This document shows, piece by piece, positions 1 through 64,000 of a DNA stretch of 64,000 nt; positions within the stretch are counted from its first letter, which is position 1; every line of letters starts with the position of its first letter. Both the position numbers and the translations under genes were made by a program. The DNA lies in the IMG/VR virus record IMGVR_UViG_3300014494_000005, positions 62,001 to 126,000 of that record, one strand, 5' to 3'. Below the pieces are notes generated by a model that ran no database searches, was not told the DNA's origin, and was given only the letters and a program-made list of their open reading frames with translations.

Positions 1-508
1 CCTGTGTTGCATTTGGGTCTTGTAAATAGATTAACATGATATTACTGAAACTATATTTATGAAATTTATGAGAAAAATCTAAAAATTTTTGAAATTCTGC
101 ACTTGCTGCTCTTTCATCAGTAGCATTTGCAATATCTTCAATATATTGTTCTATTTTTGTTTCAAGTTCTGATTTTGTTTTTGCTGGCATACTTGAATTT
201 TGAACTTCGGATTTAAGATTTTCTAATTGTGACATAAAATCTTCAAGATTACCAGTTTGACCACCTTGTGTTTCTAATTCAGCATTAATTGTTTTTAATC
301 CATCAAGAACTGCAGTACTTAATTTATTTCCGAACATCCACCATTCTTTACCATTCCATTGAAAACCAAGTGCAGATAATTTTTCTTTTACTTTTTTTGT
401 TTCTAAATTTACATCAGAAACTACAATATATCTCACATAAGATTTTCCTTCTTTACTGGTAAGATTTTGCTTTTGTAGATTAACATACTCGAAAATACCT
501 TTTTTCAT
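1..508 (-). CDS. ArdC-like ssDNA-binding (antirestriction) domain protein, partial (runs off left edge; absent from ORF track)
   Basis: Hand translation from ATG at 508: MKKGIFEYVNLQ...EFQKFLDFSHKFHKYSFSNIMLIYLQDPNATQ, open to position 1. The ending matches the ArdC N-terminal pattern F..YSF.N..LI..Q.P.AT. Upstream motif at 525-533. Confidence 0.7.
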   Translation of the reverse strand, partial: MKKGIFEYVNLQKQNLTSKEGKSYVRYIVVSDVNLETKKVKEKLSALGFQWNGKEWWMFGNKLSTAVLDGLKTINAELETQGGQTGNLEDFMSQLENLKSEVQNSSMPAKTKSELETKIEQYIEDIANATDERAASAEFQKFLDFSHKFHKYSFSNIMLIYLQDPNATQ

Positions 509-524
509 AGTATCAAATATTTTT

Positions 525-533
525 TATAAATAC
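525..533 (-). promoter_or_regulatory. Phage GTATTTATA upstream motif
   Basis: Plus TATAAATAC, 17 nt before ATG 508. Confidence 0.7.
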
Positions 534-538
534 TTGAT

Positions 539-1156
539 TTAATTGTAAATTATCTCTGGGTTATTTTTTTTGAGTTTGGTTTTTATATAATTAACTCTAT
601 TACTAATTGTAGAACTTGTAACATTAAATTCTTTTCCAATTTCGCAATAATCGTATCCTTGAACGTATTTCATATCAAGCAATGTAAAATCTTGTGGTGA
701 TATTTGTGTTGAAATATAACTTATTGAACTATTATTTTCGAATTCCATATTATTTGTAGTACATATTCCATTTGCCATAAATGTTAAACTGCATGTATTA
801 TTGGATGTCGTGGTGAATGAATTACTAATATCTGCTGATGATGTAAATGATATATTACCAGTTATTGATGTAGCGGTACAAGAATTATTTCTCCATTTAT
901 CAATCATATAATTTTTAGCAATACTAAAAACCCATGACCTAAATTTTGATTTTGTACAATCAAATGATTTTAAATTTAAAAAAACTTTAATCATTATTTC
1001 AGATACATCATCTTCAAGGTCGTAATAAATAGAATATTTACTTTTTAAAAAATTTTTAACAGATTTTTTATATTTGTTATATAGTTTTTCTTGTGCTTGT
1101 TGATTTCCATTCAAAATATTTTGAATAAGTATCGTATCTTCCTGTTCTATTATCAT
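539..1156 (-). CDS. ECF-type (sigma-70 family) RNA polymerase sigma factor
   Basis: Region 2 (D..LI..IL.GN..A.EKLY..Y; FRSWVFSIAKNYMIDKWR) and region 4 HTH (YDYCEIGKEFNVTSSTISNRVNYIKTKLK). Start moved to MIIEQED at 1156. Confidence 0.85.
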   Translation of the reverse strand: MIIEQEDTILIQNILNGNQQAQEKLYNKYKKSVKNFLKSKYSIYYDLEDDVSEIMIKVFLNLKSFDCTKSKFRSWVFSIAKNYMIDKWRNNSCTATSITGNISFTSSADISNSFTTTSNNTCSLTFMANGICTTNNMEFENNSSISYISTQISPQDFTLLDMKYVQGYDYCEIGKEFNVTSSTISNRVNYIKTKLKKNNPEIIYN

Positions 1157-2147
1157 ATGGTTTTTGTAACTTATTAATAAAATAATCATCTATAGTTAAA
1201 CCTCTTGCAGTATAAAGACTTTTAATTACTTCATCAATTCCTTTATTTTTACGAAGTTCATCTAAATCTTTTTCATTTGGAATTTTAACTAATTTAACCC
1301 TTTCTTCACAGCCAACATAAATAGTATGTAACATATAATATAGTTCTATAGCATTTTTATAGGCATCAGGGTCTAACAAAATAACGACATCAGGTTTTAA
1401 TTCTTGCAGTTTCAAAAACAATGTGGCTGATAATGTTTTTCCTAATATTGGTATAATATTGACGGGAAATGATAACATTTCAAACGCACCTTCAACAAGG
1501 TATACAGTAGAATCCCAATTTACAAAACCTTCATTAAAAATGATTTTATCTTTATCCGCAAATGGATTTAAATATTTTTTTCTTTTTTCTTTCGGGTCAT
1601 AACTTCTACCAACAAAATAATTTATTTCACCGTTCTTATCATAAGATGGAATAATTATTCTTTTAGCATATTTTCCAGTAGTACAAAAACCAAGCCGATA
1701 TTTTAAAATAATATCTCGACTTATTTTTCTTTCATTAATGATATAATTATATGCTTCAAAATGTTCAGGATTTCCTTCTTCTAATTGAGAAAACGATATC
1801 ATTTCATTAGGAAGTTTAATTTGTACAAATTCTTTTTCATCTTCATTATTACTATAATCAATTAAAATGTTAGCATATGACTTATATATATCATAATCCA
1901 TATGACTACCAAACATTCTAATTAACCTACCCAAAGAACCAGAAAATTTAGGTTCATCACATTTCCAACAACGAAACATTCGTTTGGCAGTATTTATTTC
2001 CAAATTAAATTTTTCATCTGGATAAGATAAACCTTCTCTTTCTTGACAACGAGGACAATTTACTTGCAATTGTTCGCTTTGCAAATAACCATTAACATCA
2101 CCAAAAATATTTTGAATGATAGCGTGAAATTCTTGTCCTCTAACCAT
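1077..2147 (-). CDS. dnaG: DNA primase (Zn-ribbon + TOPRIM)
   Basis: CPRC...CWKC zinc finger, IIIPSYD..G...YFVGR, VYLVEG TOPRIM, LLDPDA, KDLDE. Confidence 0.85.
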   Translation of the reverse strand: MVRGQEFHAIIQNIFGDVNGYLQSEQLQVNCPRCQEREGLSYPDEKFNLEINTAKRMFRCWKCDEPKFSGSLGRLIRMFGSHMDYDIYKSYANILIDYSNNEDEKEFVQIKLPNEMISFSQLEEGNPEHFEAYNYIINERKISRDIILKYRLGFCTTGKYAKRIIIPSYDKNGEINYFVGRSYDPKEKRKKYLNPFADKDKIIFNEGFVNWDSTVYLVEGAFEMLSFPVNIIPILGKTLSATLFLKLQELKPDVVILLDPDAYKNAIELYYMLHTIYVGCEERVKLVKIPNEKDLDELRKNKGIDEVIKSLYTARGLTIDDYFINKLQKPYDNRTGRYDTYSKYFEWKSTSTRKTI

Positions 2148-2151
2148 TATA

Positions 2152-2182
2152 CAAATATAAAAAAAAAATGCCCTAAATCAAA
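2152..2182 (-). promoter_or_regulatory. Bacteroidota-type housekeeping promoter upstream of primase
   Basis: Sense TTTG (2182-2179), N19, TATATTTG (2159-2152); exact match to TTTG-N19-21-TAnnTTTG. Confidence 0.65.
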
Positions 2183-2195
2183 GGAATTTAAGGCA
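2159..2195 (-). terminator. Intrinsic terminator
   Basis: Stem TGCCCTAAAT/ATTTAAGGCA (one G-U pair on minus) followed by a U10 run on minus. Confidence 0.65.
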
Positions 2196-2217
2196 AATCA
2201 TATAAATATTTTTAATT

Positions 2218-2568
2218 TTATTTTTTCATTTCATTAATTTTCTTTTCAGAAAATTCAGTACAAAAAGCTAGTTCTTTATCGTTTTCATATAATTCTTCAT
2301 CAAAAGTATTATATTCATAATATTGTTCTTTAATTTCTTGAACAATATTTTCTATATCATCAGTGGTAATATCAACAACTGCACCAATTCGTCTTATTAT
2401 TGGAAATGAGAGTGATTCAATATCTCCATTATTAGATATATCATTTTCTACTAAATAATTTAATAAGAATTCAAATGATGTTGCAACCATTTCTTTTCTA
2501 TCTTCAGGAAGACCATCTAACATTCCAGTTTTAGACCATCTTTCAATAATTTGTTCATTTGTTTTCAT
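2218..2568 (-). CDS. Hypothetical protein resembling a major-capsid-protein N-terminal segment
   Basis: 116-aa ORF; N-terminal IERWSKTGMLDGL..RKEMVA..FE pattern. Confidence 0.55.
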   Translation of the reverse strand: MKTNEQIIERWSKTGMLDGLPEDRKEMVATSFEFLLNYLVENDISNNGDIESLSFPIIRRIGAVVDITTDDIENIVQEIKEQYYEYNTFDEELYENDKELAFCTEFSEKKINEMKK

Positions 2569-2608
2569 AAATATTATATTTAAAAATTCATTTATTTATA
2601 TCAATAAT

Positions 2609-3121
2609 TTAAAACCTTCTAATATTTTCCAAGAAAGGAAAGAATAATATTAAACGATTTAAGAAACCCGGACAATAAATTCTAAAATTACCAATACCTG
2701 ATATAGGGTCAGTACCTAATTGATTATGATTATTTTGTAATTCATTAAACAACTCAATTATTTTTAATTTTATTGCACCATCTCCAACACCATCTTTAAG
2801 ATGTTGATTTTCTTCGAAAATTCTTACATAATCATCTTTTGCAAGGGTTAATTCTGATTTAAGATTTTCATTTGCATTAGAAAGTAATTGAATTTGTTCT
2901 TCAAGCCATTCAATTCCTTTTGGTTCTTCATCAACTTCAAGCAATTCTTCTTCTTTTTTTTCTGATGTTAATTGTACATCTTGTAATAGTTCTTCAACTT
3001 TTTGTTTTGCCTTTAAGTCACGTTCTTCTGCAGGACTAATTATTTTTTCTTCTTCTTTTTCTGGTGTAGATATTTTATTATCTTTTGCCAATTTTATTAA
3101 ATTATTATCTTTTTTTGCCAT
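2609..3121 (-). CDS. Hypothetical acidic coiled-coil protein
   Basis: 170-aa ORF, E/K-rich heptad-like middle, in operon context. Confidence 0.7.
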   Translation of the reverse strand: MAKKDNNLIKLAKDNKISTPEKEEEKIISPAEERDLKAKQKVEELLQDVQLTSEKKEEELLEVDEEPKGIEWLEEQIQLLSNANENLKSELTLAKDDYVRIFEENQHLKDGVGDGAIKLKIIELFNELQNNHNQLGTDPISGIGNFRIYCPGFLNRLILFFPFLENIRRF

Positions 3122-3125
3122 ATTA

Positions 3126-4244
3126 TTAAATTATTTGAGGTTTTAAAATATTTATTAATTTATTATTTAGAAATTCATTAATGTTTTTTTCTTTATATGA
3201 AATTCTTATTAATTGAATATTATTATTCGAACAATATTCATTTTTTATTATATCATTTTGTTTTAAATTTAAAAATTCAATCAATGCCTCATTATCTGAT
3301 AATAATTTATTAAATTTTACTATTTCAAAATGTTGTTTTCCATCAAATTCAATTAATATATTATGATTTGGTAAATAAAAATCAAAAGGAAGTTTAAATA
3401 TTTTTCCAATACAATCGTCAAATTTTTTTTGATGTTCAAATTTAATATTATTATTTTTTAGATAATTAATTATTTGTTGTTCACCTTTACTACTTTTACA
3501 TATAGGACAACCACTACCAACTAAATGATTACTTGTTTTTTGAATAAAAGAACCATGAATAGGACAAATAATTTCAATTTTACTTCTATTTGAAATATAG
3601 ATACTATTGGAATAATCATATTTATTACCATGAATCTTTTTTGCTTTTTCAATAAAAACATCTTTATTACATTTATGACCACAACAATATGAACAACCTG
3701 AACCACCTAAATGGTAATTTGGTTTTTGCTCAAACTCACCATGTTTGGGACATATTATTTTTACTTTACTAATATTATCGACATAAACTACTTTAGAATA
3801 ATCATATTTATTGCTATGAATTTTATTTGCTTTCTCAATAAAATATTCAGTATTCATAAATAGACCAGCACATTTAGCACATCCCTTACCAATTAAATGC
3901 GATTTTGGTTCTTGAAAAAATTCTCCATGTTTAGGACAAATTATAGAAATTGGAGAAGTATTATTAATATAAACTGATTTAGAATAATCATATTTATTAT
4001 TGTGTATAATTTTTACTTTATTGATAAATTCATTTATGTTAGATTTTAATTTTCCATAACAAATAGGACAACCCCGACCACGTAAATGTGAATCTGGTTG
4101 TTGTTCAAATATACCATGCGTCAAACATATAATTTTAATTTTTGTTCTATTATTAAGATAATTAACTAAAGAATAATCATATTCATTGTGATGAATATGA
4201 TTAGCTTTCATTATAAATTCTTTAGTTGTTAATCTTTTTGACAT
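3126..4244 (-). CDS. Homing-endonuclease-like protein: 4 Zn-binding repeats (DUF723-like) + C-terminal PD-(D/E)XK/Vsr-like nuclease
   Basis: Four ~60-aa repeats K.H..KYDYS.V.Y.N....IIC..HG.F.Q.P..HL.G.GC..C, then FDFYLP..NILIEFDG.QH. Start moved to MSKRLTT (4244). Confidence 0.8.
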   Translation of the reverse strand: MSKRLTTKEFIMKANHIHHNEYDYSLVNYLNNRTKIKIICLTHGIFEQQPDSHLRGRGCPICYGKLKSNINEFINKVKIIHNNKYDYSKSVYINNTSPISIICPKHGEFFQEPKSHLIGKGCAKCAGLFMNTEYFIEKANKIHSNKYDYSKVVYVDNISKVKIICPKHGEFEQKPNYHLGGSGCSYCCGHKCNKDVFIEKAKKIHGNKYDYSNSIYISNRSKIEIICPIHGSFIQKTSNHLVGSGCPICKSSKGEQQIINYLKNNNIKFEHQKKFDDCIGKIFKLPFDFYLPNHNILIEFDGKQHFEIVKFNKLLSDNEALIEFLNLKQNDIIKNEYCSNNNIQLIRISYKEKNINEFLNNKLINILKPQII

Positions 4245-4260
4245 TAATGTTTTAATTATA

Positions 4261-5688
4261 TTAATCAATATTTAAATTAGCGTTTAAATGCGCCAATAAT
4301 CCTGTCTTATCGTTCCAGATAAAACCATCTGCAGCTTTTATAGCACCTATAAAACCTTTCGAAAAATGCCATTGGTCAGTACCTGTCAAACTTGATAAAT
4401 ATCTAACAGTAACACCAAGGTCTTCGCTTAATACTTTTGCTTTATCTAAAACTGTGAATTTAATATCTTTTTTACGATGAATGTGCCCAATATGAAATTC
4501 ATGATATAAAGTATTACTCCAATATGGTTTAGATTCAATATCACTTGCCATTAATAATGGTAATGAATTTTCTTTTTCTTCACTACCATGAGTAAATCCA
4601 AGTAAAACATTACCGTGTTTATAATATTTTCGTGGTAAAGCATCGTTATTAACACATACTTGTTCATCACCATTAAACCATGCTTCTAAATATGAACCCA
4701 TATAATAACTACGTTCAAAATCATGATTGCCGGGAATTACAATTATATCAATTGGTACACCAATTTGTTTTAATATATTAATGCCATCAACCAAAAGTTT
4801 AACACCCACTGTAAATGTTTTTTGCCATCTAACATCTTCATCTTGACTAGTTTGATGACTTGTCGTATCAAACATATTATCTGAATTAAAAAAATCATTT
4901 CCAACTGGAAATAATATTCGGGTAATAGGAAATCCACTTGCATGTCTTAATAATGTTTCAATTGCATTAATAAATCTTTTACTTGCGATTTTTATGTCAT
5001 AATCCTCACCAGTTTCGCCATGCCATGCTAATTTACCAAAATGTAAATCAAATATGCTAATTTCGAGTAAATTATTCTCTTCAGATTTTTTTTGTAATTT
5101 TGGAGTAACATTTAAAATAGGTGGTTTATACGTTTGTGCCATGTCAGCAAATATCTTTTGAATATCTATTGCTTCACTAAGTTGAACATCTTTTTCAAGA
5201 CGTGCTTTAACTTGAAAGTTTTGAATTGTTTCAGGATTTTCTTTTTTCCATGAAGTAACATCCCATTTATTAATTACAAAATCTTTTACTTTCCAAATAT
5301 CTAAATCAACATCAGCTACTTCAAGTAATTCATCAAGAGTTTTTATGTGATTTACCGGATAATTTGAACCAGTTTTCCATTCAACTTCCATTTCATTTCC
5401 TTTACCAGTAATAGTTGTTTTTCCATCTGATTTTTCTTTATTTATAATATTATCTTCTTTTATACTAAAACCACGATAATATTTATATTCTTCATATGCT
5501 TGATTAAATAATTCAAATAGTTCATCTTCAAGAATTCCATTATAATATTCATCATATGCCAATGCTTTGATGTTTTTTACATATGTATCTGAATACCCAC
5601 ATTTTACTGAGGCTTCTTTAACCGATATTTGATTTTTTGTTGCGTAATTAAGGATTTCTACTGCTTTTTCTATTCGTTCTTTTTTCAT
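4261..5688 (-). CDS. Calcineurin-like metallophosphoesterase with N-terminal HTH
   Basis: DLHFG, GND, GNHD, THG, GHIH motifs. Likely ATG start at 5688 (MKKERIEK); the track start at 5730 is a TTG. Confidence 0.8.
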   Translation of the reverse strand: MKKERIEKAVEILNYATKNQISVKEASVKCGYSDTYVKNIKALAYDEYYNGILEDELFELFNQAYEEYKYYRGFSIKEDNIINKEKSDGKTTITGKGNEMEVEWKTGSNYPVNHIKTLDELLEVADVDLDIWKVKDFVINKWDVTSWKKENPETIQNFQVKARLEKDVQLSEAIDIQKIFADMAQTYKPPILNVTPKLQKKSEENNLLEISIFDLHFGKLAWHGETGEDYDIKIASKRFINAIETLLRHASGFPITRILFPVGNDFFNSDNMFDTTSHQTSQDEDVRWQKTFTVGVKLLVDGINILKQIGVPIDIIVIPGNHDFERSYYMGSYLEAWFNGDEQVCVNNDALPRKYYKHGNVLLGFTHGSEEKENSLPLLMASDIESKPYWSNTLYHEFHIGHIHRKKDIKFTVLDKAKVLSEDLGVTVRYLSSLTGTDQWHFSKGFIGAIKAADGFIWNDKTGLLAHLNANLNID

Positions 5689-5732
5689 GTATATATAATT
5701 AGATAAAATTATTTTTTGATGTTTTGTCAAAC

Positions 5733-6071
5733 TTAATACAAATATACCAAAAACACAAGGTTTTTTATAAATACATTTCCACTTTTTTTCAAAAATACTA
5801 GATTTTCCTCAATTTTTTGACATTCTTTATTGAAAGTGGTTTCATTAATTACAGATAAATCAAACCATTCACCTTCTTTTTTTAAGTGTGAATATCTTCG
5901 TTGTAATGTTCTTTCGATTTGATGTGCAAATTCTGATTGATATGAATCAATTAATTTTAATTCAGAAGAGTTTCCCGTTTGCAATTCTTTTAGACGTTTA
6001 TTTGGATGCTTAGATACTCCAATTTTATAATAACTATTTTCTAATGATTGAATTAAATATATGTATTTCAT
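5733..6071 (-). CDS. GIY-YIG superfamily protein (T5orf172/MUG113-like)
   Basis: YIYLI...YYKIGVSK.P.KRLKELQTGN...GEWF. Confidence 0.8.
   Translation of the reverse strand: MKYIYLIQSLENSYYKIGVSKHPNKRLKELQTGNSSELKLIDSYQSEFAHQIERTLQRRYSHLKKEGEWFDLSVINETTFNKECQKIEENLVFLKKSGNVFIKNLVFLVYLY
5739..5746 (-). promoter_or_regulatory. Bacteroidota-type -7 element upstream of metallophosphoesterase
   Basis: Sense TATATTTG; no clear -33 box. Confidence 0.4.
5766..5774 (-). promoter_or_regulatory. Phage GTATTTATA upstream motif (inside GIY-YIG gene)
   Basis: Plus TATAAATAC, 78 nt before ATG 5688. Confidence 0.45.
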
Positions 6072-6679
6072 TTAATTATTTTCAATTGTTTTAATCCAGC
6101 AAATCCAACAGCATAACTATCAGACATATCAAAACACATATCTTTTGGTTCTTTACTATCTTTTTTATAAAACCATTCAATTTGGGGTTCTAATTTACAA
6201 ACTTTTTCCCAGATATACAACTTTTTCTTATCACGATATTCAGGTGGAAATGAAAGCGTTTCAACTTTTTCTCCCTTTTTAAATGTAACTTTAACTAATT
6301 CAGAACAAAATATTTTACGTGAGTCATATACACTTATTTTCTTAGGATATAAACCAAATATAGTAAATAAAATATATCTACAAATACCATTGAATCCATA
6401 TAATAATGATACTGTGTTCGCATTATTGCTTCCACCAAGTGGTTCTTCTACAATAATATGTATTATTTCACCGTTAAGTTCATGTAATATACGTTCTTTA
6501 TATTCATTTACATATTTTCTAAAAATTTCTGCTTTATGAATATCTCTAATTTCAACAGGAATATTTTTATCAGTCTTTAATTCAAGATGTTTTAGTTCAA
6601 TAAGTTTTCCTTTATCAGACCATAAAGCACTTCCAATATTAGTTGTACTTATATCTAATGACCATATGTATTTTTCCAT
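6068..6679 (-). CDS. RuvC-like Holliday junction resolvase
   Basis: SLDISTTNIG (D), IIVEEP (E), DMSDSYAVG (DxxD) RNase H-fold catalytic pattern. Confidence 0.75.
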   Translation of the reverse strand: MEKYIWSLDISTTNIGSALWSDKGKLIELKHLELKTDKNIPVEIRDIHKAEIFRKYVNEYKERILHELNGEIIHIIVEEPLGGSNNANTVSLLYGFNGICRYILFTIFGLYPKKISVYDSRKIFCSELVKVTFKKGEKVETLSFPPEYRDKKKLYIWEKVCKLEPQIEWFYKKDSKEPKDMCFDMSDSYAVGFAGLKQLKIIK

Positions 6680-6696
6680 AATAGCATCTTTATATA

Positions 6697-6930
6697 TTAT
6701 ACGTAATTTAAATGTTTTTCTTTAAATTCGTCAATCATTTTTTGAATTGCTTTGGGGTTATCCAAATACAATTGTATAAGGTCTTCGATAACACCACCAA
6801 TTTTTAAACTTTTTCCTTTACATAATAACTTAAATCTATTATGTAAATCACCTTCAATTATAATAGATTTTGGTTTTGTATTACTGAGCGTAAGTAAATC
6901 TTTCATATTTTTATTATAAATTTTATCCAT
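6697..6930 (-). CDS. Ribbon-helix-helix DNA-binding protein
   Basis: KSIII..DLHNRFKLLC....KIGGVIEDLIQLYL; 77 aa; upstream motif. Confidence 0.6.
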   Translation of the reverse strand: MDKIYNKNMKDLLTLSNTKPKSIIIEGDLHNRFKLLCKGKSLKIGGVIEDLIQLYLDNPKAIQKMIDEFKEKHLNYV

Positions 6931-6937
6931 AATTTAT

Positions 6938-6946
6938 AATAAATAC
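6938..6946 (-). promoter_or_regulatory. Phage GTATTTAT upstream motif
   Basis: Plus AATAAATAC, 8 nt before ATG 6930. Confidence 0.6.
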
Positions 6947-6984
6947 TAAGAAACTATAAAAAAATATAAAATTTTATGATTATT

Positions 6985-7728
6985 TTAAAAATCAATTGCA
7001 AAAAGAAGTGTTCTGGAAATTGTTTCATCTTTTGGCACAGGGTCATTCAGTTTACCAATAGCAACTAAATTTTTATTACTATCAAATAATGCAACTTCAC
7101 TAATATAAACTTTAGAAAAACCACCTTCCCAAGATAAATTAGTACTTGAATTAAATTCATTTAAATTTACATTGATTGACATGTCTGTAGTATAAACATC
7201 TGCTTTAATTTCGGTAGTTACATTTCCAAAAAAATATTCTTCATCACCAAAACATAATTGACCTGTTTGACTTGCTGATGGATAATTAAGATAGTCTAAA
7301 TCATAAGTTAAATAATGAGTATAATTTATGAATGGTATTTTAAAAACAATACTTGTTAAATCTTTTGCAGTTAATGGATTATGATGTCCAATAATTTGGT
7401 CGGTAACATCTAAATATTTCCAATCAGTTGATACTGGTTTTGGTATTGGTTGTCCGGGTTGATTAAAAATTCTTTGAAATATTACATATATTCTATTAAC
7501 AGTATATCCTGTTGCAAGTGTAATAGCAGTATATCCTGTTGCACTACTTAAGAATTTAAAATCACTATTGTTTACAAAATTAATGCGAAGTTCTTCTACA
7601 TTAATATTAGTAGTAATAAGTTGTGTGCTATTAATATAATTACAATGAATTGCTCGTCTATATCCTGCTGCTGTATTTCCAGTTGGAACTAATGCGTATG
7701 TTGCATAAATTGTATAAGTAGATGCCAT
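6985..7728 (-). CDS. Virion structural protein (baseplate/tail-collar type)
   Basis: C-terminal ISEVALFDSNKNLVAIGKLNDPVPK resembles the tail-collar/fibre-anchor domain; lies in structural operon. Confidence 0.65.
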   Translation of the reverse strand: MASTYTIYATYALVPTGNTAAGYRRAIHCNYINSTQLITTNINVEELRINFVNNSDFKFLSSATGYTAITLATGYTVNRIYVIFQRIFNQPGQPIPKPVSTDWKYLDVTDQIIGHHNPLTAKDLTSIVFKIPFINYTHYLTYDLDYLNYPSASQTGQLCFGDEEYFFGNVTTEIKADVYTTDMSINVNLNEFNSSTNLSWEGGFSKVYISEVALFDSNKNLVAIGKLNDPVPKDETISRTLLFAIDF

Positions 7729-7733
7729 ATTAT

Positions 7734-9047
7734 TTATGTATTAATTGTATAATTAGGAAGAGTCCAAGACCTATTTGATTTATATGACATTGCATATAAT
7801 AGTTCTTGGTCTTCTATAACAAATATTTTTAATTCAAGAAATACTTTACCAACAGAATATGGCGTTGATGATGTATCATTAACATCAACAAGATAATAAT
7901 AAGCAGTTCTTAATCCATGATTAACATTTTTATCTGCAATATCATACATAGGATTTCCATCTGCTGAATATGCTTTTAATTTAAGTCCTAATTCTGTTTT
8001 TTTTGATTTATGCCACATTATTGTAGGAATTTCTAATACTGGTGAATCTAATAAAAATCCTTCCCCATAAACATTAGCTGGACTTGAATTTGTATAATGA
8101 ATAACCCCCAATTTTTTATAAATAGGTGCTTGATTTTGAATATATGATACAAAACTACCAAATGCTTTGTTTTTAAATTGTGTATATTTTATATTTGCTG
8201 CTTTTACTCCTGCAATTTCTTCTGTAAATATAATTGACATATTCCAAAAAGGAAATATAATTGTTGGACATTGACTATTTTGTAAAAAAGATAAAACACT
8301 TTCATCAAGATATTCAGTAGAAGACATATTTGCTATAGTATCACCAGTATAATGAATTGTATTATAATAAATCATTGCACCTACAGTAATTCCTGAAGAA
8401 AGTCCCAACATACTAAAATCAGGTAATTCTCTATCAACAGTAATATGACGACCATTTTTTGCTAAAGTACCTGATTTTATAGTAATAATTTTATACCATA
8501 AATAAGGTGAGGGATGATTTTTATAAACATAATATCCTGTATGGGGTGTCCATTTTATAAGTAATAAATCACCAGCTTTGGGTTCATTTCCACTTTTGCC
8601 ATATGTTGGTGCTTTATATAATACAAGGTCTAAACCACCCACAATTTCATTTACTCGAACCATTGCATCTGGTTGTTTTACGTGATTACTATCTACAATA
8701 AAATAATCACCATCATTTGTAAAAAATCCTATAGAATCTACTTTATTTTCAACACTATATGAACTAACTGGTATGCTTGATATTACATTATATGGGTCAC
8801 CACTTAAATTTCTTGGAATGAAACTTAATACATTCGGATTCTTATCAACGGGTTTTAATATATTTGTATTAAATGCAGTATATCCAGTAGAAACAGCATT
8901 AACTGCATCTGTATATGCATAATCTACTTCACTATCACCAATAGTATAATATTTAAAATTTAATTTACCTTGAGATAATAATTCTCTACCTTTTGATGTT
9001 AATTTTATGTCTATAACAATAGGGTCTTTTTTTTCAATAAATGCCAT
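7734..9047 (-). CDS. Virion structural protein (baseplate/tail-collar type)
   Basis: N-terminal LTSKGRELLSQG.LNFKYYTIGDSEVDY resembles tail-collar domain start; upstream motif 9064. Confidence 0.65.
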   Translation of the reverse strand: MAFIEKKDPIVIDIKLTSKGRELLSQGKLNFKYYTIGDSEVDYAYTDAVNAVSTGYTAFNTNILKPVDKNPNVLSFIPRNLSGDPYNVISSIPVSSYSVENKVDSIGFFTNDGDYFIVDSNHVKQPDAMVRVNEIVGGLDLVLYKAPTYGKSGNEPKAGDLLLIKWTPHTGYYVYKNHPSPYLWYKIITIKSGTLAKNGRHITVDRELPDFSMLGLSSGITVGAMIYYNTIHYTGDTIANMSSTEYLDESVLSFLQNSQCPTIIFPFWNMSIIFTEEIAGVKAANIKYTQFKNKAFGSFVSYIQNQAPIYKKLGVIHYTNSSPANVYGEGFLLDSPVLEIPTIMWHKSKKTELGLKLKAYSADGNPMYDIADKNVNHGLRTAYYYLVDVNDTSSTPYSVGKVFLELKIFVIEDQELLYAMSYKSNRSWTLPNYTINT

Positions 9048-9063
9048 TTAATTATTATTTAGA

Positions 9064-9072
9064 TATAAATAC
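9064..9072 (-). promoter_or_regulatory. Phage GTATTTATA upstream motif
   Basis: 17 nt before ATG 9047. Confidence 0.7.
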
Positions 9073-9086
9073 AGAATAATTATTTT

Positions 9087-10040
9087 TTATATTATCTTGT
9101 ATCTTGTATCTGCAAAAATACTATATGGTGAACCAACAGTATAATGACCAATACAATTACATATACTACTAATATTTGCTGATGCAGTAGTATATGATGA
9201 ACCATCAGTATTTGCTTCAGCACATAATACAATAACATCATTTGAATCAACGAGAAATGGTGCGAATGAACCACTACATGAAAATGCTAATCTACTAACT
9301 CTTCCACCACCACGAATACAAGCACCATTACAATAAACACTAACTGTACCACCTTCTGGGTCTGATGTTGCTCCTTTTACTACTGTCCAATTAATTGTTG
9401 GATAGAAACAATCGCCAGCAGTTCTTGTTATTGAATATATAAAACATGCACTTGATTCTACACTATCACCACTTCCAGATGTATCACAAAGACTACAAAG
9501 TGAAACTGTATTAACTAATGTTTGTTTACATTGAACACTGCCATATCCAATACCAACAGCACTTTTTGCAAATGCTCGAAAATATGTCATAGTATTTGAT
9601 GCAAGACCACATGCTAAATTACTAAAAGGAACTCCTGCACCAATTACAGAACAAGTTGAATTTATTTTCAAATAAGTTGGATAATTTGAGTAAATTAAAT
9701 TAGAATCTGTTCCCCATGCACTAAGTTGGGTATATAATATTCCATATTCCATAATTGGAGCATCACCTATAGTATTTACCTCACTATTATTTACAGGAAA
9801 TTCTGTTGGTAAAGCAGCACCTGCAGTACCAGTACTTACTGTCGGTGAAGCAAGTGTTGCTGGTAATGTTGTACCAGTAAGTATATTACCATAATATGCA
9901 GTACCATTAACAATAAAATATGCTCTATATTCATATATAGTACTTGCTGACAAATTTGGAATTGACATAGTATATGAATTACTTGCGAGAGGTCCTGCAG
10001 TCAGAGTTGTTGTTGTCCAAGTTGGTGTTGGTGTTGGCAT
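9087..10040 (-). CDS. Fn3/Ig-like Cys-rich virion protein, paralog of the C-terminus of the upstream 1509-aa protein
   Basis: Two Fn3-like units (L.ASTIYEYRAY; LASNTMTYFRAFA) and a C-terminal AGDC.Y...CNG...GSF...YTVGSPY domain. Confidence 0.65.
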   Translation of the reverse strand: MPTPTPTWTTTTLTAGPLASNSYTMSIPNLSASTIYEYRAYFIVNGTAYYGNILTGTTLPATLASPTVSTGTAGAALPTEFPVNNSEVNTIGDAPIMEYGILYTQLSAWGTDSNLIYSNYPTYLKINSTCSVIGAGVPFSNLACGLASNTMTYFRAFAKSAVGIGYGSVQCKQTLVNTVSLCSLCDTSGSGDSVESSACFIYSITRTAGDCFYPTINWTVVKGATSDPEGGTVSVYCNGACIRGGGRVSRLAFSCSGSFAPFLVDSNDVIVLCAEANTDGSSYTTASANISSICNCIGHYTVGSPYSIFADTRYKII

Positions 10041-10064
10041 ATTATATTATTTTATTATATTATT

Positions 10065-10073
10065 TATAAATAC
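10065..10073 (-). promoter_or_regulatory. Phage GTATTTATA upstream motif
   Basis: 25 nt before ATG 10040; part of palindrome TATTTATAAATA. Confidence 0.7.
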
Positions 10074-10084
10074 TCATTATTTTA

Positions 10085-13000
10085 TTATTCTGGTGTTGGC
10101 TTACCACCACAACAGCAACAGCAAGAAATATTTGATGTTGTTTCACTTATTAAATATGGAGAACCAACAGTATATGTTCCAACACTATTTGTAATACCAC
10201 CAATCCAAAGTTCAGCAATATCTGATGCGCATTTTGTATTATCGCTTATAGCACATGTAAATAATTGTAAATTATCACTATGACATATAAGTTTAGTACC
10301 AAAACTACCATCATAATATCCACTACCTTTACCAAGATTAGCAACACTACAATTCCATCCACTAATTGTAGTACCATTACATTTTACACAAACACAAGTA
10401 ATATGATTTGCTGCACTTGTACCTTTACATATATAATAACAAATATTTACATAGTAACAATCACCAGCATTTGGTGGAGTAATAGTACCCGGTTGATATA
10501 CATTGGTAGGATAACAATATCCACCAGTACAAGTAATTACATTTACTACATGTGTTTGTGGTACACCATTTTGTTCAAATACAACAATTTTAGGTATTCC
10601 AACTGTTGGCGTATATATTGTACAGCCAGTTCTTGCAACTGTAGTTGATTGTATTGTAACACTTTGTGTTATACCTGCTGGAGTTGGTGGGGCAGGTGTT
10701 TGTGGTGTTAACCAAGTAATTGGTGTTACTCCACATACAGCAGATACTGTAAAAGTATTACTTATTTCACCAACAATAGTTACATTACATACTTGAGATG
10801 TTGCTGGAATATTTGTAAATAATGTTGGTGTTACATTAAATGTTGCAGTACTTCCAATTGGTCTGTATTGCATACCATACCATTGAACATCAGCATAACG
10901 TTGAATTGCATAACCACCAGTATAATAAAGTGCTGATGAAGAACTTGATGTACTTTGTTTTGTTTTACCTGATGGTGGTGTTGGGGGTGGTGTTGATAAC
11001 GTTTTTAATGATAATGTATTACCAGTATCCGCAAGAACATCTGAATGAACAACTGCTTTATAATTATATACAGTACCTTCTAATAAACCATTTATTGTAA
11101 AACTAAATGAATTAGTTGAAGGTTTACCTGATACAAAATGTTTTGTCCATGTTGTAGATGTTGATTTCTTATACATAACACCATATTCTCTTATAAGACT
11201 TAATCCGGTAATATTTTTACCACCAATATTTATCATCGAGCCAATACCAGCAGTACCTGCTTTAGTTTCAACATATAAATCAATAGGTGATGGTTCTGGA
11301 TTTTGTTTTATAATAAACATAGCACCATCATCGCCCAAATATTGTACTGTTCCTCTATATGTTAAATTACCAACACCAATAGGTGGAATAGAATTTCCAT
11401 AATCATAAGGATTTGGTTCTGGATTATAATAATATGTTGTTCCAGATGGAGAGACGTTTACACCTCTCTTATACATGAATTTTTGTTTAGTAAATACAGT
11501 ATTACGAATTAATAATCCACCCTTTTTTAATATAATTGTAGCTGACAATAATTGGTCTACAAATTTTTGAAAGAATGCATTATATTTACTTAAAAACGAA
11601 TATAAGTTTTCAAAAGTATATCCATTTGAATGCAAAGTATCTCCTGTTGGAAGCAATGCTCTTTGTAAATACATTTCATAAATTCTTAATAATGCAGGAT
11701 ACCAACCGCCTTTAAAATCTGATATAGTTTTTCTATTTCTTGCATTAATCATTTTTCTTTGAATTAATTCAATAAATTCTAAAAATGATAATTTACTTAT
11801 ATCCCCAATTCCAAAACTATCTGAAACAACTGGTGTGAATGCAGCATTTCCACCAACAAGATAATAAGCACTAAGAACATTCCCATATCTAAGACCATTT
11901 GGTAAATATACTTCGTATGGATTCATTACGTTAATATCATAATCTCTATATGGTTCTAATGCAATACCATCTACTAAAAATTTAATATCAGATGCTTTAT
12001 TTGCCTTATAATTTAATTTATAAACATACTTATTTGCACTAAGATTAAAATATATTTTACTATTATTAAAACTATCAATTCTTACCACTTCACTTCTTGC
12101 ATTAATATCATTACTACCATGAACTTCAACATATGCTACTTGAACTTCTGGATTAATTGCTAAAAATGAAATTACATCTGTATTTTGTAAAATAATTTGA
12201 CTATGACCAGTAGTATTATTTGGGTCAATAATATAATCTGCAGTAAATTGTGATGTGCCTTTTGTTAGTGCAATACCATTTATTGTTACTTGAACATCAC
12301 CACGTGGAAAACTTGGTAATGGAATATATGTATATGGAAATTGTGGTTTAATACGTGTTACAATATATTGAATCGTAATACCTGTAACTGGTCGTGTTCC
12401 ACCACTATAAATAAAAGTTGCTTCAATAACATCTCTACGATTATTTGAATTTGTTGCATAATTACCATTTAAAATTGTAAAACTATTTCCAGAAACACTA
12501 TAATCAGCACTTAAATATTCTGGGTCTAATACTTCTTCAGCAGTTAAATTACCCATACCAATAGGTGGAATATCACTACCATAACCATATGGGGGATTAA
12601 AAATACGTGGTGCGTTTAATAATATACCATTATAACGAACTTCAAAATAACCTTGAGTTTTATCATATGGTGTTGGAAGTTGAAATGTATTTGAAGTTCC
12701 AGTATAATCTAATGATATATTAACATATGAATATGGTAATGTATATCCACTATTATTTGCTGGAAAATCTACATTTTTAATATAATCATAAACATCATAT
12801 TCTATACCACGTGCCATATCTAATGCAATATCAACTTCTTTGGTATTAATTACAAGTTTACTATCTTTTTGATAATATTGTGGAGTATCATAATGAATTC
12901 TTGTTGTTGCACCCGTTTGAATCCAAGATTTTTTATTATCGACAGTTGAAGAAAGATTAAATCCTGCCATACGAAATACATCAAGATATGCTTGACCACT

Positions 13001-14614
13001 ATCTGTATCTCCTGAAATTTGAAAATAAAAATCATTAGTTTCTAATGGTGCAACAGGATAACCACTTGTATCATAAGGTAATGAATTTGAAGGAAAATCT
13101 TGTTGAGCAATATTAACACTATTTGGATTAATTTTACCATCAACAGTATAAACGTATTCTGTAATATTAATGAATGGTTCAGGTATACCAATCAATAAAA
13201 ACATTGATTTAATTGCTTCACGAGTTCCTTTTGATTTCCAAAAATAGTTCGTATTGTTTAATATTCTTCTCCATAATTCAATATCAATTTCTGCTGGTAA
13301 AAGATTTTCATTTAAATTTCTTTCTTCATCATTAACAGTTAAAAATCCTTGAACCAATTCATTTTCATTAACTAATGAAAAATAATCCCATCCAAATGTT
13401 CTGGACATATTTTTTATTAATTGGTCAGGTATATTATTTAATTTGTCATATGTAACTTTATTAATATAAACTAAAGAATCAATAAATTGTCTTAATTGGT
13501 CAAATTCTCTACCATAAATTCGTAGTAGTTTAGTTATTTTACCTTCTTCTGTTTGGTCATATGTTTTTAGTGAAGAAGGTGTTAAAAATCTTGCAATTAA
13601 ATCCGTTTTAATTTTATCATATTTTGCACCAATTGTTAATACAATTTGTAAAAATTTTTGATAATTTGGGGTGTTTATATCTATATTATATTTATCAGAT
13701 GTTGTCCAAAGCATTATTGCATCTGAATATATAATTGTACCATCATCAAGTAATGTGGGGTCTTTTAATACGAATTGAAATCCATCAGTTCCATTTCTTT
13801 GTGAAACGATATATTTTTCATAATCATTAAGTAATGCTCGATACTCTTCAAATATAATATTGTTTGGTTTTATATGAAAATCAACATTACCTGTTTTAAT
13901 TTTATAATTAGGTGTATTACCTGTTTTCATGAAAGAAAATGGGTCACCAGTAACTTGCACTTTCAAATAATATTTTGAAAGAGTATACATACTATTTGTA
14001 GAATTTCCTGTAAATCCAACTATAGGATAAAAAGATTCTGGAGTAAATGGTAACCAAACAACGTAATTATTATATGAAATATTTAAATTTTTAATATCAA
14101 CATCACTTGATGTAGTTGTATTTCCTGAATTAAAGACTAATCCAAAAATATTTGTTGTAAATGCTGTTGGTATATAAAATGTAGCAGTATTTCCAGTTGC
14201 ATTATATGAATAGCCAGAAAATGTTATATTACCACCACGAACTTTTTGAGAATTTGCAAAAAGACTTCCCGGATATGCAAGAATAATATTTTGTATTGAT
14301 ACTCTTAAAAATTCATAAGCAGAACCAAATCTAATAAATGTATTTAAATCTGATTTATCAAGATTCAATACAGCATTTGTTGTATATGTTTGTAATATTT
14401 GTGACTGAACATCAGTAACACCCATTGTTTCTAATGTAACTGGACGAACAAATGAACTAAGTGTATTGGTATAGTCTATGGTTAATTTACCATCAAAATT
14501 AGATGTAACATTAAAACTTCCAAACGTAAATATTGTTTTTGAAGGAAAGTCATTAAAAAAAGTTCCATTTAAATTTTGGTCGAGATTTGTGTTTATTACT
14601 TTTACTTTTGCCAC
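10085..14614 (-). CDS. Large virion structural (baseplate/tail-associated) protein, 1509 aa, GTG start
   Basis: LLRIYGREFDQ...IPDQLIKNMSRTFGW and YFWKSKGTREAIKSM..LIGIP pattern of baseplate/tail proteins; Fn3-like and Cys-rich C-terminus; upstream motif 14631. Confidence 0.75.
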   Translation of the reverse strand: MAKVKVINTNLDQNLNGTFFNDFPSKTIFTFGSFNVTSNFDGKLTIDYTNTLSSFVRPVTLETMGVTDVQSQILQTYTTNAVLNLDKSDLNTFIRFGSAYEFLRVSIQNIILAYPGSLFANSQKVRGGNITFSGYSYNATGNTATFYIPTAFTTNIFGLVFNSGNTTTSSDVDIKNLNISYNNYVVWLPFTPESFYPIVGFTGNSTNSMYTLSKYYLKVQVTGDPFSFMKTGNTPNYKIKTGNVDFHIKPNNIIFEEYRALLNDYEKYIVSQRNGTDGFQFVLKDPTLLDDGTIIYSDAIMLWTTSDKYNIDINTPNYQKFLQIVLTIGAKYDKIKTDLIARFLTPSSLKTYDQTEEGKITKLLRIYGREFDQLRQFIDSLVYINKVTYDKLNNIPDQLIKNMSRTFGWDYFSLVNENELVQGFLTVNDEERNLNENLLPAEIDIELWRRILNNTNYFWKSKGTREAIKSMFLLIGIPEPFINITEYVYTVDGKINPNSVNIAQQDFPSNSLPYDTSGYPVAPLETNDFYFQISGDTDSGQAYLDVFRMAGFNLSSTVDNKKSWIQTGATTRIHYDTPQYYQKDSKLVINTKEVDIALDMARGIEYDVYDYIKNVDFPANNSGYTLPYSYVNISLDYTGTSNTFQLPTPYDKTQGYFEVRYNGILLNAPRIFNPPYGYGSDIPPIGMGNLTAEEVLDPEYLSADYSVSGNSFTILNGNYATNSNNRRDVIEATFIYSGGTRPVTGITIQYIVTRIKPQFPYTYIPLPSFPRGDVQVTINGIALTKGTSQFTADYIIDPNNTTGHSQIILQNTDVISFLAINPEVQVAYVEVHGSNDINARSEVVRIDSFNNSKIYFNLSANKYVYKLNYKANKASDIKFLVDGIALEPYRDYDINVMNPYEVYLPNGLRYGNVLSAYYLVGGNAAFTPVVSDSFGIGDISKLSFLEFIELIQRKMINARNRKTISDFKGGWYPALLRIYEMYLQRALLPTGDTLHSNGYTFENLYSFLSKYNAFFQKFVDQLLSATIILKKGGLLIRNTVFTKQKFMYKRGVNVSPSGTTYYYNPEPNPYDYGNSIPPIGVGNLTYRGTVQYLGDDGAMFIIKQNPEPSPIDLYVETKAGTAGIGSMINIGGKNITGLSLIREYGVMYKKSTSTTWTKHFVSGKPSTNSFSFTINGLLEGTVYNYKAVVHSDVLADTGNTLSLKTLSTPPPTPPSGKTKQSTSSSSSALYYTGGYAIQRYADVQWYGMQYRPIGSTATFNVTPTLFTNIPATSQVCNVTIVGEISNTFTVSAVCGVTPITWLTPQTPAPPTPAGITQSVTIQSTTVARTGCTIYTPTVGIPKIVVFEQNGVPQTHVVNVITCTGGYCYPTNVYQPGTITPPNAGDCYYVNICYYICKGTSAANHITCVCVKCNGTTISGWNCSVANLGKGSGYYDGSFGTKLICHSDNLQLFTCAISDNTKCASDIAELWIGGITNSVGTYTVGSPYLISETTSNISCCCCCGGKPTPE

Positions 14615-14630
14615 AGTCTTTACAATTTAA

Positions 14631-14639
14631 TATAAATAC
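14631..14639 (-). promoter_or_regulatory. Phage GTATTTATA upstream motif
   Basis: 17 nt before GTG 14614, immediately after a terminator. Confidence 0.75.
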
Positions 14640-14642
14640 AAT

Positions 14643-14680
14643 AAAAAGAAAAATCCCAAATCTAAGATTGGGATTTTTTT
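14643..14680 (-). terminator. Intrinsic terminator (possibly bidirectional)
   Basis: AAAATCCCAAATCT / AGATTGGGATTTT stem with A/T runs on both sides. Confidence 0.75.
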
Positions 14681-14702
14681 GAAATTTAATTAAATTCGTT
14701 TA

Positions 14703-15605
14703 TTATAAACCATTTGTAACTGAATTAAAGTTTTGTGTTTCGTCTAGATTCACACGTTTTTCTTTGACTTCATATAATGGCACATTACCAACATCATCTT
14801 TTATTTCATAAATATTAAATTGTTTTGTAATAACCCTATTTTCATCGTAATATGTTAATATTCCATTGTCAACATCTTTAATTTGTTCACCAGCAACAAT
14901 ATTAGAAAGAGTATCAATTGTATTTGCAACTAAATCGACTTCAATTACAAGTGGTGAAAAAAATGTATTTGAAATAATAATTGTTTGATTTGGATTACCA
15001 ATAAATGGTGAAATATTTGGTTTTACGTCTGAAGAACTACTTGGTGTTAATTGTAAAAATAATAAAGAACCACTATCATCAAAACGATATCTAATAGCTT
15101 TTTGACTGGTATTTCCAACATTTTCACTAACAGGAACTACTTTATTTGAGGTTACTACATAACGAACAACATTTCTTATTTTTTTATTGGTAGTTGCATC
15201 AATATATTCAATTCGATATCCCTGTAATGCATTATTTGCTTTCATATTTGATGGTAATTGATTACTATCAAGTACAATTCCTCTTACACTTGGTAATGAA
15301 GATAATACACTACAATCAATAATTGTAGTTATGGTTTTTTTAGGTTTTATATATAATGTATAAATACCTAAATTAGAAAATACTGATGCTGGTAGTCTTA
15401 AATTATATAATCCTTCAAGAAGATTTTCATTACCAGAAATTTGTTCATCTGTTGGTAAATAATTATATGATAATATTTCAGAAGTATTTAATTTAAATAT
15501 ATCATTATTTAATGTTTCCCTATTAGGAATATAATTATAATAAATATCAATATCATCGATACTAACATCTGCTGGTCTTGTTATGCCAAATGTACCTACT
15601 GCCAT
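14703..15605 (-). CDS. Putative virion structural protein
   Basis: 300-aa ORF with its own upstream motif and downstream terminator, within structural cluster. Confidence 0.6.
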   Translation of the reverse strand: MAVGTFGITRPADVSIDDIDIYYNYIPNRETLNNDIFKLNTSEILSYNYLPTDEQISGNENLLEGLYNLRLPASVFSNLGIYTLYIKPKKTITTIIDCSVLSSLPSVRGIVLDSNQLPSNMKANNALQGYRIEYIDATTNKKIRNVVRYVVTSNKVVPVSENVGNTSQKAIRYRFDDSGSLLFLQLTPSSSSDVKPNISPFIGNPNQTIIISNTFFSPLVIEVDLVANTIDTLSNIVAGEQIKDVDNGILTYYDENRVITKQFNIYEIKDDVGNVPLYEVKEKRVNLDETQNFNSVTNGL

Positions 15606-15621
15606 ATTATGTTTTATTATT

Positions 15622-15630
15622 TATAAATAC
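15622..15630 (-). promoter_or_regulatory. Phage GTATTTATA upstream motif
   Basis: 17 nt before ATG 15605. Confidence 0.7.
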
Positions 15631-15637
15631 GTTCGTA

Positions 15638-16483
15638 TTAAATTTTAATTTCATTTAAAACTTCCATTTCATATTTATCAATCAAAGAATAATTATGTGG
15701 AAATTCTTGTCTAACCTTATTTTTCATTAATGTGATATTTCTATCAGTAAATTTATAACCAAACCATAAATGAGTATATTTTTTTATATCACCAGCACGT
15801 GATTTATTATATTTAACAATTAATTCGTGTGTTAATATATCATATAATTTTAAATTATAATGAATTGAAACTAAATATGCCGTTAATTCTTCCATTAAGA
15901 TACTAAGATTTTTACCAGTTACTACACCATTTTTAATTCCTGTATGTAATTTATCAACCGCATTGAAATATATATCTCTGACCCTTTTTTTAATTCCAAA
16001 AGTGCCACAACTTGTAAATCTATTATCATATTCATTTAAATAAATTATATCATTTTCACTTAAAAATTTTTCATTATCTTTTACAAAATCACCCATAACT
16101 ATATATGAATCTTTTGCTGGTGTTATATCTTGTACCATAATATCCCAATAATCATTATTAATGAATTCACTAAATAAATCATCGAAAATAAAAACATCAG
16201 AATCAACATGTATAATATCATCATCAATTATTTTCATTGCATCTATTTTATAGGCATTCCAAAAATTAATATCATTTTTATTTTCTTTTATAATTATTTC
16301 ATCATATGGTATATATTTTATAAAAGAATTATATGCTTCTTCATTACAAATCATTGTTACATTACCATAATATTTATTTAATGTTAAATAACTTAAATAA
16401 AATGAATAAAAATTTAAAAAAACGTTTTTGTTACTATAAGGACTACCTTCTTTAAATTGTGCAAAAGATTGAATTATTTTCAT
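15638..16483 (-). CDS. Glycosyltransferase-like protein (GT-A, DxD; DUF6734-like)
   Basis: FW..YKI.AM...IIHVDSDVFIF (DxD) and late YTHLW. Confidence 0.6.
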   Translation of the reverse strand: MKIIQSFAQFKEGSPYSNKNVFLNFYSFYLSYLTLNKYYGNVTMICNEEAYNSFIKYIPYDEIIIKENKNDINFWNAYKIDAMKIIDDDIIHVDSDVFIFDDLFSEFINNDYWDIMVQDITPAKDSYIVMGDFVKDNEKFLSENDIIYLNEYDNRFTSCGTFGIKKRVRDIYFNAVDKLHTGIKNGVVTGKNLSILMEELTAYLVSIHYNLKLYDILTHELIVKYNKSRAGDIKKYTHLWFGYKFTDRNITLMKNKVRQEFPHNYSLIDKYEMEVLNEIKI

Positions 16484-16486
16484 ATT

Positions 16487-16933
16487 TTATGTATTACTTA
16501 CTATATTAAAAAATCTACCACCAGCATATGTCGTTAAATCAATTAAACTTTTTATATATTCTAATCTATAATTTAAATCGAATGCCGATAATTCTTGTCT
16601 TATTATAAATATGTCATTATTAATTTCTGGATTGCTAATAATATTTTCTTTATTAAAATCTTTATAATATGGCTTATTAATAAAATCTGGACTATTATAT
16701 CCTTGTCCAGTAAAATTAAATGTTGTTGTTGTCGCACTTCCAATATAAGTATCAATAAATTTAATTCCACCAATATAATAAACAACAATCACATTTTCTG
16801 TTGAATTATTATAGTCAACACCATCAGTTAATGTTGAACCACCGTCAATATATTGTTGAAAAAATAGAACTCCTTTAGTATATTTTTTTAATTCCGTTAA
16901 TCTACTATTTATTGTTGTGCCTGTTATTATCAT
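16487..16933 (-). CDS. Hypothetical (likely virion) protein
   Basis: 148-aa ORF in baseplate operon. Confidence 0.6.
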   Translation of the reverse strand: MIITGTTINSRLTELKKYTKGVLFFQQYIDGGSTLTDGVDYNNSTENVIVVYYIGGIKFIDTYIGSATTTTFNFTGQGYNSPDFINKPYYKDFNKENIISNPEINNDIFIIRQELSAFDLNYRLEYIKSLIDLTTYAGGRFFNIVSNT

Positions 16934-16944
16934 ATAATTAAATT

Positions 16945-17166
16945 TTATAATAAATTTCCAAGTCCAATTGGTTCTTCATAACCATAAGGCAAAGAATCAA
17001 TCATATCTGCATCAAAAAAACCAAAATCATGTGTTTCTTGTACAAGACAAATTTTAATGTAATAAACTGCAACTAAATTTGGAATAATAATTCTGCAATT
17101 ACCTTTACATCCAGATGTTGTTCCAGTAGTTAGTGCTTGAAGTATAGTTTTTTTAATTATTTCCAT
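16945..17166 (-). CDS. Small hypothetical protein ending in the PYGY..PIG.GNL motif
   Basis: 73 aa; start abuts the gp6-like stop codon. Confidence 0.55.
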   Translation of the reverse strand: MEIIKKTILQALTTGTTSGCKGNCRIIIPNLVAVYYIKICLVQETHDFGFFDADMIDSLPYGYEEPIGLGNLL

Positions 17167-19013
17167 TATCCCACTTTTTTTCTTAAAAACACTGTAATAT
17201 CTTTTTGTGGATATTTAATTTCAAACATTGAATCTTGCATTGAATGAATTGTATTATTAACCACAGAAATTTCACCAGTAGTTGTATTTACTATTGGTTG
17301 TGCGATTATATTATTTGAATATTGTCCACCTACTTTATTATAAACCGTTATACCAATAACATTTATAACACCATTTGCTGCCAAAATTTCTTTTTGGAGT
17401 TGACCAAGAAATATGTCTTGATTCATTTCATGTGTATTAATATCAAGAAAATTTATAACAAGTGTTATAATACTATTCGCAACTTGATTATCTGATATAT
17501 TTTCAACATATACATCAATATCAAATGCTAAATTAAATATTTGACCATCCCTGATTTCAATGTAATCATTAATCATTCGATATTGTGATAAATATTCTGC
17601 AATATTTGCTTTTAATAAAGAATTACTTGTATTAGATAATTTACCATCCGAACCAATACCAAGTATTGGAATAACCACTTTATTATTTTCTTTATATGCA
17701 TTGGCTCGAAATGGAGAGCCAAATTTTCCCGGCATTTTATATACCTGTAATAAGTAATCTGTTAATGTTACACTTCTTTCTTGACTTGAAAAATTATATT
17801 TGATTAATTGTCTAATTTGTTCTACACTCAAACCATCATTTCCACCAATTGCTGGAATTGGATTTGTTACTTTTAAACTTCTTTGTACTGTTTGGTTATA
17901 ATCTTGACGAGAACCTGCTATTCTAAGATTATATGAACCAAATTGTGTAAGCACATCAGTACCGATATTTGAACTAATACCGCCACCTGTTCTATATCGT
18001 ACAAATAATGTATAATTTGCTTTAAGTTTTTCACCTAAAGCAGTATTATTTAAAAAATTTTCAAGAAAATAAACATTACTTACACCTTCTTTTAGAAAAC
18101 CTTCTTTAAATGCATTTACATCAGCATCACCAGAACCAAATGTTAATTTACAATAACCTTGTGGAGTATATTCTTTAATGAATTTTTTTGTTACATCAAT
18201 CCATGTTGCAGATTTCAATCCTTGTGTATTTGTATTAGCACTTGAACTTTGTGTATCTTCAACAAATACACGTTGTTGCGCTAAATAATCAACTTCAAAA
18301 TATCTATTATTTGTATTATAAAATTCACTAATTGGTGGATTTGTTGTATAATTAGTTCCTTCTAAAAGTATTATATTTTCAATTTCAATTACATCTGGGT
18401 CAGGTAATGTTATACTAAAAAATGGTATTACATCTGTTGAATTAATTATTTTTTTATATATATTTGTTCCACCATTTATAACAACTTCTCTTTTAGTAAC
18501 AAAATAACTTACAGGAATACCATTTGAATCTAAATTTGGTATAATTCTACGATTAGGGTCACCTAAACTACTAAATGGTGAATTCCAATCAATATTTGAT
18601 TGAGTTTCAAAAATTTTACCACCACCAATTACTTGTGCCCCCATATCTAAAACAGGATAATATGATGAGTCTGGAGCATTACCTAAAACAGGAACTACTA
18701 CTGTAAAATCTACAACTGTAACACTTGGTCTTCTTGCAGGAATATTAAATCCCATATTTTTTGCAATATTAAGAATCGATGACTTTTGTTGTGCATATTC
18801 TAAAATATTTTCCTGAAACGCCCTATCAGTATTGATACTCAAGTTATTGGCAACACCAGCATTTAAATCAATAAGCATTGCACCAACGCTTGAATCGGTA
18901 AAATCTTTAAGTACTTCAGGATACATTTGTTTAATTAAGGAAATTAAATCCATTCTTATTTCACTAAATGTTCGTGAACCATATTGAATTATATTTGTTG
19001 TATTATTAGCCAT
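17166..19013 (-). CDS. Baseplate wedge protein, T4 gp6-like
   Basis: RTFSEIR.DL..LIKQ.YP...DF..SSVG.MLIDL; LA...SI.NIAKNMG; NP..A.GG.D..SVEQIR; R.VT..DY. Confidence 0.85.
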   Translation of the reverse strand: MANNTTNIIQYGSRTFSEIRMDLISLIKQMYPEVLKDFTDSSVGAMLIDLNAGVANNLSINTDRAFQENILEYAQQKSSILNIAKNMGFNIPARRPSVTVVDFTVVVPVLGNAPDSSYYPVLDMGAQVIGGGKIFETQSNIDWNSPFSSLGDPNRRIIPNLDSNGIPVSYFVTKREVVINGGTNIYKKIINSTDVIPFFSITLPDPDVIEIENIILLEGTNYTTNPPISEFYNTNNRYFEVDYLAQQRVFVEDTQSSSANTNTQGLKSATWIDVTKKFIKEYTPQGYCKLTFGSGDADVNAFKEGFLKEGVSNVYFLENFLNNTALGEKLKANYTLFVRYRTGGGISSNIGTDVLTQFGSYNLRIAGSRQDYNQTVQRSLKVTNPIPAIGGNDGLSVEQIRQLIKYNFSSQERSVTLTDYLLQVYKMPGKFGSPFRANAYKENNKVVIPILGIGSDGKLSNTSNSLLKANIAEYLSQYRMINDYIEIRDGQIFNLAFDIDVYVENISDNQVANSIITLVINFLDINTHEMNQDIFLGQLQKEILAANGVINVIGITVYNKVGGQYSNNIIAQPIVNTTTGEISVVNNTIHSMQDSMFEIKYPQKDITVFLRKKVG

Positions 19014-19915
19014 TATATTATTCCCCCCAATATTTGATTGATATTATTAATTTCGTTATATTTTATTCTCAATAATTTAAAATTATTATTTTTTGTAAAT
19101 AAATTTTTAATTTCGTCATTTTTTTGTCGTAATTTAAATGCAATCTTACCACCAAAATAGTTAACCAATTTTAAATGTTGCAAACCATCATATTCAATTA
19201 ATAAATTTTGTTTAGGTAAATAAAAATCATAATATAGCAAACGTTTATTCTTACAACCATCAAATGTTTTTTCTCTAATATATTTAATATTTCGTTTATC
19301 TAAATATTTTTTTATGATTATTTCGCCCTTTGATTCGTTACATAATTTACATCCTTTACCACATAAATGAGCACCAGCCATTTGTTCAAAAATACCATGT
19401 TTATTACAAATAATTTTTATTTTATTGTTCCACCCATTATATTCAACTAATTTATAATTATATTTATTTTCGTGTATATTTTTTGCTCTATTTATAAATT
19501 CCAAATTATCTAATTTAAATATTTTACCATTTTCATTATATCCGCAATCAGGACAACCATTACCATTTAAATGATTTGTTGGCATTTGGTTAAAAACACC
19601 ATGTATTTTACAAACAATATTAACATTAGCGTGTGAACCGCAATACTTCACTAAATTATATTCATATTTATTACCATGAATAACTTTAGACTTTTCAATA
19701 AAATTAATCGTATTCATTTTTTTATTTTTCACACAATCAGGACAACCATTGCCATTTAAATGATTATTTGGTGTTTGTTCAAATTTACCATGCTTTGGAC
19801 AAATAATTATTATTTTATTTTGTGAACCATAATATTCAACTAAAGAATAATCATATTTATTTCCATGTATATTTATTGCTTTTTTTATAAACTCATTGGT
19901 TGTATATTTTTTCAT
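19013..19915 (-). CDS. Homing-endonuclease-like protein: 3 DUF723-like repeats + PD-(D/E)XK/Vsr-like nuclease
   Basis: Same repeat and YDFYLP..NLLIEYDG.QH nuclease as 3126-4244. Confidence 0.8.
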   Translation of the reverse strand: MKKYTTNEFIKKAINIHGNKYDYSLVEYYGSQNKIIIICPKHGKFEQTPNNHLNGNGCPDCVKNKKMNTINFIEKSKVIHGNKYEYNLVKYCGSHANVNIVCKIHGVFNQMPTNHLNGNGCPDCGYNENGKIFKLDNLEFINRAKNIHENKYNYKLVEYNGWNNKIKIICNKHGIFEQMAGAHLCGKGCKLCNESKGEIIIKKYLDKRNIKYIREKTFDGCKNKRLLYYDFYLPKQNLLIEYDGLQHLKLVNYFGGKIAFKLRQKNDEIKNLFTKNNNFKLLRIKYNEINNINQILGGII

Positions 19916-19919
19916 ATTA

Positions 19920-20669
19920 TTAATTTAATTTTCCAAAATCAATTCCTTCAAATTCGTTTGGATTCATAATATTATTATCATCATAATAATTCATAATTGT
20001 TTTATTATATTCCATTGTTTGATATATATCAGTAAAAATTATTCCATTAGGTAATTCTTTTTTCATATTGATAAATTTAACCTCATCATTTTGATGAATA
20101 ACACAATTTTTATTATAAAAAAATTCTTCTGGTAATAATATTTCTAAGCAATGAAGATATTTTTTAATTCTTAATTTTATGTCTTTATCATCATAACCAT
20201 ATGAAAATAAATTTTCATTATAACCACCTAATTTAAAATAATTAAATCTACTTAATCCTATAAATCCTAAACATTCTAAATCACATAAACATATGTTATT
20301 AATGTCATTTGATAAAAATGTTTGATATATAAAATTTATAATATTTTTATTTAATATATTATCACAATCAAAATTAATTAATACCTCTCCTGTTGAATAT
20401 TTATGTGCAATATTTTTGGAATGAGATGAATTATAATATTTTTTATTATTTATTTTAATATACCTTAATAGTCCTAAATTTATATATTCTTGAAGATTAT
20501 TCGAAACAAAATTATCCATATCATCTTTAGAATCATAATTACATAATGATATTTCAAATTTATCACTATTAGAAGCATTAAATTCTTTAATTAATTCAAT
20601 ATTTTTAAATATAGTTAAATTTAAAAACTCTATTCTATTCATACATGTAGTACACAAAGATATTATCAT
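19920..20669 (-). CDS. Glycosyltransferase (GT2/GT7-like)
   Basis: ISLCTTCMNR, INFDCD (DxD), GGYNENLFSYGYDDKDI..R. Confidence 0.75.
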   Translation of the reverse strand: MIISLCTTCMNRIEFLNLTIFKNIELIKEFNASNSDKFEISLCNYDSKDDMDNFVSNNLQEYINLGLLRYIKINNKKYYNSSHSKNIAHKYSTGEVLINFDCDNILNKNIINFIYQTFLSNDINNICLCDLECLGFIGLSRFNYFKLGGYNENLFSYGYDDKDIKLRIKKYLHCLEILLPEEFFYNKNCVIHQNDEVKFINMKKELPNGIIFTDIYQTMEYNKTIMNYYDDNNIMNPNEFEGIDFGKLN

Positions 20670-20671
20670 AT

Positions 20672-21070
20672 TTAAAAATTTAAATCAATATTACCTTCTT
20701 CATTAAGTACACCTTCAGTATATACAAACTTAATATTAACATTTAATTGACTATCAGATATTGGTTGTCCATTATCATCAACAAGTTTATTAAATGTTAC
20801 AGAAGTTATTTTAATCTCTGGAATATATAATGAAACAGTATTTTTTATTTCCTCTTCTATTTGACTTGAAGTTAAATCATCATTTGGTTCAAATATATAT
20901 TTTAATAAATTTGTACCATAATCAGGTTCATAATATCTTTCATTTTTTTGTGTCAATAAAAGTAAAAGCAAGTTAGAACTATATGAATCTTTAGTTACTT
21001 GATTCATTAAAAGAAACGAATTAGTTGCTTGGTCATCTTGAAATGGATAGGTAATATTATAAGAATTCAT
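20672..21070 (-). CDS. Baseplate wedge subunit, T4 gp25-like
   Basis: NL..LLLTQKNERYYEPDYGTNL.KYIFEP...IEEEIK.TV..YIPEI. Confidence 0.85.
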   Translation of the reverse strand: MNSYNITYPFQDDQATNSFLLMNQVTKDSYSSNLLLLLLTQKNERYYEPDYGTNLLKYIFEPNDDLTSSQIEEEIKNTVSLYIPEIKITSVTFNKLVDDNGQPISDSQLNVNIKFVYTEGVLNEEGNIDLNF

Positions 21071-21085
21071 TGTAATTATTTTTTA

Positions 21086-21094
21086 TATAAATAC
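21086..21094 (-). promoter_or_regulatory. Phage GTATTTATA upstream motif
   Basis: 16 nt before ATG 21070 (gp25-like), immediately after a terminator. Confidence 0.75.
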
Positions 21095-21102
21095 TTAATA
21101 AA

Positions 21103-21132
21103 TAAAAAATCCCGACAAACTTGCCGGGATTT
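21103..21132 (-). terminator. Intrinsic terminator
   Basis: AAATCCCGACAA / TTGCCGGGATTT stem (G-U on minus) then U-tract. Confidence 0.75.
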
Positions 21133-21151
21133 AATATTATTAATAATTTAT

Positions 21152-21616
21152 TTACATTTGCTTTGGTTTTCTACCTCGTTTACCTTTTGTTAATGCTTTT
21201 GCCTCATCCTCTTTTTGTTTTTTTACATCATAAAGGCTTTTAATTGATTCATGTAATGTAATAATTGGAGCATGTCCATATTTTTCTAATACACCAGTAT
21301 GTGTATTGAAATTAGGTTTCTCTAATGAAACTGTGTCTGTTTCATTGACACTTACACCTGCAAGACATTCAACAATTGCAATTTCTTGTAAGTCTGGGGG
21401 TAATTGGTCGAAAATTTCTTCGTTAAAAATGACCGCAAAATTAATACCATTTGTTAATACCTCTACAAGGTCATTTGTTTTAACGATTTTATAAAGTTCC
21501 TTTTGTTTATTGTTACAAAGAACTTCAAATTCAAGCCAATTTTTGATTGTTGTTTTACTTTTAATTTCACCGAAAAGATTAATCATTTCTTCTGATGCTT
21601 TTTCAATTTTTGCCAT
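21152..21616 (-). CDS. Phage metallopeptidase-like fold, apparently lacking HExxH
   Basis: FAVIFNEE.FD.L...Q.IAIVECLAG...P.F..H..V..KYG resembles the putative phage metallopeptidase family. Confidence 0.45.
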   Translation of the reverse strand: MAKIEKASEEMINLFGEIKSKTTIKNWLEFEVLCNNKQKELYKIVKTNDLVEVLTNGINFAVIFNEEIFDQLPPDLQEIAIVECLAGVSVNETDTVSLEKPNFNTHTGVLEKYGHAPIITLHESIKSLYDVKKQKEDEAKALTKGKRGRKPKQM

Positions 21617-21627
21617 AATAATTATTT

Positions 21628-22137
21628 TTAATTGTTAATAATAGAATTCTTATATTTCATATTTATTTGATTAATTTTTTCAAGTAAGTTTGTAAATATT
21701 GGATTCTTTGCTTCAAATTCTTTACCAAATTTTTCTTCAAGTTCTTTGGTAAAAGATAATAAATCTTGAATGCTTGCTTTCAACATATCTTCAATTTCGA
21801 TAAGTGTTTCAAGTTGTTTATCAGCCAAATTTGTTAATCCAGCAATTCGTTTATTTTCTTCATCACTTTCTTTCATTTCTTGCATTTTTTTTTCATATTC
21901 TGAATTAAGTATAAGTACTTCTTCTTCACTTACAGTTTTAATACCTGCTTTTTTTACACGGTCATTAATTGATTTTGATAAATCACTATCATCAATAGAT
22001 ATATTAGGTTTTGTCATTGTTGATAATTTTTCATCTGCTAATTTATCAATTTCAATTATTTTTTTTGCTGCTTCTGAATTAAACTCACCAGTATCAACTG
22101 CTTTTTTGAGTTTTTCTAAAAAACTTGAATCTGCCAT
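21628..22137 (-). CDS. Hypothetical coiled-coil protein
   Basis: 169-aa E/K-rich ORF. Confidence 0.65.
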   Translation of the reverse strand: MADSSFLEKLKKAVDTGEFNSEAAKKIIEIDKLADEKLSTMTKPNISIDDSDLSKSINDRVKKAGIKTVSEEEVLILNSEYEKKMQEMKESDEENKRIAGLTNLADKQLETLIEIEDMLKASIQDLLSFTKELEEKFGKEFEAKNPIFTNLLEKINQINMKYKNSIINN

Positions 22138-22157
22138 AATATTTCGTTTTAGTTTTA

Positions 22158-23069
22158 TTATAATTTTATTGTTTCCATTTCAATTCCTTCAAATTTCAGG
22201 ACTTCATATATGTCATTATGTATTAATCTTTTCACGAATTTAATAATTCTAAATGCTTTCAATTCGCCATATTCATCTCTCACATAAATTTCTTTAATAT
22301 CTTGAATTTCCTTAAATGCATTTGAATCATCATCTAATTCTAAAGTTTTAAACTTCAATGGTATGAAAAATTCTAATATCCTATATTCAAAACCGATTCT
22401 TTTTATGTGTAAATATTCTGTTAATTCCTCAATTTTATTTATAATATTTTCATTAATATGTGTTGCTTTAATTGGAAATTCAAAAGATTTGGATTTCTTG
22501 AACATATCTTGTACCTCATATTTAAAATCCGCATTTTCTTTTTGGGTTTTTTCTACAACATCCAATACTTTTGCAAAACCCACTTCAATTGGTTTATTAT
22601 TAAAAATGTACATTATTTTATAATTGTCATCTTTAGTACGCCTTTCTTCAAATTCTAAAGTCAAAACCTCACCCAATGTCTTACCAGCATGTTTATGCTT
22701 ATCATCGAAAAATCCATAATGTTCATATCTACGACCATATTGGTCTTTCATTCCATAACTCATGCCATGTTTATCTGCAGCAACAGCCATTTGATGTGGT
22801 GTTGATTTGCACATAAATTTATCTGCTTTCTTAAGAAGTTCATAATAATCTTTAACATAGCGTTCATCACGTTGACCAGCATAAAATTTTTCAAGCAAAG
22901 GATTTTTATGAAGTTTTCTTGTTGTTTTTTTATCTTTATCCTGAATATCAATAGCAGATGATTTTAATATGTCTTCTTCAGTCCTATATAATGCCAAAGA
23001 AACATATATAATAATTGTATGAATTTTTATATATGTCCAAAGAATTATTTTTTGAAATAAATGTTTCAT
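22158..23069 (-). CDS. Hypothetical protein
   Basis: 303-aa ORF with hydrophobic N-terminus. Confidence 0.65.
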   Translation of the reverse strand: MKHLFQKIILWTYIKIHTIIIYVSLALYRTEEDILKSSAIDIQDKDKKTTRKLHKNPLLEKFYAGQRDERYVKDYYELLKKADKFMCKSTPHQMAVAADKHGMSYGMKDQYGRRYEHYGFFDDKHKHAGKTLGEVLTLEFEERRTKDDNYKIMYIFNNKPIEVGFAKVLDVVEKTQKENADFKYEVQDMFKKSKSFEFPIKATHINENIINKIEELTEYLHIKRIGFEYRILEFFIPLKFKTLELDDDSNAFKEIQDIKEIYVRDEYGELKAFRIIKFVKRLIHNDIYEVLKFEGIEMETIKL

Positions 23070-23082
23070 CTAAATTTATTAA

Positions 23083-23694
23083 TTAACTATTATTTGCTTC
23101 ATTAGTCATATTATTAATTTTTTGTTCAACATTTTCTTTTTTCAATTCATCCAAATCAATTACTAATTTATTATTAATAATTGATTCTTTTTTTAAATCA
23201 TTCAAAGTAGTGGAAATATTATTTAATTCATTATTTAATGATAATTCTTTTTTTGCCTTATTATAATACACATCATTATAATCGTCAACAAATTTTTTAA
23301 ATTCATTAAAAAGATTCTTATAATATTCACCTTTCCAATTTCCATCTCGTTTAATAATTCTTTTATTTAATAAAACAGCTTCTGCTAAATAGTTAACAAA
23401 CCTAGTTTCAACACCAGAAGGAAACCTAGTTTCAACACCAGAAGGAAAAAAAGTTTGTTGAACTTTATTTTTAATTTCATCGATTTCTGGATATTCTTTC
23501 TTGATATTATCAAATCTCACATCCTCATCGAATGTAGTATTTGATTTATTGTCAACATTTTCTACTTTACCAATATCATCAGATTTGTTATAAATGTTCT
23601 GATATTTTACTGCATTTAATAATTCTTCTATTAAGAAAGGAAGTATTTTGTTAATTTCTTTTCTTATTAATTTTTTAATTTTACTTTTTTTCAT
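23083..23694 (-). CDS. Hypothetical protein with internal 8-aa tandem duplication
   Basis: 203-aa ORF containing FPSGVETR twice. Confidence 0.6.
   Translation of the reverse strand: MKKSKIKKLIRKEINKILPFLIEELLNAVKYQNIYNKSDDIGKVENVDNKSNTTFDEDVRFDNIKKEYPEIDEIKNKVQQTFFPSGVETRFPSGVETRFVNYLAEAVLLNKRIIKRDGNWKGEYYKNLFNEFKKFVDDYNDVYYNKAKKELSLNNELNNISTTLNDLKKESIINNKLVIDLDELKKENVEQKINNMTNEANNS
23398..23448. repeat. Exact 24-bp tandem duplication (in frame)
   Basis: aaacctagtttcaacaccagaagg x2. Confidence 0.95.
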
Positions 23695-23705
23695 GTTTTT
23701 GTTTT

Positions 23706-25094
23706 TTAAATTACTACTAATGTTTTAGCAACTACTGCCTTATAAAATTCTGCACGTTTCTGGGTTACATTTTTTAATGAATATTCAACCTTAAAGTCTT
23801 CATATAATTGTTCACCAAGTTTTTTTCTTAAATCTGCATCCAATATAAGTCTCTTTAAATACTTAACCCAATATTTTCTTGCATTTTTTGGTAATTCCAT
23901 CGGAATTAATACACAATTTTCCATGTGCTTACCATGTACATTATATGGTGGAATATCTGAACATACTATAGGAAGTTTTCTTGTCCAACATTCAACTTGT
24001 TTAAGATTCGACTTCATTTTATTAAATGGATTATTGGCAAGTGGAGCAATAACTATATCAGTTTCATCAAGTACTTGTGCATATGTATTTGCTTTTTGTG
24101 TCCAACGTCTACCAAAATTACCCTCATTTTCATATTTTACGTTTCTTTCAAAATTCATAAGCCATTGAAGATAATCTGGATTTTTAATCATATGATGATT
24201 ATCAGTTAAAATTTTTTCATAAATTAAATACACACTTTCAACTGATTTAATATCTCTTTGTTTTTGATTAAAAACATTATTTCTATATTTTTCTTTCAAA
24301 TCTATGGGTAATTTAGGGATTATATCAACATTACCTCTGGAATTATTAATTGCTTTTACTGTTTGAGGTGTCCATAAACCTCTTTTTTGTAATTCATCAC
24401 CAAATTCTTGATTGAAAGTAATATCTGTTGTATTACCTTCAGTATCCCAACCGGAAATAATTACTTTGAATTTATTTCTAGTATTTATGTCATTTGATAA
24501 TACATTCATAACTCCTTCAAGTTGCTCCATATCACCTAAATGCGAACTACCTGCCATATAAGTAATTCGAACCAAACCATCAGGGTCAGGTTTCCAATTA
24601 TTTTGAAATTGTTTCATCCAAATAGGGTCAACAGAATTATAAAATACTTCAACATTATCTTTACCAGTTATTGTACGAATTTCTGAAGCAAATAAATCAG
24701 TTGTTGTTGTAACATAATCAGCAATTTTAAGATTTTCAATGATTGGAATATGTAATTTTTTTTCTTGACTCATTATATAAAAAGGATGTTGCCTATGTAA
24801 TTTCCAATAGTCATCAATATCAACAATTAATATTGTCCCAGCTTTTCTTAGTTCATTCGCTAATTGAATCATTTTTTGTGTTTCGCCAAGAAATTGGCGG
24901 TGATAATGTATGATATGAAATGTTTTAAGATAATCAATGTATTTAGGGTCATTAAAATCAATTTGTGGGTTAATTTCAACATAAAAATCTTCTGAATGAT
25001 TTCTTTCAAGTTCCATTGCTGGTGTTAATGTTCTAAAATAATTTACTCCAGCACCATCAAGATTGTAAAATAAAACTCTGATTTTTCCGTCCAT
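23706..25094 (-). CDS. Glycosyltransferase (GT-B, GT4-like)
   Basis: GVNYFR...P, IVDIDDYW, ADYVTTTT..., DIVIAPL....FNKMKSNLK.VE.....PIVCSD..PY. Confidence 0.8.
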   Translation of the reverse strand: MDGKIRVLFYNLDGAGVNYFRTLTPAMELERNHSEDFYVEINPQIDFNDPKYIDYLKTFHIIHYHRQFLGETQKMIQLANELRKAGTILIVDIDDYWKLHRQHPFYIMSQEKKLHIPIIENLKIADYVTTTTDLFASEIRTITGKDNVEVFYNSVDPIWMKQFQNNWKPDPDGLVRITYMAGSSHLGDMEQLEGVMNVLSNDINTRNKFKVIISGWDTEGNTTDITFNQEFGDELQKRGLWTPQTVKAINNSRGNVDIIPKLPIDLKEKYRNNVFNQKQRDIKSVESVYLIYEKILTDNHHMIKNPDYLQWLMNFERNVKYENEGNFGRRWTQKANTYAQVLDETDIVIAPLANNPFNKMKSNLKQVECWTRKLPIVCSDIPPYNVHGKHMENCVLIPMELPKNARKYWVKYLKRLILDADLRKKLGEQLYEDFKVEYSLKNVTQKRAEFYKAVVAKTLVVI

Positions 25095-25128
25095 GTTTAT
25101 AATTTATTATAAAATAATGTAATTTATT

Positions 25129-25137
25129 ACTAAATAC
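25129..25137 (-). promoter_or_regulatory. Variant motif (sense GTATTTAGT)
   Basis: Plus ACTAAATAC, 35 nt before ATG 25094. Confidence 0.4.
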
Positions 25138-25184
25138 GTAAAAATAATACAAAGTCATCAAATATGAAAGGGTTTTTAAAAAAA

Positions 25185-25967
25185 TTAAATAAAATTTAAT
25201 GTGCTTTTTGGTTTAATTTTATTTTCTATTGTTGGACATAATCCACAACACAATTCTTCTTTTGTAGATAAAAATTTTTTTAATTCATCATTTGAACAAT
25301 TTGAACTTAATGGTTGATACATATCAAATTCTTTCCAATATTGTTTTATTTCAGGATATTTTATTTTTTGTAATTGATAATATGTTACAATTGGACATTT
25401 CCATAATTTGCCATCATATAATTGTTTGCAAGAAACATCCCAACATACACTATAACTTTTTTTGGGATTATTTTCATTATGAAATGGTCGTATTAAATTA
25501 TCAATTCCGTTATATCTTTTAGACCAAATTTTAGTATTATCTATCACATCATATTTTATATCATATTTATTAACCCATTGATTTACCAATTCTAAATTTT
25601 CGTTTAAATTATGACCATGTAATGATATTTTTAAAAATATATTATTATTTTTTAAATAAATGGGCAAATTTGGATATTTATGTAATAATAATCCGTTAGT
25701 TAATAATTTTATATTACTATTTTTAAAATAATTTCTTATTAATTCTAATATTTCGTATATTTGGGGATTTAAAAGTGGTTCACCACCAAGTAAATGTATA
25801 CTACAAGGTTGAATTTTTTTGTACCATAATAAAAAATCATTTTCAATTTCTTTTAATGTTAATATTTTATTATGTTTACTATTTGTAAGATGATTACAAC
25901 TTTCACAACTTAAATTACAAAGATGAGATATGTGATAATCAATATGAAAATTTGTTTCTATATCCAT
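25185..25967 (-). CDS. Radical SAM protein
   Basis: CNLSCESC (CxxxCxxC), LLGGEPLLNP, LLTNG, C-terminal Cys cluster (CWDVSC...KCP...CCGLC). Confidence 0.85.
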   Translation of the reverse strand: MDIETNFHIDYHISHLCNLSCESCNHLTNSKHNKILTLKEIENDFLLWYKKIQPCSIHLLGGEPLLNPQIYEILELIRNYFKNSNIKLLTNGLLLHKYPNLPIYLKNNNIFLKISLHGHNLNENLELVNQWVNKYDIKYDVIDNTKIWSKRYNGIDNLIRPFHNENNPKKSYSVCWDVSCKQLYDGKLWKCPIVTYYQLQKIKYPEIKQYWKEFDMYQPLSSNCSNDELKKFLSTKEELCCGLCPTIENKIKPKSTLNFI

Positions 25968-25987
25968 AATTTTATTACTAAAAACAT

Positions 25988-26011
25988 AAAAAAAGCCAAT
26001 AAAATATTGGC
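25988..26011 (-). terminator. Intrinsic terminator
   Basis: GCCAATA-aaa-TATTGGC then U7 on minus. Confidence 0.65.
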
Positions 26012-26038
26012 ATTATATTATTTAAAAATAAATATATT

Positions 26039-26410
26039 TTATATATGTGGTATATCTATCTCAGTATCTGTTTCTTCTTCTTTTTTAACTGATTTTTTTT
26101 TACTTTTTTGAACCGATTTTTTTTCTTCATCATCAATAACTTCTTTAGTAACTGTTTTGGTTTTTATATTATTCATTGATATAGCAAGTTCTGTACCATC
26201 AATTTCATCTACAGTTATTAAATTTTTAACTCTTAATCTATGTGCTGACAATGGTAATGATGATACCGTTAAATAAACAACATCACCCGGTTTTATACTA
26301 ATAACTTTTTTAGTCATTTTATCTACATAATCAATATCAAGTATTGATTTGTATTTAAAATCACGCTTTGAAGCGAGATTTGTTATGTTTGTAATTTTAA
26401 ATGTACCCAT
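26039..26410 (-). CDS. Hypothetical protein with basic/acidic tail
   Basis: 123-aa ORF followed by terminator. Confidence 0.6.
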   Translation of the reverse strand: MGTFKITNITNLASKRDFKYKSILDIDYVDKMTKKVISIKPGDVVYLTVSSLPLSAHRLRVKNLITVDEIDGTELAISMNNIKTKTVTKEVIDDEEKKSVQKSKKKSVKKEEETDTEIDIPHI

Positions 26411-26418
26411 ATTTTTAA

Positions 26419-27261
26419 TTATTTTAATCCTTGTATTAATGTATCGTTATATTTAATTCCATCATAACCATTTTTCATTGCTTTTTCTGCAATTGCTTTA
26501 TTTTTTAGATTCATTGATGGCACATTATATTGCTCACTTAATTTCTCAAAATTTACATGTGGAAACCAATTTTTTGCTAATATATCAACTGGTTCTTGTC
26601 CATCTTTATAAATAACACCTAATGCTTGTATGTCCAATAAATTTTCAAAATCAATTTCATATTTATCATATCCATCAATTGGTTTTAACATAAAAAAGTT
26701 TCCAATAACTGAATTTTCTTTAATTGGTTCTTTTCTATATGCGACAATTGTTTTTTCATTTTTACTTGGTGTTTCTGCTTGTAATGCAAGATTATCTTCT
26801 TCCAGAGAATCTAAAAATTCTGTATTTGTATTACCCTTACCACTTTCAGCATTATTATAATAATTGATTGCACCTTGATTTTCTACTTCTTCCATATTAC
26901 GTGCTTGCTCATATTCGTAAATATCTTGAATCTTATTTAATACCCTTGCTGTATCTTTTTCATTTAAATCAATTTTAATTGCTTTAAGTAACTCATTGTC
27001 AATTAATGCTTTAGTATATCTGTGGTGTCCATCAATTATTTGATTATCAATGCTTAACCAAATTGGATTCATATCATTAATATTACATTTTTCCATTTCA
27101 TCTGAATATACGACAGGTTGTGATGTTTTAATATCATCGTCTTCACTTGGATTTAATGAAATTAATTCATAATTTATACCTTCTTCATCAAGTTTTTGAA
27201 GAACTATTTCAAACGGTGCACTAACTTGTGGTAGATGATATGGTCTTCCATTTTTAAGCAT
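26419..27261 (-). CDS. ParB/Srx-like nuclease-domain protein
   Basis: PIWLS.DNQIIDGHHRY..A; upstream motif 27282. Confidence 0.65.
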   Translation of the reverse strand: MLKNGRPYHLPQVSAPFEIVLQKLDEEGINYELISLNPSEDDDIKTSQPVVYSDEMEKCNINDMNPIWLSIDNQIIDGHHRYTKALIDNELLKAIKIDLNEKDTARVLNKIQDIYEYEQARNMEEVENQGAINYYNNAESGKGNTNTEFLDSLEEDNLALQAETPSKNEKTIVAYRKEPIKENSVIGNFFMLKPIDGYDKYEIDFENLLDIQALGVIYKDGQEPVDILAKNWFPHVNFEKLSEQYNVPSMNLKNKAIAEKAMKNGYDGIKYNDTLIQGLK

Positions 27262-27281
27262 AATGTGTTATTAAATTTTAT

Positions 27282-27290
27282 TATAAATAC
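27282..27290 (-). promoter_or_regulatory. Phage GTATTTATA upstream motif
   Basis: 21 nt before ATG 27261. Confidence 0.7.
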
Positions 27291-27297
27291 AGTTCTT

Positions 27298-27864
27298 TTA
27301 ATTTTTTAATATATTTTGAATTTCTTCACGAATAATATTTAATATTGTAAATTTGTTTTCTAATAAAGATATTTTACCTTCTTTAGCTAAATATATGTTA
27401 AATCTAATACCTTTTGGAATCTGTTTCTTTATTGCTTCATAAGATTGAATATCAGTATCACGGTCTTCATAAACATTTATTTCCTTTAATTCTGGAAATT
27501 GCTGAATATAACGTAATGTTTTTTTACCCTTATCTGGTTCAGCACGTTTCATATCTACTTTATCAACACTAATATGATTTGCATCAAGTATTGCTTGAAC
27601 TTGTGGACGTAGTTTTTCCATTCTTGATGTAAGAATTACCACATAAGTATTTGGTTTTGCTTGTTCTTCTTTTAATTGTTTTAATACACTTGGAAATGGT
27701 TTAATATTGAAAACATTTAAATCCAAACTCTCAGGTCTGCCCCACCAACCTTGATATGGATATGGTTTTCCTATTTTCTCAGACCACTGAACTTTACCTA
27801 TTTCTTTTTCAGGACTCATTATGAGTGTCGAGTCAAAATCAAATACACAAAGTCTTTTTATCAT
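27298..27864 (-). CDS. HAD-family phosphatase (RNA-repair 'Swiss army knife' HAD type)
   Basis: CVFDFDSTL (DxD motif I), VILTSR (motif II), VYEDR (motif IV). Start moved to ATG 27864, overlapping the upstream TGA (ATGA). Confidence 0.8.
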   Translation of the reverse strand: MIKRLCVFDFDSTLIMSPEKEIGKVQWSEKIGKPYPYQGWWGRPESLDLNVFNIKPFPSVLKQLKEEQAKPNTYVVILTSRMEKLRPQVQAILDANHISVDKVDMKRAEPDKGKKTLRYIQQFPELKEINVYEDRDTDIQSYEAIKKQIPKGIRFNIYLAKEGKISLLENKFTILNIIREEIQNILKN

Positions 27865-28364
27865 AACAAACAATTATATTTCATTTCATTAATATTTCCT
27901 ATTTCTTCGCAATAAGGTTCAAAAAATCTTTTTGGTATTATATACATATCCATTTCTTTGAAAACACCTTTCTTTTGTTCAATCCTTGCTTTTTTCTTAT
28001 ATTCAATTTGATTTATATTTTCAACAATACAATCATGTATTCTTTTTGTTTTAGCAATATATGTAATTTTACCATCACTAATAATCCAATAATCAGCTTT
28101 TGTAATTAATAATCCTGATTGTCTTCCCCAATATCCGGTTTCAATACAAATATTGCCACTAATACTACCCATTTTATCAAATTTACATTCAATTGTTTTT
28201 TGTTTTTCTGCAAAGTTACCATTAAAAAGTATAATATCATAATAACTATATTCTTCTTTTTTCATATTTTTATATGCAAGAGGAAATAATTTTTCATTTA
28301 AATCTTTTAAACAAAAATCCTCAAATTCAAATCCCATTCTTGATGATTCTTTCCAATCAGCCAT
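27861..28364 (-). CDS. PD-(D/E)XK-family nuclease-like protein
   Basis: G.EFE.F, YDIILF, TIECKFD, then ICIET. Confidence 0.6.
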   Translation of the reverse strand: MADWKESSRMGFEFEDFCLKDLNEKLFPLAYKNMKKEEYSYYDIILFNGNFAEKQKTIECKFDKMGSISGNICIETGYWGRQSGLLITKADYWIISDGKITYIAKTKRIHDCIVENINQIEYKKKARIEQKKGVFKEMDMYIIPKRFFEPYCEEIGNINEMKYNCLL

Positions 28365-28365
28365 G

Positions 28366-28749
28366 TTATTTATATTCTACTTCAGTTACTTTACCTGTCA
28401 CAAATATAGGTCTTTTTAATGGTTGCCAATTAATTAATTTATTTGACATCATTGGTTTACCACCATTTGCTCGATTAACAGCCATTGTTATATGTGCTTT
28501 AGCATTATGCGTTTCAAAACCACTGACACCAACAGCCATTACTTTATCATCTATAGCGAATTCATTAACACTTAATCGTACTGGTAATCCTAAATATTTT
28601 TCAAGTTCTGGGTCAATTTCACCCATGTTTATTGTCATATGGTCACAAATTATTTTCCAATCATTAGGAATTATTGAACTAAAACGTTCAATAAGTCGTT
28701 GTTTTGACCTATCATCAAGAACGACTGCACTATAAGATATGTTATTCAT
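28366..28749 (-). CDS. 2H phosphoesterase (cyclic phosphodiesterase, tRNA-ligase CPD-like)
   Basis: Two HxT motifs: CDHMTIN and KAHITMA. Confidence 0.75.
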   Translation of the reverse strand: MNNISYSAVVLDDRSKQRLIERFSSIIPNDWKIICDHMTINMGEIDPELEKYLGLPVRLSVNEFAIDDKVMAVGVSGFETHNAKAHITMAVNRANGGKPMMSNKLINWQPLKRPIFVTGKVTEVEYK

Positions 28750-29405
28750 TAATATGTAAATTTTGTTAAAACATTATAATTTTTGTTTAATGCTTTTAAT
28801 GCTATTTCAACTTCTTTAAAGCATTCATTAATACCACCACCACATATTACTAATTTACCTGAAAATTTTTTTAAATAATCCATTAAGTCTGGTATATTAA
28901 TACAATCTTGTGCTGGTTCTAAAAGGTCACGAACAACACTTGTATCATAATCATATTGTCGCATAAATCCATTCCACATTTCTTCATCAATATCACGACT
29001 ATCATTAATATTGTGTTGAATCATATATTTAACAAGATTAACTGTTTCATCTTCTTCAGCACCTTCATCCATACAGGTTCTAAAAAAAGCATAACCTTTA
29101 TCTAAGTATTTGATAACCTGTAAATTATCTTCTTCCAATCCATTTTCTAACAACCACATTTTATAATCATTTTCACTTATCATACCTAATGTATCAGCAC
29201 CATTATATAATAAAGTAATTGAATTCATGTTATAAATATTTTCATTAATAAATTTTGTAAATTGATAAATATTAAAAGTAAAACCTTTTTCATATTCTGG
29301 TTGAATATCAACAGAAATTAAATTAGCGTTTTGAACAAGATTAATTCCAGAATCTTCCAATAATTTATTACGTTGCTGTTCTTTAATTATAATTTCTCTT
29401 TTCAT
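28749..29405 (-). CDS. Cysteine hydrolase (isochorismatase/nicotinamidase-like) fold protein
   Basis: LISVDIQP (catalytic D) and LVICGGGINECF (catalytic C); leader MKREIII.EQQ...LLE. Confidence 0.5.
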   Translation of the reverse strand: MKREIIIKEQQRNKLLEDSGINLVQNANLISVDIQPEYEKGFTFNIYQFTKFINENIYNMNSITLLYNGADTLGMISENDYKMWLLENGLEEDNLQVIKYLDKGYAFFRTCMDEGAEEDETVNLVKYMIQHNINDSRDIDEEMWNGFMRQYDYDTSVVRDLLEPAQDCINIPDLMDYLKKFSGKLVICGGGINECFKEVEIALKALNKNYNVLTKFTY

Positions 29406-29435
29406 TTAGTTAAAATTTCTTTTATGAAGATGTTT

Positions 29436-32400
29436 TTAAGCATAAAATATTTTATTTTTAATTGGTATTGCTTGCGGAGAATCCATAATATCTTCACCAT
29501 TTATATATAATTCTTCAATTTTTAATGATGTATTTTTAAATAATGTTATTTCTTTTTCATCTTCGCCAAGAGCCAAATCCATATTAGCATATATTGTATT
29601 AGTCCAATCAATATTGTCTTCTTTCACAGATGTTTTTATTATTGCTTTATTATATTTTTTACTATCTCCCCAATGTGCTTCAGCAGCATTTTCTTCCCAA
29701 GACCAATAAATACCTAAATGTTTTCCTTGTGTACCAATATGATAAATCCAATTATCATCAACTGTCATTTCTCTCCAAATATCAATAGTATCATTTGGTT
29801 TTATTTTTTCTTTTATTTTATCTATTACATCATCATATTTATATTTTAATTCCCATATAAACCATTCTTTAAAATCTTCATTTTGTTCAATAACTTCCTT
29901 ATCTTCATCCTCCAAATTATTTTCATATTTATAATATTCAATATATCTTTCATAATTATCACTACGTTTCACATCTTTTATATATTGCGGTGTTATTATA
30001 TTATCTGAAGTTATTGAATCAATTGGTGTTTCATTTAAAACATCATTATCTGTAAGTTTCCATAATAATTTATGTTTTAATTTTTCATTATGGCTAAAAT
30101 CTTCATAATTATTTTGTAAAAATTCTAATACTGATGCTTCATTTGGGTCTGAATATTCTGCTCTTCCTCTTCCACTTTCAGTATTCCATATATCATATTC
30201 TTTAGCAAAGAAATTAATATCAACTATTTTATTGTTTACAACATATTTACCATCACCAACTTCATGATATTCTTCAGTAAGATTAATAGGCATACTACCA
30301 TATTTAATAAGACCATAATATTCTAAATAAAAATCATATTGTGGATTTTTTCTTTTTGTTGCACGTAATATTTCAATTGATGTTTCTTTTTGGTCTTCAC
30401 CTCTTTGAATAAATTCTTCACCCGAATCACTCAATCCAAAATTATTAGAATCACTTACTCTTTGTAATACTTGATAATTGAAATTATTATATACATATTC
30501 GGTAATTCCTAATATATCTGCCATATCTGCATGATTAAAAGCACCATCAGATTGTGCAACAAATAAGTTTCCATCACTATCAGCAATTGCTCTAACATTT
30601 TTATCAAAATTAGTTAACGATTTTGGATTCTTAAAAAATAAATCACCCTCTTCACTAATTGCATATGGTTTTTCTTTATTTTTTTCTATACCACCCATTG
30701 CTTTAACATCCATTGCAGTATTTGAATCAGGAACATTAAAAGTTTTTTCTGCATATTTATCTGCAACACCTTCTTGTTTTATTGATTTATTTTTTTGACT
30801 TGTCAAATTTAATAAATCATCTCGATTATTCCTAACATTATTTGAATATACCTTTAACAATAATGATTTTAACATATCACCAATCTCTTTACCTTTTAAT
30901 CCAAATTGAATTAAATCATTGCCATTAATTGCTAGTTCACCAACTGCTTTTGGATATTTGCCTTGTAATAATTCTTGTGCTGCGGTTTCAATTACACTAG
31001 GTATTATTTGGCTTTGAAGTGATTGTGGTGATGTTACATACATATTATGCACAACTGTTCGTGCTTCAATTAAATTAGTTGCTTCACCACTATCAAATGC
31101 CATTTCAAGTGCTTTAATTTCCTTATAAGTATCAATATCACCCTTTAAATTATTTTTATAAAATTCTGCAGGATTTGGTAATAATCGTATTAATAAATAA
31201 ATAAACTCACCTATTGTTTTAACTTCTTCAAATGGACTTCTATCAATTGTTGATTGTTTTAAATCAAAATTAAAAATTTGTTGAAATAAACCAGTGTCTT
31301 TAAGTAGTTGTATACCAATACGTTTGTCACCTTTTTTTAAAATTTTATCGAACTCAATTAATATTCTTTCTGGCGGAATTTCTTTAATACGACTTGCATT
31401 ATCTTTAATCATTTGCATTGTTTGTGGTTCAATTGTAAAATCAAAACGACTTGCAAACCCTATCATTCGCATCATACGTAATGGGTCATCTGAAAATGCC
31501 TGTGGATTTGCAGCAGAAATTTGTTTATTTTTTATATCTTCCAATCCACCGAGTGGGTCAATAAATTTACCTGAATTAATATTAATTGCCATTGCATTCA
31601 GCTTTGCGTCACGTCTCGTCAAATCATCTTCAATTGGAAGATTTTCATCACTCTGAACATCAAAACCATGATAACCACCTTCACCATTTGGTTTTTCTTT
31701 ACGTGGTAACGCTATATCATAATCAGTACCATCTTTATCAATAAATTTTATAACACCAAATGATTTGCCAACAACATCAACTTTACCAAATTTTTGTAAT
31801 TGCGATATTAATAAATCAATTGATGTGTTTCTAACAATTAAATCAATATCTTTATTGGGTTTGTTAAGTACCAAATCTCTCACAACCCCACCAACAGCAT
31901 AAATTTCAGACCCTAAGTCATTTATAAGTGATTGAATAAATGGTTTTTGTTTTAAATTATTTACAAATTCAGTAATTTTATTATTTGGTTGTATATTGTT
32001 TTCGCACATATTCTCTGCAATATTTATTGAATCTAAATCAAAAACTACTTTAGCTGGAAATGATGAAATTCCTAATTCTCGTAATGCATCAAATCTATGA
32101 CCACCTTCTAAAACATATGAACCATCTTCATCAATAACAACAATTAGTGGACTAATTTCTTTATTATATTCAATCTGTTTTGCTAATTTTTTTGTTTTTT
32201 GTTCTTCATCAGGAGAATAATATTTTAAATCTCCCATTTGTGGAAATGAATTGAATGAAACTTCTCTAATTCCATTAAGTATTTCATAATTTGTTAATGA
32301 TGCTTCAATTGAATTCATGTTTGGAACATCATTTCGAATTATTAATCCATTAATATTATTTCCATTTATTATTGGAAATTCATGATTTAATGTTTCATAA

Positions 32401-32498
32401 CTAAAATTTTGTGCATTACTGATAACAGATTCATTAATTTGTTTTCTCATATAATTTTCAAATAATATTATTTCACTATTAATAATGTCTATTAGCAT
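29436..32498 (-). CDS. Polyvalent protein: ParB-like + class II CCA-adding/poly(A) polymerase-family nucleotidyltransferase + two unknown domains + ADP-ribosyltransferase-like domain
   Basis: EGGHRFDAL (ParB); YAVGGVVRDL...KDIDL, DDLTRRDAKLNAMA, FSDDPLRMMR, PERI..EF.K (CCA); IWRE / GIYWSW / EDEKEI (R-S-E ART). Start moved to MLIDII (32498), 13 nt from the motif. Confidence 0.85.
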   Translation of the reverse strand: MLIDIINSEIILFENYMRKQINESVISNAQNFSYETLNHEFPIINGNNINGLIIRNDVPNMNSIEASLTNYEILNGIREVSFNSFPQMGDLKYYSPDEEQKTKKLAKQIEYNKEISPLIVVIDEDGSYVLEGGHRFDALRELGISSFPAKVVFDLDSINIAENMCENNIQPNNKITEFVNNLKQKPFIQSLINDLGSEIYAVGGVVRDLVLNKPNKDIDLIVRNTSIDLLISQLQKFGKVDVVGKSFGVIKFIDKDGTDYDIALPRKEKPNGEGGYHGFDVQSDENLPIEDDLTRRDAKLNAMAININSGKFIDPLGGLEDIKNKQISAANPQAFSDDPLRMMRMIGFASRFDFTIEPQTMQMIKDNASRIKEIPPERILIEFDKILKKGDKRIGIQLLKDTGLFQQIFNFDLKQSTIDRSPFEEVKTIGEFIYLLIRLLPNPAEFYKNNLKGDIDTYKEIKALEMAFDSGEATNLIEARTVVHNMYVTSPQSLQSQIIPSVIETAAQELLQGKYPKAVGELAINGNDLIQFGLKGKEIGDMLKSLLLKVYSNNVRNNRDDLLNLTSQKNKSIKQEGVADKYAEKTFNVPDSNTAMDVKAMGGIEKNKEKPYAISEEGDLFFKNPKSLTNFDKNVRAIADSDGNLFVAQSDGAFNHADMADILGITEYVYNNFNYQVLQRVSDSNNFGLSDSGEEFIQRGEDQKETSIEILRATKRKNPQYDFYLEYYGLIKYGSMPINLTEEYHEVGDGKYVVNNKIVDINFFAKEYDIWNTESGRGRAEYSDPNEASVLEFLQNNYEDFSHNEKLKHKLLWKLTDNDVLNETPIDSITSDNIITPQYIKDVKRSDNYERYIEYYKYENNLEDEDKEVIEQNEDFKEWFIWELKYKYDDVIDKIKEKIKPNDTIDIWREMTVDDNWIYHIGTQGKHLGIYWSWEENAAEAHWGDSKKYNKAIIKTSVKEDNIDWTNTIYANMDLALGEDEKEITLFKNTSLKIEELYINGEDIMDSPQAIPIKNKIFYA

Positions 32499-32510
32499 AA
32501 AAATCTTTAA

Positions 32511-32519
32511 TATAAATAC
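32511..32519 (-). promoter_or_regulatory. Phage GTATTTATA upstream motif (leftward of divergent pair)
   Basis: 13 nt before ATG 32498. Confidence 0.75.
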
Positions 32520-32589
32520 AATAAAAAAAATCAATATTTAAAATTTTAAATAAAATTTTGTCCATCATAATAAAATATTAATTATTGTA

Positions 32590-32598
32590 GTATTTATA
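32590..32598 (+). promoter_or_regulatory. Phage GTATTTATA upstream motif on plus strand (rightward of divergent pair)
   Basis: Reads GTATTTATA on plus, 67 nt before ATG 32665 of the only plus-strand gene. Confidence 0.7.
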
Positions 32599-32664
32599 TA
32601 CATTAGAAGAAGATTTAAATTTTTTCCGTAATTATATGTTCTATTTTTAATAAAAAACAAATGT

Positions 32665-33669
32665 ATGAAAAATTATGATATAAACGAAATTGCAAATTTA
32701 TATTTTATAAAAAAATACTCATTAGAAAAAATAGGAAAACTCATGCACGTACAGCCAAAAAAAATTAGCAATTTATTAAAGATAAATGGATATGTTTTAG
32801 ATAATAGGTCTCATGATGGTAATAGTAGAAGATATTATGTTGATAAAAATTTTTTTAAAAAAATTGATAATAAAAATAAAGCATATGTATTAGGATTAAT
32901 TATTTCAGATGGTTGCATTTATAAAAATGCAATTACATTCACATCTAAAGATATTGAGTTGGTTGAAATCTTAAAGAGAGAACTTAAATCCGAACATAAA
33001 TTAGCAACATATAATGTTTTTGATAAAAGAACAAATAAATATTATTTAAGAAATTCATTATCAATTCCATCTAAAGAAATTATTAATGATTTAAATAATT
33101 TGGGTGTTTTTTCTAAGAAATCCTTTGATTGTCAAATGCCAAATATACCTGAAGAATATTTTTGGCATTTTGTTAGAGGTATTTTTGATGGTGATGGAAC
33201 AATATTTAAAGCAACATCAAATAAGGAAGGATGTTTATATTTTTCAATTATTGGGTCGGAAAATTTATTGACAGAAATAAAAAATAAATTTAATTTAGTG
33301 GGAATATCTAATACAAAAATAATTAATACTGATTATAAATCAAACAATGGACATCTTATTAGAATTAATTACCATTCATTTCATGATGTTAATATATTAA
33401 AAAATAAAATATATTGTGATTCTGAAGACTTAAGGTTATCAAGAAAATATGATTTATTTCAAACACTAAGAGAATATAAAAAAGGTAATTTTGACCACAC
33501 AAAACAATTACGACAAATAAAAATGTATGATTTAAATAATAATTTTATTAAACATTTTAATAATTTTCATGAAGTAAAAAAAGAAACAGGATTATCATAT
33601 AAATCAATTCATAGAGTTGCGATGGGTATTAGAAAAAACACCAAAAAATATATATTTAAATATATTTAA
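32665..33669 (+). mobile_element. Free-standing two-motif LAGLIDADG homing endonuclease with C-terminal NUMOD1-like HTH
   Basis: AYVLGLIISDGCI and FVRGIFDGDGTI; C-terminal IKMYDLNNNFIKHF.N..E....G...I; only plus-strand gene. Confidence 0.85.
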
Positions 33670-36600
33670 TTTATTTTTTTCTTGTGTTCTCTTGCATAAT
33701 TATTTACAAACTTATTATATATATTTTCACTTATTTTATGATTCATACCGCTTTTTACTTTTTTTCTAAATTCTACTTCTGCTTTATTGGCAATTTCATG
33801 TGCACCATCTTTGCCACTATCGTCATTACTATACTTTAAGCCATAATATTTCATTAAATGTCTTTCTAGCGTTTCATGTAAAAGTATTGCACCTAAATCA
33901 TCAGGTTTAATTAAAAATACATCATCAATCCAAATTTCGTCTTCAGGAATATATTTAGCATATTTTTGCTCTTTCTTTGGTAAATCCAAATCAACGTAAT
34001 GATGTCCACCGTCAACATATTCATCGAACGAATTTTTTCTCACATGGTCACCATTAATTGCATATACTTTATAGTCATCTTCTTGAAATAAGAACAATTT
34101 ATCTAATCCATGTATTTTATTGTCTTTTTCAATTTGCTTTTCAAAATCCTTAAATGATTGTTCATTAAGATTATTATTTTTCATTAAAACTAAATAACCA
34201 CCATCACCATCTTCAGCAATAATTTCGCCAGTTAAATCAAATTCATCAATATCTGAAAAATCATTTTCATTTGAATATCTTGTAGCATCTTCAAATGTTT
34301 TTGTAACCCAGACAATATTATTAGCAGGATATTTATTCAATTCAGCTAATTTTTCTTCAGGTATATTCATTTCTTCATTACCAAGTTCATCTCTTTCAAA
34401 CCTAACAACATCTCCAGCAGATGTACCTTTTTTTTGTGAAAATAAACTATCTACCCGATATGCTTTACCAATATAATTAACATTTTCATTAATTGTTTTA
34501 ATATCAAGATTATTAATATCACCTTGATTACAAGCTACACTTGTATTTCCCAAACCACCTAATCTACATTTCTTTTTTACTGTAACAGCTTGTGCTCCTT
34601 TCATAAATGATTTTTTTCCAATTTCATCAAGAGCAAATTTATCTTGTGTTGCATCACCTACAACATGATGATATTCTAAATCTTCTTTTACACTTTCTGG
34701 AGTTGTTGGTACGTTATTATCTGTAACTGGAGATGTATCATTATTTTCATATGGTGGAAAATTATCCTGTCCAATACTATTTGGTGTTGAGAATTTTGAA
34801 GTTCCATCTTCAGTTATTTTTATATTTTCTGCACCATTCGGTTGTAAGTAACCATTACTAAATCCCACATCAAAAAATGCAATTACTCCATTTTTTTTAT
34901 ATCCTAAATTAGTATAATTAAAATAATCCAAACTTTCAACTCCATATTGTTTTGCTTCTTCAGCAATTCTTAATATAGAATAAAAAAATTCAGCATCTTC
35001 TGGATTTTTTGACATATATCCATCAATTTTTTTTGTATCTATGTCCCCATATCCATTTATATAATAATCAATAATATCATAAAGTCTGAGATTAAATATT
35101 TTTCCAAAAATAAAATCAATTCTTTCTTTAAGTCTTTTAAATTTTTGTGGGTCTGTTTTTAATTTTTCCAAAACAATTGCATATGTTTTAGAAATATATG
35201 TATTTTTTGAATCGATTGTAAATACATTATATGGTTGTGCTATATATTTTAATGGTTTATTTATAAGTTTTAAATTTTCTGCTGCTTCACTATTATCTGC
35301 AGTTATTTTTAAAATTTTATCATCACCAATATCATAAGCAACACCATATTCACCAGCATCAATAAATTTTGGTTCGTTATATCCTCTTATTTTAGCAATT
35401 TGTTTTGCGATATTATCTGCAATATTTCTATTATATTTTTCATCTAATATTTCTTCGTTTTCAGGTAAAAATATAATATTTGCATCTCCCAAATCAGGTT
35501 CATTAACGCCATAATAATCACCAACATCAAAAAATTTTAAAATACCATCCTCATATCCAAGATTTTTGGGATTACTATAATCATCTGATTTAATATTATA
35601 ACTCAACAGTTCTTTTTTTATTTCAAATAATTCTATTAACCAATCATATGCTTGTTGTCTTTCAATATTAGAAATATTTACTTCAGGTTTTTCTGTAAGT
35701 ATATTTTTTGCCAAATTAACTAAATTATTATAATCAAAACGTTTTTTCATTATAATATAGAAATCAACTGTCGTCATATCATTTGGCATAATAGTATCTA
35801 TTATTTCAACATTTCGAACAAATTGTTGAACTGGTTTGTCAATAATATTACGTTCAATTATTCCAAAAAATGATTTATTTTTTTCAGTATCAACTATTTT
35901 ATATATATTGTAAACAATTGCAATATGTATTGGTTTTACTCTTATTAATTTAGCTGCAGCATCTGCTTCACTAATATCAGTAGTAAGTTTTAAAATCTTT
36001 GTATCTCCAATATCAAATACATGACCACCAGTACTACCTGCCATATATTCTATAGTTTTTATTCCTAATTTTTCTGCAATTGAATTTGCTAATTGAATTG
36101 CATAATTTTTATCAAATACGATGTCTTGAACTTGTGGTACTTCATGTTTAATATCTTCATTTATAACATATTCTTCACTACTAAGTGGTTCTCTATCATA
36201 ATAATTTTGTGAAATAAGATATTTTTGAAGTTCTAATAAATTATTATAAAATTTTTTCTTATCATCAACATGATTTAATGTTTCCTTAAGATTATTTACA
36301 CATTCATGAAAATTATCTACAAGTTGTGGCATATTTTTTATAGGCTTATTTGGATATATGCTTCTTCTTATAATAAATTCTTTAAATTCTTCATTTATTA
36401 CACCATCGCCATCACCTACACCATATGGCATTAATGCCCACATTCCATGTCTTTGGTCTTGTCCAACGTTACCTATATCGGAAAGAATATCATCATTACC
36501 ATTAGCAAAATTATACAATTCATACATGTGATATTTTTGTTTTTTTTGAGGACTATAATGAGTATCATATACTTCATCATTAAGACCATAATCAGTTAAT

Positions 36601-37157
36601 ACAATTGTGGGTTGACCATCATGAAGTACTTCACCATAAGAACTTGGTCTACTTAAATCACCAACATTTATTGAATAATTTGCAACAAAATCAATTAAAT
36701 CAATAACAAATTCATTATTATCTAATTGATTTTTAATATTTTCATCTTGTCCAAATATTGGTCTACCACCTCTATTTTCAGATTCATAGTTTCTTAAATA
36801 ATAAAATAAATCGCTAAGACTTGGAATACCAGTTAATTCTTTGATTCTCTTTTCACCCACCTTTTTTACTTTTTCCGCAATCAACCAACTATCATCATCT
36901 GCATTGTCATAAATAATTGTAACAATATGTTGTGTATCTCTATAATATCCAATATTGGCTTCGGCTTCATTTTGTGCAATACCTTTTTGATTTTTTGCTA
37001 ATTTTAATACTTTCTGACCATCAATATCATAAACAATTCTACCACTACCACTACCAATTCTTGATAGATGTTCATTAGCATATTGTATTCTACTTGCAAA
37101 TGATTTTATGTTAAGAAATTCCGTTAAGAAATTCTGTTTAAATTCATCGTATGTCAT
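33666..37157 (-). CDS. Polyvalent protein: three tandem protein-kinase-like domains + ART-like domain + zincin metallopeptidase
   Basis: Gly loops GSGSGRIVY / AGSTGGHVF / AGEYGVAY; VLKL / ILKL / ILKI; D...N.G and DYG/DVG x3; AYR...WVT..A.RY; LLHETLE...AHEIA. Confidence 0.85.
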   Translation of the reverse strand: MTYDEFKQNFLTEFLNIKSFASRIQYANEHLSRIGSGSGRIVYDIDGQKVLKLAKNQKGIAQNEAEANIGYYRDTQHIVTIIYDNADDDSWLIAEKVKKVGEKRIKELTGIPSLSDLFYYLRNYESENRGGRPIFGQDENIKNQLDNNEFVIDLIDFVANYSINVGDLSRPSSYGEVLHDGQPTIVLTDYGLNDEVYDTHYSPQKKQKYHMYELYNFANGNDDILSDIGNVGQDQRHGMWALMPYGVGDGDGVINEEFKEFIIRRSIYPNKPIKNMPQLVDNFHECVNNLKETLNHVDDKKKFYNNLLELQKYLISQNYYDREPLSSEEYVINEDIKHEVPQVQDIVFDKNYAIQLANSIAEKLGIKTIEYMAGSTGGHVFDIGDTKILKLTTDISEADAAAKLIRVKPIHIAIVYNIYKIVDTEKNKSFFGIIERNIIDKPVQQFVRNVEIIDTIMPNDMTTVDFYIIMKKRFDYNNLVNLAKNILTEKPEVNISNIERQQAYDWLIELFEIKKELLSYNIKSDDYSNPKNLGYEDGILKFFDVGDYYGVNEPDLGDANIIFLPENEEILDEKYNRNIADNIAKQIAKIRGYNEPKFIDAGEYGVAYDIGDDKILKITADNSEAAENLKLINKPLKYIAQPYNVFTIDSKNTYISKTYAIVLEKLKTDPQKFKRLKERIDFIFGKIFNLRLYDIIDYYINGYGDIDTKKIDGYMSKNPEDAEFFYSILRIAEEAKQYGVESLDYFNYTNLGYKKNGVIAFFDVGFSNGYLQPNGAENIKITEDGTSKFSTPNSIGQDNFPPYENNDTSPVTDNNVPTTPESVKEDLEYHHVVGDATQDKFALDEIGKKSFMKGAQAVTVKKKCRLGGLGNTSVACNQGDINNLDIKTINENVNYIGKAYRVDSLFSQKKGTSAGDVVRFERDELGNEEMNIPEEKLAELNKYPANNIVWVTKTFEDATRYSNENDFSDIDEFDLTGEIIAEDGDGGYLVLMKNNNLNEQSFKDFEKQIEKDNKIHGLDKLFLFQEDDYKVYAINGDHVRKNSFDEYVDGGHHYVDLDLPKKEQKYAKYIPEDEIWIDDVFLIKPDDLGAILLHETLERHLMKYYGLKYSNDDSGKDGAHEIANKAEVEFRKKVKSGMNHKISENIYNKFVNNYAREHKKKIN

Positions 37158-37176
37158 TTTTGAATATAAGTATATT

Positions 37177-37185
37177 CATAAATAG
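37177..37185 (-). promoter_or_regulatory. Variant motif (sense CTATTTATG)
   Basis: 20 nt before ATG 37157. Confidence 0.6.
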
Positions 37186-37227
37186 TTAAGTTTTTAATGA
37201 ATTTTATAAAAATAATGAATTTATATG

Positions 37228-37941
37228 TTATTTTACTGTTTTTGCTTTACTCTTTGCTTGTATTTCTCGAATAGTTTCGTATACAAGTGTTTTTATCATT
37301 TCACGATTTTCCTGTAAAACTTCTTTAATTCTTTCAACTGCATACATTTCAATGATTGTACCTTTAATTGCTTCTTCTACAACAGGACCAAAATTATCTA
37401 TTAGATAATTATCAACAATTTTCTTTACATTCTCAACCAAATAACCTTCATTAATTTGCATTGGTTGTCCAGAATTTGGATTGTAAGATGATATTCCAGT
37501 ATTCATACCCTTATTCGATACTATTCCTGCAGATATTGCTTCAGCAAGTGTTTGTTTTCTTTTATTTTCAAGGTCTTTATATAATAATTCATCTCTTTCC
37601 GGTGACATATCAACTGCTTCATGTATAACTGGATGTTGTTGCGGACGTTGTTGTTGTGGATGTTGTTGTTGTGGATGTTGTGGTTCAACAGTTTCATTAA
37701 TCGGTAGTCTTGTTGTTTCTTTTTTCTTTACAGCCACTTGATTATCAACAATTTTAACTAAATTACTTGATGCTGTATCTCTACCAGTTTTTAAAGATTC
37801 TATTAATCCATATAAAAATGTATCTCTTGGTGATGCTCCGAATTGATTCTGTTCACCCATACCATCAGGTGCTATATTTTTCTCTTTTCTACGACTTGCT
37901 ATTTCGGTTTTAAGTTTATTTAAATCAGGTTTTGTTGCCAT
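37228..37941 (-). CDS. Hypothetical protein with Q/H/P-rich linker
   Basis: 237 aa, PQHPQQQHPQQQRPQQHP; own upstream motif. Confidence 0.7.
   Translation of the reverse strand: MATKPDLNKLKTEIASRRKEKNIAPDGMGEQNQFGASPRDTFLYGLIESLKTGRDTASSNLVKIVDNQVAVKKKETTRLPINETVEPQHPQQQHPQQQRPQQHPVIHEAVDMSPERDELLYKDLENKRKQTLAEAISAGIVSNKGMNTGISSYNPNSGQPMQINEGYLVENVKKIVDNYLIDNFGPVVEEAIKGTIIEMYAVERIKEVLQENREMIKTLVYETIREIQAKSKAKTVK
37631..37682. repeat. 15-bp imperfect tandem repeat (QQQHP)
   Basis: ggatgttgttgttgt-like units x3. Confidence 0.75.
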
Positions 37942-37963
37942 TTTATAAAATTTTATATTTTTT

Positions 37964-37972
37964 TATAAATAC
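37964..37972 (-). promoter_or_regulatory. Phage GTATTTATA upstream motif
   Basis: 23 nt before ATG 37941. Confidence 0.7.
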
Positions 37973-37973
37973 T

Positions 37974-38921
37974 TTATTGTTTGAAAAAAGTTTTTCTTTG
38001 AACAAGATTTTTTTCATTTTCTTTAACCATTGTAGGTGTTTTATTTATATTTGGTTGTTTTTTCATGACCGAATCTTTTTGTTGTTTAATGAAACTTTGT
38101 TCTGCAGGTACGGTTGTTTTTGTTGTTCTAACCAATTTATCATAAAGATTTGTTAATTTTCCAACAATTGCTTCTGGTGGAAGTTTATCTTTTTGAGCAA
38201 TATCAACAAGATGAAAATCTCCTTTTTTATCAATAGCAACTAAATATCTATCAGGTGATTTTTTCATAACTCTTTTAGCCACATCATATAAATTTTGAAT
38301 ATCTTTTGCTGTTGCATCTCTTTTTTGCTTACCAGCATTATAAAATTTCTTAAATTTATTTGTTTGTGTATCAAATTGTGATTTATCTACTTTTGCTGCA
38401 ACAACTGAAGGTGCTGCAACCTTACCTAAACCTTTTGTTTGTACTGATTTTGGCTCTTTTGGTGAAACGGAAGCAATAATATTTGTCATTTGTTTATCGT
38501 TTTGATTATATAATGGTGGAATCATTACATTACCATCTTCATCAACAAAACGTTTTCCTGTTGGATATGCTGAACTAATTTTGTCTACAAGAAATAATCT
38601 CCAACCAGCTTTTTCTTTACCATCATTATCTCTATGGTATTCATGGTCAATTCTTTTTCTTGGACTATCTGCTCTAAGACTATCACTTTTACCTTTATCT
38701 TGCCATGCCCTCAAAACTTTATTACCTGCAGTACTTGTACCTAATACAAATGGTCGTATTGTTCGATAACCTCTTTCAATTGTATTATCACCAGCATAAT
38801 AAATATAAATATACTCATGATTTTGAATTGCATTGACAATATCATTCTCACCGACACCTTCTTTTAAAAGATGACGAAAATTTTTAATATTATTGAATAA
38901 TATTTTAATTTCAGTTAACAT
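37974..38921 (-). CDS. WYL-like (Sm/SH3-fold) domain protein
   Basis: IYIYYAG......RTIRPFVLG......VLRAWQ...WRLFLVDKISS. Start moved to MLTE (38921). Confidence 0.6.
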   Translation of the reverse strand: MLTEIKILFNNIKNFRHLLKEGVGENDIVNAIQNHEYIYIYYAGDNTIERGYRTIRPFVLGTSTAGNKVLRAWQDKGKSDSLRADSPRKRIDHEYHRDNDGKEKAGWRLFLVDKISSAYPTGKRFVDEDGNVMIPPLYNQNDKQMTNIIASVSPKEPKSVQTKGLGKVAAPSVVAAKVDKSQFDTQTNKFKKFYNAGKQKRDATAKDIQNLYDVAKRVMKKSPDRYLVAIDKKGDFHLVDIAQKDKLPPEAIVGKLTNLYDKLVRTTKTTVPAEQSFIKQQKDSVMKKQPNINKTPTMVKENEKNLVQRKTFFKQ

Positions 38922-38926
38922 TATAA

Positions 38927-39208
38927 TTATGCTGTTGCTGAACAATATTCGTGTCCCGGAATATAACGTTTACTGTTTTTTGCAATTGAACAAGTTCTAT
39001 CTGCAATATCTTCATTAGTACCAATTGGAGCACCCGGTGTTTGTGGGTCTCTACCTTTACAATCGCCATCAGAAATTGTGTCTGGACTTCCTGCACAATA
39101 TTCTTTAGCACAAGTATAACGACCTGAATTCCTAACAAGATTTTCATCTCTAAAACTTGCACTATTTACTAATAGTCTACTACTATTATCACATGTAATA
39201 TCTGCCAT
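38927..39208 (-). CDS. Small putative virion protein
   Basis: 93 aa, P..ISDGD.KG...IGT..DI..R pattern, six Cys; upstream motif 39241. Confidence 0.55.
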   Translation of the reverse strand: MADITCDNSSRLLVNSASFRDENLVRNSGRYTCAKEYCAGSPDTISDGDCKGRDPQTPGAPIGTNEDIADRTCSIAKNSKRYIPGHEYCSATA

Positions 39209-39240
39209 TTTTTATGTTTTAATTTTTTATTATTATTTAC

Positions 39241-39249
39241 TATAAATAG
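39241..39249 (-). promoter_or_regulatory. Variant motif (sense CTATTTATA)
   Basis: 33 nt before ATG 39208. Confidence 0.6.
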
Positions 39250-39261
39250 TTCTAAACTAAA

Positions 39262-40044
39262 TTATTTTTCATCTTCATATGACTTAAACACAAGTGTAAT
39301 ATATTCTATTAAATGAGGTACAATATCTAAATATTTCATTTCAGAAACACTATACCAACCATATTTTGTATTTTCATCATTTAATTTAACATCTGTTTCT
39401 TCACCAGTATATCTACAAGCAAATACATGTTCAATACTATCAGTATGTCTTTGAATACTAAATGTTTTTATAAATTTTTTAATTTCTAATTTAGTTTCTT
39501 CAAGAATTTCTCTTTCAATCGCTTGTTGTGGTTTTTCACCCTTTTTAATTTCACCGCCAACTAATGACCATTTATTTGGCATCCAAATTTTACTATCATC
39601 TGCTCTTTTAAGTAATAAAATTTTGTTATTATTATTAACAATTACTGCAACTGCGTTTTTTTTTAATTCTTTCTTTTCTTCATTTAACCTTGGTGTTTGA
39701 TATGGCATTAATTCTGAATTAGGATTTGTTGTCATATCTTGTTTAATTTTTTTTGACCTTTCAATACTTGCACGGTCTTGATTTAATGTTGTTTCAATAA
39801 AATTTTTCATTAAATCACCGCCAGCAAGTGCGTATTGTATTTTATCTCCAGTTTGTGGATTAAAATAATCAAAAAAATTCTTTAATCTTTTTAATGCTTG
39901 ATATGTCAAAACACCGTTTTTAAGTATAAAATTAGCTCGTTTTAGACCATCTGTATCTGAAGTGGATGCTTTTGCTATCTCAATACTTTTAAGTATATTT
40001 TGAGGTATATAATATTGTTTATTTAGTAATTCTTGATTTGCCAT
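39262..40044 (-). CDS. Two-domain protein: N-terminal unknown + Nudix hydrolase
   Basis: Nudix box GGEIKKGEKPQQAIEREILEETKL; ILLLKRA; W.LVGG. Confidence 0.85.
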   Translation of the reverse strand: MANQELLNKQYYIPQNILKSIEIAKASTSDTDGLKRANFILKNGVLTYQALKRLKNFFDYFNPQTGDKIQYALAGGDLMKNFIETTLNQDRASIERSKKIKQDMTTNPNSELMPYQTPRLNEEKKELKKNAVAVIVNNNNKILLLKRADDSKIWMPNKWSLVGGEIKKGEKPQQAIEREILEETKLEIKKFIKTFSIQRHTDSIEHVFACRYTGEETDVKLNDENTKYGWYSVSEMKYLDIVPHLIEYITLVFKSYEDEK

Positions 40045-41285
40045 TATGATGTCATTATATTAACTGTAGATTTATTTATTATTCTTATCATATCTTTAAT
40101 TTTATCACAAGTAATATTAATTTGATTATCAATATCTTTCAAAAATTCTTTTTCATTAATTCTTATAATATGACAATTGTGTTTTTCCTTAAGATAATTT
40201 TCACGTATAATATCTCTTTCTTTACATTTTATTTTATTATGATTAATTTCATCCCATTCAATACATATATTATATTTCTCAATATAACCATCCACCCAAT
40301 ATCTTATAAATTTTTTCTCACCGCCATTTAATGCATGTTGAATTGGTAAACCTAGCTTTTCGGAAATCATATCTAAATAAATTATTGAATTCGCATTATA
40401 TGATGGAACACGTTTTTTCCAAATTTCACCATATCTTTCAATCATAGTATTTACAATTTTTTCTGAAACCAATTTATTTTGTGAGGGATATTCAACACCA
40501 AATCTTTCTAAACTCGTTTTTTTTATTTTATCTTTAATCTCTAAAGAAGAATTTGGATTCTTCACACCATATCTTTTCAAATTTGTTTTATTTGCCTTTT
40601 CTTTAACATTTTTATTCAATAATGAACATTCAACACCATATTTAATTAAATTAGTTCTTTTAATTTTTTCTTTGGTATCAGATGATTGTAAATTATATTC
40701 AACACCAAATTTTTTCAAACATGTTTGTTTTTTCTTTTCTTTAATTTTGGCAGATTGTGAATTATGTTCAACACCAAATTTTAATAAATTGGTTTGTTTT
40801 ATTTTATTTTTAGTATCTTTACACAATAAATTTGTTGTTGTGCCAAATTTTTTCAAACATGTTTGTTTTCTCTTTTCTCTAACTTCTGCTAATTGTGATT
40901 GATGCTCAACACCATGTTTTTCGAAAAATAATTTTTTTCTTTTTTCTTGTACTTCTAGTGATTGTAATGGATTTTCAACGCCATATTTTTTCAAATAACC
41001 TTGTTTTATTCTATTTTTAATATCCTCATCAGAACCTTTACATTTTACTGAACAATGCGTAGTATAACCTCTATTAAATTTTATAAATTTAACTAAATTA
41101 CCACACTTACATTTCGGTAATTCAGATATATTATTTAGATAATTAAATAACATTTGTCCCCAATTTGTTATCTTAAAATTTTTGTTAAATTCTATTATGT
41201 TATTAAGTTCATTAGGAAATTCAGTTCTTATTTGCGAAATTCCTTTATAACCACCATCTAAAAAATTTAAAAAATTATTATTCAT
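40044..41285 (-). CDS. Homing-endonuclease-like protein with KQT.LKKFGV repeats and C-terminal PD-(D/E)XK-like domain
   Basis: About 8 repeats K.KQTCLKKFGV....QS..IK; C-terminal YWVDGYIEKYNICIEWDE..H. Confidence 0.7.
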   Translation of the reverse strand: MNNNFLNFLDGGYKGISQIRTEFPNELNNIIEFNKNFKITNWGQMLFNYLNNISELPKCKCGNLVKFIKFNRGYTTHCSVKCKGSDEDIKNRIKQGYLKKYGVENPLQSLEVQEKRKKLFFEKHGVEHQSQLAEVREKRKQTCLKKFGTTTNLLCKDTKNKIKQTNLLKFGVEHNSQSAKIKEKKKQTCLKKFGVEYNLQSSDTKEKIKRTNLIKYGVECSLLNKNVKEKANKTNLKRYGVKNPNSSLEIKDKIKKTSLERFGVEYPSQNKLVSEKIVNTMIERYGEIWKKRVPSYNANSIIYLDMISEKLGLPIQHALNGGEKKFIRYWVDGYIEKYNICIEWDEINHNKIKCKERDIIRENYLKEKHNCHIIRINEKEFLKDIDNQINITCDKIKDMIRIINKSTVNIMTS

Positions 41286-41916
41286 TTTTTCTTTCTAATA
41301 AATTTATTAATTTGTCAATATCTTTTTTATCAAGTTTATTAATTAAACCCGCAACTTTTTGAAGTTTTTTGTCTTTAATTTCTTCATCTTCTGATTTCTT
41401 TGACATTTCATCTTCAGATTTTTTATTAACAAGTTTGTCTTCTTCTACTTTCGATTCAGTAATTGAATTCACCTCATCAATTGGTTCTTTAAATGCTTTT
41501 TCAAAATGTGGTTCCATTAATTTAATTATTTTTTTGGACCATTCTATATCTGCTTTCTGACATTCCTCTGAATGTCCACCTTCACTTGCTTTTCTATAAT
41601 CACTTTTTAATTTATTTGGATTTTTATAAAAATATTGTAAATCCTTCATATATTTTTCATGAACAAGTTCAGCCAAATCTTTTAATAATTCTATTTGACT
41701 ATCATTTTCTTTTCCTTCCATGAATGGTAGTAAGGAAAAACCTAGGCGACCTAAGAAATCATATCTAAAGGGTTGCGTACCAATTTTAGAATTATAGTCT
41801 GTAGTATTATTAGCTTGACTTTCTAAATCACTGCCATTTGTAGGTATATCGTTCTTACCAATTAACTCACCATTCGAATCAATTATTTCGAGTAAGTCTT
41901 TCTTTTTTAATTTCAT
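41278..41916 (-). CDS. Hypothetical protein (possible head-internal protein)
   Basis: 212 aa; leader MKLKKKDLLE; own upstream motif. Confidence 0.65.
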   Translation of the reverse strand: MKLKKKDLLEIIDSNGELIGKNDIPTNGSDLESQANNTTDYNSKIGTQPFRYDFLGRLGFSLLPFMEGKENDSQIELLKDLAELVHEKYMKDLQYFYKNPNKLKSDYRKASEGGHSEECQKADIEWSKKIIKLMEPHFEKAFKEPIDEVNSITESKVEEDKLVNKKSEDEMSKKSEDEEIKDKKLQKVAGLINKLDKKDIDKLINLLERKNE

Positions 41917-41930
41917 ATAATTAATTTAAA

Positions 41931-41939
41931 TATAAATAC
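41931..41939 (-). promoter_or_regulatory. Phage GTATTTATA upstream motif
   Basis: 15 nt before ATG 41916. Confidence 0.7.
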
Positions 41940-41947
41940 TCTTTATA

Positions 41948-44900
41948 TTAAGATTCACCATCATCAACATCTAAAAATTCTGCTGCTTCTTCCTCACCAT
42001 TTTCATGTTTTTCAATAACAAAATCTTCAAATGCTTCATCAGAATGTTCCATTTCAGCAAATACCCATTCCATAGTTTTATCTAATGGAATTTCGTATTT
42101 TTGTTTGAATTCTGCAAACGCAGTCATTCTAAATTTTCTTTCTTTTTCTAAAAACAATTCTCTATCACTTTTAGTTGCCAATTCAGTAATTTTTAATTCT
42201 TGAAGTTTCTTTTGATGTTCTTCTCTTTGTTTGTCAAGTTCAAGTTCAATTTGACTTTTAGGAATATCAACATTACTTCTGATTATTTGAATATAAACAC
42301 CATTATACAAACCAACATGATAATCACAACCATCTTTTACAAGTACTAAATCGCCTTCTTTATATTCATCATTTATTGATTTGATTCTTGGCTTATTACT
42401 TATTGTCATTTTTTCATTAAGATAAATTAATGCATTATCATATATTTCATAATGAACGCAATATTCTTCATTCATTTTAAAACCATTCCAAATCTTTCTT
42501 GGGTCATATCCGGTTTTATTCCAGAAATCAACTTCAAGGTCTTCCAAATGCATTGATTCATCAAAATTATCCGAATCAAAATTTCTTAATACTAATTCAT
42601 CAAGTAATGGACTAAAATCTGCTTTTATTAAATTATCTTCTTTATCCATTTTAACTAATATTTTTTTCTGAACATCTGGTGCAAATCCAACCAAAAGTGT
42701 TTCAACTCTTTTATTAAAAGCATCGAGATATTTCGCATAATTATAAACCCCTGTCATATTTGGATTTTGTTGAAGGTCTTCATTATTAATTAATGTGGCA
42801 CAATATCTTTCTTCACCAGTAATTTTATCAATAATTTTACGTGAATCTCCATGAGATTTTTTATATCCACTATTTACATAATATACCACGCTATCTAATT
42901 CAGGTTCTGCTGGCATGTAATTAGCAATTAACTTCATTTTATCATCAATAGTGGGTTCTTTTTTTAATTTTTCAAGATTAAGACTATCTTTATGCTTTTC
43001 AAAAAGTTCTTCTCCAATTTTTTCACGTTTTTCAATTAATAATTCCATATGTGCTTGCATGCCCTTTTCTCTACCATTTTTATCATCACCTCTTTTTTTA
43101 TAAGCACTTAAAGTTTTTTTAATTTTACTCTTACTTGCAATTTTCTTTAAAGGAATTCTCATATAACGAATATCATCAGCATAATCATAATAATACTTTA
43201 CAAATTCTTTACCTTGACCATGAAGAATCATTTTTAATCCCTCATCAATAAATTCTTCAATATATTCAGGCATTACTTTAGACTTGATAGTATTACCAGT
43301 TAATTTAATTTTTTCTTTCATTTCACCAGTTTTCTTATCTTTAGCCATTGAAAGTGTACCATAATTAATACGTGAAAGATTTAAACAAGAAATACTTTTG
43401 CCATCGTTATCTATGCTTATATAATTAGTTTTATTTGATGTATTACTTTGAAACTCTTCCTTATTATATTTTTCAATAAGTGCATCAATACCTACTTTAT
43501 CATCATACTTCCACATTTCTTCAATTGTACCATCGTAATCCATTATTCCTTCAATTGCTCCATTTAAACTAATATTAGTTCTTTCAGGATATTGAAAATT
43601 AATACCATCAGTAACCGCAAGTAATGCAATACAACCATATTTACTAAACCAATTAATTGCATGTCTTAAATGAATTCTACCCACACAAGTAATTCTTGCT
43701 GCACAAACATTATCTGACCAGTTAAATGAAATATTCGAACCCAATGCACCAAATAATGAATTATTTAAAATCTTAATAGGTAATTGTTTGACTTTAGACA
43801 TTGCAACATCTGCTGCAGTAAGTTCATTATTAATATATTTCACATGTATTTCAGGGTCAATTTGTCTTAACAATTCAACTTCTTCCTTATCCAATTTAGT
43901 ACTATTTGCCAATTTTTTGTAAATATTACGAGTAGTTGTAAGATAAAGTAATAATTTTTTCATAACACCTGTAATATCAAAAATTGGAAATACTCCTTCT
44001 GTTAATTGAATCATAGGATAAAGACTGGCATAATCAATTTTAATAATACGTTTTGAATATCCTGTTTTATAACATCTTGCTAAACCACCACTAAATTTTT
44101 CATATTTATCTGATTGAGGTATTGCCAAATCATTTTCATAACTCCACGCAGTCATAAGCAAATTCCATATTGCTGCAGTACCCATTGTACAAATACGTTG
44201 ATATGTAGTAGGTACTATTTTAGCAAGCATAAATGATGATTGATTATATAATTCATCGACTTGTTCTGTTTCCCACAAGTCATCAAGAAGATATTGTTTT
44301 ACAAGTTTCTTACCACCAATAAATATAATTAAATTTTTTGGAAGTGCTTCTATTTTAAACCAATCTATAAAACCCTTACATTCATCAAGATATGTCTTTT
44401 TTAATACTTTATATTGTTCATCATCAAAATTGGTTTTATTAATTTGAAGTTTGTATAAATTTCTTGATACTTCCTGATATTCATCAGGTACTTGAACATA
44501 ATTATTTTTTTCATCGATAAGAAATATTTTATTTTCATTATAATATTTACCAATTGAATTATCTTCTCCTTCGATATATGTTCTATTCTGTCTTGCCAAT
44601 TTTTCAAACTTTGCAATATATTTTAATCCTGTTGATTTTAAATCAGAATTTACTGCTGCAGTTCGTTTTGCAGCATGTAATGTATCAATAATTGAATATC
44701 CCCACATTTCTGTAGCAGTATATTTGTCAGCAGTGTTACCATACTTAACAGAAACATTACCTCTTCTTTTTAATTGTATTCCTTCTTTAAGTCCGGTAGG
44801 TACTTCAGTTAAATCCATTTTTAATAATTTTGCTCTACCTAGAATAAAGTCAAAATCGAATGTTTCAGAATTATGTCCTAAAATAACTGCTGGATGTAAA

Positions 44901-45619
44901 TGATTAATTAAATTAAAAAAATCTTGAATTAGTCGAATTTCAGATTCATCATCATTTGTTTTATCTACTTCCAGAATTGTTTCAAAACCACGATTATCTC
45001 TAACCCCAATTGCAAATACTCTGGCAATTTGATAACGTAAACCAGTGGTTTCAATATCAAATGTTAATTTATGAACATTTTTATATTCTTCATATCCTTT
45101 ATAAAGTCTTGTTTGTGTTGAAATAAAAAATTGTTCAGTTGTTCTTGGTGCATAAAACAAATCCCTATATAAATAAATTGGTTCACCTTTTTTATCTTTA
45201 ACTATCTGGTCATTATCATCAATTAATTTTTCATATGGGTCAATACCACCATCTTTAAAATAATTTCTAATATCATTATATGACCTACTACTGGTTATTT
45301 TATAACAATAACCTTCCACTAATCTTTTTTGATTACCAGTTTTTAATGGAATAATAGTAATTCCATATTTAATTTTTTTACTTTCAATATATTGTTCAGA
45401 TTGACCTTCATATAATTTCTTTACTTTTGATAAATCTTTCATATAAAGAAATGGAATATATTTAATGTTTTCTATTCTTGATTCTTTATTTGGTTCATGT
45501 ATTATGCATTGGGCAATATTTGTTCTTGGGTCGGTTTCAACATTAACTAAATATTTTAAATCATTATTATAACCTTCAAGAAATCCTTTAATTTCACCCA
45601 ATATGTTTTGTTTATTCAT
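41948..45619 (-). CDS. polB: Family B DNA polymerase with 3'-5' exonuclease
   Basis: Exo I FDIETTG, Exo II GHNSETFDFDFI, Exo III Y..DD; motif A IDYASLYPMI; motif B KILNNSLFG; motif C AVTDG. Confidence 0.95.
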   Translation of the reverse strand: MNKQNILGEIKGFLEGYNNDLKYLVNVETDPRTNIAQCIIHEPNKESRIENIKYIPFLYMKDLSKVKKLYEGQSEQYIESKKIKYGITIIPLKTGNQKRLVEGYCYKITSSRSYNDIRNYFKDGGIDPYEKLIDDNDQIVKDKKGEPIYLYRDLFYAPRTTEQFFISTQTRLYKGYEEYKNVHKLTFDIETTGLRYQIARVFAIGVRDNRGFETILEVDKTNDDESEIRLIQDFFNLINHLHPAVILGHNSETFDFDFILGRAKLLKMDLTEVPTGLKEGIQLKRRGNVSVKYGNTADKYTATEMWGYSIIDTLHAAKRTAAVNSDLKSTGLKYIAKFEKLARQNRTYIEGEDNSIGKYYNENKIFLIDEKNNYVQVPDEYQEVSRNLYKLQINKTNFDDEQYKVLKKTYLDECKGFIDWFKIEALPKNLIIFIGGKKLVKQYLLDDLWETEQVDELYNQSSFMLAKIVPTTYQRICTMGTAAIWNLLMTAWSYENDLAIPQSDKYEKFSGGLARCYKTGYSKRIIKIDYASLYPMIQLTEGVFPIFDITGVMKKLLLYLTTTRNIYKKLANSTKLDKEEVELLRQIDPEIHVKYINNELTAADVAMSKVKQLPIKILNNSLFGALGSNISFNWSDNVCAARITCVGRIHLRHAINWFSKYGCIALLAVTDGINFQYPERTNISLNGAIEGIMDYDGTIEEMWKYDDKVGIDALIEKYNKEEFQSNTSNKTNYISIDNDGKSISCLNLSRINYGTLSMAKDKKTGEMKEKIKLTGNTIKSKVMPEYIEEFIDEGLKMILHGQGKEFVKYYYDYADDIRYMRIPLKKIASKSKIKKTLSAYKKRGDDKNGREKGMQAHMELLIEKREKIGEELFEKHKDSLNLEKLKKEPTIDDKMKLIANYMPAEPELDSVVYYVNSGYKKSHGDSRKIIDKITGEERYCATLINNEDLQQNPNMTGVYNYAKYLDAFNKRVETLLVGFAPDVQKKILVKMDKEDNLIKADFSPLLDELVLRNFDSDNFDESMHLEDLEVDFWNKTGYDPRKIWNGFKMNEEYCVHYEIYDNALIYLNEKMTISNKPRIKSINDEYKEGDLVLVKDGCDYHVGLYNGVYIQIIRSNVDIPKSQIELELDKQREEHQKKLQELKITELATKSDRELFLEKERKFRMTAFAEFKQKYEIPLDKTMEWVFAEMEHSDEAFEDFVIEKHENGEEEAAEFLDVDDGES

Positions 45620-45627
45620 TTTTAATG

Positions 45628-45990
45628 TTATTTATTTAACGTAACATATTTCAACGTTTTAGTTTTGTTATTAAAAGTATATATTTTATCACCATATTTA
45701 TATTTATTGTCTTTCATTACCATGCTGGGATTTTCCATTAAAATACCTATACTCCAAAGACTTGTTGGTAAATTATTTGCAATAAATTTATAATACTCTT
45801 TAGATTTTTTTATCTTAAAATCTAAATAAATTAAATCACCTTCATTTTTTAAATAAGGTTTAAAGATTTCAATGAAAATATTGTGAATTTCTTCCTTTAT
45901 ATTATCATCAGATATATTAGCATTTGATAATAACATATTTAATAAAACATCTCGAATTGGATTCATATTCCAAGTATAAAGTGTAGCCAT
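45628..45990 (-). CDS. Hypothetical protein
   Basis: 120-aa ORF coupled to neighbours. Confidence 0.6.
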   Translation of the reverse strand: MATLYTWNMNPIRDVLLNMLLSNANISDDNIKEEIHNIFIEIFKPYLKNEGDLIYLDFKIKKSKEYYKFIANNLPTSLWSIGILMENPSMVMKDNKYKYGDKIYTFNNKTKTLKYVTLNK

Positions 45991-45991
45991 G

Positions 45992-47128
45992 TTATATGGT
46001 TGTATTAATTAAATTTATAATATTATTTATTTTATTACAAACAATGTTAATTTGATTGTCAATATCTTTAAGAAATTCTTTTTCATTAATTCTTATAATA
46101 TGACAATTGTGCTTTTCTTTAAGAAAATTTTCTCTAATTAAATCACGTTCTTTTTGTTTTGTTTCGTTATGACTAATTTCATCCCATTCAATACAAATAT
46201 TATATTTTTCAATATATCCATCAACCCAATATCTTATAAATTTCTTTTCACCGCCATTTAATGCATGTTGTATTGGTAAACCCAATTTTTCTGAAATTAT
46301 ATCTAAATAAATTATTGAATTTGCATTATATTTGGGAGCGTGTTTTAGCCATAATTCACCATATCTTTCAATCATTGTGTTTTTTGCTTTTTCAGAATAT
46401 TTTTTATTCATAGTAATATTTTCAACACCGTATTTTTTAAGATTGGTTTGTTTTATCTTTTCTCTTACTTCTTTATTTTGTAGCGTATATTCACAGCCAT
46501 ATCTTTTTAAATTAGTTTGTTTTGTTTTTTCTTTAATTTCATTAGAATTAACTGGATTTTTATATCCATATCTTTCCAAATTGGTTTTTTCTGATTTTTC
46601 TTTAAATTCTTTAGTATTAAAAAAGTAATTAACACCATATTTTTTCAAATCATTTTGTTTTTTCTTTTCTTTAATTATATTAGATTGTGAATTATGTTTA
46701 CAACCAAATTTTTTTATAGTCGTTTCTTTTATTTTATTTTTGGTGTCTTCACATAATAAATTTGTTGTAACACCAAATTTTTTTAAACACGTTTGTCTTG
46801 TTTTTTGTTTAATTTCATCTGAATTAACTGGATTTTTATATCCATATTTTTTTAAATTTGTTTCATAATATTTATTAATTGAACATTTGTCTGAACATCC
46901 GTAATAACCACCAGATTTAATATTTTTATTATAAACCTTATATGTTAAATATTTTTCTTTTCCACATATATCACATTTAACATGAACCATACAATGACTT
47001 CCATTTTTTAAATCAGAAACTTTAATTAAAATTTTATTATTAATTTTTGTAAAAACATAACCTTTATTTTGATAATATTTTTTATTACTTGCATGCCATA
47101 TTGTTTCAACAAATTCATCCAATATCAT
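45992..47128 (-). CDS. Homing-endonuclease-like protein, paralog of 40044-41285
   Basis: N-terminal CDIC/C..C Zn module, KQT.LKKYG repeats, near-identical C-terminal domain. Confidence 0.7.
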   Translation of the reverse strand: MILDEFVETIWHASNKKYYQNKGYVFTKINNKILIKVSDLKNGSHCMVHVKCDICGKEKYLTYKVYNKNIKSGGYYGCSDKCSINKYYETNLKKYGYKNPVNSDEIKQKTRQTCLKKFGVTTNLLCEDTKNKIKETTIKKFGCKHNSQSNIIKEKKKQNDLKKYGVNYFFNTKEFKEKSEKTNLERYGYKNPVNSNEIKEKTKQTNLKRYGCEYTLQNKEVREKIKQTNLKKYGVENITMNKKYSEKAKNTMIERYGELWLKHAPKYNANSIIYLDIISEKLGLPIQHALNGGEKKFIRYWVDGYIEKYNICIEWDEISHNETKQKERDLIRENFLKEKHNCHIIRINEKEFLKDIDNQINIVCNKINNIINLINTTI

Positions 47129-47149
47129 TTCATATTTATTAACATAGTA

Positions 47150-47314
47150 TTATTTTTTTATTTCAATTTTACCTTCAATATCTTTTTCCATGAAAAACCT
47201 TAATCTTTTGGAAAGTGATAAGCCATTGTCATCACAAAATTTTTTATATTTTTCAGATAAAACTTTCGATATTTTAATCGTAATTGTATCAACTAATATT
47301 TTTTCTCTTTTCAT
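47150..47314 (-). CDS. Small ribbon-helix-helix protein (54 aa, absent from ORF track)
   Basis: Hand translation MKREKILVDTITIKISKVLSEKYKKFCDDNGLSLSKRLRFFMEKDIEGKIEIKK*; upstream motif 47334-47342. Confidence 0.7.
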   Translation of the reverse strand: MKREKILVDTITIKISKVLSEKYKKFCDDNGLSLSKRLRFFMEKDIEGKIEIKK

Positions 47315-47333
47315 ATTACTACTTATCTTTATA

Positions 47334-47342
47334 TATAAATAC
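47334..47342 (-). promoter_or_regulatory. Phage GTATTTATA upstream motif
   Basis: 20 nt before ATG 47314. Confidence 0.7.
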
Positions 47343-47362
47343 TTTTAATTTTTAAAATAATT

Positions 47363-49156
47363 CTATTTTTTATGTTTATTTTTAATAATTTCGATTAAAT
47401 CATTAATAATACTTTGATTAATGTCTGATTCGGATTTTTTCCCATCAATTACCATTGAAAGTTCTTGATGTTTCTTTTCACATAAATCGAAAACGTATTC
47501 ATCTATAGTATCTTTATATACAAAAAAATATGCATTAACTGCATTGCGCTGATTTATGCGATAAATTCGAAAAACTATCTGGTCCATATCAGAAGGTGTC
47601 CACGGTACTGTAATAATACCAATCTTATTTGCTGCTGTTAATGTAAGTCCTTCAGAAATTGTACTTTGAGAACCCAATAATAATTTGGTTTTTCCATTTT
47701 CATCTTGAAAATCTCTAACAATTTCGGCTCTTTCAGTATCAGAAACATCTCCAATATGAAGTTTTGATATTTCAGGATATTTATCATGTAATTCATGTAA
47801 ACTTTTTTTGAAAAAATCTACAATTACTAATTTATCGCCACATTCTAAAATTGAATCTATTAATTCTCTCACACTATTTGTTTTCAAATGACTAGTATAT
47901 TCTCGTAACTTACTTAATATTGCTAATGGATGTATGATTTTTTTATCATTAAACTCATTAATTGTTCCATCTTCTAATTCATAATATATTTCATATTCTT
48001 TAGGTGTCATTTCAAGAACTATTTTTTGTACTGTTTTCTCTGGCAAATCGAGAAGCATTTCTTCAAGTTTTTTTCTGTATGTAAATGGGCTTATTTTATT
48101 AAATAATTCTTCGAATTTTGTTAAACTAATATCTGTTTCCCAACCAAAGCCATCAATATTATACGACATTCCACAATAAATTTTATAAAATTTATCTTTT
48201 GTTGGAAATTCTAATGGTGAAATTTGATGTAACACGCTATATAACTGATATGCGTGCGATTTTGCTGGAGTCCCGGACATAAAAATTTTTGATATTTTTC
48301 CATCATTAAAAATATCGTCTTTAAATAATCTTTTAAACGCTTTATACGTATTTGTTGAGGTTGAAGAAATACGATGACACTCATCTGCAATTAAACAATC
48401 TATTTTACCTATATTTAATTTATCAAACTTATCTTTTACCTTATTAAAATCAGATGAATTAAAATAATCATAATTGAAGATAATGTATTTACTATTTTCA
48501 ATATTACACGTATTTTTTTTACCAACAATAAAAACTTGTGAATTGTTTGAAAATTTTTTTACTTCATTTAAGTAATTGTATTTCAATGAGTTGGGTGTTA
48601 TAACAATTACTTTTTTAAAATCATTCATTTCTACATAACCTATTGAGATTAAAGTTTTTCCTGAACCCATCCCTAGAGCTAATAATGCATTTCTTACTAC
48701 ATTTAAAAACATTATTCCTACAACTTGATGTTTAAATAATGTTATATTTGGTTTTAAATTTTTTTGTACAACATCTATATATTTTTCATAAGTTTCTTCT
48801 AATTCTTGCTTGTATTTAACCCAAAATTCTTTCTTAATATTTAATTCGGCAATAAATTTACGTTTCTCTGCTTCAGCAATTTCAAGTTTTTGTATTTGTT
48901 GAATGAAAATATTTCGACTATCATCATTACCAAAGTCAAAATGAATTTTATTTGAACCTTTATATTTTTTGATTAAAGAAAATAATGACATTGTAGTTAC
49001 TTCCCATACCATCATACCAGCATTCCATTTACGAGTTTCTTCAGGTAATGATTTAAGATTATTTATTAATCCTTCATTATATTGAAACCTAAGATAATAT
49101 GCTTGTCTTTTAGAAATTCTTTCACAACAAACTATGAATGGGGGTAGTGATTGCAT
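47363..49156 (-). CDS. SNF2-family helicase with N-terminal HARP-like domain
   Basis: LGMGSGKT (Walker A), IADECH (Walker B), SGTP, EGLTLT, W.P..MDQ...RIYRINQ. ATG start 49156 (MQSLPP). Confidence 0.9.
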   Translation of the reverse strand: MQSLPPFIVCCERISKRQAYYLRFQYNEGLINNLKSLPEETRKWNAGMMVWEVTTMSLFSLIKKYKGSNKIHFDFGNDDSRNIFIQQIQKLEIAEAEKRKFIAELNIKKEFWVKYKQELEETYEKYIDVVQKNLKPNITLFKHQVVGIMFLNVVRNALLALGMGSGKTLISIGYVEMNDFKKVIVITPNSLKYNYLNEVKKFSNNSQVFIVGKKNTCNIENSKYIIFNYDYFNSSDFNKVKDKFDKLNIGKIDCLIADECHRISSTSTNTYKAFKRLFKDDIFNDGKISKIFMSGTPAKSHAYQLYSVLHQISPLEFPTKDKFYKIYCGMSYNIDGFGWETDISLTKFEELFNKISPFTYRKKLEEMLLDLPEKTVQKIVLEMTPKEYEIYYELEDGTINEFNDKKIIHPLAILSKLREYTSHLKTNSVRELIDSILECGDKLVIVDFFKKSLHELHDKYPEISKLHIGDVSDTERAEIVRDFQDENGKTKLLLGSQSTISEGLTLTAANKIGIITVPWTPSDMDQIVFRIYRINQRNAVNAYFFVYKDTIDEYVFDLCEKKHQELSMVIDGKKSESDINQSIINDLIEIIKNKHKK

Positions 49157-49177
49157 ATAACTTTTTGACTTTACATG

Positions 49178-49208
49178 CAAAGATAATTAAAAAAATTTAA
49201 ATGTCAAT
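49178..49208 (-). promoter_or_regulatory. Bacteroidota-type promoter upstream of SNF2 helicase
   Basis: Sense ATTG (49208-49205), N19, TATCTTTG (49185-49178). Confidence 0.55.
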
Positions 49209-49215
49209 TAATATT

Positions 49216-49638
49216 TTAAATTACTGTGGTTTTTGTAATACTATTAGATATTATAACATTTATATATCCATTAACAGGTAATGTTATTTTACCGCAACCG
49301 CCCTCATTTCCAGATGAAATAAAGTCTAATTTAAATTCCATTTTATAATTACCTGCTTTTCTTGTATCTCTTAACTTAAACCTATATGTTAATGTATATT
49401 TTTCTTCTGCAGGAAAATCTGGTCTATCATTATTAACAACAAGATTTGCTGGTGCGTTAGCAATTCGATATAATCCATTTTCATCAATCATTGATACAGT
49501 AACTGCAACATTTTCTAACATATCTGCAGTAATATCATATTGTTCTAATGTATGTTGAATTAATGGATATTTTAATTCAGGAAGTGTGCTATCTTTCTTA
49601 ATAAAAAAATTATTAATATTAAATGTTGAATAGTCCAT
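49216..49638 (-). CDS. BppU-like baseplate upper/Ig-fold protein
   Basis: FFIKKDSTLP.L...L; Y.F...DT..AG.Y..EF.L...ITLP..GYI.V.I. Confidence 0.55.
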   Translation of the reverse strand: MDYSTFNINNFFIKKDSTLPELKYPLIQHTLEQYDITADMLENVAVTVSMIDENGLYRIANAPANLVVNNDRPDFPAEEKYTLTYRFKLRDTRKAGNYKMEFKLDFISSGNEGGCGKITLPVNGYINVIISNSITKTTVI

Positions 49639-49640
49639 TT

Positions 49641-49952
49641 TTATTTATCAGTTTTAGTACTACTATCAGTATTGTCTATATTATTTATTTTATTATCTAT
49701 CAACTTACCGTCATTTTCAATTGTTTTCGCTTTGTTTTTACCATAAATAACACTACCTAAAAATAATGAATTAGCACCAATTACTGCTGCAATTTCAACT
49801 CCAGTATATTTAATAATATGAATTGCGAACTTTATATCTATAGTAAGTAATCCAGTTAATGTAGTTAATGCAGTTAATATAAATATTAATCTCATACTAC
49901 TTTCAGAACCACTACCTCTAAAAAAATTTGCAATAAAATTAGTTAATTTCAT
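49641..49952 (-). CDS. Small membrane protein, possible holin
   Basis: ESSMRL followed by two hydrophobic segments and a charged C-tail. Confidence 0.45.
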   Translation of the reverse strand: MKLTNFIANFFRGSGSESSMRLIFILTALTTLTGLLTIDIKFAIHIIKYTGVEIAAVIGANSLFLGSVIYGKNKAKTIENDGKLIDNKINNIDNTDSSTKTDK

Positions 49953-49967
49953 GATTATATTTTTAAT

Positions 49968-49976
49968 TATAAATAC
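49968..49976 (-). promoter_or_regulatory. Phage GTATTTATA upstream motif
   Basis: 16 nt before ATG 49952. Confidence 0.7.
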
Positions 49977-49988
49977 TAATATTTTATT

Positions 49989-50660
49989 TTAAAAAAATGA
50001 AACTTCACAATAAGTAATAACAATTTTTCCACTTGCTCCTGTACCACCAATTGATGTTCCACCCGTATATGCTCTAATAGCACCACCACCTCCACCACCC
50101 GGAGCAGTACCCGGATAACCATTTGAACTAGGTAATGTTATAGTACCATTTCCACCTGCACCACCACCAGCTACTCCTCCAGTACCACCTGAAGCCATAA
50201 TTGCGTTTCCACCAGCATTTTTATTTCCAGCAGCACCGCCACCTCCACCACCTCTTGGAGCACCAAGAATACCACCCGGATAACTATTTGCACCATTTCC
50301 ACCATTATATTTTATAGTTCCTGTACCACTACTTGCTTGTCCACCTTGTGTACCTCCCGTACTATCAAGTATTACTCCTGTACCACCTTTTGCAACAACA
50401 GTAGTAACATTAAAACTACTATCACCACCATTTATACCTGCAGCACCACCACTTCCAACTATAATAGTATAACCAGAACCGGGAATAACATTAACAAAAC
50501 CACTTGAATATGCACCACCACCTGCTCCACCACCACCATATGTAATAGTTGTCTTTGTTGCACCACCACCACCAGCACCCCAACATTCAACTCTTATTTG
50601 TGTTAGATATAATGGACATGTCCAAATAAAAGTACCTGATGTATTATATGTTATAACCAT
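49989..50660 (-). CDS. Glycine-rich tail-associated protein
   Basis: GTFIWTCP.....VECWGAGGGG...GGGGGGA...GASGKIVITY. Confidence 0.75.
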   Translation of the reverse strand: MVITYNTSGTFIWTCPLYLTQIRVECWGAGGGGATKTTITYGGGGAGGGAYSSGFVNVIPGSGYTIIVGSGGAAGINGGDSSFNVTTVVAKGGTGVILDSTGGTQGGQASSGTGTIKYNGGNGANSYPGGILGAPRGGGGGGAAGNKNAGGNAIMASGGTGGVAGGGAGGNGTITLPSSNGYPGTAPGGGGGGAIRAYTGGTSIGGTGASGKIVITYCEVSFF

Positions 50661-50662
50661 TA

Positions 50663-53600
50663 TTATATATTTAATCCTACTAAATAACCATCATAAGTAT
50701 TACTTGATGTACTAAAGAAACCCAATACATCACGTTTACTTGCTGTTGTTGTTAATATTGGAGCAGTACCACCTGCCCATCTAATTGTACTAAACCAAGT
50801 AACTGTACGTCCACCAACACCATCTTGTGTAATATGTACAAAAAATTTTAATCCGTTTGTTGCGTTAGATACTGCAATTGTTATATTTCCTGCTGGCATT
50901 GTAATTTGATGATTCATTACCCTTGCATCAATAGTAACAGTAGCACCTGTACCGGGTGTATAACCACTATAACTTATTAATGATATTTTATTTGTATCAC
51001 TTGGATGTACATGGTCTTGTCTTGACCAATATGTTGAACTACCACTTGTTGCTGTACTATCCATTAATGGAAGTGCAGTACTACCTTGTTTGATATACCA
51101 TGCTGTTGTTGCAATACAAGTACTATTATTATTTACTGCAGGAGTAGGAGCGAATGCACTTGTTCCACCAGAAATCAATGGACTTTTTATACATGATGTA
51201 CCGCAAACAATAGGTGAACATACTCTTGTACTACCTGTTATTATTGGTGAACATATATAAGTACTTGCATTAATATTACCAGTTACAGATAAAGTACTAC
51301 CATTAAAAGTCATATTAGGTTGTGAACATATACAACTCATATTAACATATGTACCAACACCATTAGCAGTAGTACCTACCCAACAGAAAGGAACTGATGC
51401 TGCTTGATTACACCAACAACCTGTTCCATCTGCTGCCGAAGTTAAAACTTTTCCTATACCAGCACCTGTTTTTATTCTAATAACTGATGTTATCATACAA
51501 GTTGAACCTGATATAATAGCACCACTTACACATGAAGTACCACATACTATTGGAGAACATACTCTTGTTGAACCTGTTATTATAGTTCCTTTTACTGTAC
51601 CTGTTGAACATAATAATGCTGTTTGAACACATGAAGTACCACATACTATTGGAGAACATACTCTTGTTGAACCTGTTATTATAGTTCCTTTTAATGTACC
51701 ACTCATTGTACCACCACTTGTAAATAATTTACTTGTATCACTTGGATGTGTATGGTCTTGTTTTGCCCATAATGTTGAAGTACCAACTGTAGCAGTACCA
51801 TCCATTAAAGGCATTGCTGTTGCACATTGACCAATATACCATGCACTATTTATTACACAATTACTATTATCATTTGTTGCTGGTGTACATACATTAACTA
51901 CACCTGTAAATGTCACGCCACTTATATTTGCTTTTTTATTTAATATTGCATTTGTTGTTCCAGTATAACCACTTACAAATGACTTTGAAGCAAAAGTATT
52001 AGGTGCTGTTGTTCCAGTATAACCACTTACAAATGACTTTGAAGCAAAAGTATTAGGTGCTGTTATTCCAGTATAACCACTTACAAATGATTTACTTGCA
52101 TATGTTGCAGGTGCTGTTGTACCAGTATATGTTTGATATATACTTGTATTTAATTTACTTGTTAAAGTAGTACTAAGTGTACCACTATTAACATTTACAT
52201 TAAAACTATTACCTGACCAACAAATACTGTTTCCTGCAAGACTTGAACCATTTAAATTAATAACACCAGTACTATATTGTAAACCAATTCCTGCAATGGC
52301 TGAATTTACATATAAACCACTTACATCACTACATAAACTTGAATTGCTTGCTAATTTAACTGCAATATTATAGTTTCCACCTACTGATGTAACACAAATA
52401 CCATTACCACTAACAGTACCTTGGGTAGAATTGAATAATACAAATGTTAAAGGTGTAATTCCAATATAAATTGGGTTAGGTGTTGTGAGAATCCATGAAG
52501 TATTTTTATTGGTTGCACCACTGATAACTGACATATAAGCACCTGAAACAACATCACCAAAAACTGAGCCATTAAAATCTGATGCACGACCCCAATTGGT
52601 TGTTGATGCGGTATAAACACCATTTGTAGCACCACTTGCTTGATTTTTAACTAAAACTCTCATACCTATGGTAAGTTGAACACCACCAATTATTGTTAAA
52701 CCTGAAAGTGTTACAGGACCTGTTGTTGCTACTTCAACAGCAGCATGTACTTGTAAACCTGTTGCAACTGTATCAACATATGCTCTTGAAACCAAAGAAT
52801 TTGAACTGAAAGTACTACTATAATCATTATTATATTCAAAACCTCTTGGTATTGCTCTACTATCAGTAATTGTTACTTGAGTATTACTTAATTGAAAACG
52901 TATTGCTTCTGTACCATCACTTGTCATACCTTTTATAGAAATAGTACCACCACTGCTATAAAATTCCATACCACAACCATTTTTATCATATATTTGAGCA
53001 CCACATGAACTTGCAATATTAATTCTTCTACTTTGTAAACAAAAATCTTGATTTCCACAAATTATTATTGGTGCAGTTAATATACCACCAAGGCAAATAT
53101 TATGATTATCATATTTACAAATACCATTTGTTGCGCCAGTAATTACTTTAACGATTGCTGGTTGTGTACTACCAGTATATGCATTAAAATCACATGTTTT
53201 GAATAAAGTGTTGTTATTAGTACCACCGGAATTTAATATAAAATTACATAAATTTATATTATTTAAACAAGTACTTACTGGTAATTCTGGATTTCCAGTA
53301 AATATTGGACTTTCAAGAGATGAGAATGTTTTTCTTATTGTACTACCAGTTATAGTAAAATAAAAATTATAACCATCAAATTCAACTGCCCCCACTTCTG
53401 GACTACTAAGTAATGAACCACTTGTAAATTTAAGTGGTGCATTTGTTATAGTACCTGCTTTCAAATGTATAACAGCAGTTGGTACTATGCCAAAACCTGT
53501 GTTTCCAACAGCAGTAATTCTTACCTTTTCAGTCGGAACTGAATTAGTTGCAGTGTTAAATAATATATCACCATTATATGAACCAAGTAAACCATTACCT

Positions 53601-55840
53601 GTATATTGTGATATAATTGAGTTTACTGTTGCACCAGTATTAGCAATACGTGCTCTGAACCAAACGTGTCCAATTTCGTCACCATTTTGTACTCCACATA
53701 CTGAACATAAAGTACCTCTCGTCTTAACAATTGCTAAACCAGTACCAATCGCATCATTTGAACTTAATTTTATTCTTAAATCAGCAGCATTAGCATTATT
53801 GGAATCCATTTCAATAAGACTCTGACTACCAACAGCAACATCAAGAAAATTTGCTTCATTGATTTGAAATTTATTTAGTCTTGTTATTACGCCACCACCA
53901 ATATTTACACGACCTAAACTATCAACATACATATGTGGAACAGTATCATTTGGTGAAGACATTATTGCAAATCTATAATTACCACCACGAGCAAAACTAT
54001 TTGCAATAGGAGCAATGATTGGATTTGTTGTTGTTCTTATTCGTATCCAATATAAATAATTTTCATCTCCCGGTAAGTCAGACAAATCATCTTGAATCCA
54101 ATTTGTCATTAATGTACTATCCCATGATAATGAACCACTTTGTGTTAAATTTTTTGTACAATCTATATAATTATTATTAAAATTATTAATATCAACCCAC
54201 ATACTACCTGTCCAATATTCTGTAACTAAAATAATACCTGAAGCAATATTTAACATATTTACATAGATACTATCTATTTTAACTTGTGTTCCAAAATAAA
54301 TAGCATTAACAGTAGTACCAGAATTAAATATAATAACATCACCACCTAAAGTACTACTATTTGCTTCTGCAGTTATATTATTATAAATAATAGGATTTGC
54401 AGTATAATCTAATGTTTGTTGAACATCAGTAAAACCAACAGTTGATACAACAAAAGTTCCAATTGGTAATTGTCCAAAAGCGGCAAAAATAAATGTTGTT
54501 CCTAAACCATGTCCAGTAATATTTTTAAATTGAACTGTAATACCAGCATAAATTAATGTTGCACCAGTTGTACAACCGCTACTTATTGACCAAGCACTAA
54601 AAGTTTGTCCTTGGTCAATACTTATTTTCCATCTAAAAGTATCTGTTGTACCAGTAATACTATCAATTTCAAACTCAAAAATACTTATATAATTTCGAGT
54701 ATATATTCCACCAATCGATATATCATTTGGACCACCTATTACTAATGCAGCATGACTATTCATAATATTACTTGGGCTATTGACACCAAATCTACCAGTT
54801 TCTGAAATCACTATTGGACTATTATTATCGTCAATATTATAAAGATACCAAAATTTTGCATTTTCATCTCTATAAGTTTCTGCAAGCCATTTAGCAACGC
54901 CATTTTCTGCCCATTGAACATTTTTATCAACATCTAAAGAACCGTCTATAATAAGCGCATTAGTTTCAGTACCAATTAAATCACCAATAGTATCTATTCC
55001 ATATGCATGTACAAGACCTTTTGGTGTTATTGTTCCAAAACCAGTTAATCCACTTATTGTATTTATTGTAATAATTGGCGTTATACCATCTGCTTTATTA
55101 ATTGTAATGGCAGATACTGTGTCACCAGTTGGTCTAATTTTACTTGAAACTAAACCCCCATTAAAACTACTTTCAATATTTGTACTAGCATTAATTTCAG
55201 TAACTTGTTGCAAACCTGTTGAACCAGTATAATTATTAATTTGAGTCTTATTGTAATAATTTGTAGGTAATGTAGTACCAGTAAAGTTATTAAAATTAAT
55301 TATATTTAATTTAGTTCCAATTAATGTATTTGTTTTACCAGTATAGCTATTAATTTGTGCTTTATTATAATAAAATGTTGGTAATGTAGTACCCGTAAAG
55401 TTATTAAAAACACTGACATCTACTTTAGTATTTAAATCAGTAAGATACGCTAAAGTACCATCCGAATTTTGAATAGTTAAATTTCTAAAATTATTTGTAC
55501 TAATACCTGATGTAATAAACATTACACCTTTAGCATTATCTACACTATCATATATTTGAAAATTATTTGATTTAAAATAATCAGGTGTATCACCAAGAAA
55601 TTTCCAACTACTACCATTACTAAAATAAAATCCAGATGATTTTCTATTAGCAACATAAGTGCCACTACCACTTCTAACAACATAAATTTTACCACTTGAC
55701 GTACCTGCAGCAGGTAAATCTGTATATAAATTTACTTGTGGATATGTTGAACCTGTTGTTGGTGTACTTCCGCTACCACTGAAATTACCATTAAATAAAA
55801 ATATGTTTCCAGATAACAAATCTACTGTGAAAGTTGCCAT
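50663..55840 (-). CDS. Long tail fibre protein (~1725 aa)
   Basis: Modular Gly/Thr/Cys-rich repeats, VATT...RVLVKNQ module, QDHxHP modules, C-terminal QD..GGRTVTW...WAGG..P.LT domain. Start moved to MATFTVD (55840), 15 nt from the motif. Confidence 0.85.
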   Translation of the reverse strand: MATFTVDLLSGNIFLFNGNFSGSGSTPTTGSTYPQVNLYTDLPAAGTSSGKIYVVRSGSGTYVANRKSSGFYFSNGSSWKFLGDTPDYFKSNNFQIYDSVDNAKGVMFITSGISTNNFRNLTIQNSDGTLAYLTDLNTKVDVSVFNNFTGTTLPTFYYNKAQINSYTGKTNTLIGTKLNIINFNNFTGTTLPTNYYNKTQINNYTGSTGLQQVTEINASTNIESSFNGGLVSSKIRPTGDTVSAITINKADGITPIITINTISGLTGFGTITPKGLVHAYGIDTIGDLIGTETNALIIDGSLDVDKNVQWAENGVAKWLAETYRDENAKFWYLYNIDDNNSPIVISETGRFGVNSPSNIMNSHAALVIGGPNDISIGGIYTRNYISIFEFEIDSITGTTDTFRWKISIDQGQTFSAWSISSGCTTGATLIYAGITVQFKNITGHGLGTTFIFAAFGQLPIGTFVVSTVGFTDVQQTLDYTANPIIYNNITAEANSSTLGGDVIIFNSGTTVNAIYFGTQVKIDSIYVNMLNIASGIILVTEYWTGSMWVDINNFNNNYIDCTKNLTQSGSLSWDSTLMTNWIQDDLSDLPGDENYLYWIRIRTTTNPIIAPIANSFARGGNYRFAIMSSPNDTVPHMYVDSLGRVNIGGGVITRLNKFQINEANFLDVAVGSQSLIEMDSNNANAADLRIKLSSNDAIGTGLAIVKTRGTLCSVCGVQNGDEIGHVWFRARIANTGATVNSIISQYTGNGLLGSYNGDILFNTATNSVPTEKVRITAVGNTGFGIVPTAVIHLKAGTITNAPLKFTSGSLLSSPEVGAVEFDGYNFYFTITGSTIRKTFSSLESPIFTGNPELPVSTCLNNINLCNFILNSGGTNNNTLFKTCDFNAYTGSTQPAIVKVITGATNGICKYDNHNICLGGILTAPIIICGNQDFCLQSRRINIASSCGAQIYDKNGCGMEFYSSGGTISIKGMTSDGTEAIRFQLSNTQVTITDSRAIPRGFEYNNDYSSTFSSNSLVSRAYVDTVATGLQVHAAVEVATTGPVTLSGLTIIGGVQLTIGMRVLVKNQASGATNGVYTASTTNWGRASDFNGSVFGDVVSGAYMSVISGATNKNTSWILTTPNPIYIGITPLTFVLFNSTQGTVSGNGICVTSVGGNYNIAVKLASNSSLCSDVSGLYVNSAIAGIGLQYSTGVINLNGSSLAGNSICWSGNSFNVNVNSGTLSTTLTSKLNTSIYQTYTGTTAPATYASKSFVSGYTGITAPNTFASKSFVSGYTGTTAPNTFASKSFVSGYTGTTNAILNKKANISGVTFTGVVNVCTPATNDNSNCVINSAWYIGQCATAMPLMDGTATVGTSTLWAKQDHTHPSDTSKLFTSGGTMSGTLKGTIITGSTRVCSPIVCGTSCVQTALLCSTGTVKGTIITGSTRVCSPIVCGTSCVSGAIISGSTCMITSVIRIKTGAGIGKVLTSAADGTGCWCNQAASVPFCWVGTTANGVGTYVNMSCICSQPNMTFNGSTLSVTGNINASTYICSPIITGSTRVCSPIVCGTSCIKSPLISGGTSAFAPTPAVNNNSTCIATTAWYIKQGSTALPLMDSTATSGSSTYWSRQDHVHPSDTNKISLISYSGYTPGTGATVTIDARVMNHQITMPAGNITIAVSNATNGLKFFVHITQDGVGGRTVTWFSTIRWAGGTAPILTTTASKRDVLGFFSTSSNTYDGYLVGLNI
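51528..51693. repeat. Direct repeat of ~67 bp, period 99, in long tail fibre
   Basis: Encodes KGTIITGSTRVCSPIVCGTSCV twice; a third diverged copy near 51195-51245. Confidence 0.85.
51960..52128. repeat. 54-bp tandem repeat x3 in long tail fibre
   Basis: ccagtataaccacttacaaatgactttgaagcaaaagtattaggtgctgtt(g/a)tt; encodes TG(T/I)TAPNTFASKSFVSGY. Confidence 0.9.
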
Positions 55841-55854
55841 TATAATATCTTTTT

Positions 55855-55863
55855 TATAAATAC
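55855..55863 (-). promoter_or_regulatory. Phage GTATTTATA upstream motif
   Basis: 15 nt before ATG 55840. Confidence 0.75.
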
Positions 55864-55928
55864 TAAATAGATTTAAATTGGCTTTTGTTTTTGCCAAAAT
55901 AAAAATGATTATTGTATTATATATAATC

Positions 55929-56177
55929 TTATGCCGAATATGTGAAACCAAATCTACAATCCCAAGCAAAACCAAATTCTTGAGAACCATTTGGAAAACC
56001 TATGCTCCATTCACTACCTGATTTACAAATTCTTTTTATTTTCCAAGTATCTTTACTTATGTCTTTACTATTTGCTGAAACACCAATATAAATTTCATTT
56101 GATGATACTTCATCAATCAACATTGGTGATTCAATATTAGAAGGTAATTGAATGCTAAAATCTAATCCTTGTGCCAT
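55929..56177 (-). CDS. Small tail-associated protein
   Basis: 82 aa; IYIG.......WKIKRI......F..AWD.R..FTY; own upstream motif. Confidence 0.6.
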   Translation of the reverse strand: MAQGLDFSIQLPSNIESPMLIDEVSSNEIYIGVSANSKDISKDTWKIKRICKSGSEWSIGFPNGSQEFGFAWDCRFGFTYSA

Positions 56178-56190
56178 AATTTTATTTTAA

Positions 56191-56199
56191 TATAAATAC
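56191..56199 (-). promoter_or_regulatory. Phage GTATTTATA upstream motif
   Basis: 14 nt before ATG 56177. Confidence 0.7.
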
Positions 56200-56230
56200 T
56201 TGAATTGTTACAACAAAATTCAATTCTAAT

Positions 56231-57142
56231 TTACTTTTGTTTATTAACTGCTTCAATAATTTTATTTATATCTAATACATTTACCGTATCATAAGGAAAC
56301 TGCTGTATCTGTCCTGCGATATCGAATTGGTCAAGATAACTAAATTTATTTAATTCTCTTACATAATTTGCACTTGGTATAACATTAATGTTTTCAGCAT
56401 AACCAAAAACTTCTGGTTTATTTCCAATCCATACAACAGTACTTTGTAAATCCAAAGCTGCTGCTACATGCTGAGCAAAACTATCGATAAATAATCTTTT
56501 AGTACTTAATGGAAATACTGCATATAATTCTCTATGTGGTAAATTAAGTTGTTCCACTCCTTGAAGAACTGGTTGTTCTGGAGATTTAATATGTAAAATC
56601 CTATATGATTTATTGAAATAATTTACAAGTTTTTGAGCAATTTCAATTGGCATATCTCTATACCAAGATTTTTTTGAATATTGTCCTTGTGGAGAACCAC
56701 CATGTGTTTGTAATAACATAATTGGTCTATTATCCGGTTTTATTTTATCTTTAGCAATTTCAATTTCTCTTGGATTTAAATATATTTTTGGTTTATATCC
56801 ATCATAAGGAATATTAAACATATCACACCAAGATTGTGTAAGATGTTTTCTTTGAAGAATATGGTCTTCACTATGATAAACTTCATGTCTGAAAATTTTA
56901 GTTGTTGGTCGAATAAAATCTGAAAAAAAGTACTGCATTTGACCAAAAGTATAAAATCTAAAAACGTCTGGATTATAAAAATAAGGTCCGTCCCATGCAC
57001 AAACAACCACAATTTTATATTCAGGATATGCTTTTTTTATTGCTCTTATTAAAGCACTAGACATTATACATTTACCATGACCACCTTCAACATGTACAAT
57101 TGCAAATTTATCATCATCTTTTATTTTGTCATCTATTATCAT
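56231..57142 (-). CDS. Glycosyltransferase (GT9 heptosyltransferase-like)
   Basis: GG.GK.IM..ALIRAIKKAYPE..I.V; FIDSFAQHVAAAL....VVW. Confidence 0.75.
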   Translation of the reverse strand: MIIDDKIKDDDKFAIVHVEGGHGKCIMSSALIRAIKKAYPEYKIVVVCAWDGPYFYNPDVFRFYTFGQMQYFFSDFIRPTTKIFRHEVYHSEDHILQRKHLTQSWCDMFNIPYDGYKPKIYLNPREIEIAKDKIKPDNRPIMLLQTHGGSPQGQYSKKSWYRDMPIEIAQKLVNYFNKSYRILHIKSPEQPVLQGVEQLNLPHRELYAVFPLSTKRLFIDSFAQHVAAALDLQSTVVWIGNKPEVFGYAENINVIPSANYVRELNKFSYLDQFDIAGQIQQFPYDTVNVLDINKIIEAVNKQK

Positions 57143-57186
57143 AAATTTTCTTATTTATCATACTATTATAATTTTTTATAATATTT

Positions 57187-57195
57187 TATAAATAC
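57187..57195 (-). promoter_or_regulatory. Phage GTATTTATA upstream motif
   Basis: 45 nt before ATG 57142. Confidence 0.6.
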
Positions 57196-57235
57196 TAAAA
57201 TATTTATAAAAAGTTAATAATATTAAAAATATTTT

Positions 57236-59986
57236 TTATGGATTATCTAATTGTTTCCAACCACCACCATTATAGAAATATAAATGATTATCTGTGCAAC
57301 AAGTAAATATTGTACCTAGTGTTGGATTTGCTGGTGTTGTTGTTGGTGTTAAATTTAATATGTTATTTATTGTAACAGTACAACCAGTAACATTACCACA
57401 AATTATATTACCTATGGAAATTGAACAATTAATTGTTGATATACCACCAAGCATTGCTATTGAACAATCGCTACATGAAATACTATCACAACCAATTGCT
57501 ACTGAATATTTACCACACGTACGACTATCAGCCATTGCTACTGAATAACAACCATCTGCTTGACCACCAGCCATTGCTACAGAACTATAACCACCTGCAA
57601 CACCACTTGCCATTCCTACTGAATATGTTGCACTACCATATGTACTACTACCAGCTATTGCTATTGAACAAATACTACATGCAATACTATCAATCATTGC
57701 TATTGAACCACAACAATATGTAATGCTACCCACACCAATCGCTACAGAACAAGTTGCACCAGTATCAGTATAACCATTAATCATTGCCACTGAATTACAA
57801 CCAAATGTAGTTCCACCAATCATTGCTATTGAATTTATTGCTCCAGTTTGTGTTGTTCCATTAATCATTGCCACTGAATTACAACCAAATGTAGTTCCAC
57901 CAATCATTGCTATTGAACAATCGCTACAAACAATTCCATTAATCATTCCCACTGAATTAATTCCATATGTTTGACTACAAACCATTGCTACTGAAAAACA
58001 ACCAACTGCATGAGCACAAACCATTCCTACTGAAAAACAATTATTTGCTTGACCACCAGCCATTGCTACTGAATATGTTGCACCGCTTTGCGTTGCACCT
58101 AAAGCCATTGCTACTGAATTAATTCCGTTTGTTTGACCACCAGCCATTGCTACGGATTCATCACTAAAAGTAACACTTTCAGTATTCATTGCAATTGAGT
58201 TAATTCCGTTTGTGTAACCACAAGCCATTGCAACTGAATTAATTCCGTTTGTGCAACCACAAGCCATTGCAACTGAATTACAACAATTTGAAATACTACC
58301 ATTCATTGCTACTGAACATTCAGCACAAGTTAAACCACCAGTCATTGCTACTGAATTACAAGCCCAAGTACTACTATTAATACCAATTGCAATAGAACAA
58401 TCAGCACAAGTAATACCACCAAGCATTGCTACTGAATTAATACAATTTGTCTGACCACTAACCATTGCTACTGAATTAAAACCATTAGTAGTACCACCAG
58501 CCATTGCTACTGAAGAACAAGCATTAGTAAAACCATTAACCATTGCTACTGAATTATCACAAAATGTAATACCACCAGCCATTGCTACTGTATTACATCC
58601 AATACATGTAATACTATTACATCCAATAGCTACTGAATTACTACCAAAAGTAGTACCACCAGCCATTGCTACTGAAAAATAACCGCATGCTTGACCACAA
58701 GCCATTGCTACTGAACAATCAGAATATGTAATACCACAAACCATTGCTACTGAATTAAAACCACATACAGCAGTTCCACTAGCCATTGCTACTGAATTTG
58801 TTGCACCACTACAAGTAATACCACCAGCCATTGCTATTGAATTAATACCATATGTAGTTCCATCATTCATTGCTATTGAACAATCTCCATATGCTTCTCC
58901 AATCATTGATATTGAACAACAACCATGTGTTGCACCAATCATTGCTACTGACATACAACCAAATGCAGCACCACTAGCCATTGCTACTGAATTTGTTGCA
59001 CCAGTGTCTGTAAAACCATTAGCAATTGCCACTGAATTACAACCATGTGTTGCACCAACAGCCATTGCTACTGAATTACAACCATAAGTAATAGCATTAC
59101 CAATTGCTATTGAATTAATACCACAAGCAGTACCATTAGCCATTGCTATTGAATAATCAGCACAAGTATAACCACCAGCCATTGCTACAGAATTTGTTGC
59201 ACCACTATAAGTAGTACTACCACCAGCCATTGCTACTGAACCACAACCTAATGCTTGACTTCCATTATTAATTTGTAATGCATCTATTGTGTGGCAATAA
59301 ATTAAACCTGTACTACCACTTAATATATTATTTTTATTGAATATTATTTGTGTATCACTTGAACAAATATTAGTTCCACCAGTACTACCAGAAATTACAC
59401 TAATAACATAACCTTTGTCAACTAATGAACGATTAGTATAATTTACGCTATAATCACAATAATATTCAATACCTTTAAAACTACCAATATCGCTACAAAC
59501 TGTAATACCTGTTGGTATTATAGTTATTGCACTTCTTGAACCACTTCTTGCACCAATAAACACTTTATTATTACATGCTAAAATACAATCTCTTGTTACA
59601 GAAAAATATCCACCATTAAAATTAGCAGGATTACCTTGACCAACAGTTAATGTTATTTGGGAATTAAGTGGTAATGATATTAATGTATCACCAGTTAATA
59701 TACCACCTAACGATACTATATTACCATTTTTTGCTAAACCATTATTTGCACATAAAGTTGTACCACTGGCATTTTTAATTACCAAATTACCATCATTAGT
59801 ACCTGTTTGATACCAATATTCAGTATTAAGTATATTTACTGTTAAACCACTATATCTTTGTGATTGAGGAATGTCAGCATTAACTGCTGCAACACTCACA
59901 TATGGATAATTACAAGAATTTAAATATCTTGAATCAATTGGATTTCCAACATTAATCTTTAAATTATCATTTAATTGTATTGCCAT
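57236..59986 (-). CDS. Fibre/spike protein with YadA-head (Hep_Hag)-like beta-roll repeats
   Basis: Over 40 ~14-aa repeats S(V/I)AM.GG.(T/A); N-terminal NVGNPIDSRY domain. Confidence 0.8.
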   Translation of the reverse strand: MAIQLNDNLKINVGNPIDSRYLNSCNYPYVSVAAVNADIPQSQRYSGLTVNILNTEYWYQTGTNDGNLVIKNASGTTLCANNGLAKNGNIVSLGGILTGDTLISLPLNSQITLTVGQGNPANFNGGYFSVTRDCILACNNKVFIGARSGSRSAITIIPTGITVCSDIGSFKGIEYYCDYSVNYTNRSLVDKGYVISVISGSTGGTNICSSDTQIIFNKNNILSGSTGLIYCHTIDALQINNGSQALGCGSVAMAGGSTTYSGATNSVAMAGGYTCADYSIAMANGTACGINSIAIGNAITYGCNSVAMAVGATHGCNSVAIANGFTDTGATNSVAMASGAAFGCMSVAMIGATHGCCSISMIGEAYGDCSIAMNDGTTYGINSIAMAGGITCSGATNSVAMASGTAVCGFNSVAMVCGITYSDCSVAMACGQACGYFSVAMAGGTTFGSNSVAIGCNSITCIGCNTVAMAGGITFCDNSVAMVNGFTNACSSVAMAGGTTNGFNSVAMVSGQTNCINSVAMLGGITCADCSIAIGINSSTWACNSVAMTGGLTCAECSVAMNGSISNCCNSVAMACGCTNGINSVAMACGYTNGINSIAMNTESVTFSDESVAMAGGQTNGINSVAMALGATQSGATYSVAMAGGQANNCFSVGMVCAHAVGCFSVAMVCSQTYGINSVGMINGIVCSDCSIAMIGGTTFGCNSVAMINGTTQTGAINSIAMIGGTTFGCNSVAMINGYTDTGATCSVAIGVGSITYCCGSIAMIDSIACSICSIAIAGSSTYGSATYSVGMASGVAGGYSSVAMAGGQADGCYSVAMADSRTCGKYSVAIGCDSISCSDCSIAMLGGISTINCSISIGNIICGNVTGCTVTINNILNLTPTTTPANPTLGTIFTCCTDNHLYFYNGGGWKQLDNP
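57400..59260. repeat. ~42-48-bp degenerate repeat array (SVAM repeats)
   Basis: Recurrent ccattgctactgaa core throughout. Confidence 0.9.
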
Positions 59987-60005
59987 TTTTTTATATTTTT
60001 ATTTA

Positions 60006-61082
60006 TTAACTTATTAACATTGATGATGTTACACATGTTTGTTTATTACTAATATAAACTTTATAACTTTGTCCTGACCAACAAACTGTTGTAACACTAG
60101 TTATATTAGATGATGGAAATAAATTACATGCAGGACTAATACCGCCACCAATAGAACCATTATTAAGTGCAGTTATACACCAACATGTTTTATCTGTATT
60201 TGATGCTGGATATGCAAACCACAAATAATCATCACTACCACTATTAAAATTAATACTAATAGAACTTGATGAACTTGCAACAATTTTAGTTCCACCACCT
60301 ACCATAGCACTTGTTGCTGTTGGACGATTTGCTCCCGCAGCACCGGGACAAGTACATTTACCCCAAAAATATGGATAAATACCTGTTAATGATGCTGTTT
60401 GTTGTGTTGTATCACCAGCAGAAAGAGGTGAACCATAATTACCACCTGCACTATTTTTTGGCTGAACACCAGCACAATATGTTACACATGAACACCATGT
60501 TTGTGTACCCGCAGAAATAACATAAGAAGCAGCACATTTAGTTACACTTAATGCAGTGCATGCATAATTTCCAGTAACACCAACACCATTATATTTATAA
60601 CAACATGCACCATTACTTATTTTATTACATGTTGCTGTATATTGTGGATTAATACATCCTTGATTTAATGTAGTTATTACGCATAATGTTGAAATACTAC
60701 AACCAACTTCAAAAGTTCCTGAAGGATTTAAAGAAATTGAACTTGATGGATTAGTTAAAACTGGATTTAAAGTAGGAACTAATATTTCTTTTAGTATTTC
60801 GTTTGATGTTTTACCAGTTAAAATTGTTCCAACATCAATACCACCGACACATACTGAAGTAGGACTTGCTAATTTATAAACAGTACTACCAGTAGCACCA
60901 CTTGCTTGAAGGTCGACATATCTTTTATCAACAACTTGTGTATTTCCAGTAAAATCAGGATGTATTTGATATCTTAAATCACCAACTGTTGCAACTTGAG
61001 TTTTACCACTTAATACTAATGAACTATTTTGAGTTTGTTCAACATGTTGATTTGTTAATTTAATTTTTGTATTAAATGCCAT
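60006..61082 (-). CDS. Tail-associated structural protein
   Basis: VVDKRYVD; VGGI..GT.LTG.T..EIL..IL.PT..P; C-terminal YLWFAYP. Confidence 0.7.
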   Translation of the reverse strand: MAFNTKIKLTNQHVEQTQNSSLVLSGKTQVATVGDLRYQIHPDFTGNTQVVDKRYVDLQASGATGSTVYKLASPTSVCVGGIDVGTILTGKTSNEILKEILVPTLNPVLTNPSSSISLNPSGTFEVGCSISTLCVITTLNQGCINPQYTATCNKISNGACCYKYNGVGVTGNYACTALSVTKCAASYVISAGTQTWCSCVTYCAGVQPKNSAGGNYGSPLSAGDTTQQTASLTGIYPYFWGKCTCPGAAGANRPTATSAMVGGGTKIVASSSSSISINFNSGSDDYLWFAYPASNTDKTCWCITALNNGSIGGGISPACNLFPSSNITSVTTVCWSGQSYKVYISNKQTCVTSSMLIS

Positions 61083-61124
61083 AATTTTATTTATTATATA
61101 TTATAATTTTATTTTTCTTTTAAT

Positions 61125-61133
61125 AATAAATAG
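61125..61133 (-). promoter_or_regulatory. Variant motif (sense CTATTTATT)
   Basis: 43 nt before ATG 61082. Confidence 0.5.
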
Positions 61134-61174
61134 TTTTTTTATTCTTAATTATTTAACTATTTAAATATTATTCG

Positions 61175-63409
61175 TTAGTTAACAAAAGCAATTGCACTCC
61201 AAAAAATTCCATTATATACAAATGTTATTGAACCATAATCAGTATTAATTGTAGAATAACCACCATTGTTAATACATGTTCCATTACCATTAATTGTTAT
61301 TGGGTCTGCTAACGCATTTCCACAAATGTCGACAATTGTTATTTTTTGAGTGTAATTACAAACAACAACTGGTAATGATGGTAAAAATATTGGATGTGAT
61401 GAAACACCAGATACAGCAATAATATCATCGCAACTATATGTATAATAATTTTGATTTAATGTACAATAATAACCATTAAGTTTTATCTTAACAAGATTTG
61501 AAGTACCGCTTATTTGTTCATCAACATATTCTTTATCAGGAATCCAACGTGGATTATTATTACAATAATTACCGCCATATGTTAAACCACTATTACCAAG
61601 ATTAACTATTTTTAATGCACTTGAACATTTATTTGTAAATGTAATTCCAGTATTATAGATATTAATATTACTTCCATTTGAAAGATTTATACAATGATAC
61701 ATGCCAATATTTACACTATTACCAGATAATCCCCATTGTGCACTACTTCCATTTTGAGAACATATATTAAATTTTGAATCTGAATATATAGTATTTAAAC
61801 TAAAATCTGCAAGTCCATAAATATTTGTACTATCTGATTGTAAACGCAAACTATTATTACATAAATTAATAGTAGTAACACCAGTTAAATTACCACCAAG
61901 TTTAACTTGTCGTCCTTGTTTTGTTAAACCATTTGTTGCACCAGTTAGTGCTGAATTAAGTATTGTTTGAATTGTATTATCAAGACAAACATTATGACTA
62001 TCGTATTTACAAACACCATTTGTTGCACCAGTAACTGAAGTATTTAATGTGTTTTGTGTAATTGTAGTAAGACAAACATTATGACTATCGTATTTACATA
62101 TACCATTTGTAGCACCTGTTAATACTGAATTAAAAACAGTACCATCAAGACAAATATTATGATTATCATATTTACAAATGCCATTTGTTGCACCAGTAAC
62201 TGAAATATTTAATATGTTTTGTGTAATTGTACTGAGACAAGCATCATGACAACTATATTTTGTTAATCCACCAGTTACACCCGTTAATGTAGAATTAAGT
62301 ATTGTTTGAATTGTATTATCGAGACAAACATTATGACTATCGTATTTACAAACACCATTTGTTGCACCAGTAATTGTAACAGCAAGTATATCTTGTGTTG
62401 CATCATTAAGACTAATAATATGTGTTGTACCTGAAGTTGTAACAGTAATTCCTGTTCCTGCTTTAACATCAGTAACATGATTAAAATAAACAAATAATAA
62501 TGGAGTAGTGTCAACAATTATAGGGTCATCCGTTGCTAATACCCATGAAGTATTTTTATTTGTATCACCACTTAAAACCCATGCATATGAACCAGAAACT
62601 ACTTCACCACTTGGTGTACCATCGAAATCTATTGCACGTGTCCACGTACTTGCACTTGCAATCCAAATACCATTTGTTTTACCACTTGGTATAAATGGTA
62701 TTTGATTTTTTATTAAAACTCTATCACCATTTAAAAGTATAATACCATCAATTGTTGATAATCCACTGAAAGGATATGTTAAATTTGTTGTAGTAGCTAC
62801 TTTAACTACTTGTTTAGGTTTTAAACCAGTAACTATTTCATCCGCATATTGTTTAGTTATAAGAGAACGATTAGTGAAATAACTTTCATAATCACCACCA
62901 TATTTTATACCACCATTGTCTTCATAAGAAAATGAACCACCTGAAAATAAAAAAAGTAAACCAACATTATCAATACCAAAAATAGTTGTTAAACCACTTG
63001 TAGATACTTGAAAATCGGTGAGATTTGATAAACTTATATTATGTAAACCAATACCATTAATTGTTGTTCCACTTAAAAGATTACCACCTAATGCAACTGT
63101 TGTTCCACTATTTGCAAGATGTAAACCATTTGTTGCACCAGTTAATGTACCACTTCCACTTCCAACTTTTATCCAACTACTTGTTGAAGTATAGTTGTTA
63201 GCATCACATAAATAGAATAATCCTCTATTTACACCTGAAGCAACTGAAACTACTGCACCATCATAAAGCCAAACACTACCACTTCCACACCATGTTGCAG
63301 GTAATGTTAGGTCAGCATATGTACCAACTAATTGTTTTGCATCGATAGGTGCTTTTAAAAGACCTTCGAAATTTGCTGCAAAATTAAATGTACCTATATT
63401 TCTTGACAT
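61175..63409 (-). CDS. Tail fibre protein with 29-aa TGATNG.CKYD.HN.CL repeats
   Basis: N-terminal PIDAKQLV; VKVATT...RVLIKNQ module; C-terminal TIVDI.GNA...ITING..I...Y.S.TFVYNG.W. Confidence 0.8.
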   Translation of the reverse strand: MSRNIGTFNFAANFEGLLKAPIDAKQLVGTYADLTLPATWCGSGSVWLYDGAVVSVASGVNRGLFYLCDANNYTSTSSWIKVGSGSGTLTGATNGLHLANSGTTVALGGNLLSGTTINGIGLHNISLSNLTDFQVSTSGLTTIFGIDNVGLLFLFSGGSFSYEDNGGIKYGGDYESYFTNRSLITKQYADEIVTGLKPKQVVKVATTTNLTYPFSGLSTIDGIILLNGDRVLIKNQIPFIPSGKTNGIWIASASTWTRAIDFDGTPSGEVVSGSYAWVLSGDTNKNTSWVLATDDPIIVDTTPLLFVYFNHVTDVKAGTGITVTTSGTTHIISLNDATQDILAVTITGATNGVCKYDSHNVCLDNTIQTILNSTLTGVTGGLTKYSCHDACLSTITQNILNISVTGATNGICKYDNHNICLDGTVFNSVLTGATNGICKYDSHNVCLTTITQNTLNTSVTGATNGVCKYDSHNVCLDNTIQTILNSALTGATNGLTKQGRQVKLGGNLTGVTTINLCNNSLRLQSDSTNIYGLADFSLNTIYSDSKFNICSQNGSSAQWGLSGNSVNIGMYHCINLSNGSNINIYNTGITFTNKCSSALKIVNLGNSGLTYGGNYCNNNPRWIPDKEYVDEQISGTSNLVKIKLNGYYCTLNQNYYTYSCDDIIAVSGVSSHPIFLPSLPVVVCNYTQKITIVDICGNALADPITINGNGTCINNGGYSTINTDYGSITFVYNGIFWSAIAFVN
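61925..62385. repeat. ~87-bp degenerate tandem repeats in 744-aa fibre
   Basis: Recurrent gacaaacattatgactatcgtatttacaaacaccatttgttgcaccagt units, 5-6 copies. Confidence 0.85.
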
Positions 63410-63419
63410 ATTTTATATT

Positions 63420-64000
63420 TTAAAAAACTAATCTTATGCATACTGCGCTTCTATCAACACCATTATATGTATATCTACAATAACCAATTGAATTTCCTTG
63501 TATTGTTTCTGATGATGTGCTACAATTCCATAATGCTAATGAACTTCCTTGTGAACCACCCGGATATTCCCATTGTGCTGAAACAGTATTATATTGTTGA
63601 ACACCTACTAATGGTCTATTAGTTGGTGTACTGAGCCAAGCACATGGAATTTCAAATTTTTGTTTATTTGGACTACTATCTGAAACTAAATTCATTTGAA
63701 CATTATTTGCTGTGGTCATATCTACTAATGATTGTTTAGTTAAAACAGTAATACTTGAAGTTGTTCCAAAAAGAGGATAAACACCTACAATTGAACTGTT
63801 TGCAGCACTTGTACAACCTGCTGATAGTGCTGTACAATATTGTGTACCTTTACTACCTAAAGCAGGACTACCTGCATCATAACAAGTACAAACTCCCCAA
63901 CTTTGTGAACTTATTATAACACTATAACTTGGATTTGTTTGTATTGCAGGTGATGATGCACAACTCTGAAAACCAGAAGGCATTCCACAACCAGTAAAAC
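63420..64000 (-). CDS. Tail-associated protein, partial (frame open to right edge)
   Basis: Frame continues ...FTGCG-MPSGFQ upstream of 63983 with no stop before the window end. Confidence 0.7.
   Translation of the reverse strand, partial: FTGCGMPSGFQSCASSPAIQTNPSYSVIISSQSWGVCTCYDAGSPALGSKGTQYCTALSAGCTSAANSSIVGVYPLFGTTSSITVLTKQSLVDMTTANNVQMNLVSDSSPNKQKFEIPCAWLSTPTNRPLVGVQQYNTVSAQWEYPGGSQGSSLALWNCSTSSETIQGNSIGYCRYTYNGVDRSAVCIRLVF

What the first reader, a model, noticed from the sequence alone, without database searches (positions are those of the whole stretch)
29436..37157. Candidate virion-packaged polyproteins punctuated by prohead-protease (I/L)-x-E sites
Seen: in both giant ORFs nearly every boundary between recognisable domains carries an (I/L/V)-x-E tripeptide. 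In 29436-32498: QINE (32430-38), KITE (31968-76), IKQE (30771-82), NLTE (30273-81), VLNE (30030-38). In 33666-37157: VINE (36390-98), VINE (36156-64), ILDE (35439-47), KITE (34809-17), SVKE (34683-91), ALDE (34623-31), TINE (34485-93), NLNE (34161-69). Established: the T4 prohead protease gp21 cleaves after Glu in (I/L)-X-E and processes head-packaged proteins, including the ADP-ribosyltransferase Alt that is injected with the DNA. Inference: these ORFs are cassette-like polyproteins packaged into the head and cut into about a dozen separate effectors (kinases, ARTs, peptidase, CCA enzyme) delivered at infection. That would be a virus-polyprotein strategy for an anti-defence/host-takeover payload. 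Caveat: the tripeptide is short and also occurs by chance.
Basis: partly seen in the sequence, partly recalled or inferred. Interest (0 to 1): 0.9.

Follow-up and report, generated by a model that had tools for sequence, protein, structure and literature searches.

The report
Huge-phage modular effector polyprotein, candidate
Two giant genes of a 349-kb uncultured phage encode strings of enzyme modules joined by short linkers that each keep an aliphatic-x-Glu motif across more than a hundred relatives. The first gene also starts with a leader like the head-targeting signal of phage T4, which points to a cargo packed into the capsid and cut into separate enzymes, though cutting and packaging are not shown.

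Summary
All 13 tripeptides are at the stated coordinates, and 12 fit (I/L/V)-x-E. The raw count is not what matters, because other proteins of this phage have a similar density of the motif. What matters is where the sites lie and how well they are kept. They fall on the points where homology to 180 relatives breaks. The Glu is kept in 57-100% of aligned relatives, while the middle residue and the codons vary. Six of the seven listed sites that fall in the two modelled regions lie in predicted disordered or inter-domain linkers; the seventh sits in a milder confidence dip. Across the family, 41% of homology break points sit on [ILVM]-x-E, against 12% of random positions. D/K/N/Q/S at the last position, or A/G/S at the first, are depleted.

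[quoted passage not shown] Internal copies of the same module never carry this leader.

The two ORFs are one gene in relatives, split here by a LAGLIDADG endonuclease gene. They belong to the "polyvalent proteins" described in 2017.

- Supported: three minimal kinases, a ParB-like module and a CCA-adding enzyme.
- Not supported in these two ORFs: ADP-ribosyltransferase modules.
- Uncertain: the peptidase.
- Not found: a prohead protease, in the 163 kb of 349 kb that I could read.

The parts
37119..37157 (-). ORF B residues 1-13: N-terminal leader M-T-Y-D-E-F...L-T-E, a candidate capsid-targeting sequence ending in an L-x-E site
   Evidence: It aligns with the N-termini of T4 ipII/ipIII/ipI read from the T4 record. 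It is the only ORF in 47 kaa of this phage that starts this way. The leader is present in 35 of 76 relatives that have this module at their N-terminus, and in 0 of 20 internal copies.
36390..37118 (-). ORF B residues 14-256: minimal protein-kinase-like module 1, ending in I-N-E
   Evidence: phrog_4301. A profile of this module hits the N-lobe of a minimal effector kinase in PDB at E = 1.3e-5. Site 256 is kept in 86% of 97 relatives.
36156..36389 (-). ORF B residues 257-334: small module of unknown function, ending in I-N-E
   Evidence: Alignment break points at 320-340. Site 334 is kept in 72% of 68 relatives.
35439..36155 (-). ORF B residues 335-573: kinase-like module 2, a paralogue of module 1, ending in L-P-E / L-D-E
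   Evidence: Internal alignment of the three copies. Break points at 540-580. Sites 566 and 573 are kept in 78% and 69%.
34809..35438 (-). ORF B residues 574-783: kinase-like module 3, ending in I-T-E
   Evidence: Site 783 keeps Glu in 99 of 104 relatives.
34623..34808 (-). ORF B residues 784-845: conserved but predicted-disordered stretch with sites V-K-E (825) and L-D-E (845)
   Evidence: pLDDT is below 50. Glu is kept in 86% and 92% of relatives.
34485..34622 (-). ORF B residues 846-891: 46-residue two-Cys mini-module, the most widespread piece of the family, ending in I-N-E
   Evidence: It is found in 112 segments of 180 relatives. 73 alignments end at 890-899. Model confidence is low. Function is unknown.
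34161..34484 (-). ORF B residues 892-999: folded module of unknown function, ending in L-N-E
   Evidence: AlphaFold domain at B894-992 with pLDDT 70-86. No PDB fold match. Not ART-PolyVal by hhalign. Site 999 is kept in 100% of 18 relatives.
33669..34160 (-). ORF B residues 1000-1163: C-terminal module with conserved HExxER...AH..A.K.E, a possible zincin-like domain
   Evidence: AlphaFold pLDDT 85-95. Conserved residues. Only weak fold hits (E > 1), several of them to zinc peptidases and ArdC. It also occurs as a stand-alone protein or in short proteins.
32665..33669 (+). LAGLIDADG homing endonuclease gene on the opposite strand, filling the gap between ORF B and ORF A
   Evidence: PF14528 and phrog_4645. 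Relatives have one undivided giant ORF at this place. No group I intron was detected.
32430..32498 (-). ORF A residues 1-23: new N-terminus ending in I-N-E; the start codon is uncertain (the gene caller starts at residue 17)
   Evidence: No relative aligns here.
31968..32429 (-). ORF A residues 24-177: ParB-like module, ending in I-T-E
   Evidence: phrog_1033 at 3.5e-7. Weak ParB_N and PDB ParB hits. Site 177 is kept in 54% of 37 relatives.
30771..31967 (-). ORF A residues 178-576: class II CCA-adding enzyme / poly(A) polymerase family module, ending in K-Q-E
   Evidence: PF01743 at 8.5e-22 and PF12627 at 4.5e-18. PDB CCA-adding enzymes at about 1e-23. Glu 576 is kept in 67 of 72 relatives.
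30273..30770 (-). ORF A residues 577-742: folded module of unknown function, ending in L-T-E
   Evidence: AlphaFold pLDDT about 90, with the linker at 742-744 below 50. Five tandem copies occur in relative P0002. No PDB match.
30030..30272 (-). ORF A residues 743-823: small module of unknown function, ending in L-N-E
   Evidence: Break points. Site 823 has Glu in 38 of 38 and Leu/Ile in 37 of 38 relatives.
29439..30029 (-). ORF A residues 824-1020: C-terminal module of unknown function
   Evidence: AlphaFold. The one significant fold match of the whole A574-1020 model, which I did not assign to a module, is an uncharacterised Klebsiella phage protein (E = 4.9e-4).

Best explanation
ORF B and ORF A are the two halves of one giant 'polyvalent' effector gene of a 349-kb T4-related myophage. 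A homing endonuclease gene has split it here.

The protein is a chain of independently folding modules:
- three minimal kinases;
- a ParB-like module;
- a CCA-adding enzyme;
- several modules of unknown function;
- one possible zincin-like module.

Each joint carries a conserved aliphatic-x-Glu motif, and the chain starts with a short leader resembling the T4 capsid-targeting sequence.

The most likely mechanism has three steps:
1. The leader brings the precursor into the prohead core.
2. A Glu-specific prohead protease of the T4 gp21 type cuts after the Glu at the leader and at the joints.
3. The separate enzymes stay in the head and enter the cell with the DNA, where they act on host defence and tRNA or protein targets.

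Shown: the modular build, the motif at the joints and its conservation, and the leader similarity. Inferred: packaging, cleavage, which protease does it, and what the modules do in the cell.
For: - **Phage identity.** The window matches the 348,923-bp viral contig IMGVR_UViG_3300014494_000005, whose copy of ORF B is 100% identical. The phage has T4-like baseplate, sheath and tube genes.
- **Mosaic family.** 2,623 cluster representatives match B. Relatives recombine the same modules with GNAT, 2H/Acb1-like, ART-PolyVal and other domains.
- **One gene in relatives.** Syntenic relatives carry one 1,699-1,971-aa ORF that combines B-like and A-like modules.
- **Motif at the joints.**
  - Alignment ends fall exactly on the Glu of [ILVM]xE in 16.6% of cases, against 2.5% at random positions.
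  - Of 1,053 break-point peaks, 40.8% have the motif within 2 residues, against 12.2 +/- 1.0% at random positions.
  - [ILVM]x[DKNQS] and [AGS]xE are depleted.
- **Selection acts on the protein.** P1 Glu is kept in 57-100% of relatives, while P2 is free and the codons at P3 vary.
- **Sites lie in linkers.** They fall in predicted disordered linkers.
- **The leader is N-terminal only.** It resembles the T4 ipII/ipIII leader and is absent from internal copies of the module.
- **T4 precedent.** T4 gp21 cuts Alt at ITE-6 and LTE-619 and removes 10-20-residue targeting leaders (PMC5694885).
- **A protease acting in trans is needed.** Pfam finds no peptidase domain in the 25 largest relatives, and only 16 of 180 relatives carry B's C-terminal HExxE module.
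Against: - No prohead protease, portal or major capsid gene was found in the roughly 163 kb of the contig that I could read.
- There are no virion or proteomic data.
- The leader similarity rests on about six residues.
- [ILVM]xE is common inside domains too (23 sites in the 828 modelled residues), so the motif alone cannot define cutting.
- The window-only linker test is modest (P = 0.034).
- The family statistics count non-independent alignment pairs, and BLAST alignments tend to stop at conserved residues.
- ORF A has no leader of its own after the split, so its packaging is doubtful.
- The AlphaFold alignments were shallow (27-33 rows).
Confidence: 0.5

Rival explanations
1. The protein is an uncut multidomain enzyme that works in the cytoplasm, for example in tRNA repair and host takeover. 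On this reading, aliphatic-x-Glu at the joints is only the usual way these modules end, such as the last turn of a strand or helix plus an acidic cap, and was inherited as modules were copied and shuffled.
For: - The CCA-adding enzyme, 2H phosphoesterase and kinase-like modules recur together in relatives. That pairing would suit a tethered RNA-repair machine.
- The gene lies among replication and nucleotide-metabolism genes.
- The motif is also frequent and conserved inside domains.
Against: - The conserved Glu residues lie in segments predicted to be disordered, not at the ends of secondary structure.
- The same motif appears at joints between unrelated modules.
- Asp cannot replace Glu: [ILVM]xD is depleted at joints.
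- An N-terminal leader that internal copies lack is not explained.
Confidence: 0.22
2. The chain is cut at the joints, but not by the prohead protease. The cutter would be an embedded peptidase (the C-terminal HExxE module of ORF B) or a host or other phage protease, before packaging or after injection. This follows the 2017 proposal that metallopeptidase domains process polyvalent proteins.
For: - Polyvalent proteins were proposed to be processed by their own zincin-like domains (PMC5512222).
- B's C-terminal module has an invariant His-Glu pair and further conserved Glu, Arg and His residues.
- Its weak fold hits include several zinc peptidases and ArdC.
Against: - Only 16 of 180 relatives carry that module, yet the junction motif is general.
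- Pfam finds no peptidase in the 25 largest relatives.
- The motif is HExxE, not HExxH or HExxxH, and no fold hit is significant.
- The cut-site pattern matches the known specificity of T4 gp21, not of any known zincin.
Confidence: 0.15
3. The tripeptides are a chance result of the Ile-, Leu- and Glu-rich composition of an AT-rich genome.
For: - ORF A has no excess of the motif, and other proteins of the phage have similar densities.
Against: - The position at break points, the conservation in relatives and the controls with other residues all argue against chance.
Confidence: 0.02

Closest known systems
Polyvalent proteins of phages and conjugative elements (Iyer, Burroughs, Anand, de Souza, Aravind 2017, PMC5512222)
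   Same: - Many domains with unrelated activities sit in one phage polypeptide.
- The kinases are minimal ones lacking the C-lobe, as described for (pro)phages of Bacteroidetes and Verrucomicrobia.
- ParB-like, 2H, GNAT and ART-PolyVal modules occur in the family.
- The proteins are predicted to be delivered with the DNA and processed into units.
   Different: - The published processing agent is an embedded zincin-like peptidase, or rarely a C-terminal assemblin-like one. Here no recognised peptidase domain is present.
- Every joint instead carries a conserved aliphatic-x-Glu motif, together with a T4-like N-terminal leader. Full-text searches of the 2017 paper for 'linker', 'cleav' and 'prohead protease' returned nothing describing either feature.
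- A CCA-adding enzyme is a core module here; the term CCA does not occur in that paper.
T4 internal head proteins (IPI, IPII, IPIII) and Alt: capsid-targeting sequence plus gp21 cleavage
   Same: - A short N-terminal leader with the shared start M-(K)-T-Y/F-x-E-F, ending in aliphatic-x-Glu.
- Alt is cut at ITE and LTE, the same tripeptides as at several joints here.
- The T4 cargo is a diverse set of anti-defence or host-modifying proteins (PMC3012670).
   Different: - T4 packs many small single-function proteins, each with its own leader. Alt loses short peptides from both of its ends (ITE-6 and LTE-619); cutting between functional modules is not described there.
- Here one leader would serve up to about 15 modules, with internal sites between them.
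Giant-phage ejection proteins processed by the prohead protease (phiKZ gp175, SPN3US gp245)
   Same: Head-packaged proteins are cut after Glu at a three-residue motif, sometimes at several sites.
   Different: - Those proteases use S/A/G-x-E. That pattern is depleted at the joints here.
- All gp245 cleavages found in SPN3US substrates remove N-terminal propeptides; only the protease's own self-cleavage is C-terminal. They do not separate enzyme modules.
Viral polyproteins of RNA viruses
   Same: One translation product with protease sites at each domain border.
   Different: This is a dsDNA tailed phage. The product would be an accessory cargo, not the replication or structural proteins, and the protease is not part of the chain.

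Membership tests
Polyvalent proteins (Iyer et al. 2017) | Several domains with unrelated biochemical activities in one polypeptide | tested here: met
   Kinase-like x3, ParB-like, CCA-adding enzyme, plus at least five unassigned modules.
Polyvalent proteins (Iyer et al. 2017) | Encoded by a phage or conjugative element | tested here: met
   A 349-kb viral contig with baseplate, sheath and tube genes.
Polyvalent proteins (Iyer et al. 2017) | Hallmark domains of the published set (ART-PolyVal, minimal kinase, ParB, 2H, GNAT) in the protein or its direct relatives | tested here: met
   ART-PolyVal, 2H/Acb1, GNAT and ParB_N are fused to the same modules in relatives. The kinases fit the published description.
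Polyvalent proteins (Iyer et al. 2017) | Zincin-like metallopeptidase as the processing domain (common in the family, not universal) | tested here: inconclusive
   No Pfam peptidase. B's C-terminal module has HExxE and only weak zincin fold hits.
Polyvalent proteins (Iyer et al. 2017) | Delivered into the host together with the DNA | not testable with these tools
   Needs virion proteomics or infection experiments.
T4-type head-targeted proteins (CTS-bearing substrates of gp21) | N-terminal leader of 10-20 residues similar to the T4 capsid-targeting sequence | tested here: met
   Alignment with T4 ipI/ipII/ipIII from the T4 record. The motif is rare in this phage's proteins and specific to the N-terminus in the family. 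The similarity is short.
T4-type head-targeted proteins (CTS-bearing substrates of gp21) | Leader ends in (L/I)-x-E | tested here: met
   L-T-E at residues 11-13 of ORF B; L-P-E or L-N-E in relatives. 26 of 35 leaders are followed by the motif.
T4-type head-targeted proteins (CTS-bearing substrates of gp21) | A gp21/assemblin-type prohead protease in the same genome | tested here: inconclusive
   Not found in the window or in contig positions of about 33-196 kb, by PHROGs, precomputed Pfam or phmmer with T4 gp21. 186 kb of the contig was not read.
T4-type head-targeted proteins (CTS-bearing substrates of gp21) | Presence in virions in processed form | not testable with these tools
   The phage is uncultured.
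Class II CCA-adding enzyme / poly(A) polymerase family | Pol-beta head domain plus RNA-binding neck domain | tested here: met
   PF01743 at 8.5e-22 and PF12627 at 4.5e-18. PDB CCA enzymes at about 1e-23. Whether it adds CCA, or A only, was not tested.
ADP-ribosyltransferases (ART-PolyVal, PF18760) | Match to the family profile in ORF A or ORF B | tested here: not met
   No Pfam hit even at E = 10 on the pieces scanned separately at E = 10, which leave out the CCA module and B257-334. hhalign probability is below 3% for eight modules tested.
Zincin metallopeptidases | HExxH (or HExxxH) zinc-binding motif and a zincin fold | tested here: not met
   The motif is HExxE-R with a later A-H. The best fold hits have E > 1.

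The most novel reading that the evidence does not exclude
A large lineage of uncultured huge phages uses a plug-and-play effector polyprotein. One T4-like head-targeting leader carries a freely shuffled chain of up to about 15 enzyme cassettes into the prohead. These include kinases, a CCA-adding enzyme, Acb1-like 2H, GNAT and ART modules. The ordinary prohead protease then cuts the chain at a conserved aliphatic-x-Glu joint after every cassette. New anti-defence modules would become injected effectors simply by insertion between two joints.
Probability: 0.4. Interest if true: 0.8.

Novelty: new variant of a known kind. Interest (0 to 1): 0.66.

Why it matters
If the joints are real cut sites, this family shows how a dsDNA phage can deliver many enzymes at the first moment of infection from a single gene. 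Each module would need only a three-residue joint. That would explain the extreme shuffling seen in these proteins.

It would also give a simple rule, leader plus joints, for predicting injected phage effectors in metagenomes and for marking the borders of uncharacterised modules.

It would replace or complement the published idea that embedded metallopeptidases process polyvalent proteins.

The leader and joint could serve as parts for loading foreign proteins into phage heads in laboratory systems, as the T4 leader already does.

Tried and rejected
- **Nearest cultured relatives.** Megablast of the region against cultured phages found nothing. tblastn found only the first kinase-like module in four records, and the CCA domain widely. 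The DNA polymerase has only distant cultured relatives.
- **Leader search.** tblastn of the 35-residue N-terminus against phages found nothing. I therefore fetched the T4 record and aligned the N-termini directly.
- **Intron test.** Rfam found no group I intron around the LAGLIDADG gene, at either the gathering or the E-value threshold. The two ORFs are treated as truly separate.
- **Fold searches.** Searching both AlphaFold models against PDB gave no significant match. BFVD gave only one uncharacterised phage protein.
- **ART test.** hhalign of eight modules against ART-PolyVal segments of relatives was negative.
- **Neighbouring genes.** The conserved neighbours (237, 323 and 218 aa) have no PHROG, Pfam or PDB match.
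- **Protease hunt.**
  - I scanned the window ORFs of 100 aa or more with PHROGs.
  - I walked the source contig with all 12 look-ups, reading about 33-196 kb of 349 kb.
  - I ran phmmer with T4 gp17-gp23. Only sheath and tube were found.
- **Late promoter idea.** TATAAATA is enriched in the window (46 matches against 29 expected), but it is not placed in a way that singles out these ORFs, so I did not pursue it.
- **DNA-level recombination signal at the joints.** Rejected, because the codons vary while the residue class is kept.

Full report
**What is there**

The window is AT-rich (about 25% G+C). It comes from an uncultured phage. ORF B is 100% identical to a gene on the viral contig IMGVR_UViG_3300014494_000005 (348,923 bp), which places the window at about 62-126 kb of that contig. 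The phage has:
- baseplate wedge genes like T4 gp6 and gp25;
- a sheath and a tube that T4 gp18 and gp19 find directly (E = 6e-37 and 2e-5);
- its own DNA polymerase, helicase and primase, and many homing endonucleases.

No cultured phage is close.

**The observation**

All thirteen peptides are at the stated coordinates. Twelve fit (I/L/V)-x-E; 'IKQE' is I-x-x-E. The bare count is unremarkable. ORF A has 19 [IL]xE against 15.7 expected, and ORF B has 28 against 15.1. The polymerase and an SbcC-like protein have similar densities. The count is therefore not evidence. The position and conservation of the sites are.

**The modules**

ORF A (29436-32498, 1,020 aa) has:
- a ParB-like module;
- a class II CCA-adding enzyme;
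- three C-terminal modules that fold with high confidence but match nothing solved. One uncharacterised Klebsiella phage protein matches in BFVD.

ORF B (33666-37157, 1,163 aa) has:
- three paralogous modules of about 210-240 residues. Their profile hits the N-lobe of a minimal effector kinase at E = 1.3e-5. They fit the C-lobe-less kinases described for polyvalent proteins;
- a conserved but disordered stretch;
- a 46-residue two-Cys mini-module;
- a folded module of unknown function;
- a C-terminal module with conserved HExxER...AH..A.K.E. Its fold hits are all weak (E > 1), though several are zinc peptidases or ArdC.

No ADP-ribosyltransferase is detectable in either ORF.

**The family**

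ORF B matches 2,623 representatives of 50%-identity clusters, 225 of them at E <= 1e-30. The relatives are strikingly mosaic:
- P0018 holds B 1-546, B 561-1160 and A 166-824 in one chain.
- P0027 holds B 1-894, ART-PolyVal, the CCA enzyme, a 2H/Acb1-like domain and A 740-829.
- P0002 holds ART-PolyVal and five tandem copies of A 577-742.

Of the 25 longest relatives, 21 carry the CCA domain, 9 a GNAT, 8 a 2H domain and 5 ART-PolyVal. None has a Pfam peptidase.

In syntenic relatives the place of B + A is taken by one ORF of 1,699-1,971 aa. In the window a LAGLIDADG gene on the other strand (32665-33669) fills the gap between the stop of B and the start of A exactly. No group I intron is found there. 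One gene has therefore been split at a module joint.

**The joints**

End points of alignments between A or B and the relatives cluster at:
- A: about 150-190, 570-590, 720-750 and 820-830;
- B: about 10, 200-250, 320-340, 540-580, 760-790, 840-850, 890-900 and 990.

At these sites Glu is kept as follows:

| Site | Relatives keeping Glu |
|---|---|
| A823 | 38 of 38 |
| B999 | 19 of 19 |
| B783 | 99 of 104 |
| B891 | 92 of 102 |
| B256 | 87 of 98 |
| B845 | 72 of 79 |
| A576 | 67 of 72 |
| A742 | 14 of 20 |
| A177 | 23 of 39 |

P3 is almost always I, L, V or M, and P2 is free. Codons at P3 and P2 differ between relatives while the Glu stays, so selection acts on the protein and not on the DNA.

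Family-wide figures:
- Alignment ends that are internal to both partners fall exactly on the Glu of [ILVM]xE in 16.6% of cases, against 2.5% for random positions.
- Of 1,053 break-point peaks in 168 proteins, 40.8% have such a Glu within two residues, against 12.2 +/- 1.0% for random positions.
- [ILVM]x[D/K/N/Q/S] is 0.5-0.8 times the random level, and [AGS]xE is 0.4 times.
- The logo from 303 non-redundant joints is P3 L > I > V > M, P2 N/D, P1 E, P1' E/N/G/D.

In the two AlphaFold models, sites B783, B825, B845, B891, B999 and A742 lie in segments with pLDDT below 50, and A823 lies in an inter-domain dip. A test on the window alone is only modest (P = 0.034).

**The leader**

ORF B starts M-T-Y-D-E-F-K-Q-N-F-L-T-E. 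I read the N-termini of T4 ipI, ipII and ipIII from the T4 record. They share the start M-K-T-Y/F-x-E-F, and ipII and ipIII have I-A-E at residues 8-10.
- T[YF]x[DE]F occurs only three times in 47,061 residues of this phage's ORFs, and only ORF B starts with it.
- Of 76 relatives with this kinase module at the N-terminus, 35 have the strict leader and many others a looser form. In 26 of the 35 an [ILVM]xE follows.
- None of 20 internal copies of the module has the leader. 13 of them are instead preceded by a joint motif.

The leader is therefore a feature of the N-terminus, not part of the kinase fold.

T4 internal proteins are targeted to the prohead core by such a 10-20-residue leader, which gp21 removes. 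gp21 also cuts Alt at ITE-6 and LTE-619 (PMC5694885; PMC3012670).

**The protease**

I found none.
- PHROGs scans of the window's ORFs of 100 aa or more were negative.
- I walked the source contig from about 33 to 196 kb with exact-protein look-ups. I used the precomputed Pfam labels, two more PHROGs scans, and phmmer with T4 gp17-gp23.
- Sheath, tube, a T4_baseplate-like gene and many unknowns turned up, but no portal, protease or capsid gene.
- 186 kb remain unread.

Because the tail genes are recognisably T4-like, a T4-like head module is a reasonable expectation. It is not a result.

**Interpretation**

The best reading (about 0.5) is a head-targeted polyvalent precursor that a Glu-specific prohead protease cuts at its joints.

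The main rivals:
- An uncut cytoplasmic multi-enzyme, whose joints merely share an inherited end motif (about 0.22). The disorder of the joints, the exclusion of Asp and the N-terminal leader argue against it.
- Cutting by another protease, such as B's C-terminal module (about 0.15). Only 16 of 180 relatives have that module, it lacks HExxH, and it has no significant fold match to a zincin.
- Chance, which is excluded at the family level.

After the split, ORF A has no leader. Whether it is still packaged is open.

**Relation to what is known**

The proteins are members of the polyvalent proteins of Iyer et al. 2017. That paper already proposed packaging with the DNA and processing into units, mainly by embedded metallopeptidases, and noted rare C-terminal assemblin-like peptidases.

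I did not find the following described, either in that paper or in two further full-text searches:
- a conserved T4-gp21-type motif at essentially every module joint;
- a T4-like targeting leader at the N-terminus;
- a CCA-adding enzyme as a core module, in a very large family from uncultured huge phages.

This is a new variant of a known kind.

**Caveats**
- The alignment-end statistics use non-independent pairs, and BLAST tends to stop at conserved residues.
- The structure models rest on shallow alignments and cover only B 783-1163 and A 574-1020.
- The leader similarity is short.
- Nothing here shows expression time, packaging or cleavage.

Noticed in passing
window 32665-33669 (+), between ORF B (stop at 33666) and ORF A (start at 32498 or 32450): A LAGLIDADG homing endonuclease gene on the opposite strand fills the gap between the two giant ORFs exactly. 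Syntenic relatives (L006, L009, L011) have one undivided ORF of 1,699-1,971 aa at this place. The gene therefore appears to have been split at a module joint. No group I intron was detected.
   Followed up: yes
window 34485-34622 (ORF B residues 846-891): A 46-residue stretch with two Cys residues is the most widespread and best conserved piece of the whole family: 112 segments in 180 relatives. It is bounded by joint motifs on both sides and has moved independently in relatives. It is predicted with low confidence and matches no known family. Its role is unexplained.
   Followed up: partly
window 34623-34808 (ORF B residues 784-845): This stretch is predicted to be disordered yet its sequence is conserved across the family: mean column conservation of the non-motif residues across the disordered stretches B783-859 and 868-893 together is 0.59. 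It holds two joint motifs only 20 residues apart. It is not an ordinary variable linker.
   Followed up: partly
relatives P0004, P0025, P0027 and others: Relatives carry modules matching Pfam Acb1 (anti-CBASS 2H phosphoesterase), GNAT, ART-PolyVal, an NleE-like methyltransferase and a nucleoside 2-deoxyribosyltransferase-like domain, all in the same chains. P0002 has five tandem copies of the module at ORF A residues 577-742.
   Followed up: partly
window 3126-4268, 5733-6071, 19013-19915, 40044-41285, 45992-47128; L033 2416-5736: The density of homing endonuclease genes is unusually high. One HNH gene lies between the gp25-like and gp6-like baseplate genes. Two related endonuclease genes flank the DNA polymerase region. 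The DnaB-type helicase of the same genome carries intein-type Hom_end/LAGLIDADG domains.
   Followed up: no
window, 46 sites, many in short intergenic gaps (for example 2201, 9064, 14631, 21086, 27282, 37964, 39241, 41931, 47334, 49968, 56191, 57187): TATAAATA occurs 46 times against 28.9 +/- 5.6 expected. Many copies lie on the plus strand in the short gaps just upstream of minus-strand genes, reading TATTTATA on the coding strand. This may be a promoter or start-site element of this phage.
   Followed up: no
L037 12052-15186; L041 512-3763; L042 7091-9598; window 10085-14614: The same genome has further giant ORFs of 835-1,509 aa with no family match; one has a weak DUF3008 hit. None starts with the T4-like leader.
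   Followed up: partly
window 36393-37157 versus Xanthomonas phages XacN1 and Xoo-sp13 and two Alishewanella phages: Among cultured phages, the first kinase-like module occurs only as a stand-alone hypothetical protein of about 185 aa, in two jumbo Xanthomonas phages and two Alishewanella phages. These could serve as cultured models for testing the module.
   Followed up: no

Follow-up and report, generated by a model that had tools for sequence, protein, structure and literature searches.

The window, a stretch of 64,000 nucleotides (IMGVR_UViG_3300014494_000005, 62001-126000), belongs to a 349-kb jumbo phage from peat and permafrost. This phage encodes a fusion protein with five parts in one polypeptide: a ParB/Srx-like domain, a class II CCA-adding core, and three modules, here called A, B and C. 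An ORF scan, the database gene call and the start of homology place its gene at 29436-32450 on the minus strand, with about 1004 aa. The open frame is somewhat longer (29436-32534, minus strand), starts from a TTG and comprises 1032 aa; residue numbers of the CCA core and of the module C triad are counted from this TTG ORF. Because the homology of relatives begins at residue 33-40 of the TTG ORF, and because the database gene call (P0001) has 1004 aa, the ATG at 32450 is the likely start codon. The first-pass annotation had ended the feature at 32498. An in-frame ATG is indeed present there, but 32450 is the likely start instead. Otherwise, all the features it had described were recovered in their places on the minus strand.

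The fusion is real and not an assembly chimera, as 14 independent DNA runs contain all sampled words of 29436-33800. The identical sequence was also found on three further IMG/VR contigs, and the domain order CCA-A-B-C recurs in many related proteins. The gene neighbours encode a DNA polymerase, a helicase, a NUDIX protein, a radical SAM protein and a glycosyltransferase, and no MuF, portal or other virion genes adjoin the fusion gene. Promoter and terminator scans returned fewer sites than shuffled sequences did.

The N-terminal ParB/Srx-like domain (31986-32450, minus strand) carries an EGGHR motif at 32082-32111. A ParB flank with this motif had been suggested before; profile support for a ParB-like domain is weak but consistent across Pfam (ParB_N, E 0.044, 14.3 bits, below the cut-off of 26.3), PHROG (ParB-like, E 3.6e-7) and NCBIfam (SbnI/Noc/ParB, E ~1e-3). 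The domain is common to P0052 and P0053, and missing from the close relative L017. A ParB and CCA fusion in KVP40-type phages was considered and rejected, the KVP40 ORF being a plain 365-aa CCA enzyme.

The central part (30780-31985, minus strand) matches class II CCA-adding enzymes (tRNA nucleotidyltransferases) in Pfam, PHROG, NCBIfam and PDB, and is complete with head, neck, body and tail. Pfam recognizes the PolyA_pol head (PF01743; aa 211-339, E 8.7e-22, 78.2 bits against a cut-off of 23) and the PolyA_pol_RNAbd neck (PF12627; aa 365-421, E 4.6e-18, 65.2 bits against a cut-off of 22), and the PHROG match is to tRNA nucleotidyltransferases (E 4.5e-58). The NCBIfam family NF009814 aligns with the core end to end (19-394 of 398 to 14-389 of 396, E 3.6e-48). 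In PDB, its closest counterparts are CCA- and A-adding enzymes of class II, and a stand-alone 388-aa enzyme of the uncultured phage LR756504 is 43% identical. As in the Bacillus-type class II CCA enzymes without HD domain (NF009814; PDB 1MIV), the core combines the head/neck/body/tail plan with motifs A (GGxVRD...DxD), B (RRD) and D ((E/D)DxxR). In contrast to them, it is embedded in a 1004-aa multidomain protein, ancestrally of more than 2000 aa, and misses the CCA equivalog cut-off of NF009814 (164.6 versus 290 bits).

The GGVVRD, DID, RRD and DDPLR motifs reported earlier are all where they had been placed, on the minus strand. Motif A spans 31833-31892 (GGVVRD 31875-31892, DIDLIV 31833-31850), motif B (RRDAKLN, 31596-31616) aligns with RRDFTIN of PDB 4WBY, and motif D (DDPLR, 31476-31490) with EDPVR of the same structure; the loop between motifs A and B is present as well. 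In class II enzymes, motif B, RRD(FTxN), reads the ribose and is not a nucleotide template, which is instead formed by motif D, (E/D)DxxR. The first-pass annotation had taken RRDAKLN for a template-like segment and therefore called the specificity uncertain. That doubt rested on the wrong motif; the template motif D is intact. Judged by its sequence, the central domain is a class II tRNA nucleotidyltransferase that lacks none of its parts and retains both the catalytic and the template motifs in intact form.

The next two parts had been listed as unassigned domains, and comparison of relatives reveals them to be real, separately mobile modules. Module A (30300-30776, minus strand), the 'EGVADKYAE...NPKSL' module, is mobile and often tandemly repeated, with nearly invariant NP, G, H and R residues. 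Module B (30015-30287, minus strand) is small, with about 90 aa, and of alpha/beta type. The structure model of modules A and B reached a pLDDT of 88.6, and no convincing fold for it was retrieved with Foldseek against PDB, VIA-align wide, AlphaFold DB clusters or ESM Atlas. Matches of module A to toxin-43 and CdiA-CT RNase-like (BECR-type) folds were weak, and those of module B to winged-helix-like folds weak and non-specific, so neither was assigned. None of modules A, B and C matches a Pfam model, including those built from polyvalent-protein work.

Module C (29439-30044, minus strand), delimited by its structure model and triad conservation, consists of an N-terminal helical subdomain of about 80 aa and a predicted ADP-ribosyltransferase (ART) core (~29448-29801). 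The ART-like motifs DIWRE (29769-29783), GIYWSW (29697-29714) and EDEKEI (29547-29564), read on the minus strand, lie where they had been noted, but the conserved glutamate pair is E-K-E and not E-D-E. In the module C alignment, the triad corresponds to R921 (29772-29774), S945 (29700-29702) and E993 (29556-29558) together with E995 (29550-29552). It is kept across 106 module C copies, taken from clusters at 50% identity and with tandem copies counted: the arginine in 105 of 105, the serine or threonine in 98 of 106, and both glutamates in all 106. The module C model has a pLDDT of 94.8, and places R in strand 86-95, S at the end of strand 113-115, and E165 at the start of strand 165-168. In two PDB structure comparisons the best matches were ART folds, over model residues 82-199 and with Z of 5-6.9; they include IcmQ (Z 6.9), TreX/TreTu, LT-IIB, cholera toxin A1, PltA and pertussis S1. 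Neighbours in AlphaFold DB and ESM Atlas include an NAD-arginine ART, pierisin-like proteins, DraT and ART-PolyVal. As support for the fold is moderate (Z below 8, Foldseek E of at least 0.06 against PDB), an ART fold for module C is likely rather than proven, with R-[S/T]-ExE as its predicted signature.

Among the R-S-E ARTs (cholera toxin/LT, pertussis S1, DraT, T4 Alt/ModA/ModB), module C finds its counterparts in the predicted fold: the first strand bears the Arg, the second ends in Ser/Thr, and ExE opens a strand. Module C differs from them in having no detectable sequence relation and in its own helical subdomain, and belongs to a separate family. A Pfam search with 46 module C members gave no ART-family match at E up to 0.1, and a PDB search no sequence match. 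The comparison with the ART-PolyVal alignment was not significant (hhalign probability 0.3%); the two are separate families by sequence, and both occur in one protein in P0080 and P0039. With tblastn, modules A and C had no match in any of 50,697 GenBank phage records. In a library with one representative per cluster at 50% identity, the 458-aa stretch with modules A, B and C matches 949 of these representatives (E up to 0.001). Module C belongs to a previously undescribed family of predicted ADP-ribosyltransferases.

The protein had at first been interpreted as a tRNA-maintenance enzyme delivered together with an Alt-like modifier. This stands in so far as a ParB/Srx-like domain, a complete nucleotidyltransferase and a predicted R-S-ExE ART fold are joined in one polypeptide. 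Like the ARTs of the T4 Alt/ModA/ModB type, module C is phage-encoded and presumably acts on host or RNA targets. The label 'Alt-like' finds no backing, given that module C matches no Pfam ART family, PHROG or ADPrib_exo_Tox, and that Alt, ModA and ModB are absent among the 50 BFVD fold matches listed. Nor does 'delivered', with the gene lying amid DNA polymerase, helicase, NUDIX and radical-SAM genes and not among virion genes.

The fusion gene is itself part of something larger. A LAGLIDADG homing endonuclease gene (32665-33669, plus strand; Pfam LAGLIDADG_3, E 1.4e-9) lies between it and a second minus-strand gene of 1163 aa (33666-37157), which in relatives forms one continuous frame with the CCA protein. 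In the close relative L017, a single open frame spans at least 2202 aa, and the window segment from ~31991 to 33662 has no counterpart there. By this comparison, a giant mosaic gene of the 'polyvalent' type is now divided by the LAGLIDADG gene, and the ORF represents its downstream half. Five domains are found in the fusion protein, and at least nine once it is joined with the upstream half. Profile comparisons of the ParB-like domain with the C-terminal region of the upstream half, and with the downstream orf280 (see below), were not significant.

The domains of the relatives are heavily shuffled and duplicated. Among 30 long relatives, the CCA domain was present in 22, ART-PolyVal in nine and 2H in eight, and other long relatives carry GNAT, NUDIX or ADPrib_exo_Tox domains. 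Module C also appears in triplicate, or together with ART-PolyVal, GNAT or ADPrib_exo_Tox, in proteins without an RNA-repair domain. Several effector-type domains are combined in a single polypeptide of the phage, and its orthologues are mosaic. Polyvalent proteins (Iyer et al. 2017, PMC5512222), which bring together two to 15 effector-type domains, likewise have many enzymatic domains per phage polypeptide, frequent ARTs and ParB-superfamily domains, and show the same orthologue mosaicism and domain duplication, here with ART-PolyVal, GNAT and 2H in relatives. They are usually encoded beside virion genes. In contrast, the gene described here is not among late or virion genes, has no MuF, portal or MPTase fusion, and is split by a homing endonuclease gene. 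CCA is not mentioned in the text of Iyer et al. 2017 (PMC5512222).

Downstream of the CCA fusion, all on the minus strand, follows a set of five genes which is conserved at this place in relatives: orf218 (28749-29405; kept in L015, L016, L018, L019 and L021, absent from L017), a minimal 2H phosphoesterase (28366-28749), orf167 (27861-28364; PHROG 13596), a HAD phosphatase (27298-27873) and orf280 (26419-27261). The 2H enzyme has both HxT motifs (HMTI, HITM) and matches Pfam tRNA_lig_CPD (E 2.7e-5; score 24.2 bits, cut-off 23). The HAD enzyme, with a DFDST motif, belongs to the 'Swiss-army-knife RNA repair' family (HAD_SAK_1, PF10307; E 1.4e-7; score 32 bits, cut-off 25.6). A DGHHR motif of the ParB/Srx type in orf280 aligns with the EGGHR motif, not significantly. 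In P0004, P0009 and L020, the CCA protein itself contains a fused 2H domain. The phage genome encodes 33 tRNA genes, of which one has an encoded CCA and 32 have none, and the CCA core is its sole tRNA nucleotidyltransferase gene. Two RNA ligase genes are present, none of them within the 2H/HAD cluster, and KptA (PF01885) has no match in the phage genome. The split giant gene, the 2H/HAD RNA-end-healing set and the tRNA genes mostly lacking CCA had not featured in the first-pass annotation.

In more distant phages, stand-alone module C genes adjoin 2H (L022, L044) or CCA (L028) genes. The surroundings of 16 distant module C genes, taken as 3 kb, yielded two cREC, two 2H, one CCA and one RNA ligase match. 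The link between module C and RNA repair is not universal, since about ten of these 16 loci are without an RNA-repair neighbour and some have portal, prohead protease or baseplate genes no more than 3 kb away. Three stand-alone module C proteins are found on metagenome contigs with mostly unannotated surroundings.

The cluster resembles the Swiss-army-knife and KptA/2H RNA repair systems, the original work on which is reportedly that of Burroughs and Aravind. Common to both are the clustering of a 2H enzyme, a SAK-type HAD enzyme and a template-independent nucleotidyltransferase, and an NAD-dependent enzyme, in the phage a predicted one, tied to RNA-end clean-up (PMC7824862, PMC9503650). Unlike those systems, the cluster has no KptA and no RNA ligase, and its NAD-dependent part would be an R-S-ExE ART and not KptA or a sirtuin. 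The multifunctional CCA addition/repair protein of E. coli (NF008137) also pairs CCA addition with phosphoesterase activities cleaning the tRNA 3' end, but there they reside in an HD domain, whereas here separate 2H and HAD genes would supply them, or a fused 2H in relatives.

We propose, with a probability of roughly 60%, that this split mosaic polyvalent protein serves in a conflict over tRNAs, in which the nucleotidyltransferase restores tRNA CCA ends together with 2H/HAD end-cleaning, and module C ADP-ribosylates a macromolecule. The nucleotidyltransferase would add or restore CCA on the phage's own 33 tRNAs, 32 of them without encoded CCA, and might also restore host tRNAs trimmed or cut at their 3' ends during infection. 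Ends with a 2',3'-cyclic phosphate would first be opened by the 2H enzyme and then lose the remaining phosphate to the HAD enzyme, leaving a free 3'-OH for the nucleotidyltransferase; the two would thereby take the place that the HD domain has in the E. coli-type enzyme. Module C, using NAD+, would act in the same conflict, and by analogy with other polyvalent-protein ARTs its target is most likely a host protein, for example a nuclease directed against tRNAs or a factor of translation or transcription. Modules A and B and the ParB/Srx-like domain may contribute NTP-dependent or nucleic-acid-binding accessory functions.

Other readings differ in when, on what, or whether these enzymes act. The whole protein could be packaged in the virion and injected as an early effector in the T4 Alt sense, so that the CCA enzyme and the ART act in the first minutes, before phage gene expression. 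Its architecture and domain repertoire fit polyvalent proteins predicted as injected (PMC5512222), its relatives combine ART-PolyVal, GNAT and other host-modifying domains, and the distant module C genes near virion genes point the same way. Nevertheless, we consider this reading unlikely, in view of the replication and metabolic genes around the locus (DNA polymerase, helicase, NUDIX, radical SAM), the lack of an adjoining MuF, portal or virion gene, and the lack of any sequence relation to Alt, ModA or ModB. The nucleotidyltransferase might also be an A-adding, CC-adding, poly(A)-polymerase-type or toxin-like tRNA-modifying enzyme. Against this stand its best and only full-length family match, to the Bacillus-type CCA enzyme, the presence of motifs A, B, D and the A-B loop, and its position as the sole such gene for 32 tRNAs without CCA. 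Even though the Aquifex A-adding enzyme is among the best PDB matches, with an E-value equal to that of true CCA enzymes, NCBIfam equivalog cut-offs are missed, and motif B is slightly unusual (RRDAKLN versus RRDxTIN in relatives), such an activity appears quite improbable.

For module C, the single best structural match, IcmQ of Legionella, raises the thought of a non-catalytic ART-like fold, used for binding or as a scaffold, with conserved residues that are structural. IcmQ binds NAD but is not known to transfer ADP-ribose; moreover, tandem triplication is more usual in binding modules. Yet an invariant R, two invariant E, and S/T at 92% over the 106 copies form the pattern expected of a catalytic triad, which renders a scaffold role very unlikely. 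Module C could, on the other hand, be directed at RNA ends as an analogue of KptA/Tpt1, either through NAD+-dependent removal or transfer of a 2'-phosphate after opening by 2H, or through ADP-ribosylation of RNA terminal phosphates, so that 2H, HAD, ART and CCA enzyme form a ligase-independent line of tRNA 3'-end repair. Fusion or adjacency of module C with 2H and CCA recurs, and the 2H enzyme next to the fusion gene matches the CPD type of fungal tRNA ligases, whose product carries a 2'-phosphate. Two RNA ligase genes but no KptA were detected in the phage, and Tpt1 structures are among the module C fold matches (Z 4.5-4.8), but toxin-type ARTs outscore them. Furthermore, R-S-ExE is typical of arginine- or guanine-modifying ARTs and not the R-H-R-R tetrad of KptA, and the triplicated copies, or those beside ART-PolyVal, GNAT and ADPrib_exo_Tox, occur in proteins without an RNA-repair domain. 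Despite a precedent in phage sirtuins beside SAK-HAD genes, proposed as NAD-dependent stand-ins for KptA (PMC9503650), we hold an RNA-end-directed module C to be unlikely. Its fullest version appears distinctly unlikely, namely that module C is a new NAD+-dependent RNA-end enzyme family, which stands in for KptA by clearing the 2'-phosphate or marks the end by ADP-ribosylation, and with 2H, HAD and the CCA core rebuilds tRNA 3' ends after host defence nucleases in a self-contained, ligase-independent way. If true, it would place an R-S-ExE ART in RNA repair rather than in a toxin.

Phage CCA-adding enzymes, also those of jumbo phages (PMC7824862), and phage ARTs were each already known. In the literature searched, the two were not described as stably coupled, either physically or genomically. 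Under the proposed CCA-restoring and ADP-ribosylating role, the fusion ties tRNA-end upkeep to a predicted NAD-dependent modification. If the ART acts in a tRNA/translation conflict or on RNA ends, it would be a new enzymatic step in the means by which large phages safeguard what they need for translation. In addition, a homing endonuclease gene at this locus separates a giant multidomain gene into two parts, each apparently viable as a gene. The nearest cultured relative of module C is the uncharacterised gp246 of E. coli phage phi92 (hhalign probability 96%), a remote but testable homologue detected only through profile and fold comparison.

The open reading frame at 29436..32534 (- strand) encodes 1032 amino acids when read from its TTG codon, and residues are numbered from this TTG throughout. 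It combines a ParB/Srx-like domain (about aa 29-183), a class II tRNA nucleotidyltransferase core (aa 184-585) and three modules without a Pfam match, namely A (aa 587-745), B (aa 750-840) and C (aa 831-1032). The first-pass annotation had described a CCA enzyme fused between a ParB domain and an R-S-E ADP-ribosyltransferase (ART), and had named a chimeric assembly as a reason to discard it. The fusion is genuine and not an assembly artifact, because every sampled word of 29436-33800 was present in 14 DNA runs that sampled permafrost, peat and bioreactors (metagenomes of separate studies, 2018 to 2025), and three more IMG/VR contigs (L015, L016 and L018) have the same gene arrangement. Six peat metatranscriptomes contained 27-65% of these words. 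The parent IMG/VR virus record, in which the window covers bases 62001-126000, is 348,923 bp long, has a GC content of 26% and is rated 100% complete; the window genes are tightly spaced on the - strand. The observation was confirmed; its interpretation, a tRNA-maintenance enzyme delivered together with an Alt-like modifier, is partly supported.

Translation probably starts at the ATG at 32450, because the similarity to relatives sets in at residue 33-40 and the database gene call for this protein has 1004 aa. The profile matches of the N-terminal domain, which carries an EGGHR motif, are each weak, and all agree on a ParB/Srx-like assignment: Pfam ParB_N (E 0.044, under the Pfam cut-off), PHROG ParB-like (E 3.6e-7), and NCBIfam SbnI, Noc and ParB (E about 1e-3). 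A ParB-like domain is also found in frame inside two other related proteins, P0052 and P0053.

The nucleotidyltransferase is intact, as judged from its sequence and from Pfam, PHROG, NCBIfam and PDB comparisons. The Pfam head and neck domains score far over threshold, and the PHROG tRNA nucleotidyltransferase matches with E 4.5e-58. NCBIfam NF009814, the Bacillus-type CCA enzyme, aligns end to end (E 3.6e-48), yet its equivalog cut-off is not reached. Among solved structures, the nearest relatives are the A-adding enzyme of Aquifex and the CCA enzymes of Bacillus, Planococcus and Thermotoga, each with E about 1e-24. Motifs A, B and D are all present. RRDAKLN, previously read as a template-like segment of uncertain specificity, corresponds to motif B. 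The template function falls to motif D, here DDPLR, which retains the Asp and Arg that pair with the incoming base in class II structures. A stand-alone 388-aa enzyme from the uncultured phage LR756504 (636 kb) shares 43% identity with the core and terminates at the same point. A further phage enzyme came to light in Vibrio phage KVP40 (NC_005083), where a 365-aa CCA-adding enzyme ORF (L005:3280-4377) adjoins the major head protein gene, in a stretch without a CDS in the annotation table of the RefSeq record.

Module C is a predicted ART: its fold was modelled with confidence as ART-type, and its triad is conserved. Searching aa 575-1032 against 1.84 billion cluster representatives retrieved 949 proteins with E no higher than 0.001; a large share are stand-alone proteins of about 200 aa covering module C alone. 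The AlphaFold model, built on a 46-protein alignment, reached a mean pLDDT of 94.8. Foldseek E-values against the PDB were weak (0.06 or more), and nearly all top matches were ART folds (PARP14, exotoxin A, cholera toxin A1, TreX, Tpt1). Realignment gave Z 6.9 with the ART-like domain of IcmQ, about 6 with the Rhs ART toxins TreX and TreTu, 5-5.6 with LT-IIB, cholera toxin A1, PltA, CARDS and pertussis S1, and 4.5-4.8 with Tpt1, all spanning model residues about 82-199. AlphaFold DB cluster matches also include an NAD-arginine ART and a pierisin-like protein. The named language-model neighbours are DraT and DUF4765; the Atlas structure list adds DraT, DUF3990 and ART-PolyVal, based on the model of a neighbouring hit rather than of module C itself. 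Across 106 copies, tandem copies included, the Arg is conserved in 105/105, Ser/Thr in 98/106 and both Glu of E-x-E in 106/106. In the model the Arg lies on the first strand, the Ser/Thr at the end of the second and E-x-E where a later strand begins, which is the residue layout of R-S-E ARTs.

Sequence and model comparisons indicate that module C is a previously undescribed family of predicted ARTs. By sequence it is separate from ART-PolyVal, to which hhalign found no significant similarity; the two can co-occur side by side within one protein. No match to module C was found by tblastn in 50,697 GenBank phage records. BFVD fold searches and profile comparison did reveal a remote cultured relative, gp246 of E. 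coli phage phi92, annotated "hypothetical protein", and its homologue in Klebsiella phage Eowyn. Hhalign matched gp246 with a probability of 96% (E 2.8e-9), aligning the R, YW[ST] and ExE motifs, and the Eowyn homologue superimposed with a TM-score of 0.67/0.70. None of the 50 BFVD matches listed was named Alt, ModA or ModB.

Module A recurs in relatives, with up to five copies per protein, and is a frequent companion of ART-PolyVal. Its N-P, G, H and R are conserved at 95-100% in 151 copies. A joint model of A and B was of good quality (pLDDT 88.6) but gave no convincing match in fold searches. A second, stand-alone module A copy lies outside the window in a 206-aa open frame (G000:C1:281122-281514, +, whole-genome coordinates), with a tRNA-His gene (282699-282791) about 1.2 kb away.

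By sequence, 2H phosphoesterase and HAD phosphatase genes are neighbours of the CCA/ART gene. Five genes follow downstream: orf218 (28749..29405, -), 2H, orf167 (27861..28364, -), HAD and orf280 (26419..27261, -), and most of this set is kept in related phages. The 127-aa 2H protein has both HxT motifs and matches Pfam tRNA_lig_CPD over the cut-off, as does the HAD its Swiss-army-knife RNA-repair family, with a DFDST motif; orf280 carries DGHHR. In some relatives (P0004, P0009 and locus L020) the CCA protein itself contains a fused 2H domain. In a related phage (L021:9419-10339) a Swiss-army-knife HAD is fused to ART-PolyVal, so that an ART is joined to an RNA-repair enzyme a second time, independently. 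Distant phages have module C as a stand-alone gene immediately beside one for 2H (L022, L044) or for a CCA enzyme (L028). At 16 distant loci, the 3-kb surroundings of module C held 113 ORFs, among them two cREC, two 2H, one CCA and one RNA ligase match, together with portal, prohead protease and baseplate genes. From these gene neighbourhoods, the link to RNA-end healing is recurrent, not universal. Within the set, orf167 has a D...E-x-K pattern and could encode a PD-(D/E)xK nuclease; its sole match is an unknown-function PHROG. Just downstream of the gene set (23706-25967, -), a radical SAM and a glycosyltransferase-like protein may form a nucleic-acid modification module.

The phage genome has 33 tRNA genes, only one of which is followed by CCA, one gene for a CCA-type nucleotidyltransferase and two RNA ligase genes. 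Outside the window, 31 of the 33 predicted tRNA genes lie within G000:C1:238316-268463, many with a C after the discriminator and then an A-rich run instead of CCA. One of them (268386-268463, anticodon CTA, reported by ARAGORN as tRNA-Pyl) may be an amber suppressor and a hint that part of the phage recodes stop codons. The window ORFs read well in the standard code.

We propose that the nucleotidyltransferase would mature the CCA-less phage tRNAs and repair trimmed or cleaved 3' ends, while 2H and HAD would clear cyclic or linear phosphates. In the E. coli enzyme an HD domain does this clearance, and here the two neighbours would replace it. The ART would modify a macromolecule in the same conflict. 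We favour a protein as its target, because of the partner domains found elsewhere (ART-PolyVal, GNAT, ADPrib_exo_Tox) and the ExE motif. A role at RNA ends is less likely but would fit the persistent 2H/CCA link and the lack of KptA in the phage genome; a comparable proposal exists for phage sirtuins (PMC9503650). Injection with the DNA, as a polyvalent protein, is possible and is not supported by the local context, since the neighbours are DNA polymerase, helicase, NUDIX and radical SAM genes.

Sequence comparison also shows that the CCA ORF is one of two halves into which a giant gene has been split. Many relatives have it as a single protein together with the upstream 1163-aa ORF (33666..37157, -): P0053 aligns with neighbour residues 1-891 and then passes straight to the CCA ORF from residue 40, and P0021 joins the entire neighbour to the CCA core. 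In the close relative L017 (89-93% DNA identity) the open frame is undivided, with a length of at least 2202 aa, and there is no counterpart of the segment from about 31991 to 33662, which comprises a LAGLIDADG homing endonuclease gene (32665..33669, +, compared with L017:3995-4012) on the opposite strand between the halves, a little intergenic DNA and the part that codes for the ParB-like domain. The CCA core is found in 22 of 30 long relatives, ART-PolyVal in nine and a 2H domain in eight; others have GNAT, NUDIX or ADPrib_exo_Tox. Polyvalent proteins as described by Iyer et al. (PMC5512222), in a text that does not mention CCA, show the same mosaic combination of several enzymes. Jumbo-phage CCA enzymes and polyvalent proteins are both known kinds, and the present protein varies on them by including the undescribed ART family and the unassigned modules A and B.

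Three repeats in the 1163-aa half combine a glycine-rich loop with a Lys in a way that recalls protein kinases (for example G-S-G-S-G-R-I-V-Y...V-L-K-L-A-K). The same half also contains C-x-L-G-G...A-C-N-Q-G-D as a conserved motif, and its C-terminal region carries the motifs DGGHHY and HETLERH. Pfam recognised none of these and gave one weak TA0956 match. Further upstream, PHROG matches identify two more homing-endonuclease genes (40044-41285 and 45992-47128, -) that bracket a 1223-aa DNA polymerase gene (41948-45619, -), and the region seems rich in mobile endonucleases.

What the first reader, a model, noticed from the sequence alone, without database searches (positions are those of the whole stretch)
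33666..37157. Three tandem kinase domains fused to an ART-like domain and a metallopeptidase
Seen: kinase 1 (~36540-37157; GSGSGRIVY, VLKL, GDL..SSYG, LTDYG), kinase 2 (35448-36155; AGSTGGHVF, ILKL, DDYSNPKNLG, FFDVG) and kinase 3 (34818-35438; AGEYGVAY, ILKI, DYFNYTNLG, FFDVG). Kinases 2 and 3 look like a duplication. They are followed by an ART-like unit (34170-34484; AYR, WVT, A.RY) and a zincin (33666-34160; HETLE...AHE). Established: single phage kinases such as T7 gp0.7 subvert host functions. Inference: a triple-kinase array with divergent catalytic loops suggests distinct substrates, either proteins or small molecules such as nucleotides or signals. I know of no described phage protein with this architecture.
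Basis: partly seen in the sequence, partly recalled or inferred. Interest (0 to 1): 0.8.

Follow-up and report, generated by a model that had tools for sequence, protein, structure and literature searches.

The report
Triple-kinase phage polyvalent effector protein
This is one half of a giant multi-enzyme "polyvalent" protein of an uncultured peat/permafrost phage. It carries three stripped-down protein-kinase-like domains in a row, which is real and unusual, while its proposed ADP-ribosyltransferase and metallopeptidase parts remain unproven.

Summary

**Kinases: confirmed.**
- Domains 2 and 3 are a clear duplication (32% identity, E 1e-18).
- A confident AlphaFold model of aa 1-800 matches only protein-kinase-like structures.
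- Domain 1 is a distant paralogue with a changed catalytic loop.
- All three lack the kinase C-lobe.

**ART-like unit (about 100 aa): not shown to be an ADP-ribosyltransferase.** No HMM or profile match exists. The only hints are a non-significant structure hit and language-model neighbours.

**"Zincin": unproven.** It has zincin-like topology, but an invariant HExxE replaces HExxH, and nothing matches it significantly.

**Context changes the picture.**
- More than 180 relatives exist, mostly single ORFs of 1500-2000 aa in large phage contigs.
- They share a kinase head and an almost invariant 40-aa peptide.
- Their tails vary: CCA-adding tRNA nucleotidyltransferase, 2H/Acb1-like phosphoesterase, GNAT, ParB, ART-PolyVal.
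- In this window a homing endonuclease gene (32665-33669, +) splits the protein from its ParB + CCA-enzyme half (29436-32450).

This is a new variant of the polyvalent-protein class described by Iyer et al. 2017, and it is probably a host-takeover and counter-defence effector.

The parts
33666..37157 (-). ORF1, 1163 aa. This is the N-terminal half of the polyvalent protein: three kinase-like domains, a conserved peptide, a 100-aa domain and a metal-binding domain.
36543..37157 (-). D1 kinase-like core (aa 1-205). It has G-loop G35/G37/G39, beta3 K52, alphaC E66, catalytic-loop D167 (with Ser where the canonical Asn would be) and D189-Y-G. The N-terminal 19 aa read MTYDEFKQNFLTEF...
   Evidence: Family invariants. 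SteC and PKC-iota profile hits. AF2 strand/helix order beta1-3, alphaC, beta4-5. 35% identity to stand-alone XacN1 ORF170.
36165..36542 (-). D1 extension (aa 206-331). A disordered stretch (206-251) is followed by a conserved helical bundle.
   Evidence: AF2 pLDDT below 50 for 206-251 and 73-83 for helices 256-316. Conserved in all homologues.
35448..36140 (-). D2 kinase-like domain (aa 340-570). Key residues are G378, K390, E397, S524, D526, N532 and D544-V-G.
34803..35438 (-). D3 kinase-like domain (aa 574-785), a paralogue of D2. Key motifs are ILK(617)I, SEA, D744, N750 and D763-V-G.
34623..34802 (-). Low-complexity, predicted disordered linker (aa 786-845).
   Evidence: pLDDT below 50
34503..34616 (-). 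Hyper-conserved 38-40 aa peptide (aa 848-885), KKSFMKGAQAVTVKKKCRLGGLGNTSVACNQGDINNLD. It marks the junction between the constant kinase head and the variable tail.
   Evidence: At least 90% column identity across 113 copies. Conserved at protein level but not DNA level. Tandemly doubled in some homologues. No Pfam hit. Low pLDDT.
34182..34478 (-). Conserved residues are R900, D916, E921, N927, W950, Y961 and D983.
   Evidence: Alignment A6 of 69 sequences. The domain is widespread both as a stand-alone 95-125-aa phage protein and inside 2000-3500-aa polyvalent proteins. AF2 pLDDT is about 90. No family match.
33669..34172 (-). Metal-binding, zincin-like domain (aa 996-1163). Invariant residues are H1094-E1095-x-x-E1098, A-H1120, N1124 and E1127.
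   Evidence: Alignment A4. AF2 topology is an N-terminal helix, a beta-sheet and two motif-bearing helices. Only non-significant structure hits.
32665..33669 (+). LAGLIDADG/HNH homing endonuclease gene. It converges on ORF1 and overlaps its stop codon, splitting the polyvalent gene.
   Evidence: phrog_4645 at 8e-44 plus an HNH PHROG. PF14528. Absent from the syntenic single-ORF locus L002.
29436..32450 (-). ORF2, the C-terminal half of the polyvalent protein: a ParB-like N domain, a CCA-adding tRNA nucleotidyltransferase and uncharacterised C-terminal regions. The likely start is the ATG at 32450.
   Evidence: PF01743/PF12627/PF13735 and ParB. Collinear with the C-terminal parts of fused homologues such as P0057 and P0005. 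Start region read.

Best explanation
ORF1 is the N-terminal half of a phage 'polyvalent' multi-effector protein.

**Shown**
- It has three C-lobe-less protein-kinase-like domains. D2 and D3 keep a full catalytic set (Gly-loop, beta3-Lys, alphaC-Glu, Asp...Asn catalytic loop, DxG). D1 keeps the ATP-binding and Asp residues but has Ser in place of the loop Asn.
- After the kinases come a flexible linker, a nearly invariant 40-aa peptide, a 100-aa domain of unknown function, and a metal-binding domain of zincin-like topology with HExxE.
- In relatives, the same kinase head and peptide are fused in one ORF to swappable tails: CCA-adding tRNA nucleotidyltransferase, 2H/Acb1-like phosphoesterase, GNAT, ParB-like and ART-PolyVal.
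- In this window a homing-endonuclease insertion at a domain boundary has separated the ParB + CCA-enzyme tail into its own ORF.

**Inferred**
- The protein acts at or soon after infection. The kinase domains use ATP to phosphorylate host proteins, much as T7 gp0.7 does.
- The tail domains repair or protect tRNA 3' ends and, in relatives, destroy cyclic-nucleotide defence signals.
- The three kinase domains probably have different substrates.
- The 40-aa peptide is a protein-level signal of some kind: docking, processing or regulation.
- The HExxE domain is either a variant metallopeptidase that processes the polyprotein or another metal-dependent hydrolase.
For: **Kinase fold**
- The AF2 model has pLDDT 84, and each of the three domains shows the beta1-3/alphaC/beta4-5 order followed by helices and beta7-8.
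- Foldseek against PDB gives 1815 matches. The top 50 are p38, JNK, ULK1, RAF, PRPK, APH(2'') and MTR kinase, at prob 0.96-1.0.
- The D1 profile matches SteC at E 3.6e-4 and the PKC DFG region.
- The named Atlas neighbours of D2 are T7 kinase, Kinase-PolyVal, Pkinase, OspG and APH, with scores up to 0.95.
- XacN1 ORF170 bridges D1 and D2/D3: it is 35% identical to D1 but carries the D2/D3-type loop DYSNIKNWG.

**Catalytic residues under selection**
- They are invariant across 72 D2/D3 copies and 59 D1 copies.

**Polyvalent class**
- Homologues carry PF01743/PF12627, PF13563/PF23474 (Acb1), GNAT, ParB and PF18760 ART-PolyVal in a single ORF.
- The 100-aa domain also lies between ART-PolyVal and PBECR5 in a 3242-aa polyvalent protein.
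- Iyer et al. 2017 describe this class.

**Split gene**
- ORF2 is collinear with the homologues' tails.
- Syntenic locus L002 has one 1971-aa ORF and no endonuclease gene.
Against: - There is no biochemical evidence for any activity.
- No Pfam, NCBIfam or PADLOC-type model matches the kinase domains. Kinase-PolyVal and T7-kinase HMMs give no hit.
- Foldseek E-values are modest (5e-4 at best), and the tool does not say which of the three domains aligned.
- D1 lacks the catalytic-loop Asn and could be a pseudokinase.
- Packaging or injection is not shown. The gene sits between replication genes and baseplate genes, which is not informative.
- Small-molecule kinases (APH, MTR kinase) score as well as protein kinases, so the substrate class is open.
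Confidence: 0.6

Rival explanations
1. The kinase-like domains phosphorylate nucleic-acid ends, nucleotides or other small molecules rather than proteins. On this view they form a tRNA/RNA-repair or signal-destroying machine together with the CCA-adding enzyme and 2H phosphoesterase tails.
For: - The commonest fusion partners act on RNA or nucleotides: CCA-adding enzyme, 2'-5' ligase/2H, Acb1-like, and one tRNA_lig_CPD hit.
- Small-molecule kinases of the same fold (APH(2''), 5-methylthioribose kinase, PsiK) rank among the top structure hits.
- The C-lobe that docks protein substrates is missing.
Against: - The nearest named sequence and embedding neighbours are protein kinases: SteC, T7 kinase, OspG, Pkinase and PglW.
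- To my knowledge, known polynucleotide kinases are P-loop enzymes, not kinase-fold enzymes.
- Many homologues carry no RNA-repair tail.
Confidence: 0.2
2. One or more of the kinase-like domains, most likely D1, are catalytically dead. On this view they serve as ATP-binding scaffolds or virion-associated structural/delivery modules for the variable effector tail.
For: - D1 is the constant module in all relatives.
- D1 lacks the catalytic-loop Asn, having Ser173 in GDLSRPSSYGE.
- Copy number of D2/D3 varies from 0 to 3.
- The constant head + conserved junction peptide + variable tail resembles polymorphic-toxin delivery architecture.
- The N-terminus resembles the T4 internal-protein capsid-targeting sequence.
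Against: - The beta3 Lys, alphaC Glu, catalytic Asp and DxG Asp are invariant in D1, D2 and D3 across all copies. That pattern is what selection for catalysis would give.
- The stand-alone relative in XacN1 has a canonical loop.
Confidence: 0.12
3. One reading: the 100-aa unit is a minimal ADP-ribosyltransferase and the C-terminal domain is an active zincin peptidase, giving five catalytic activities in ORF1.
For: - The best PDB structure hit of the C-terminal model is cholera toxin A1, and M1 aminopeptidases and SprT-like proteins follow.
- Named Atlas neighbours of the 100-aa unit are PARP, Arr-ms and Tox-ART-HYD1.
- The AF2 topology of the last domain fits the zincin core described in PMC5512222.
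- ART and zincin domains are the commonest polyvalent-protein domains.
Against: - All these structure hits are non-significant (E >= 1, prob <= 0.23).
- No ART or peptidase HMM hits any of 69 + 10 family members.
- hhalign against the ART-PolyVal of homologues gives prob 3.6%.
- In P0163 the 100-aa domain sits next to a genuine ART-PolyVal as a separate module.
- There is no conserved ExE/QxE or STS.
- HExxH is invariantly HExxE.
Confidence: 0.15

Closest known systems
Polyvalent proteins of phages and conjugative elements (Iyer, Burroughs, Anand, de Souza, Aravind 2017, PMC5512222), including their 'Kinase-PolyVal' domains (PF18762)
   Same: - It is a large phage protein that strings unrelated enzymatic domains together.
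- The kinase domains have lost the whole C-terminal lobe but keep the ATP-binding and phosphotransfer residues.
- Relatives carry ART-PolyVal, ParB, GNAT and Pol-beta NTase domains from the same domain network.
- Kinase-PolyVal clusters are among the nearest named neighbours of D2.
   Different: - The Pfam Kinase-PolyVal HMM does not hit any of the three domains.
- I did not see one to four tandem kinase copies at the N-terminus in the text read.
- The conserved 40-aa junction peptide, the 100-aa domain and the HExxE domain have no Pfam model.
- The dominant partner is a CCA-adding tRNA nucleotidyltransferase, which that paper's text does not mention (0 occurrences of 'CCA').
Phage T7 gp0.7 protein kinase (PF27024 Phage_T7_kinase)
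   Same: It is a phage-encoded kinase-fold enzyme used for host takeover. T7-kinase clusters are the top named Atlas neighbours of D2, at score 0.95 with 174 shared features.
   Different: There is no HMM match. T7 gp0.7 is a single-kinase protein rather than a tandem array inside a polyvalent protein. The targets here are unknown.
Minimal bacterial effector kinases (Salmonella SteC, PDB 8jbi; Shigella OspG family)
   Same: These are small, atypical kinase domains of about 170-200 aa. SteC is the best PDB sequence match of the D1 profile, at E 3.6e-4 across the G-loop and beta3-Lys region. OspG_kinase is among the D2 neighbours.
   Different: Those are type III effectors acting in eukaryotic cells. 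Similarity is limited to the N-lobe, and there is no evidence of shared targets.
Xanthomonas jumbo phage XacN1 ORF170 (BBA65318.1) and Xoo-sp13 / Alishewanella phage homologues; PHROG 4301 (unknown function)
   Same: This is a true homologue of D1: 35% identity, E 4e-25, and phrog_4301 at E 1.3e-11. It is the only part of ORF1 with relatives in cultured phages.
   Different: It is a stand-alone 215-aa protein with a canonical DYSNIKNWG catalytic loop. It has no D2/D3, junction peptide or effector tail, and it is annotated only as 'predicted ORF'.
Zincin-like metallopeptidases (MPTase-PolyVal, SprT-like, M1/thermolysin-type gluzincins)
   Same: The predicted topology is an N-terminal helix, a small beta-sheet and two helices. 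The first helix carries H-E-x-x-[E] and the second an invariant Glu.
   Different: The second metal-binding His is invariantly Glu (HExxE). An extra invariant His sits at the start of the second helix. There is no significant sequence or structure match.

Membership tests
Protein-kinase-like (PKL) superfamily | N-lobe fold (beta1-beta3, alphaC, beta4-beta5) followed by a catalytic-loop/DFG segment. | tested here: met
   AF2 secondary-structure order is the same in all three domains. Foldseek top hits are all kinase fold at prob about 1.0. The tool does not report which domain aligned.
Protein-kinase-like (PKL) superfamily | Gly-rich loop, beta3 Lys and alphaC Glu. | tested here: met
   D1 has G35/G37/G39, K52 and E66. 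D2 has G378, K390 and E397. D3 has the equivalent AGEYG, ILK(617)I and SEA. These are invariant in the family alignments.
Protein-kinase-like (PKL) superfamily | Catalytic-loop Asp with a downstream Asn, and a DFG-type Asp. | tested here: inconclusive
   D2 (D526...N532, D544-V-G) and D3 (D744...N750, D763-V-G) meet it. D1 has D167 and D189-Y-G but Ser where the Asn aligns.
Protein-kinase-like (PKL) superfamily | ATP-dependent phosphotransfer activity. | not testable with these tools
   Needs biochemistry.
Kinase-PolyVal (PF18762) / Phage_T7_kinase (PF27024) | Match to the family HMM. | tested here: not met
   No Pfam hit for the whole protein or any domain at E up to 10. These families appear only as language-model neighbours.
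Kinase-PolyVal (PF18762) | Loss of the kinase C-terminal subdomain with catalytic residues retained, inside a phage polyvalent protein. | tested here: met
   Domains are about 200-230 aa and end shortly after DxG. The polyvalent context is shown. The feature is described in PMC5512222.
ADP-ribosyltransferase superfamily | Sequence or profile match to an ART family. | tested here: not met
   Pfam scan of 69 members gave nothing. PDB profile searches gave nothing relevant. 94 stand-alone homologues carry no ART Pfam. hhalign against ART-PolyVal gives prob 3.6%.
ADP-ribosyltransferase superfamily | ART fold. | tested here: inconclusive
   AF2 domain pLDDT is about 90. The best PDB hit is cholera toxin A1, but at E 1.1 and prob 0.14. 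Named Atlas neighbours are PARP, Arr-ms and Tox-ART-HYD1 at 0.89-0.91, which counts as a lead only.
ADP-ribosyltransferase superfamily | R-S-E or H-Y-[EDQ] catalytic triad. | tested here: inconclusive
   R900 in strand 1 and D983 in the last hairpin are at least 90% conserved. There is no conserved STS or ExE/QxE.
Zincin metallopeptidases | HExxH motif in the active-site helix. | tested here: not met
   H-E-x-x-E is invariant in 22 family members. His at +6 is not conserved.
Zincin metallopeptidases | Third ligand (Glu) on the following helix, and a core of N-terminal helix + beta-sheet + two helices. | tested here: inconclusive
   E1127 is invariant on the next helix, and the AF2 topology fits. 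Foldseek hits to M1 aminopeptidases and SprT-like proteins are non-significant.
Polyvalent proteins (Iyer et al. 2017) | Several unrelated catalytic domains in one phage- or plasmid-encoded polypeptide, drawn from the shared polyvalent domain network. | tested here: met
   ORF1 has three kinases plus two further globular domains. Homologues add CCA-NTase, 2H/Acb1, GNAT, ParB and ART-PolyVal in a single ORF. The 100-aa domain is also found in proteins carrying LPD22, ART-PolyVal and PBECR5.
Polyvalent proteins (Iyer et al. 2017) | Packaging into the virion and delivery with the DNA. | not testable with these tools
   The only hint is an N-terminus resembling the T4 IPII/IPIII capsid-targeting sequence.

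The most novel reading that the evidence does not exclude
The family is a modular effector-delivery system of large uncultured phages.
- The constant kinase head (one to four minimal kinases) and the almost invariant 40-aa peptide form a conserved 'chassis'.
- The peptide is the processing, docking or regulatory switch. It could be, for example, an autophosphorylation or cleavage site.
- That switch hands over interchangeable counter-defence tails: tRNA CCA repair, Acb1-like signal destruction, GNAT, ART.
- The 100-aa and HExxE domains are two new enzyme families.
- The kinases may act on tRNA or nucleotide substrates rather than proteins.
Probability: 0.15. Interest if true: 0.8.

Novelty: new variant of a known kind. 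Interest (0 to 1): 0.55.

Why it matters
As far as the papers searched here show, the kinase domains of phage polyvalent proteins have only been predicted, not studied by experiment. This family offers:

- three paralogous minimal kinases in one chain, with natural variants carrying one to four copies;
- a stand-alone relative in a cultured Xanthomonas jumbo phage, which is a practical entry point for experiments;
- consistent fusion to tRNA-repair enzymes and Acb1-like enzymes, which links phosphorylation to counter-defence.

It also exposes three conserved modules with no family model: the 40-aa peptide, the 100-aa domain and the HExxE domain. Two of them are widespread outside this protein. 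The phage recurs in peat, permafrost and bioreactor metagenomes from 2018 to 2025.

Tried and rejected
- **Family scans gave nothing.** Pfam, NCBIfam and PHROG scans of the whole protein and of six pieces returned only phrog_4301 (unknown function) for D1.
- **PDB sequence searches gave little.** phmmer found nothing. The Zn profile found nothing. The ART-like profiles found only spurious hits: designed TIM barrels, Fab chains and nesprin.
- **D2/D3 profile against PDB was marginal.** PBP2x scored 0.009, which I judged spurious, and kinases scored 0.2-0.4.
- **First C-terminal alignment (A7) was discarded.** MAFFT stacked the ART-like fragments on the Zn domain. I rebuilt it with bridging sequences after local tests.
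- **The 100-aa unit is not an ART-PolyVal.** hhalign gave prob 3.6%.
- **The junction peptide is not a DNA-level recombination site.** Synonymous changes are as frequent inside it as elsewhere.
- **The junction peptide is not shared by other proteins.** It occurs once per locus. Literature string searches found nothing relevant.
- **N-terminus.** tblastn of the 30-aa N-terminus against phages found no match.
- **Atlas search for the Zn domain** gave only weak leads: Peptidase_M78 12% and LPD23.

Full report
**1. What is there**

Window 33666..37157 (minus strand) is one uninterrupted ORF of 1163 aa. The window is AT-rich, about 25% GC. It is phage DNA:
- nearly all ORFs lie on one strand;
- PHROG hits include baseplate wedge, family-B DNA polymerase, helicase, tail-fibre-like proteins, NUDIX and homing endonucleases.

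The DNA polymerase is only about 26% identical to any cultured phage. Relatives sit on contigs of 130-366 kb, so this is an uncultured large-phage lineage. Identical DNA is held by 14 peat, permafrost and bioreactor metagenome runs from 2018-2025, and part of it by peat metatranscriptomes.

**2. Domain map**

From homologue boundaries and AlphaFold:

| Module | Residues | Note |
|---|---|---|
| D1 | 1-205 | kinase-like core |
| D1 extension | 206-331 | disordered stretch, then a conserved helical bundle |
| D2 | 340-570 | kinase-like |
| D3 | 574-785 | kinase-like |
| Linker | 786-845 | disordered |
| Junction peptide | 848-885 | hyper-conserved |

**3. The three kinase-like domains are real**

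*Relationships between the domains*
- D2 and D3 are 32% identical over 217 aa, E 1e-18.
- D1 is related to them at profile level: hhalign E 6.9e-5. The Gly-loop, beta3 Lys, catalytic Asp and DxG all align.
- A stand-alone relative of D1, ORF170 of Xanthomonas jumbo phage XacN1, is 35% identical to D1 (E 4e-25). It carries the D2/D3-type catalytic loop DYSNIKNWG, so it bridges the two types.

*Fold evidence*
- The D1 family profile hits the Salmonella effector kinase SteC at E 3.6e-4. It also hits the catalytic-loop-to-DFG segment of PKC-iota, which ends at LTDYG.
- The AlphaFold model of aa 1-800, built on 92 sequences, has mean pLDDT 84. All three domains show the same beta1-3/alphaC/beta4-5/helices/beta7-8 order.
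- Foldseek against the PDB gave 1815 matches. The top 50 are protein kinases (p38, JNK, ULK1, RAF, Pho85, PRPK) and small-molecule kinases of the same fold (APH(2''), APH(4), MTR kinase, PsiK), at probability 0.96-1.0. E-values are modest (5e-4 at best), and the tool does not say which domain aligned.
- The named protein-language-model neighbours of D2 are all in the kinase clan: Phage_T7_kinase, Kinase-PolyVal, Pkinase, OspG_kinase, YrbL and APH. Scores reach 0.95.

*Catalytic residues*
- They are invariant across 72 D2/D3 copies (G, K, E, N, D of DxG; S and D of the loop at 90% or more) and across 59 D1 copies (G35, G37, K52, E66, D167, D189).
- D1 has Ser where the loop Asn aligns (GDLSRPSSYGE), so its chemistry may differ.
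- All three domains end soon after DxG, so the kinase C-lobe is missing.
- No curated HMM (Pfam, NCBIfam) recognises any of them.

**4. The 'ART-like' unit is not established as an ART**

It is a well-folded domain of about 100 aa (pLDDT about 90, order beta-alpha-alpha-beta-alpha-beta-beta). Conserved residues are R900, D916, E921, N927, W950, Y961 and D983.

It is widespread. It occurs both as stand-alone 95-125-aa proteins and inside polyvalent proteins of 2000-3500 aa; 547 representatives match the ART+Zn query at E <= 1e-3.

Evidence against an ART assignment:
- none of 69 members hits an ART Pfam family;
- PDB profile searches find nothing relevant;
- hhalign against the genuine ART-PolyVal domains present in homologues P0017, P0048, P0063 and P0163 gives probability 3.6%;
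- in P0163 the domain sits beside an ART-PolyVal as a separate module.

Evidence for it is only at the level of leads:
- the best PDB structure hit is cholera toxin A1, at E 1.1 and prob 0.14;
- named Atlas neighbours are PARP, Arr-ms and Tox-ART-HYD1, at 0.89-0.91.

I put an ART fold at roughly 0.25-0.3.

**5. The 'zincin' is a variant at best**

The family invariants are L-H-E-x-x-E, then A-H, N and E on the next helix, plus a conserved WVDGGHHYVD segment. The canonical second His of HExxH is always Glu.

The AlphaFold topology is an N-terminal helix, a small sheet and two motif-bearing helices. This fits the zincin core as described in PMC5512222.

The supporting matches are all weak:
- structure hits to M1 aminopeptidases (E >= 1.3) and SprT-like proteins (E 1.8) are non-significant;
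- no HMM matches;
- three homologues faintly match the metal-binding helix of DtxR-type repressors, at E 0.015-0.06.

Metal binding is plausible. Peptidase activity is a guess.

**6. Context: a polyvalent protein split by a homing endonuclease**

The word-index search found 182 homologues. Among the best 120, the architectures are:

| Architecture | Count |
|---|---|
| D1-D2-D3 | 58 |
| D1 + one D2-type | 45 |
| D1 + one D3-type | 12 |
| D1 only | 2 |
| Four kinase copies | 1 |

Most are 1300-2000 aa. After the junction peptide they continue into other domains:
- CCA-adding tRNA nucleotidyltransferase (PF01743/PF12627/PF13735);
- 2H phosphoesterase, which also scores as anti-CBASS Acb1 (PF13563/PF23474);
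- GNAT, ParB or ART-PolyVal.

In the window, the next ORF downstream (29436..32450, likely ATG at 32450) encodes ParB-like + CCA-adding enzyme. It is collinear with the tails of the fused homologues. For example, in P0057 the Zn domain ends at 1289 and the NTase segment starts at 1287.

Between the two ORFs lies a LAGLIDADG/HNH homing endonuclease gene on the opposite strand (32665..33669), overlapping ORF1's stop codon. The syntenic locus L002 has the same neighbours: DNA polymerase, NUDIX, three small ORFs, the polyvalent gene, a 218-aa ORF, then a gp25-like gene further on. It has a single 1971-aa ORF and no endonuclease.

So ORF1 is half of a polyvalent gene cut at a domain boundary. This matches the 'polyvalent protein' class of Iyer et al. 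2017. That paper explicitly describes C-lobe-less kinase domains in phage polyvalent proteins, with T7 kinase as the functional precedent.

**7. The junction peptide**

Residues 848-885 (..SFMKGAQAVTVKKKCRLGGLGNTSVACNQGDINNL..) are at least 90% identical per column in 113 copies, although the flanking enzymes are only about 50% identical. Other properties:
- the unit is tandemly doubled in three homologues;
- it occurs only once per locus;
- it is predicted to be poorly ordered;
- it carries as many synonymous changes as the rest of the gene.

Selection is therefore on the peptide, not on the DNA. Its role is unknown. It could be a docking, processing or phospho-regulatory signal between the constant head and the variable tail.

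**8. Mechanism**

*Shown:* the fold and the conserved catalytic residues of three kinase-like domains, the modular head/peptide/tail architecture, and the split.

*Inferred:*
- the protein is an early-acting host-takeover and counter-defence effector;
- the kinases phosphorylate host proteins, following the T7 gp0.7 precedent and the SteC/OspG-like minimal kinases;
- the tails repair tRNA 3' ends and, in relatives, degrade cyclic-nucleotide signals;
- virion packaging is possible but untested. The N-terminus MTYDEFKQNFLTE resembles the T4 IPII/IPIII N-terminal sequence MKTYQEFIAE, followed by an L-x-E. The pattern is otherwise absent from the 64-kb window. That T4 sequence acts as a capsid-targeting sequence by my own recollection, not by any tool result. 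This phage is not T4-like.

**9. Verdict**

The ART and zincin calls are unproven. The architecture belongs to a known class but represents an undescribed family. Novelty: new variant of a known kind. Interest: 0.55.

Noticed in passing
window 34503-34616 (-), aa 848-885 of ORF1: This is an almost invariant 38-40-aa peptide (SYMPGSxxVxVKKKCRLGGLGNTSVACNQGDINNL) at the junction between the kinase head and the variable tail. It is far more conserved than the enzymes around it, at protein level rather than DNA level, and is doubled in tandem in some homologues. It has no family model and no literature match.
   Followed up: partly
window 37119-37157 (-), aa 1-13 of ORF1: The N-terminus MTYDEFKQNFLTE (family consensus MTYxEFKxNFLxEF) resembles the N-termini of T4 internal proteins IPII/IPIII, MKTYQEFIAE, and includes a following L-x-E. 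That sequence is the T4 capsid-targeting sequence by my recollection, not by a tool result. The pattern M-x(0-2)-[TS]-[YF]-x-[ED]-F occurs nowhere else in the window. This could hint at virion packaging or be chance.
   Followed up: partly
window 32665-33669 (+) and 40044-41285 (-): There are two homing-endonuclease genes. The first (LAGLIDADG + HNH) splits the polyvalent gene. The second (DUF7487/REase-like, PHROG 'homing endonuclease') lies between the NUDIX gene and the 212-aa ORF that follows the DNA polymerase gene. Neither has a counterpart in the syntenic locus L002.
   Followed up: partly
homologues P0017 and P0063 (full length): The 2H phosphoesterase tail of relatives also scores as anti-CBASS Acb1 (PF23474, E 4e-5). 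This suggests that some members of the family destroy cyclic-nucleotide defence signals.
   Followed up: no
L004:2914-3561 (Xanthomonas phage XacN1 ORF170, BBA65318.1): This is a stand-alone 215-aa homologue of D1 in a cultured jumbo phage, annotated only as 'predicted ORF'. It has a canonical kinase catalytic loop, DYSNIKNWG, and a weak hit to the BREX kinase PglW (E 7e-4). It would be a tractable experimental model.
   Followed up: partly
window 34182-34478 (-) and hits P0139-P0336: The 100-aa domain is a widespread family with no Pfam or NCBIfam model. 94 stand-alone proteins of 76-207 aa (most 95-125 aa) were found, and it also occurs in giant polyvalent proteins of up to 3525 aa.
   Followed up: partly
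window 32000-34400: Identical sequence is held by 14 DNA runs from peat, permafrost and bioreactor metagenomes (2018-2025). Between 15% and 48% of its sampled words are held by six peat metatranscriptome runs. The phage is therefore recurrent in these habitats and possibly transcribed.
   Followed up: no
window 37158-37200 and 32451-32480 (-): There is no Shine-Dalgarno-like purine run upstream of the ATG of ORF1 or of the likely ATG of ORF2; the leaders are simply AT-rich. This fits hosts that do not rely on SD pairing, but the host was not determined.
   Followed up: no
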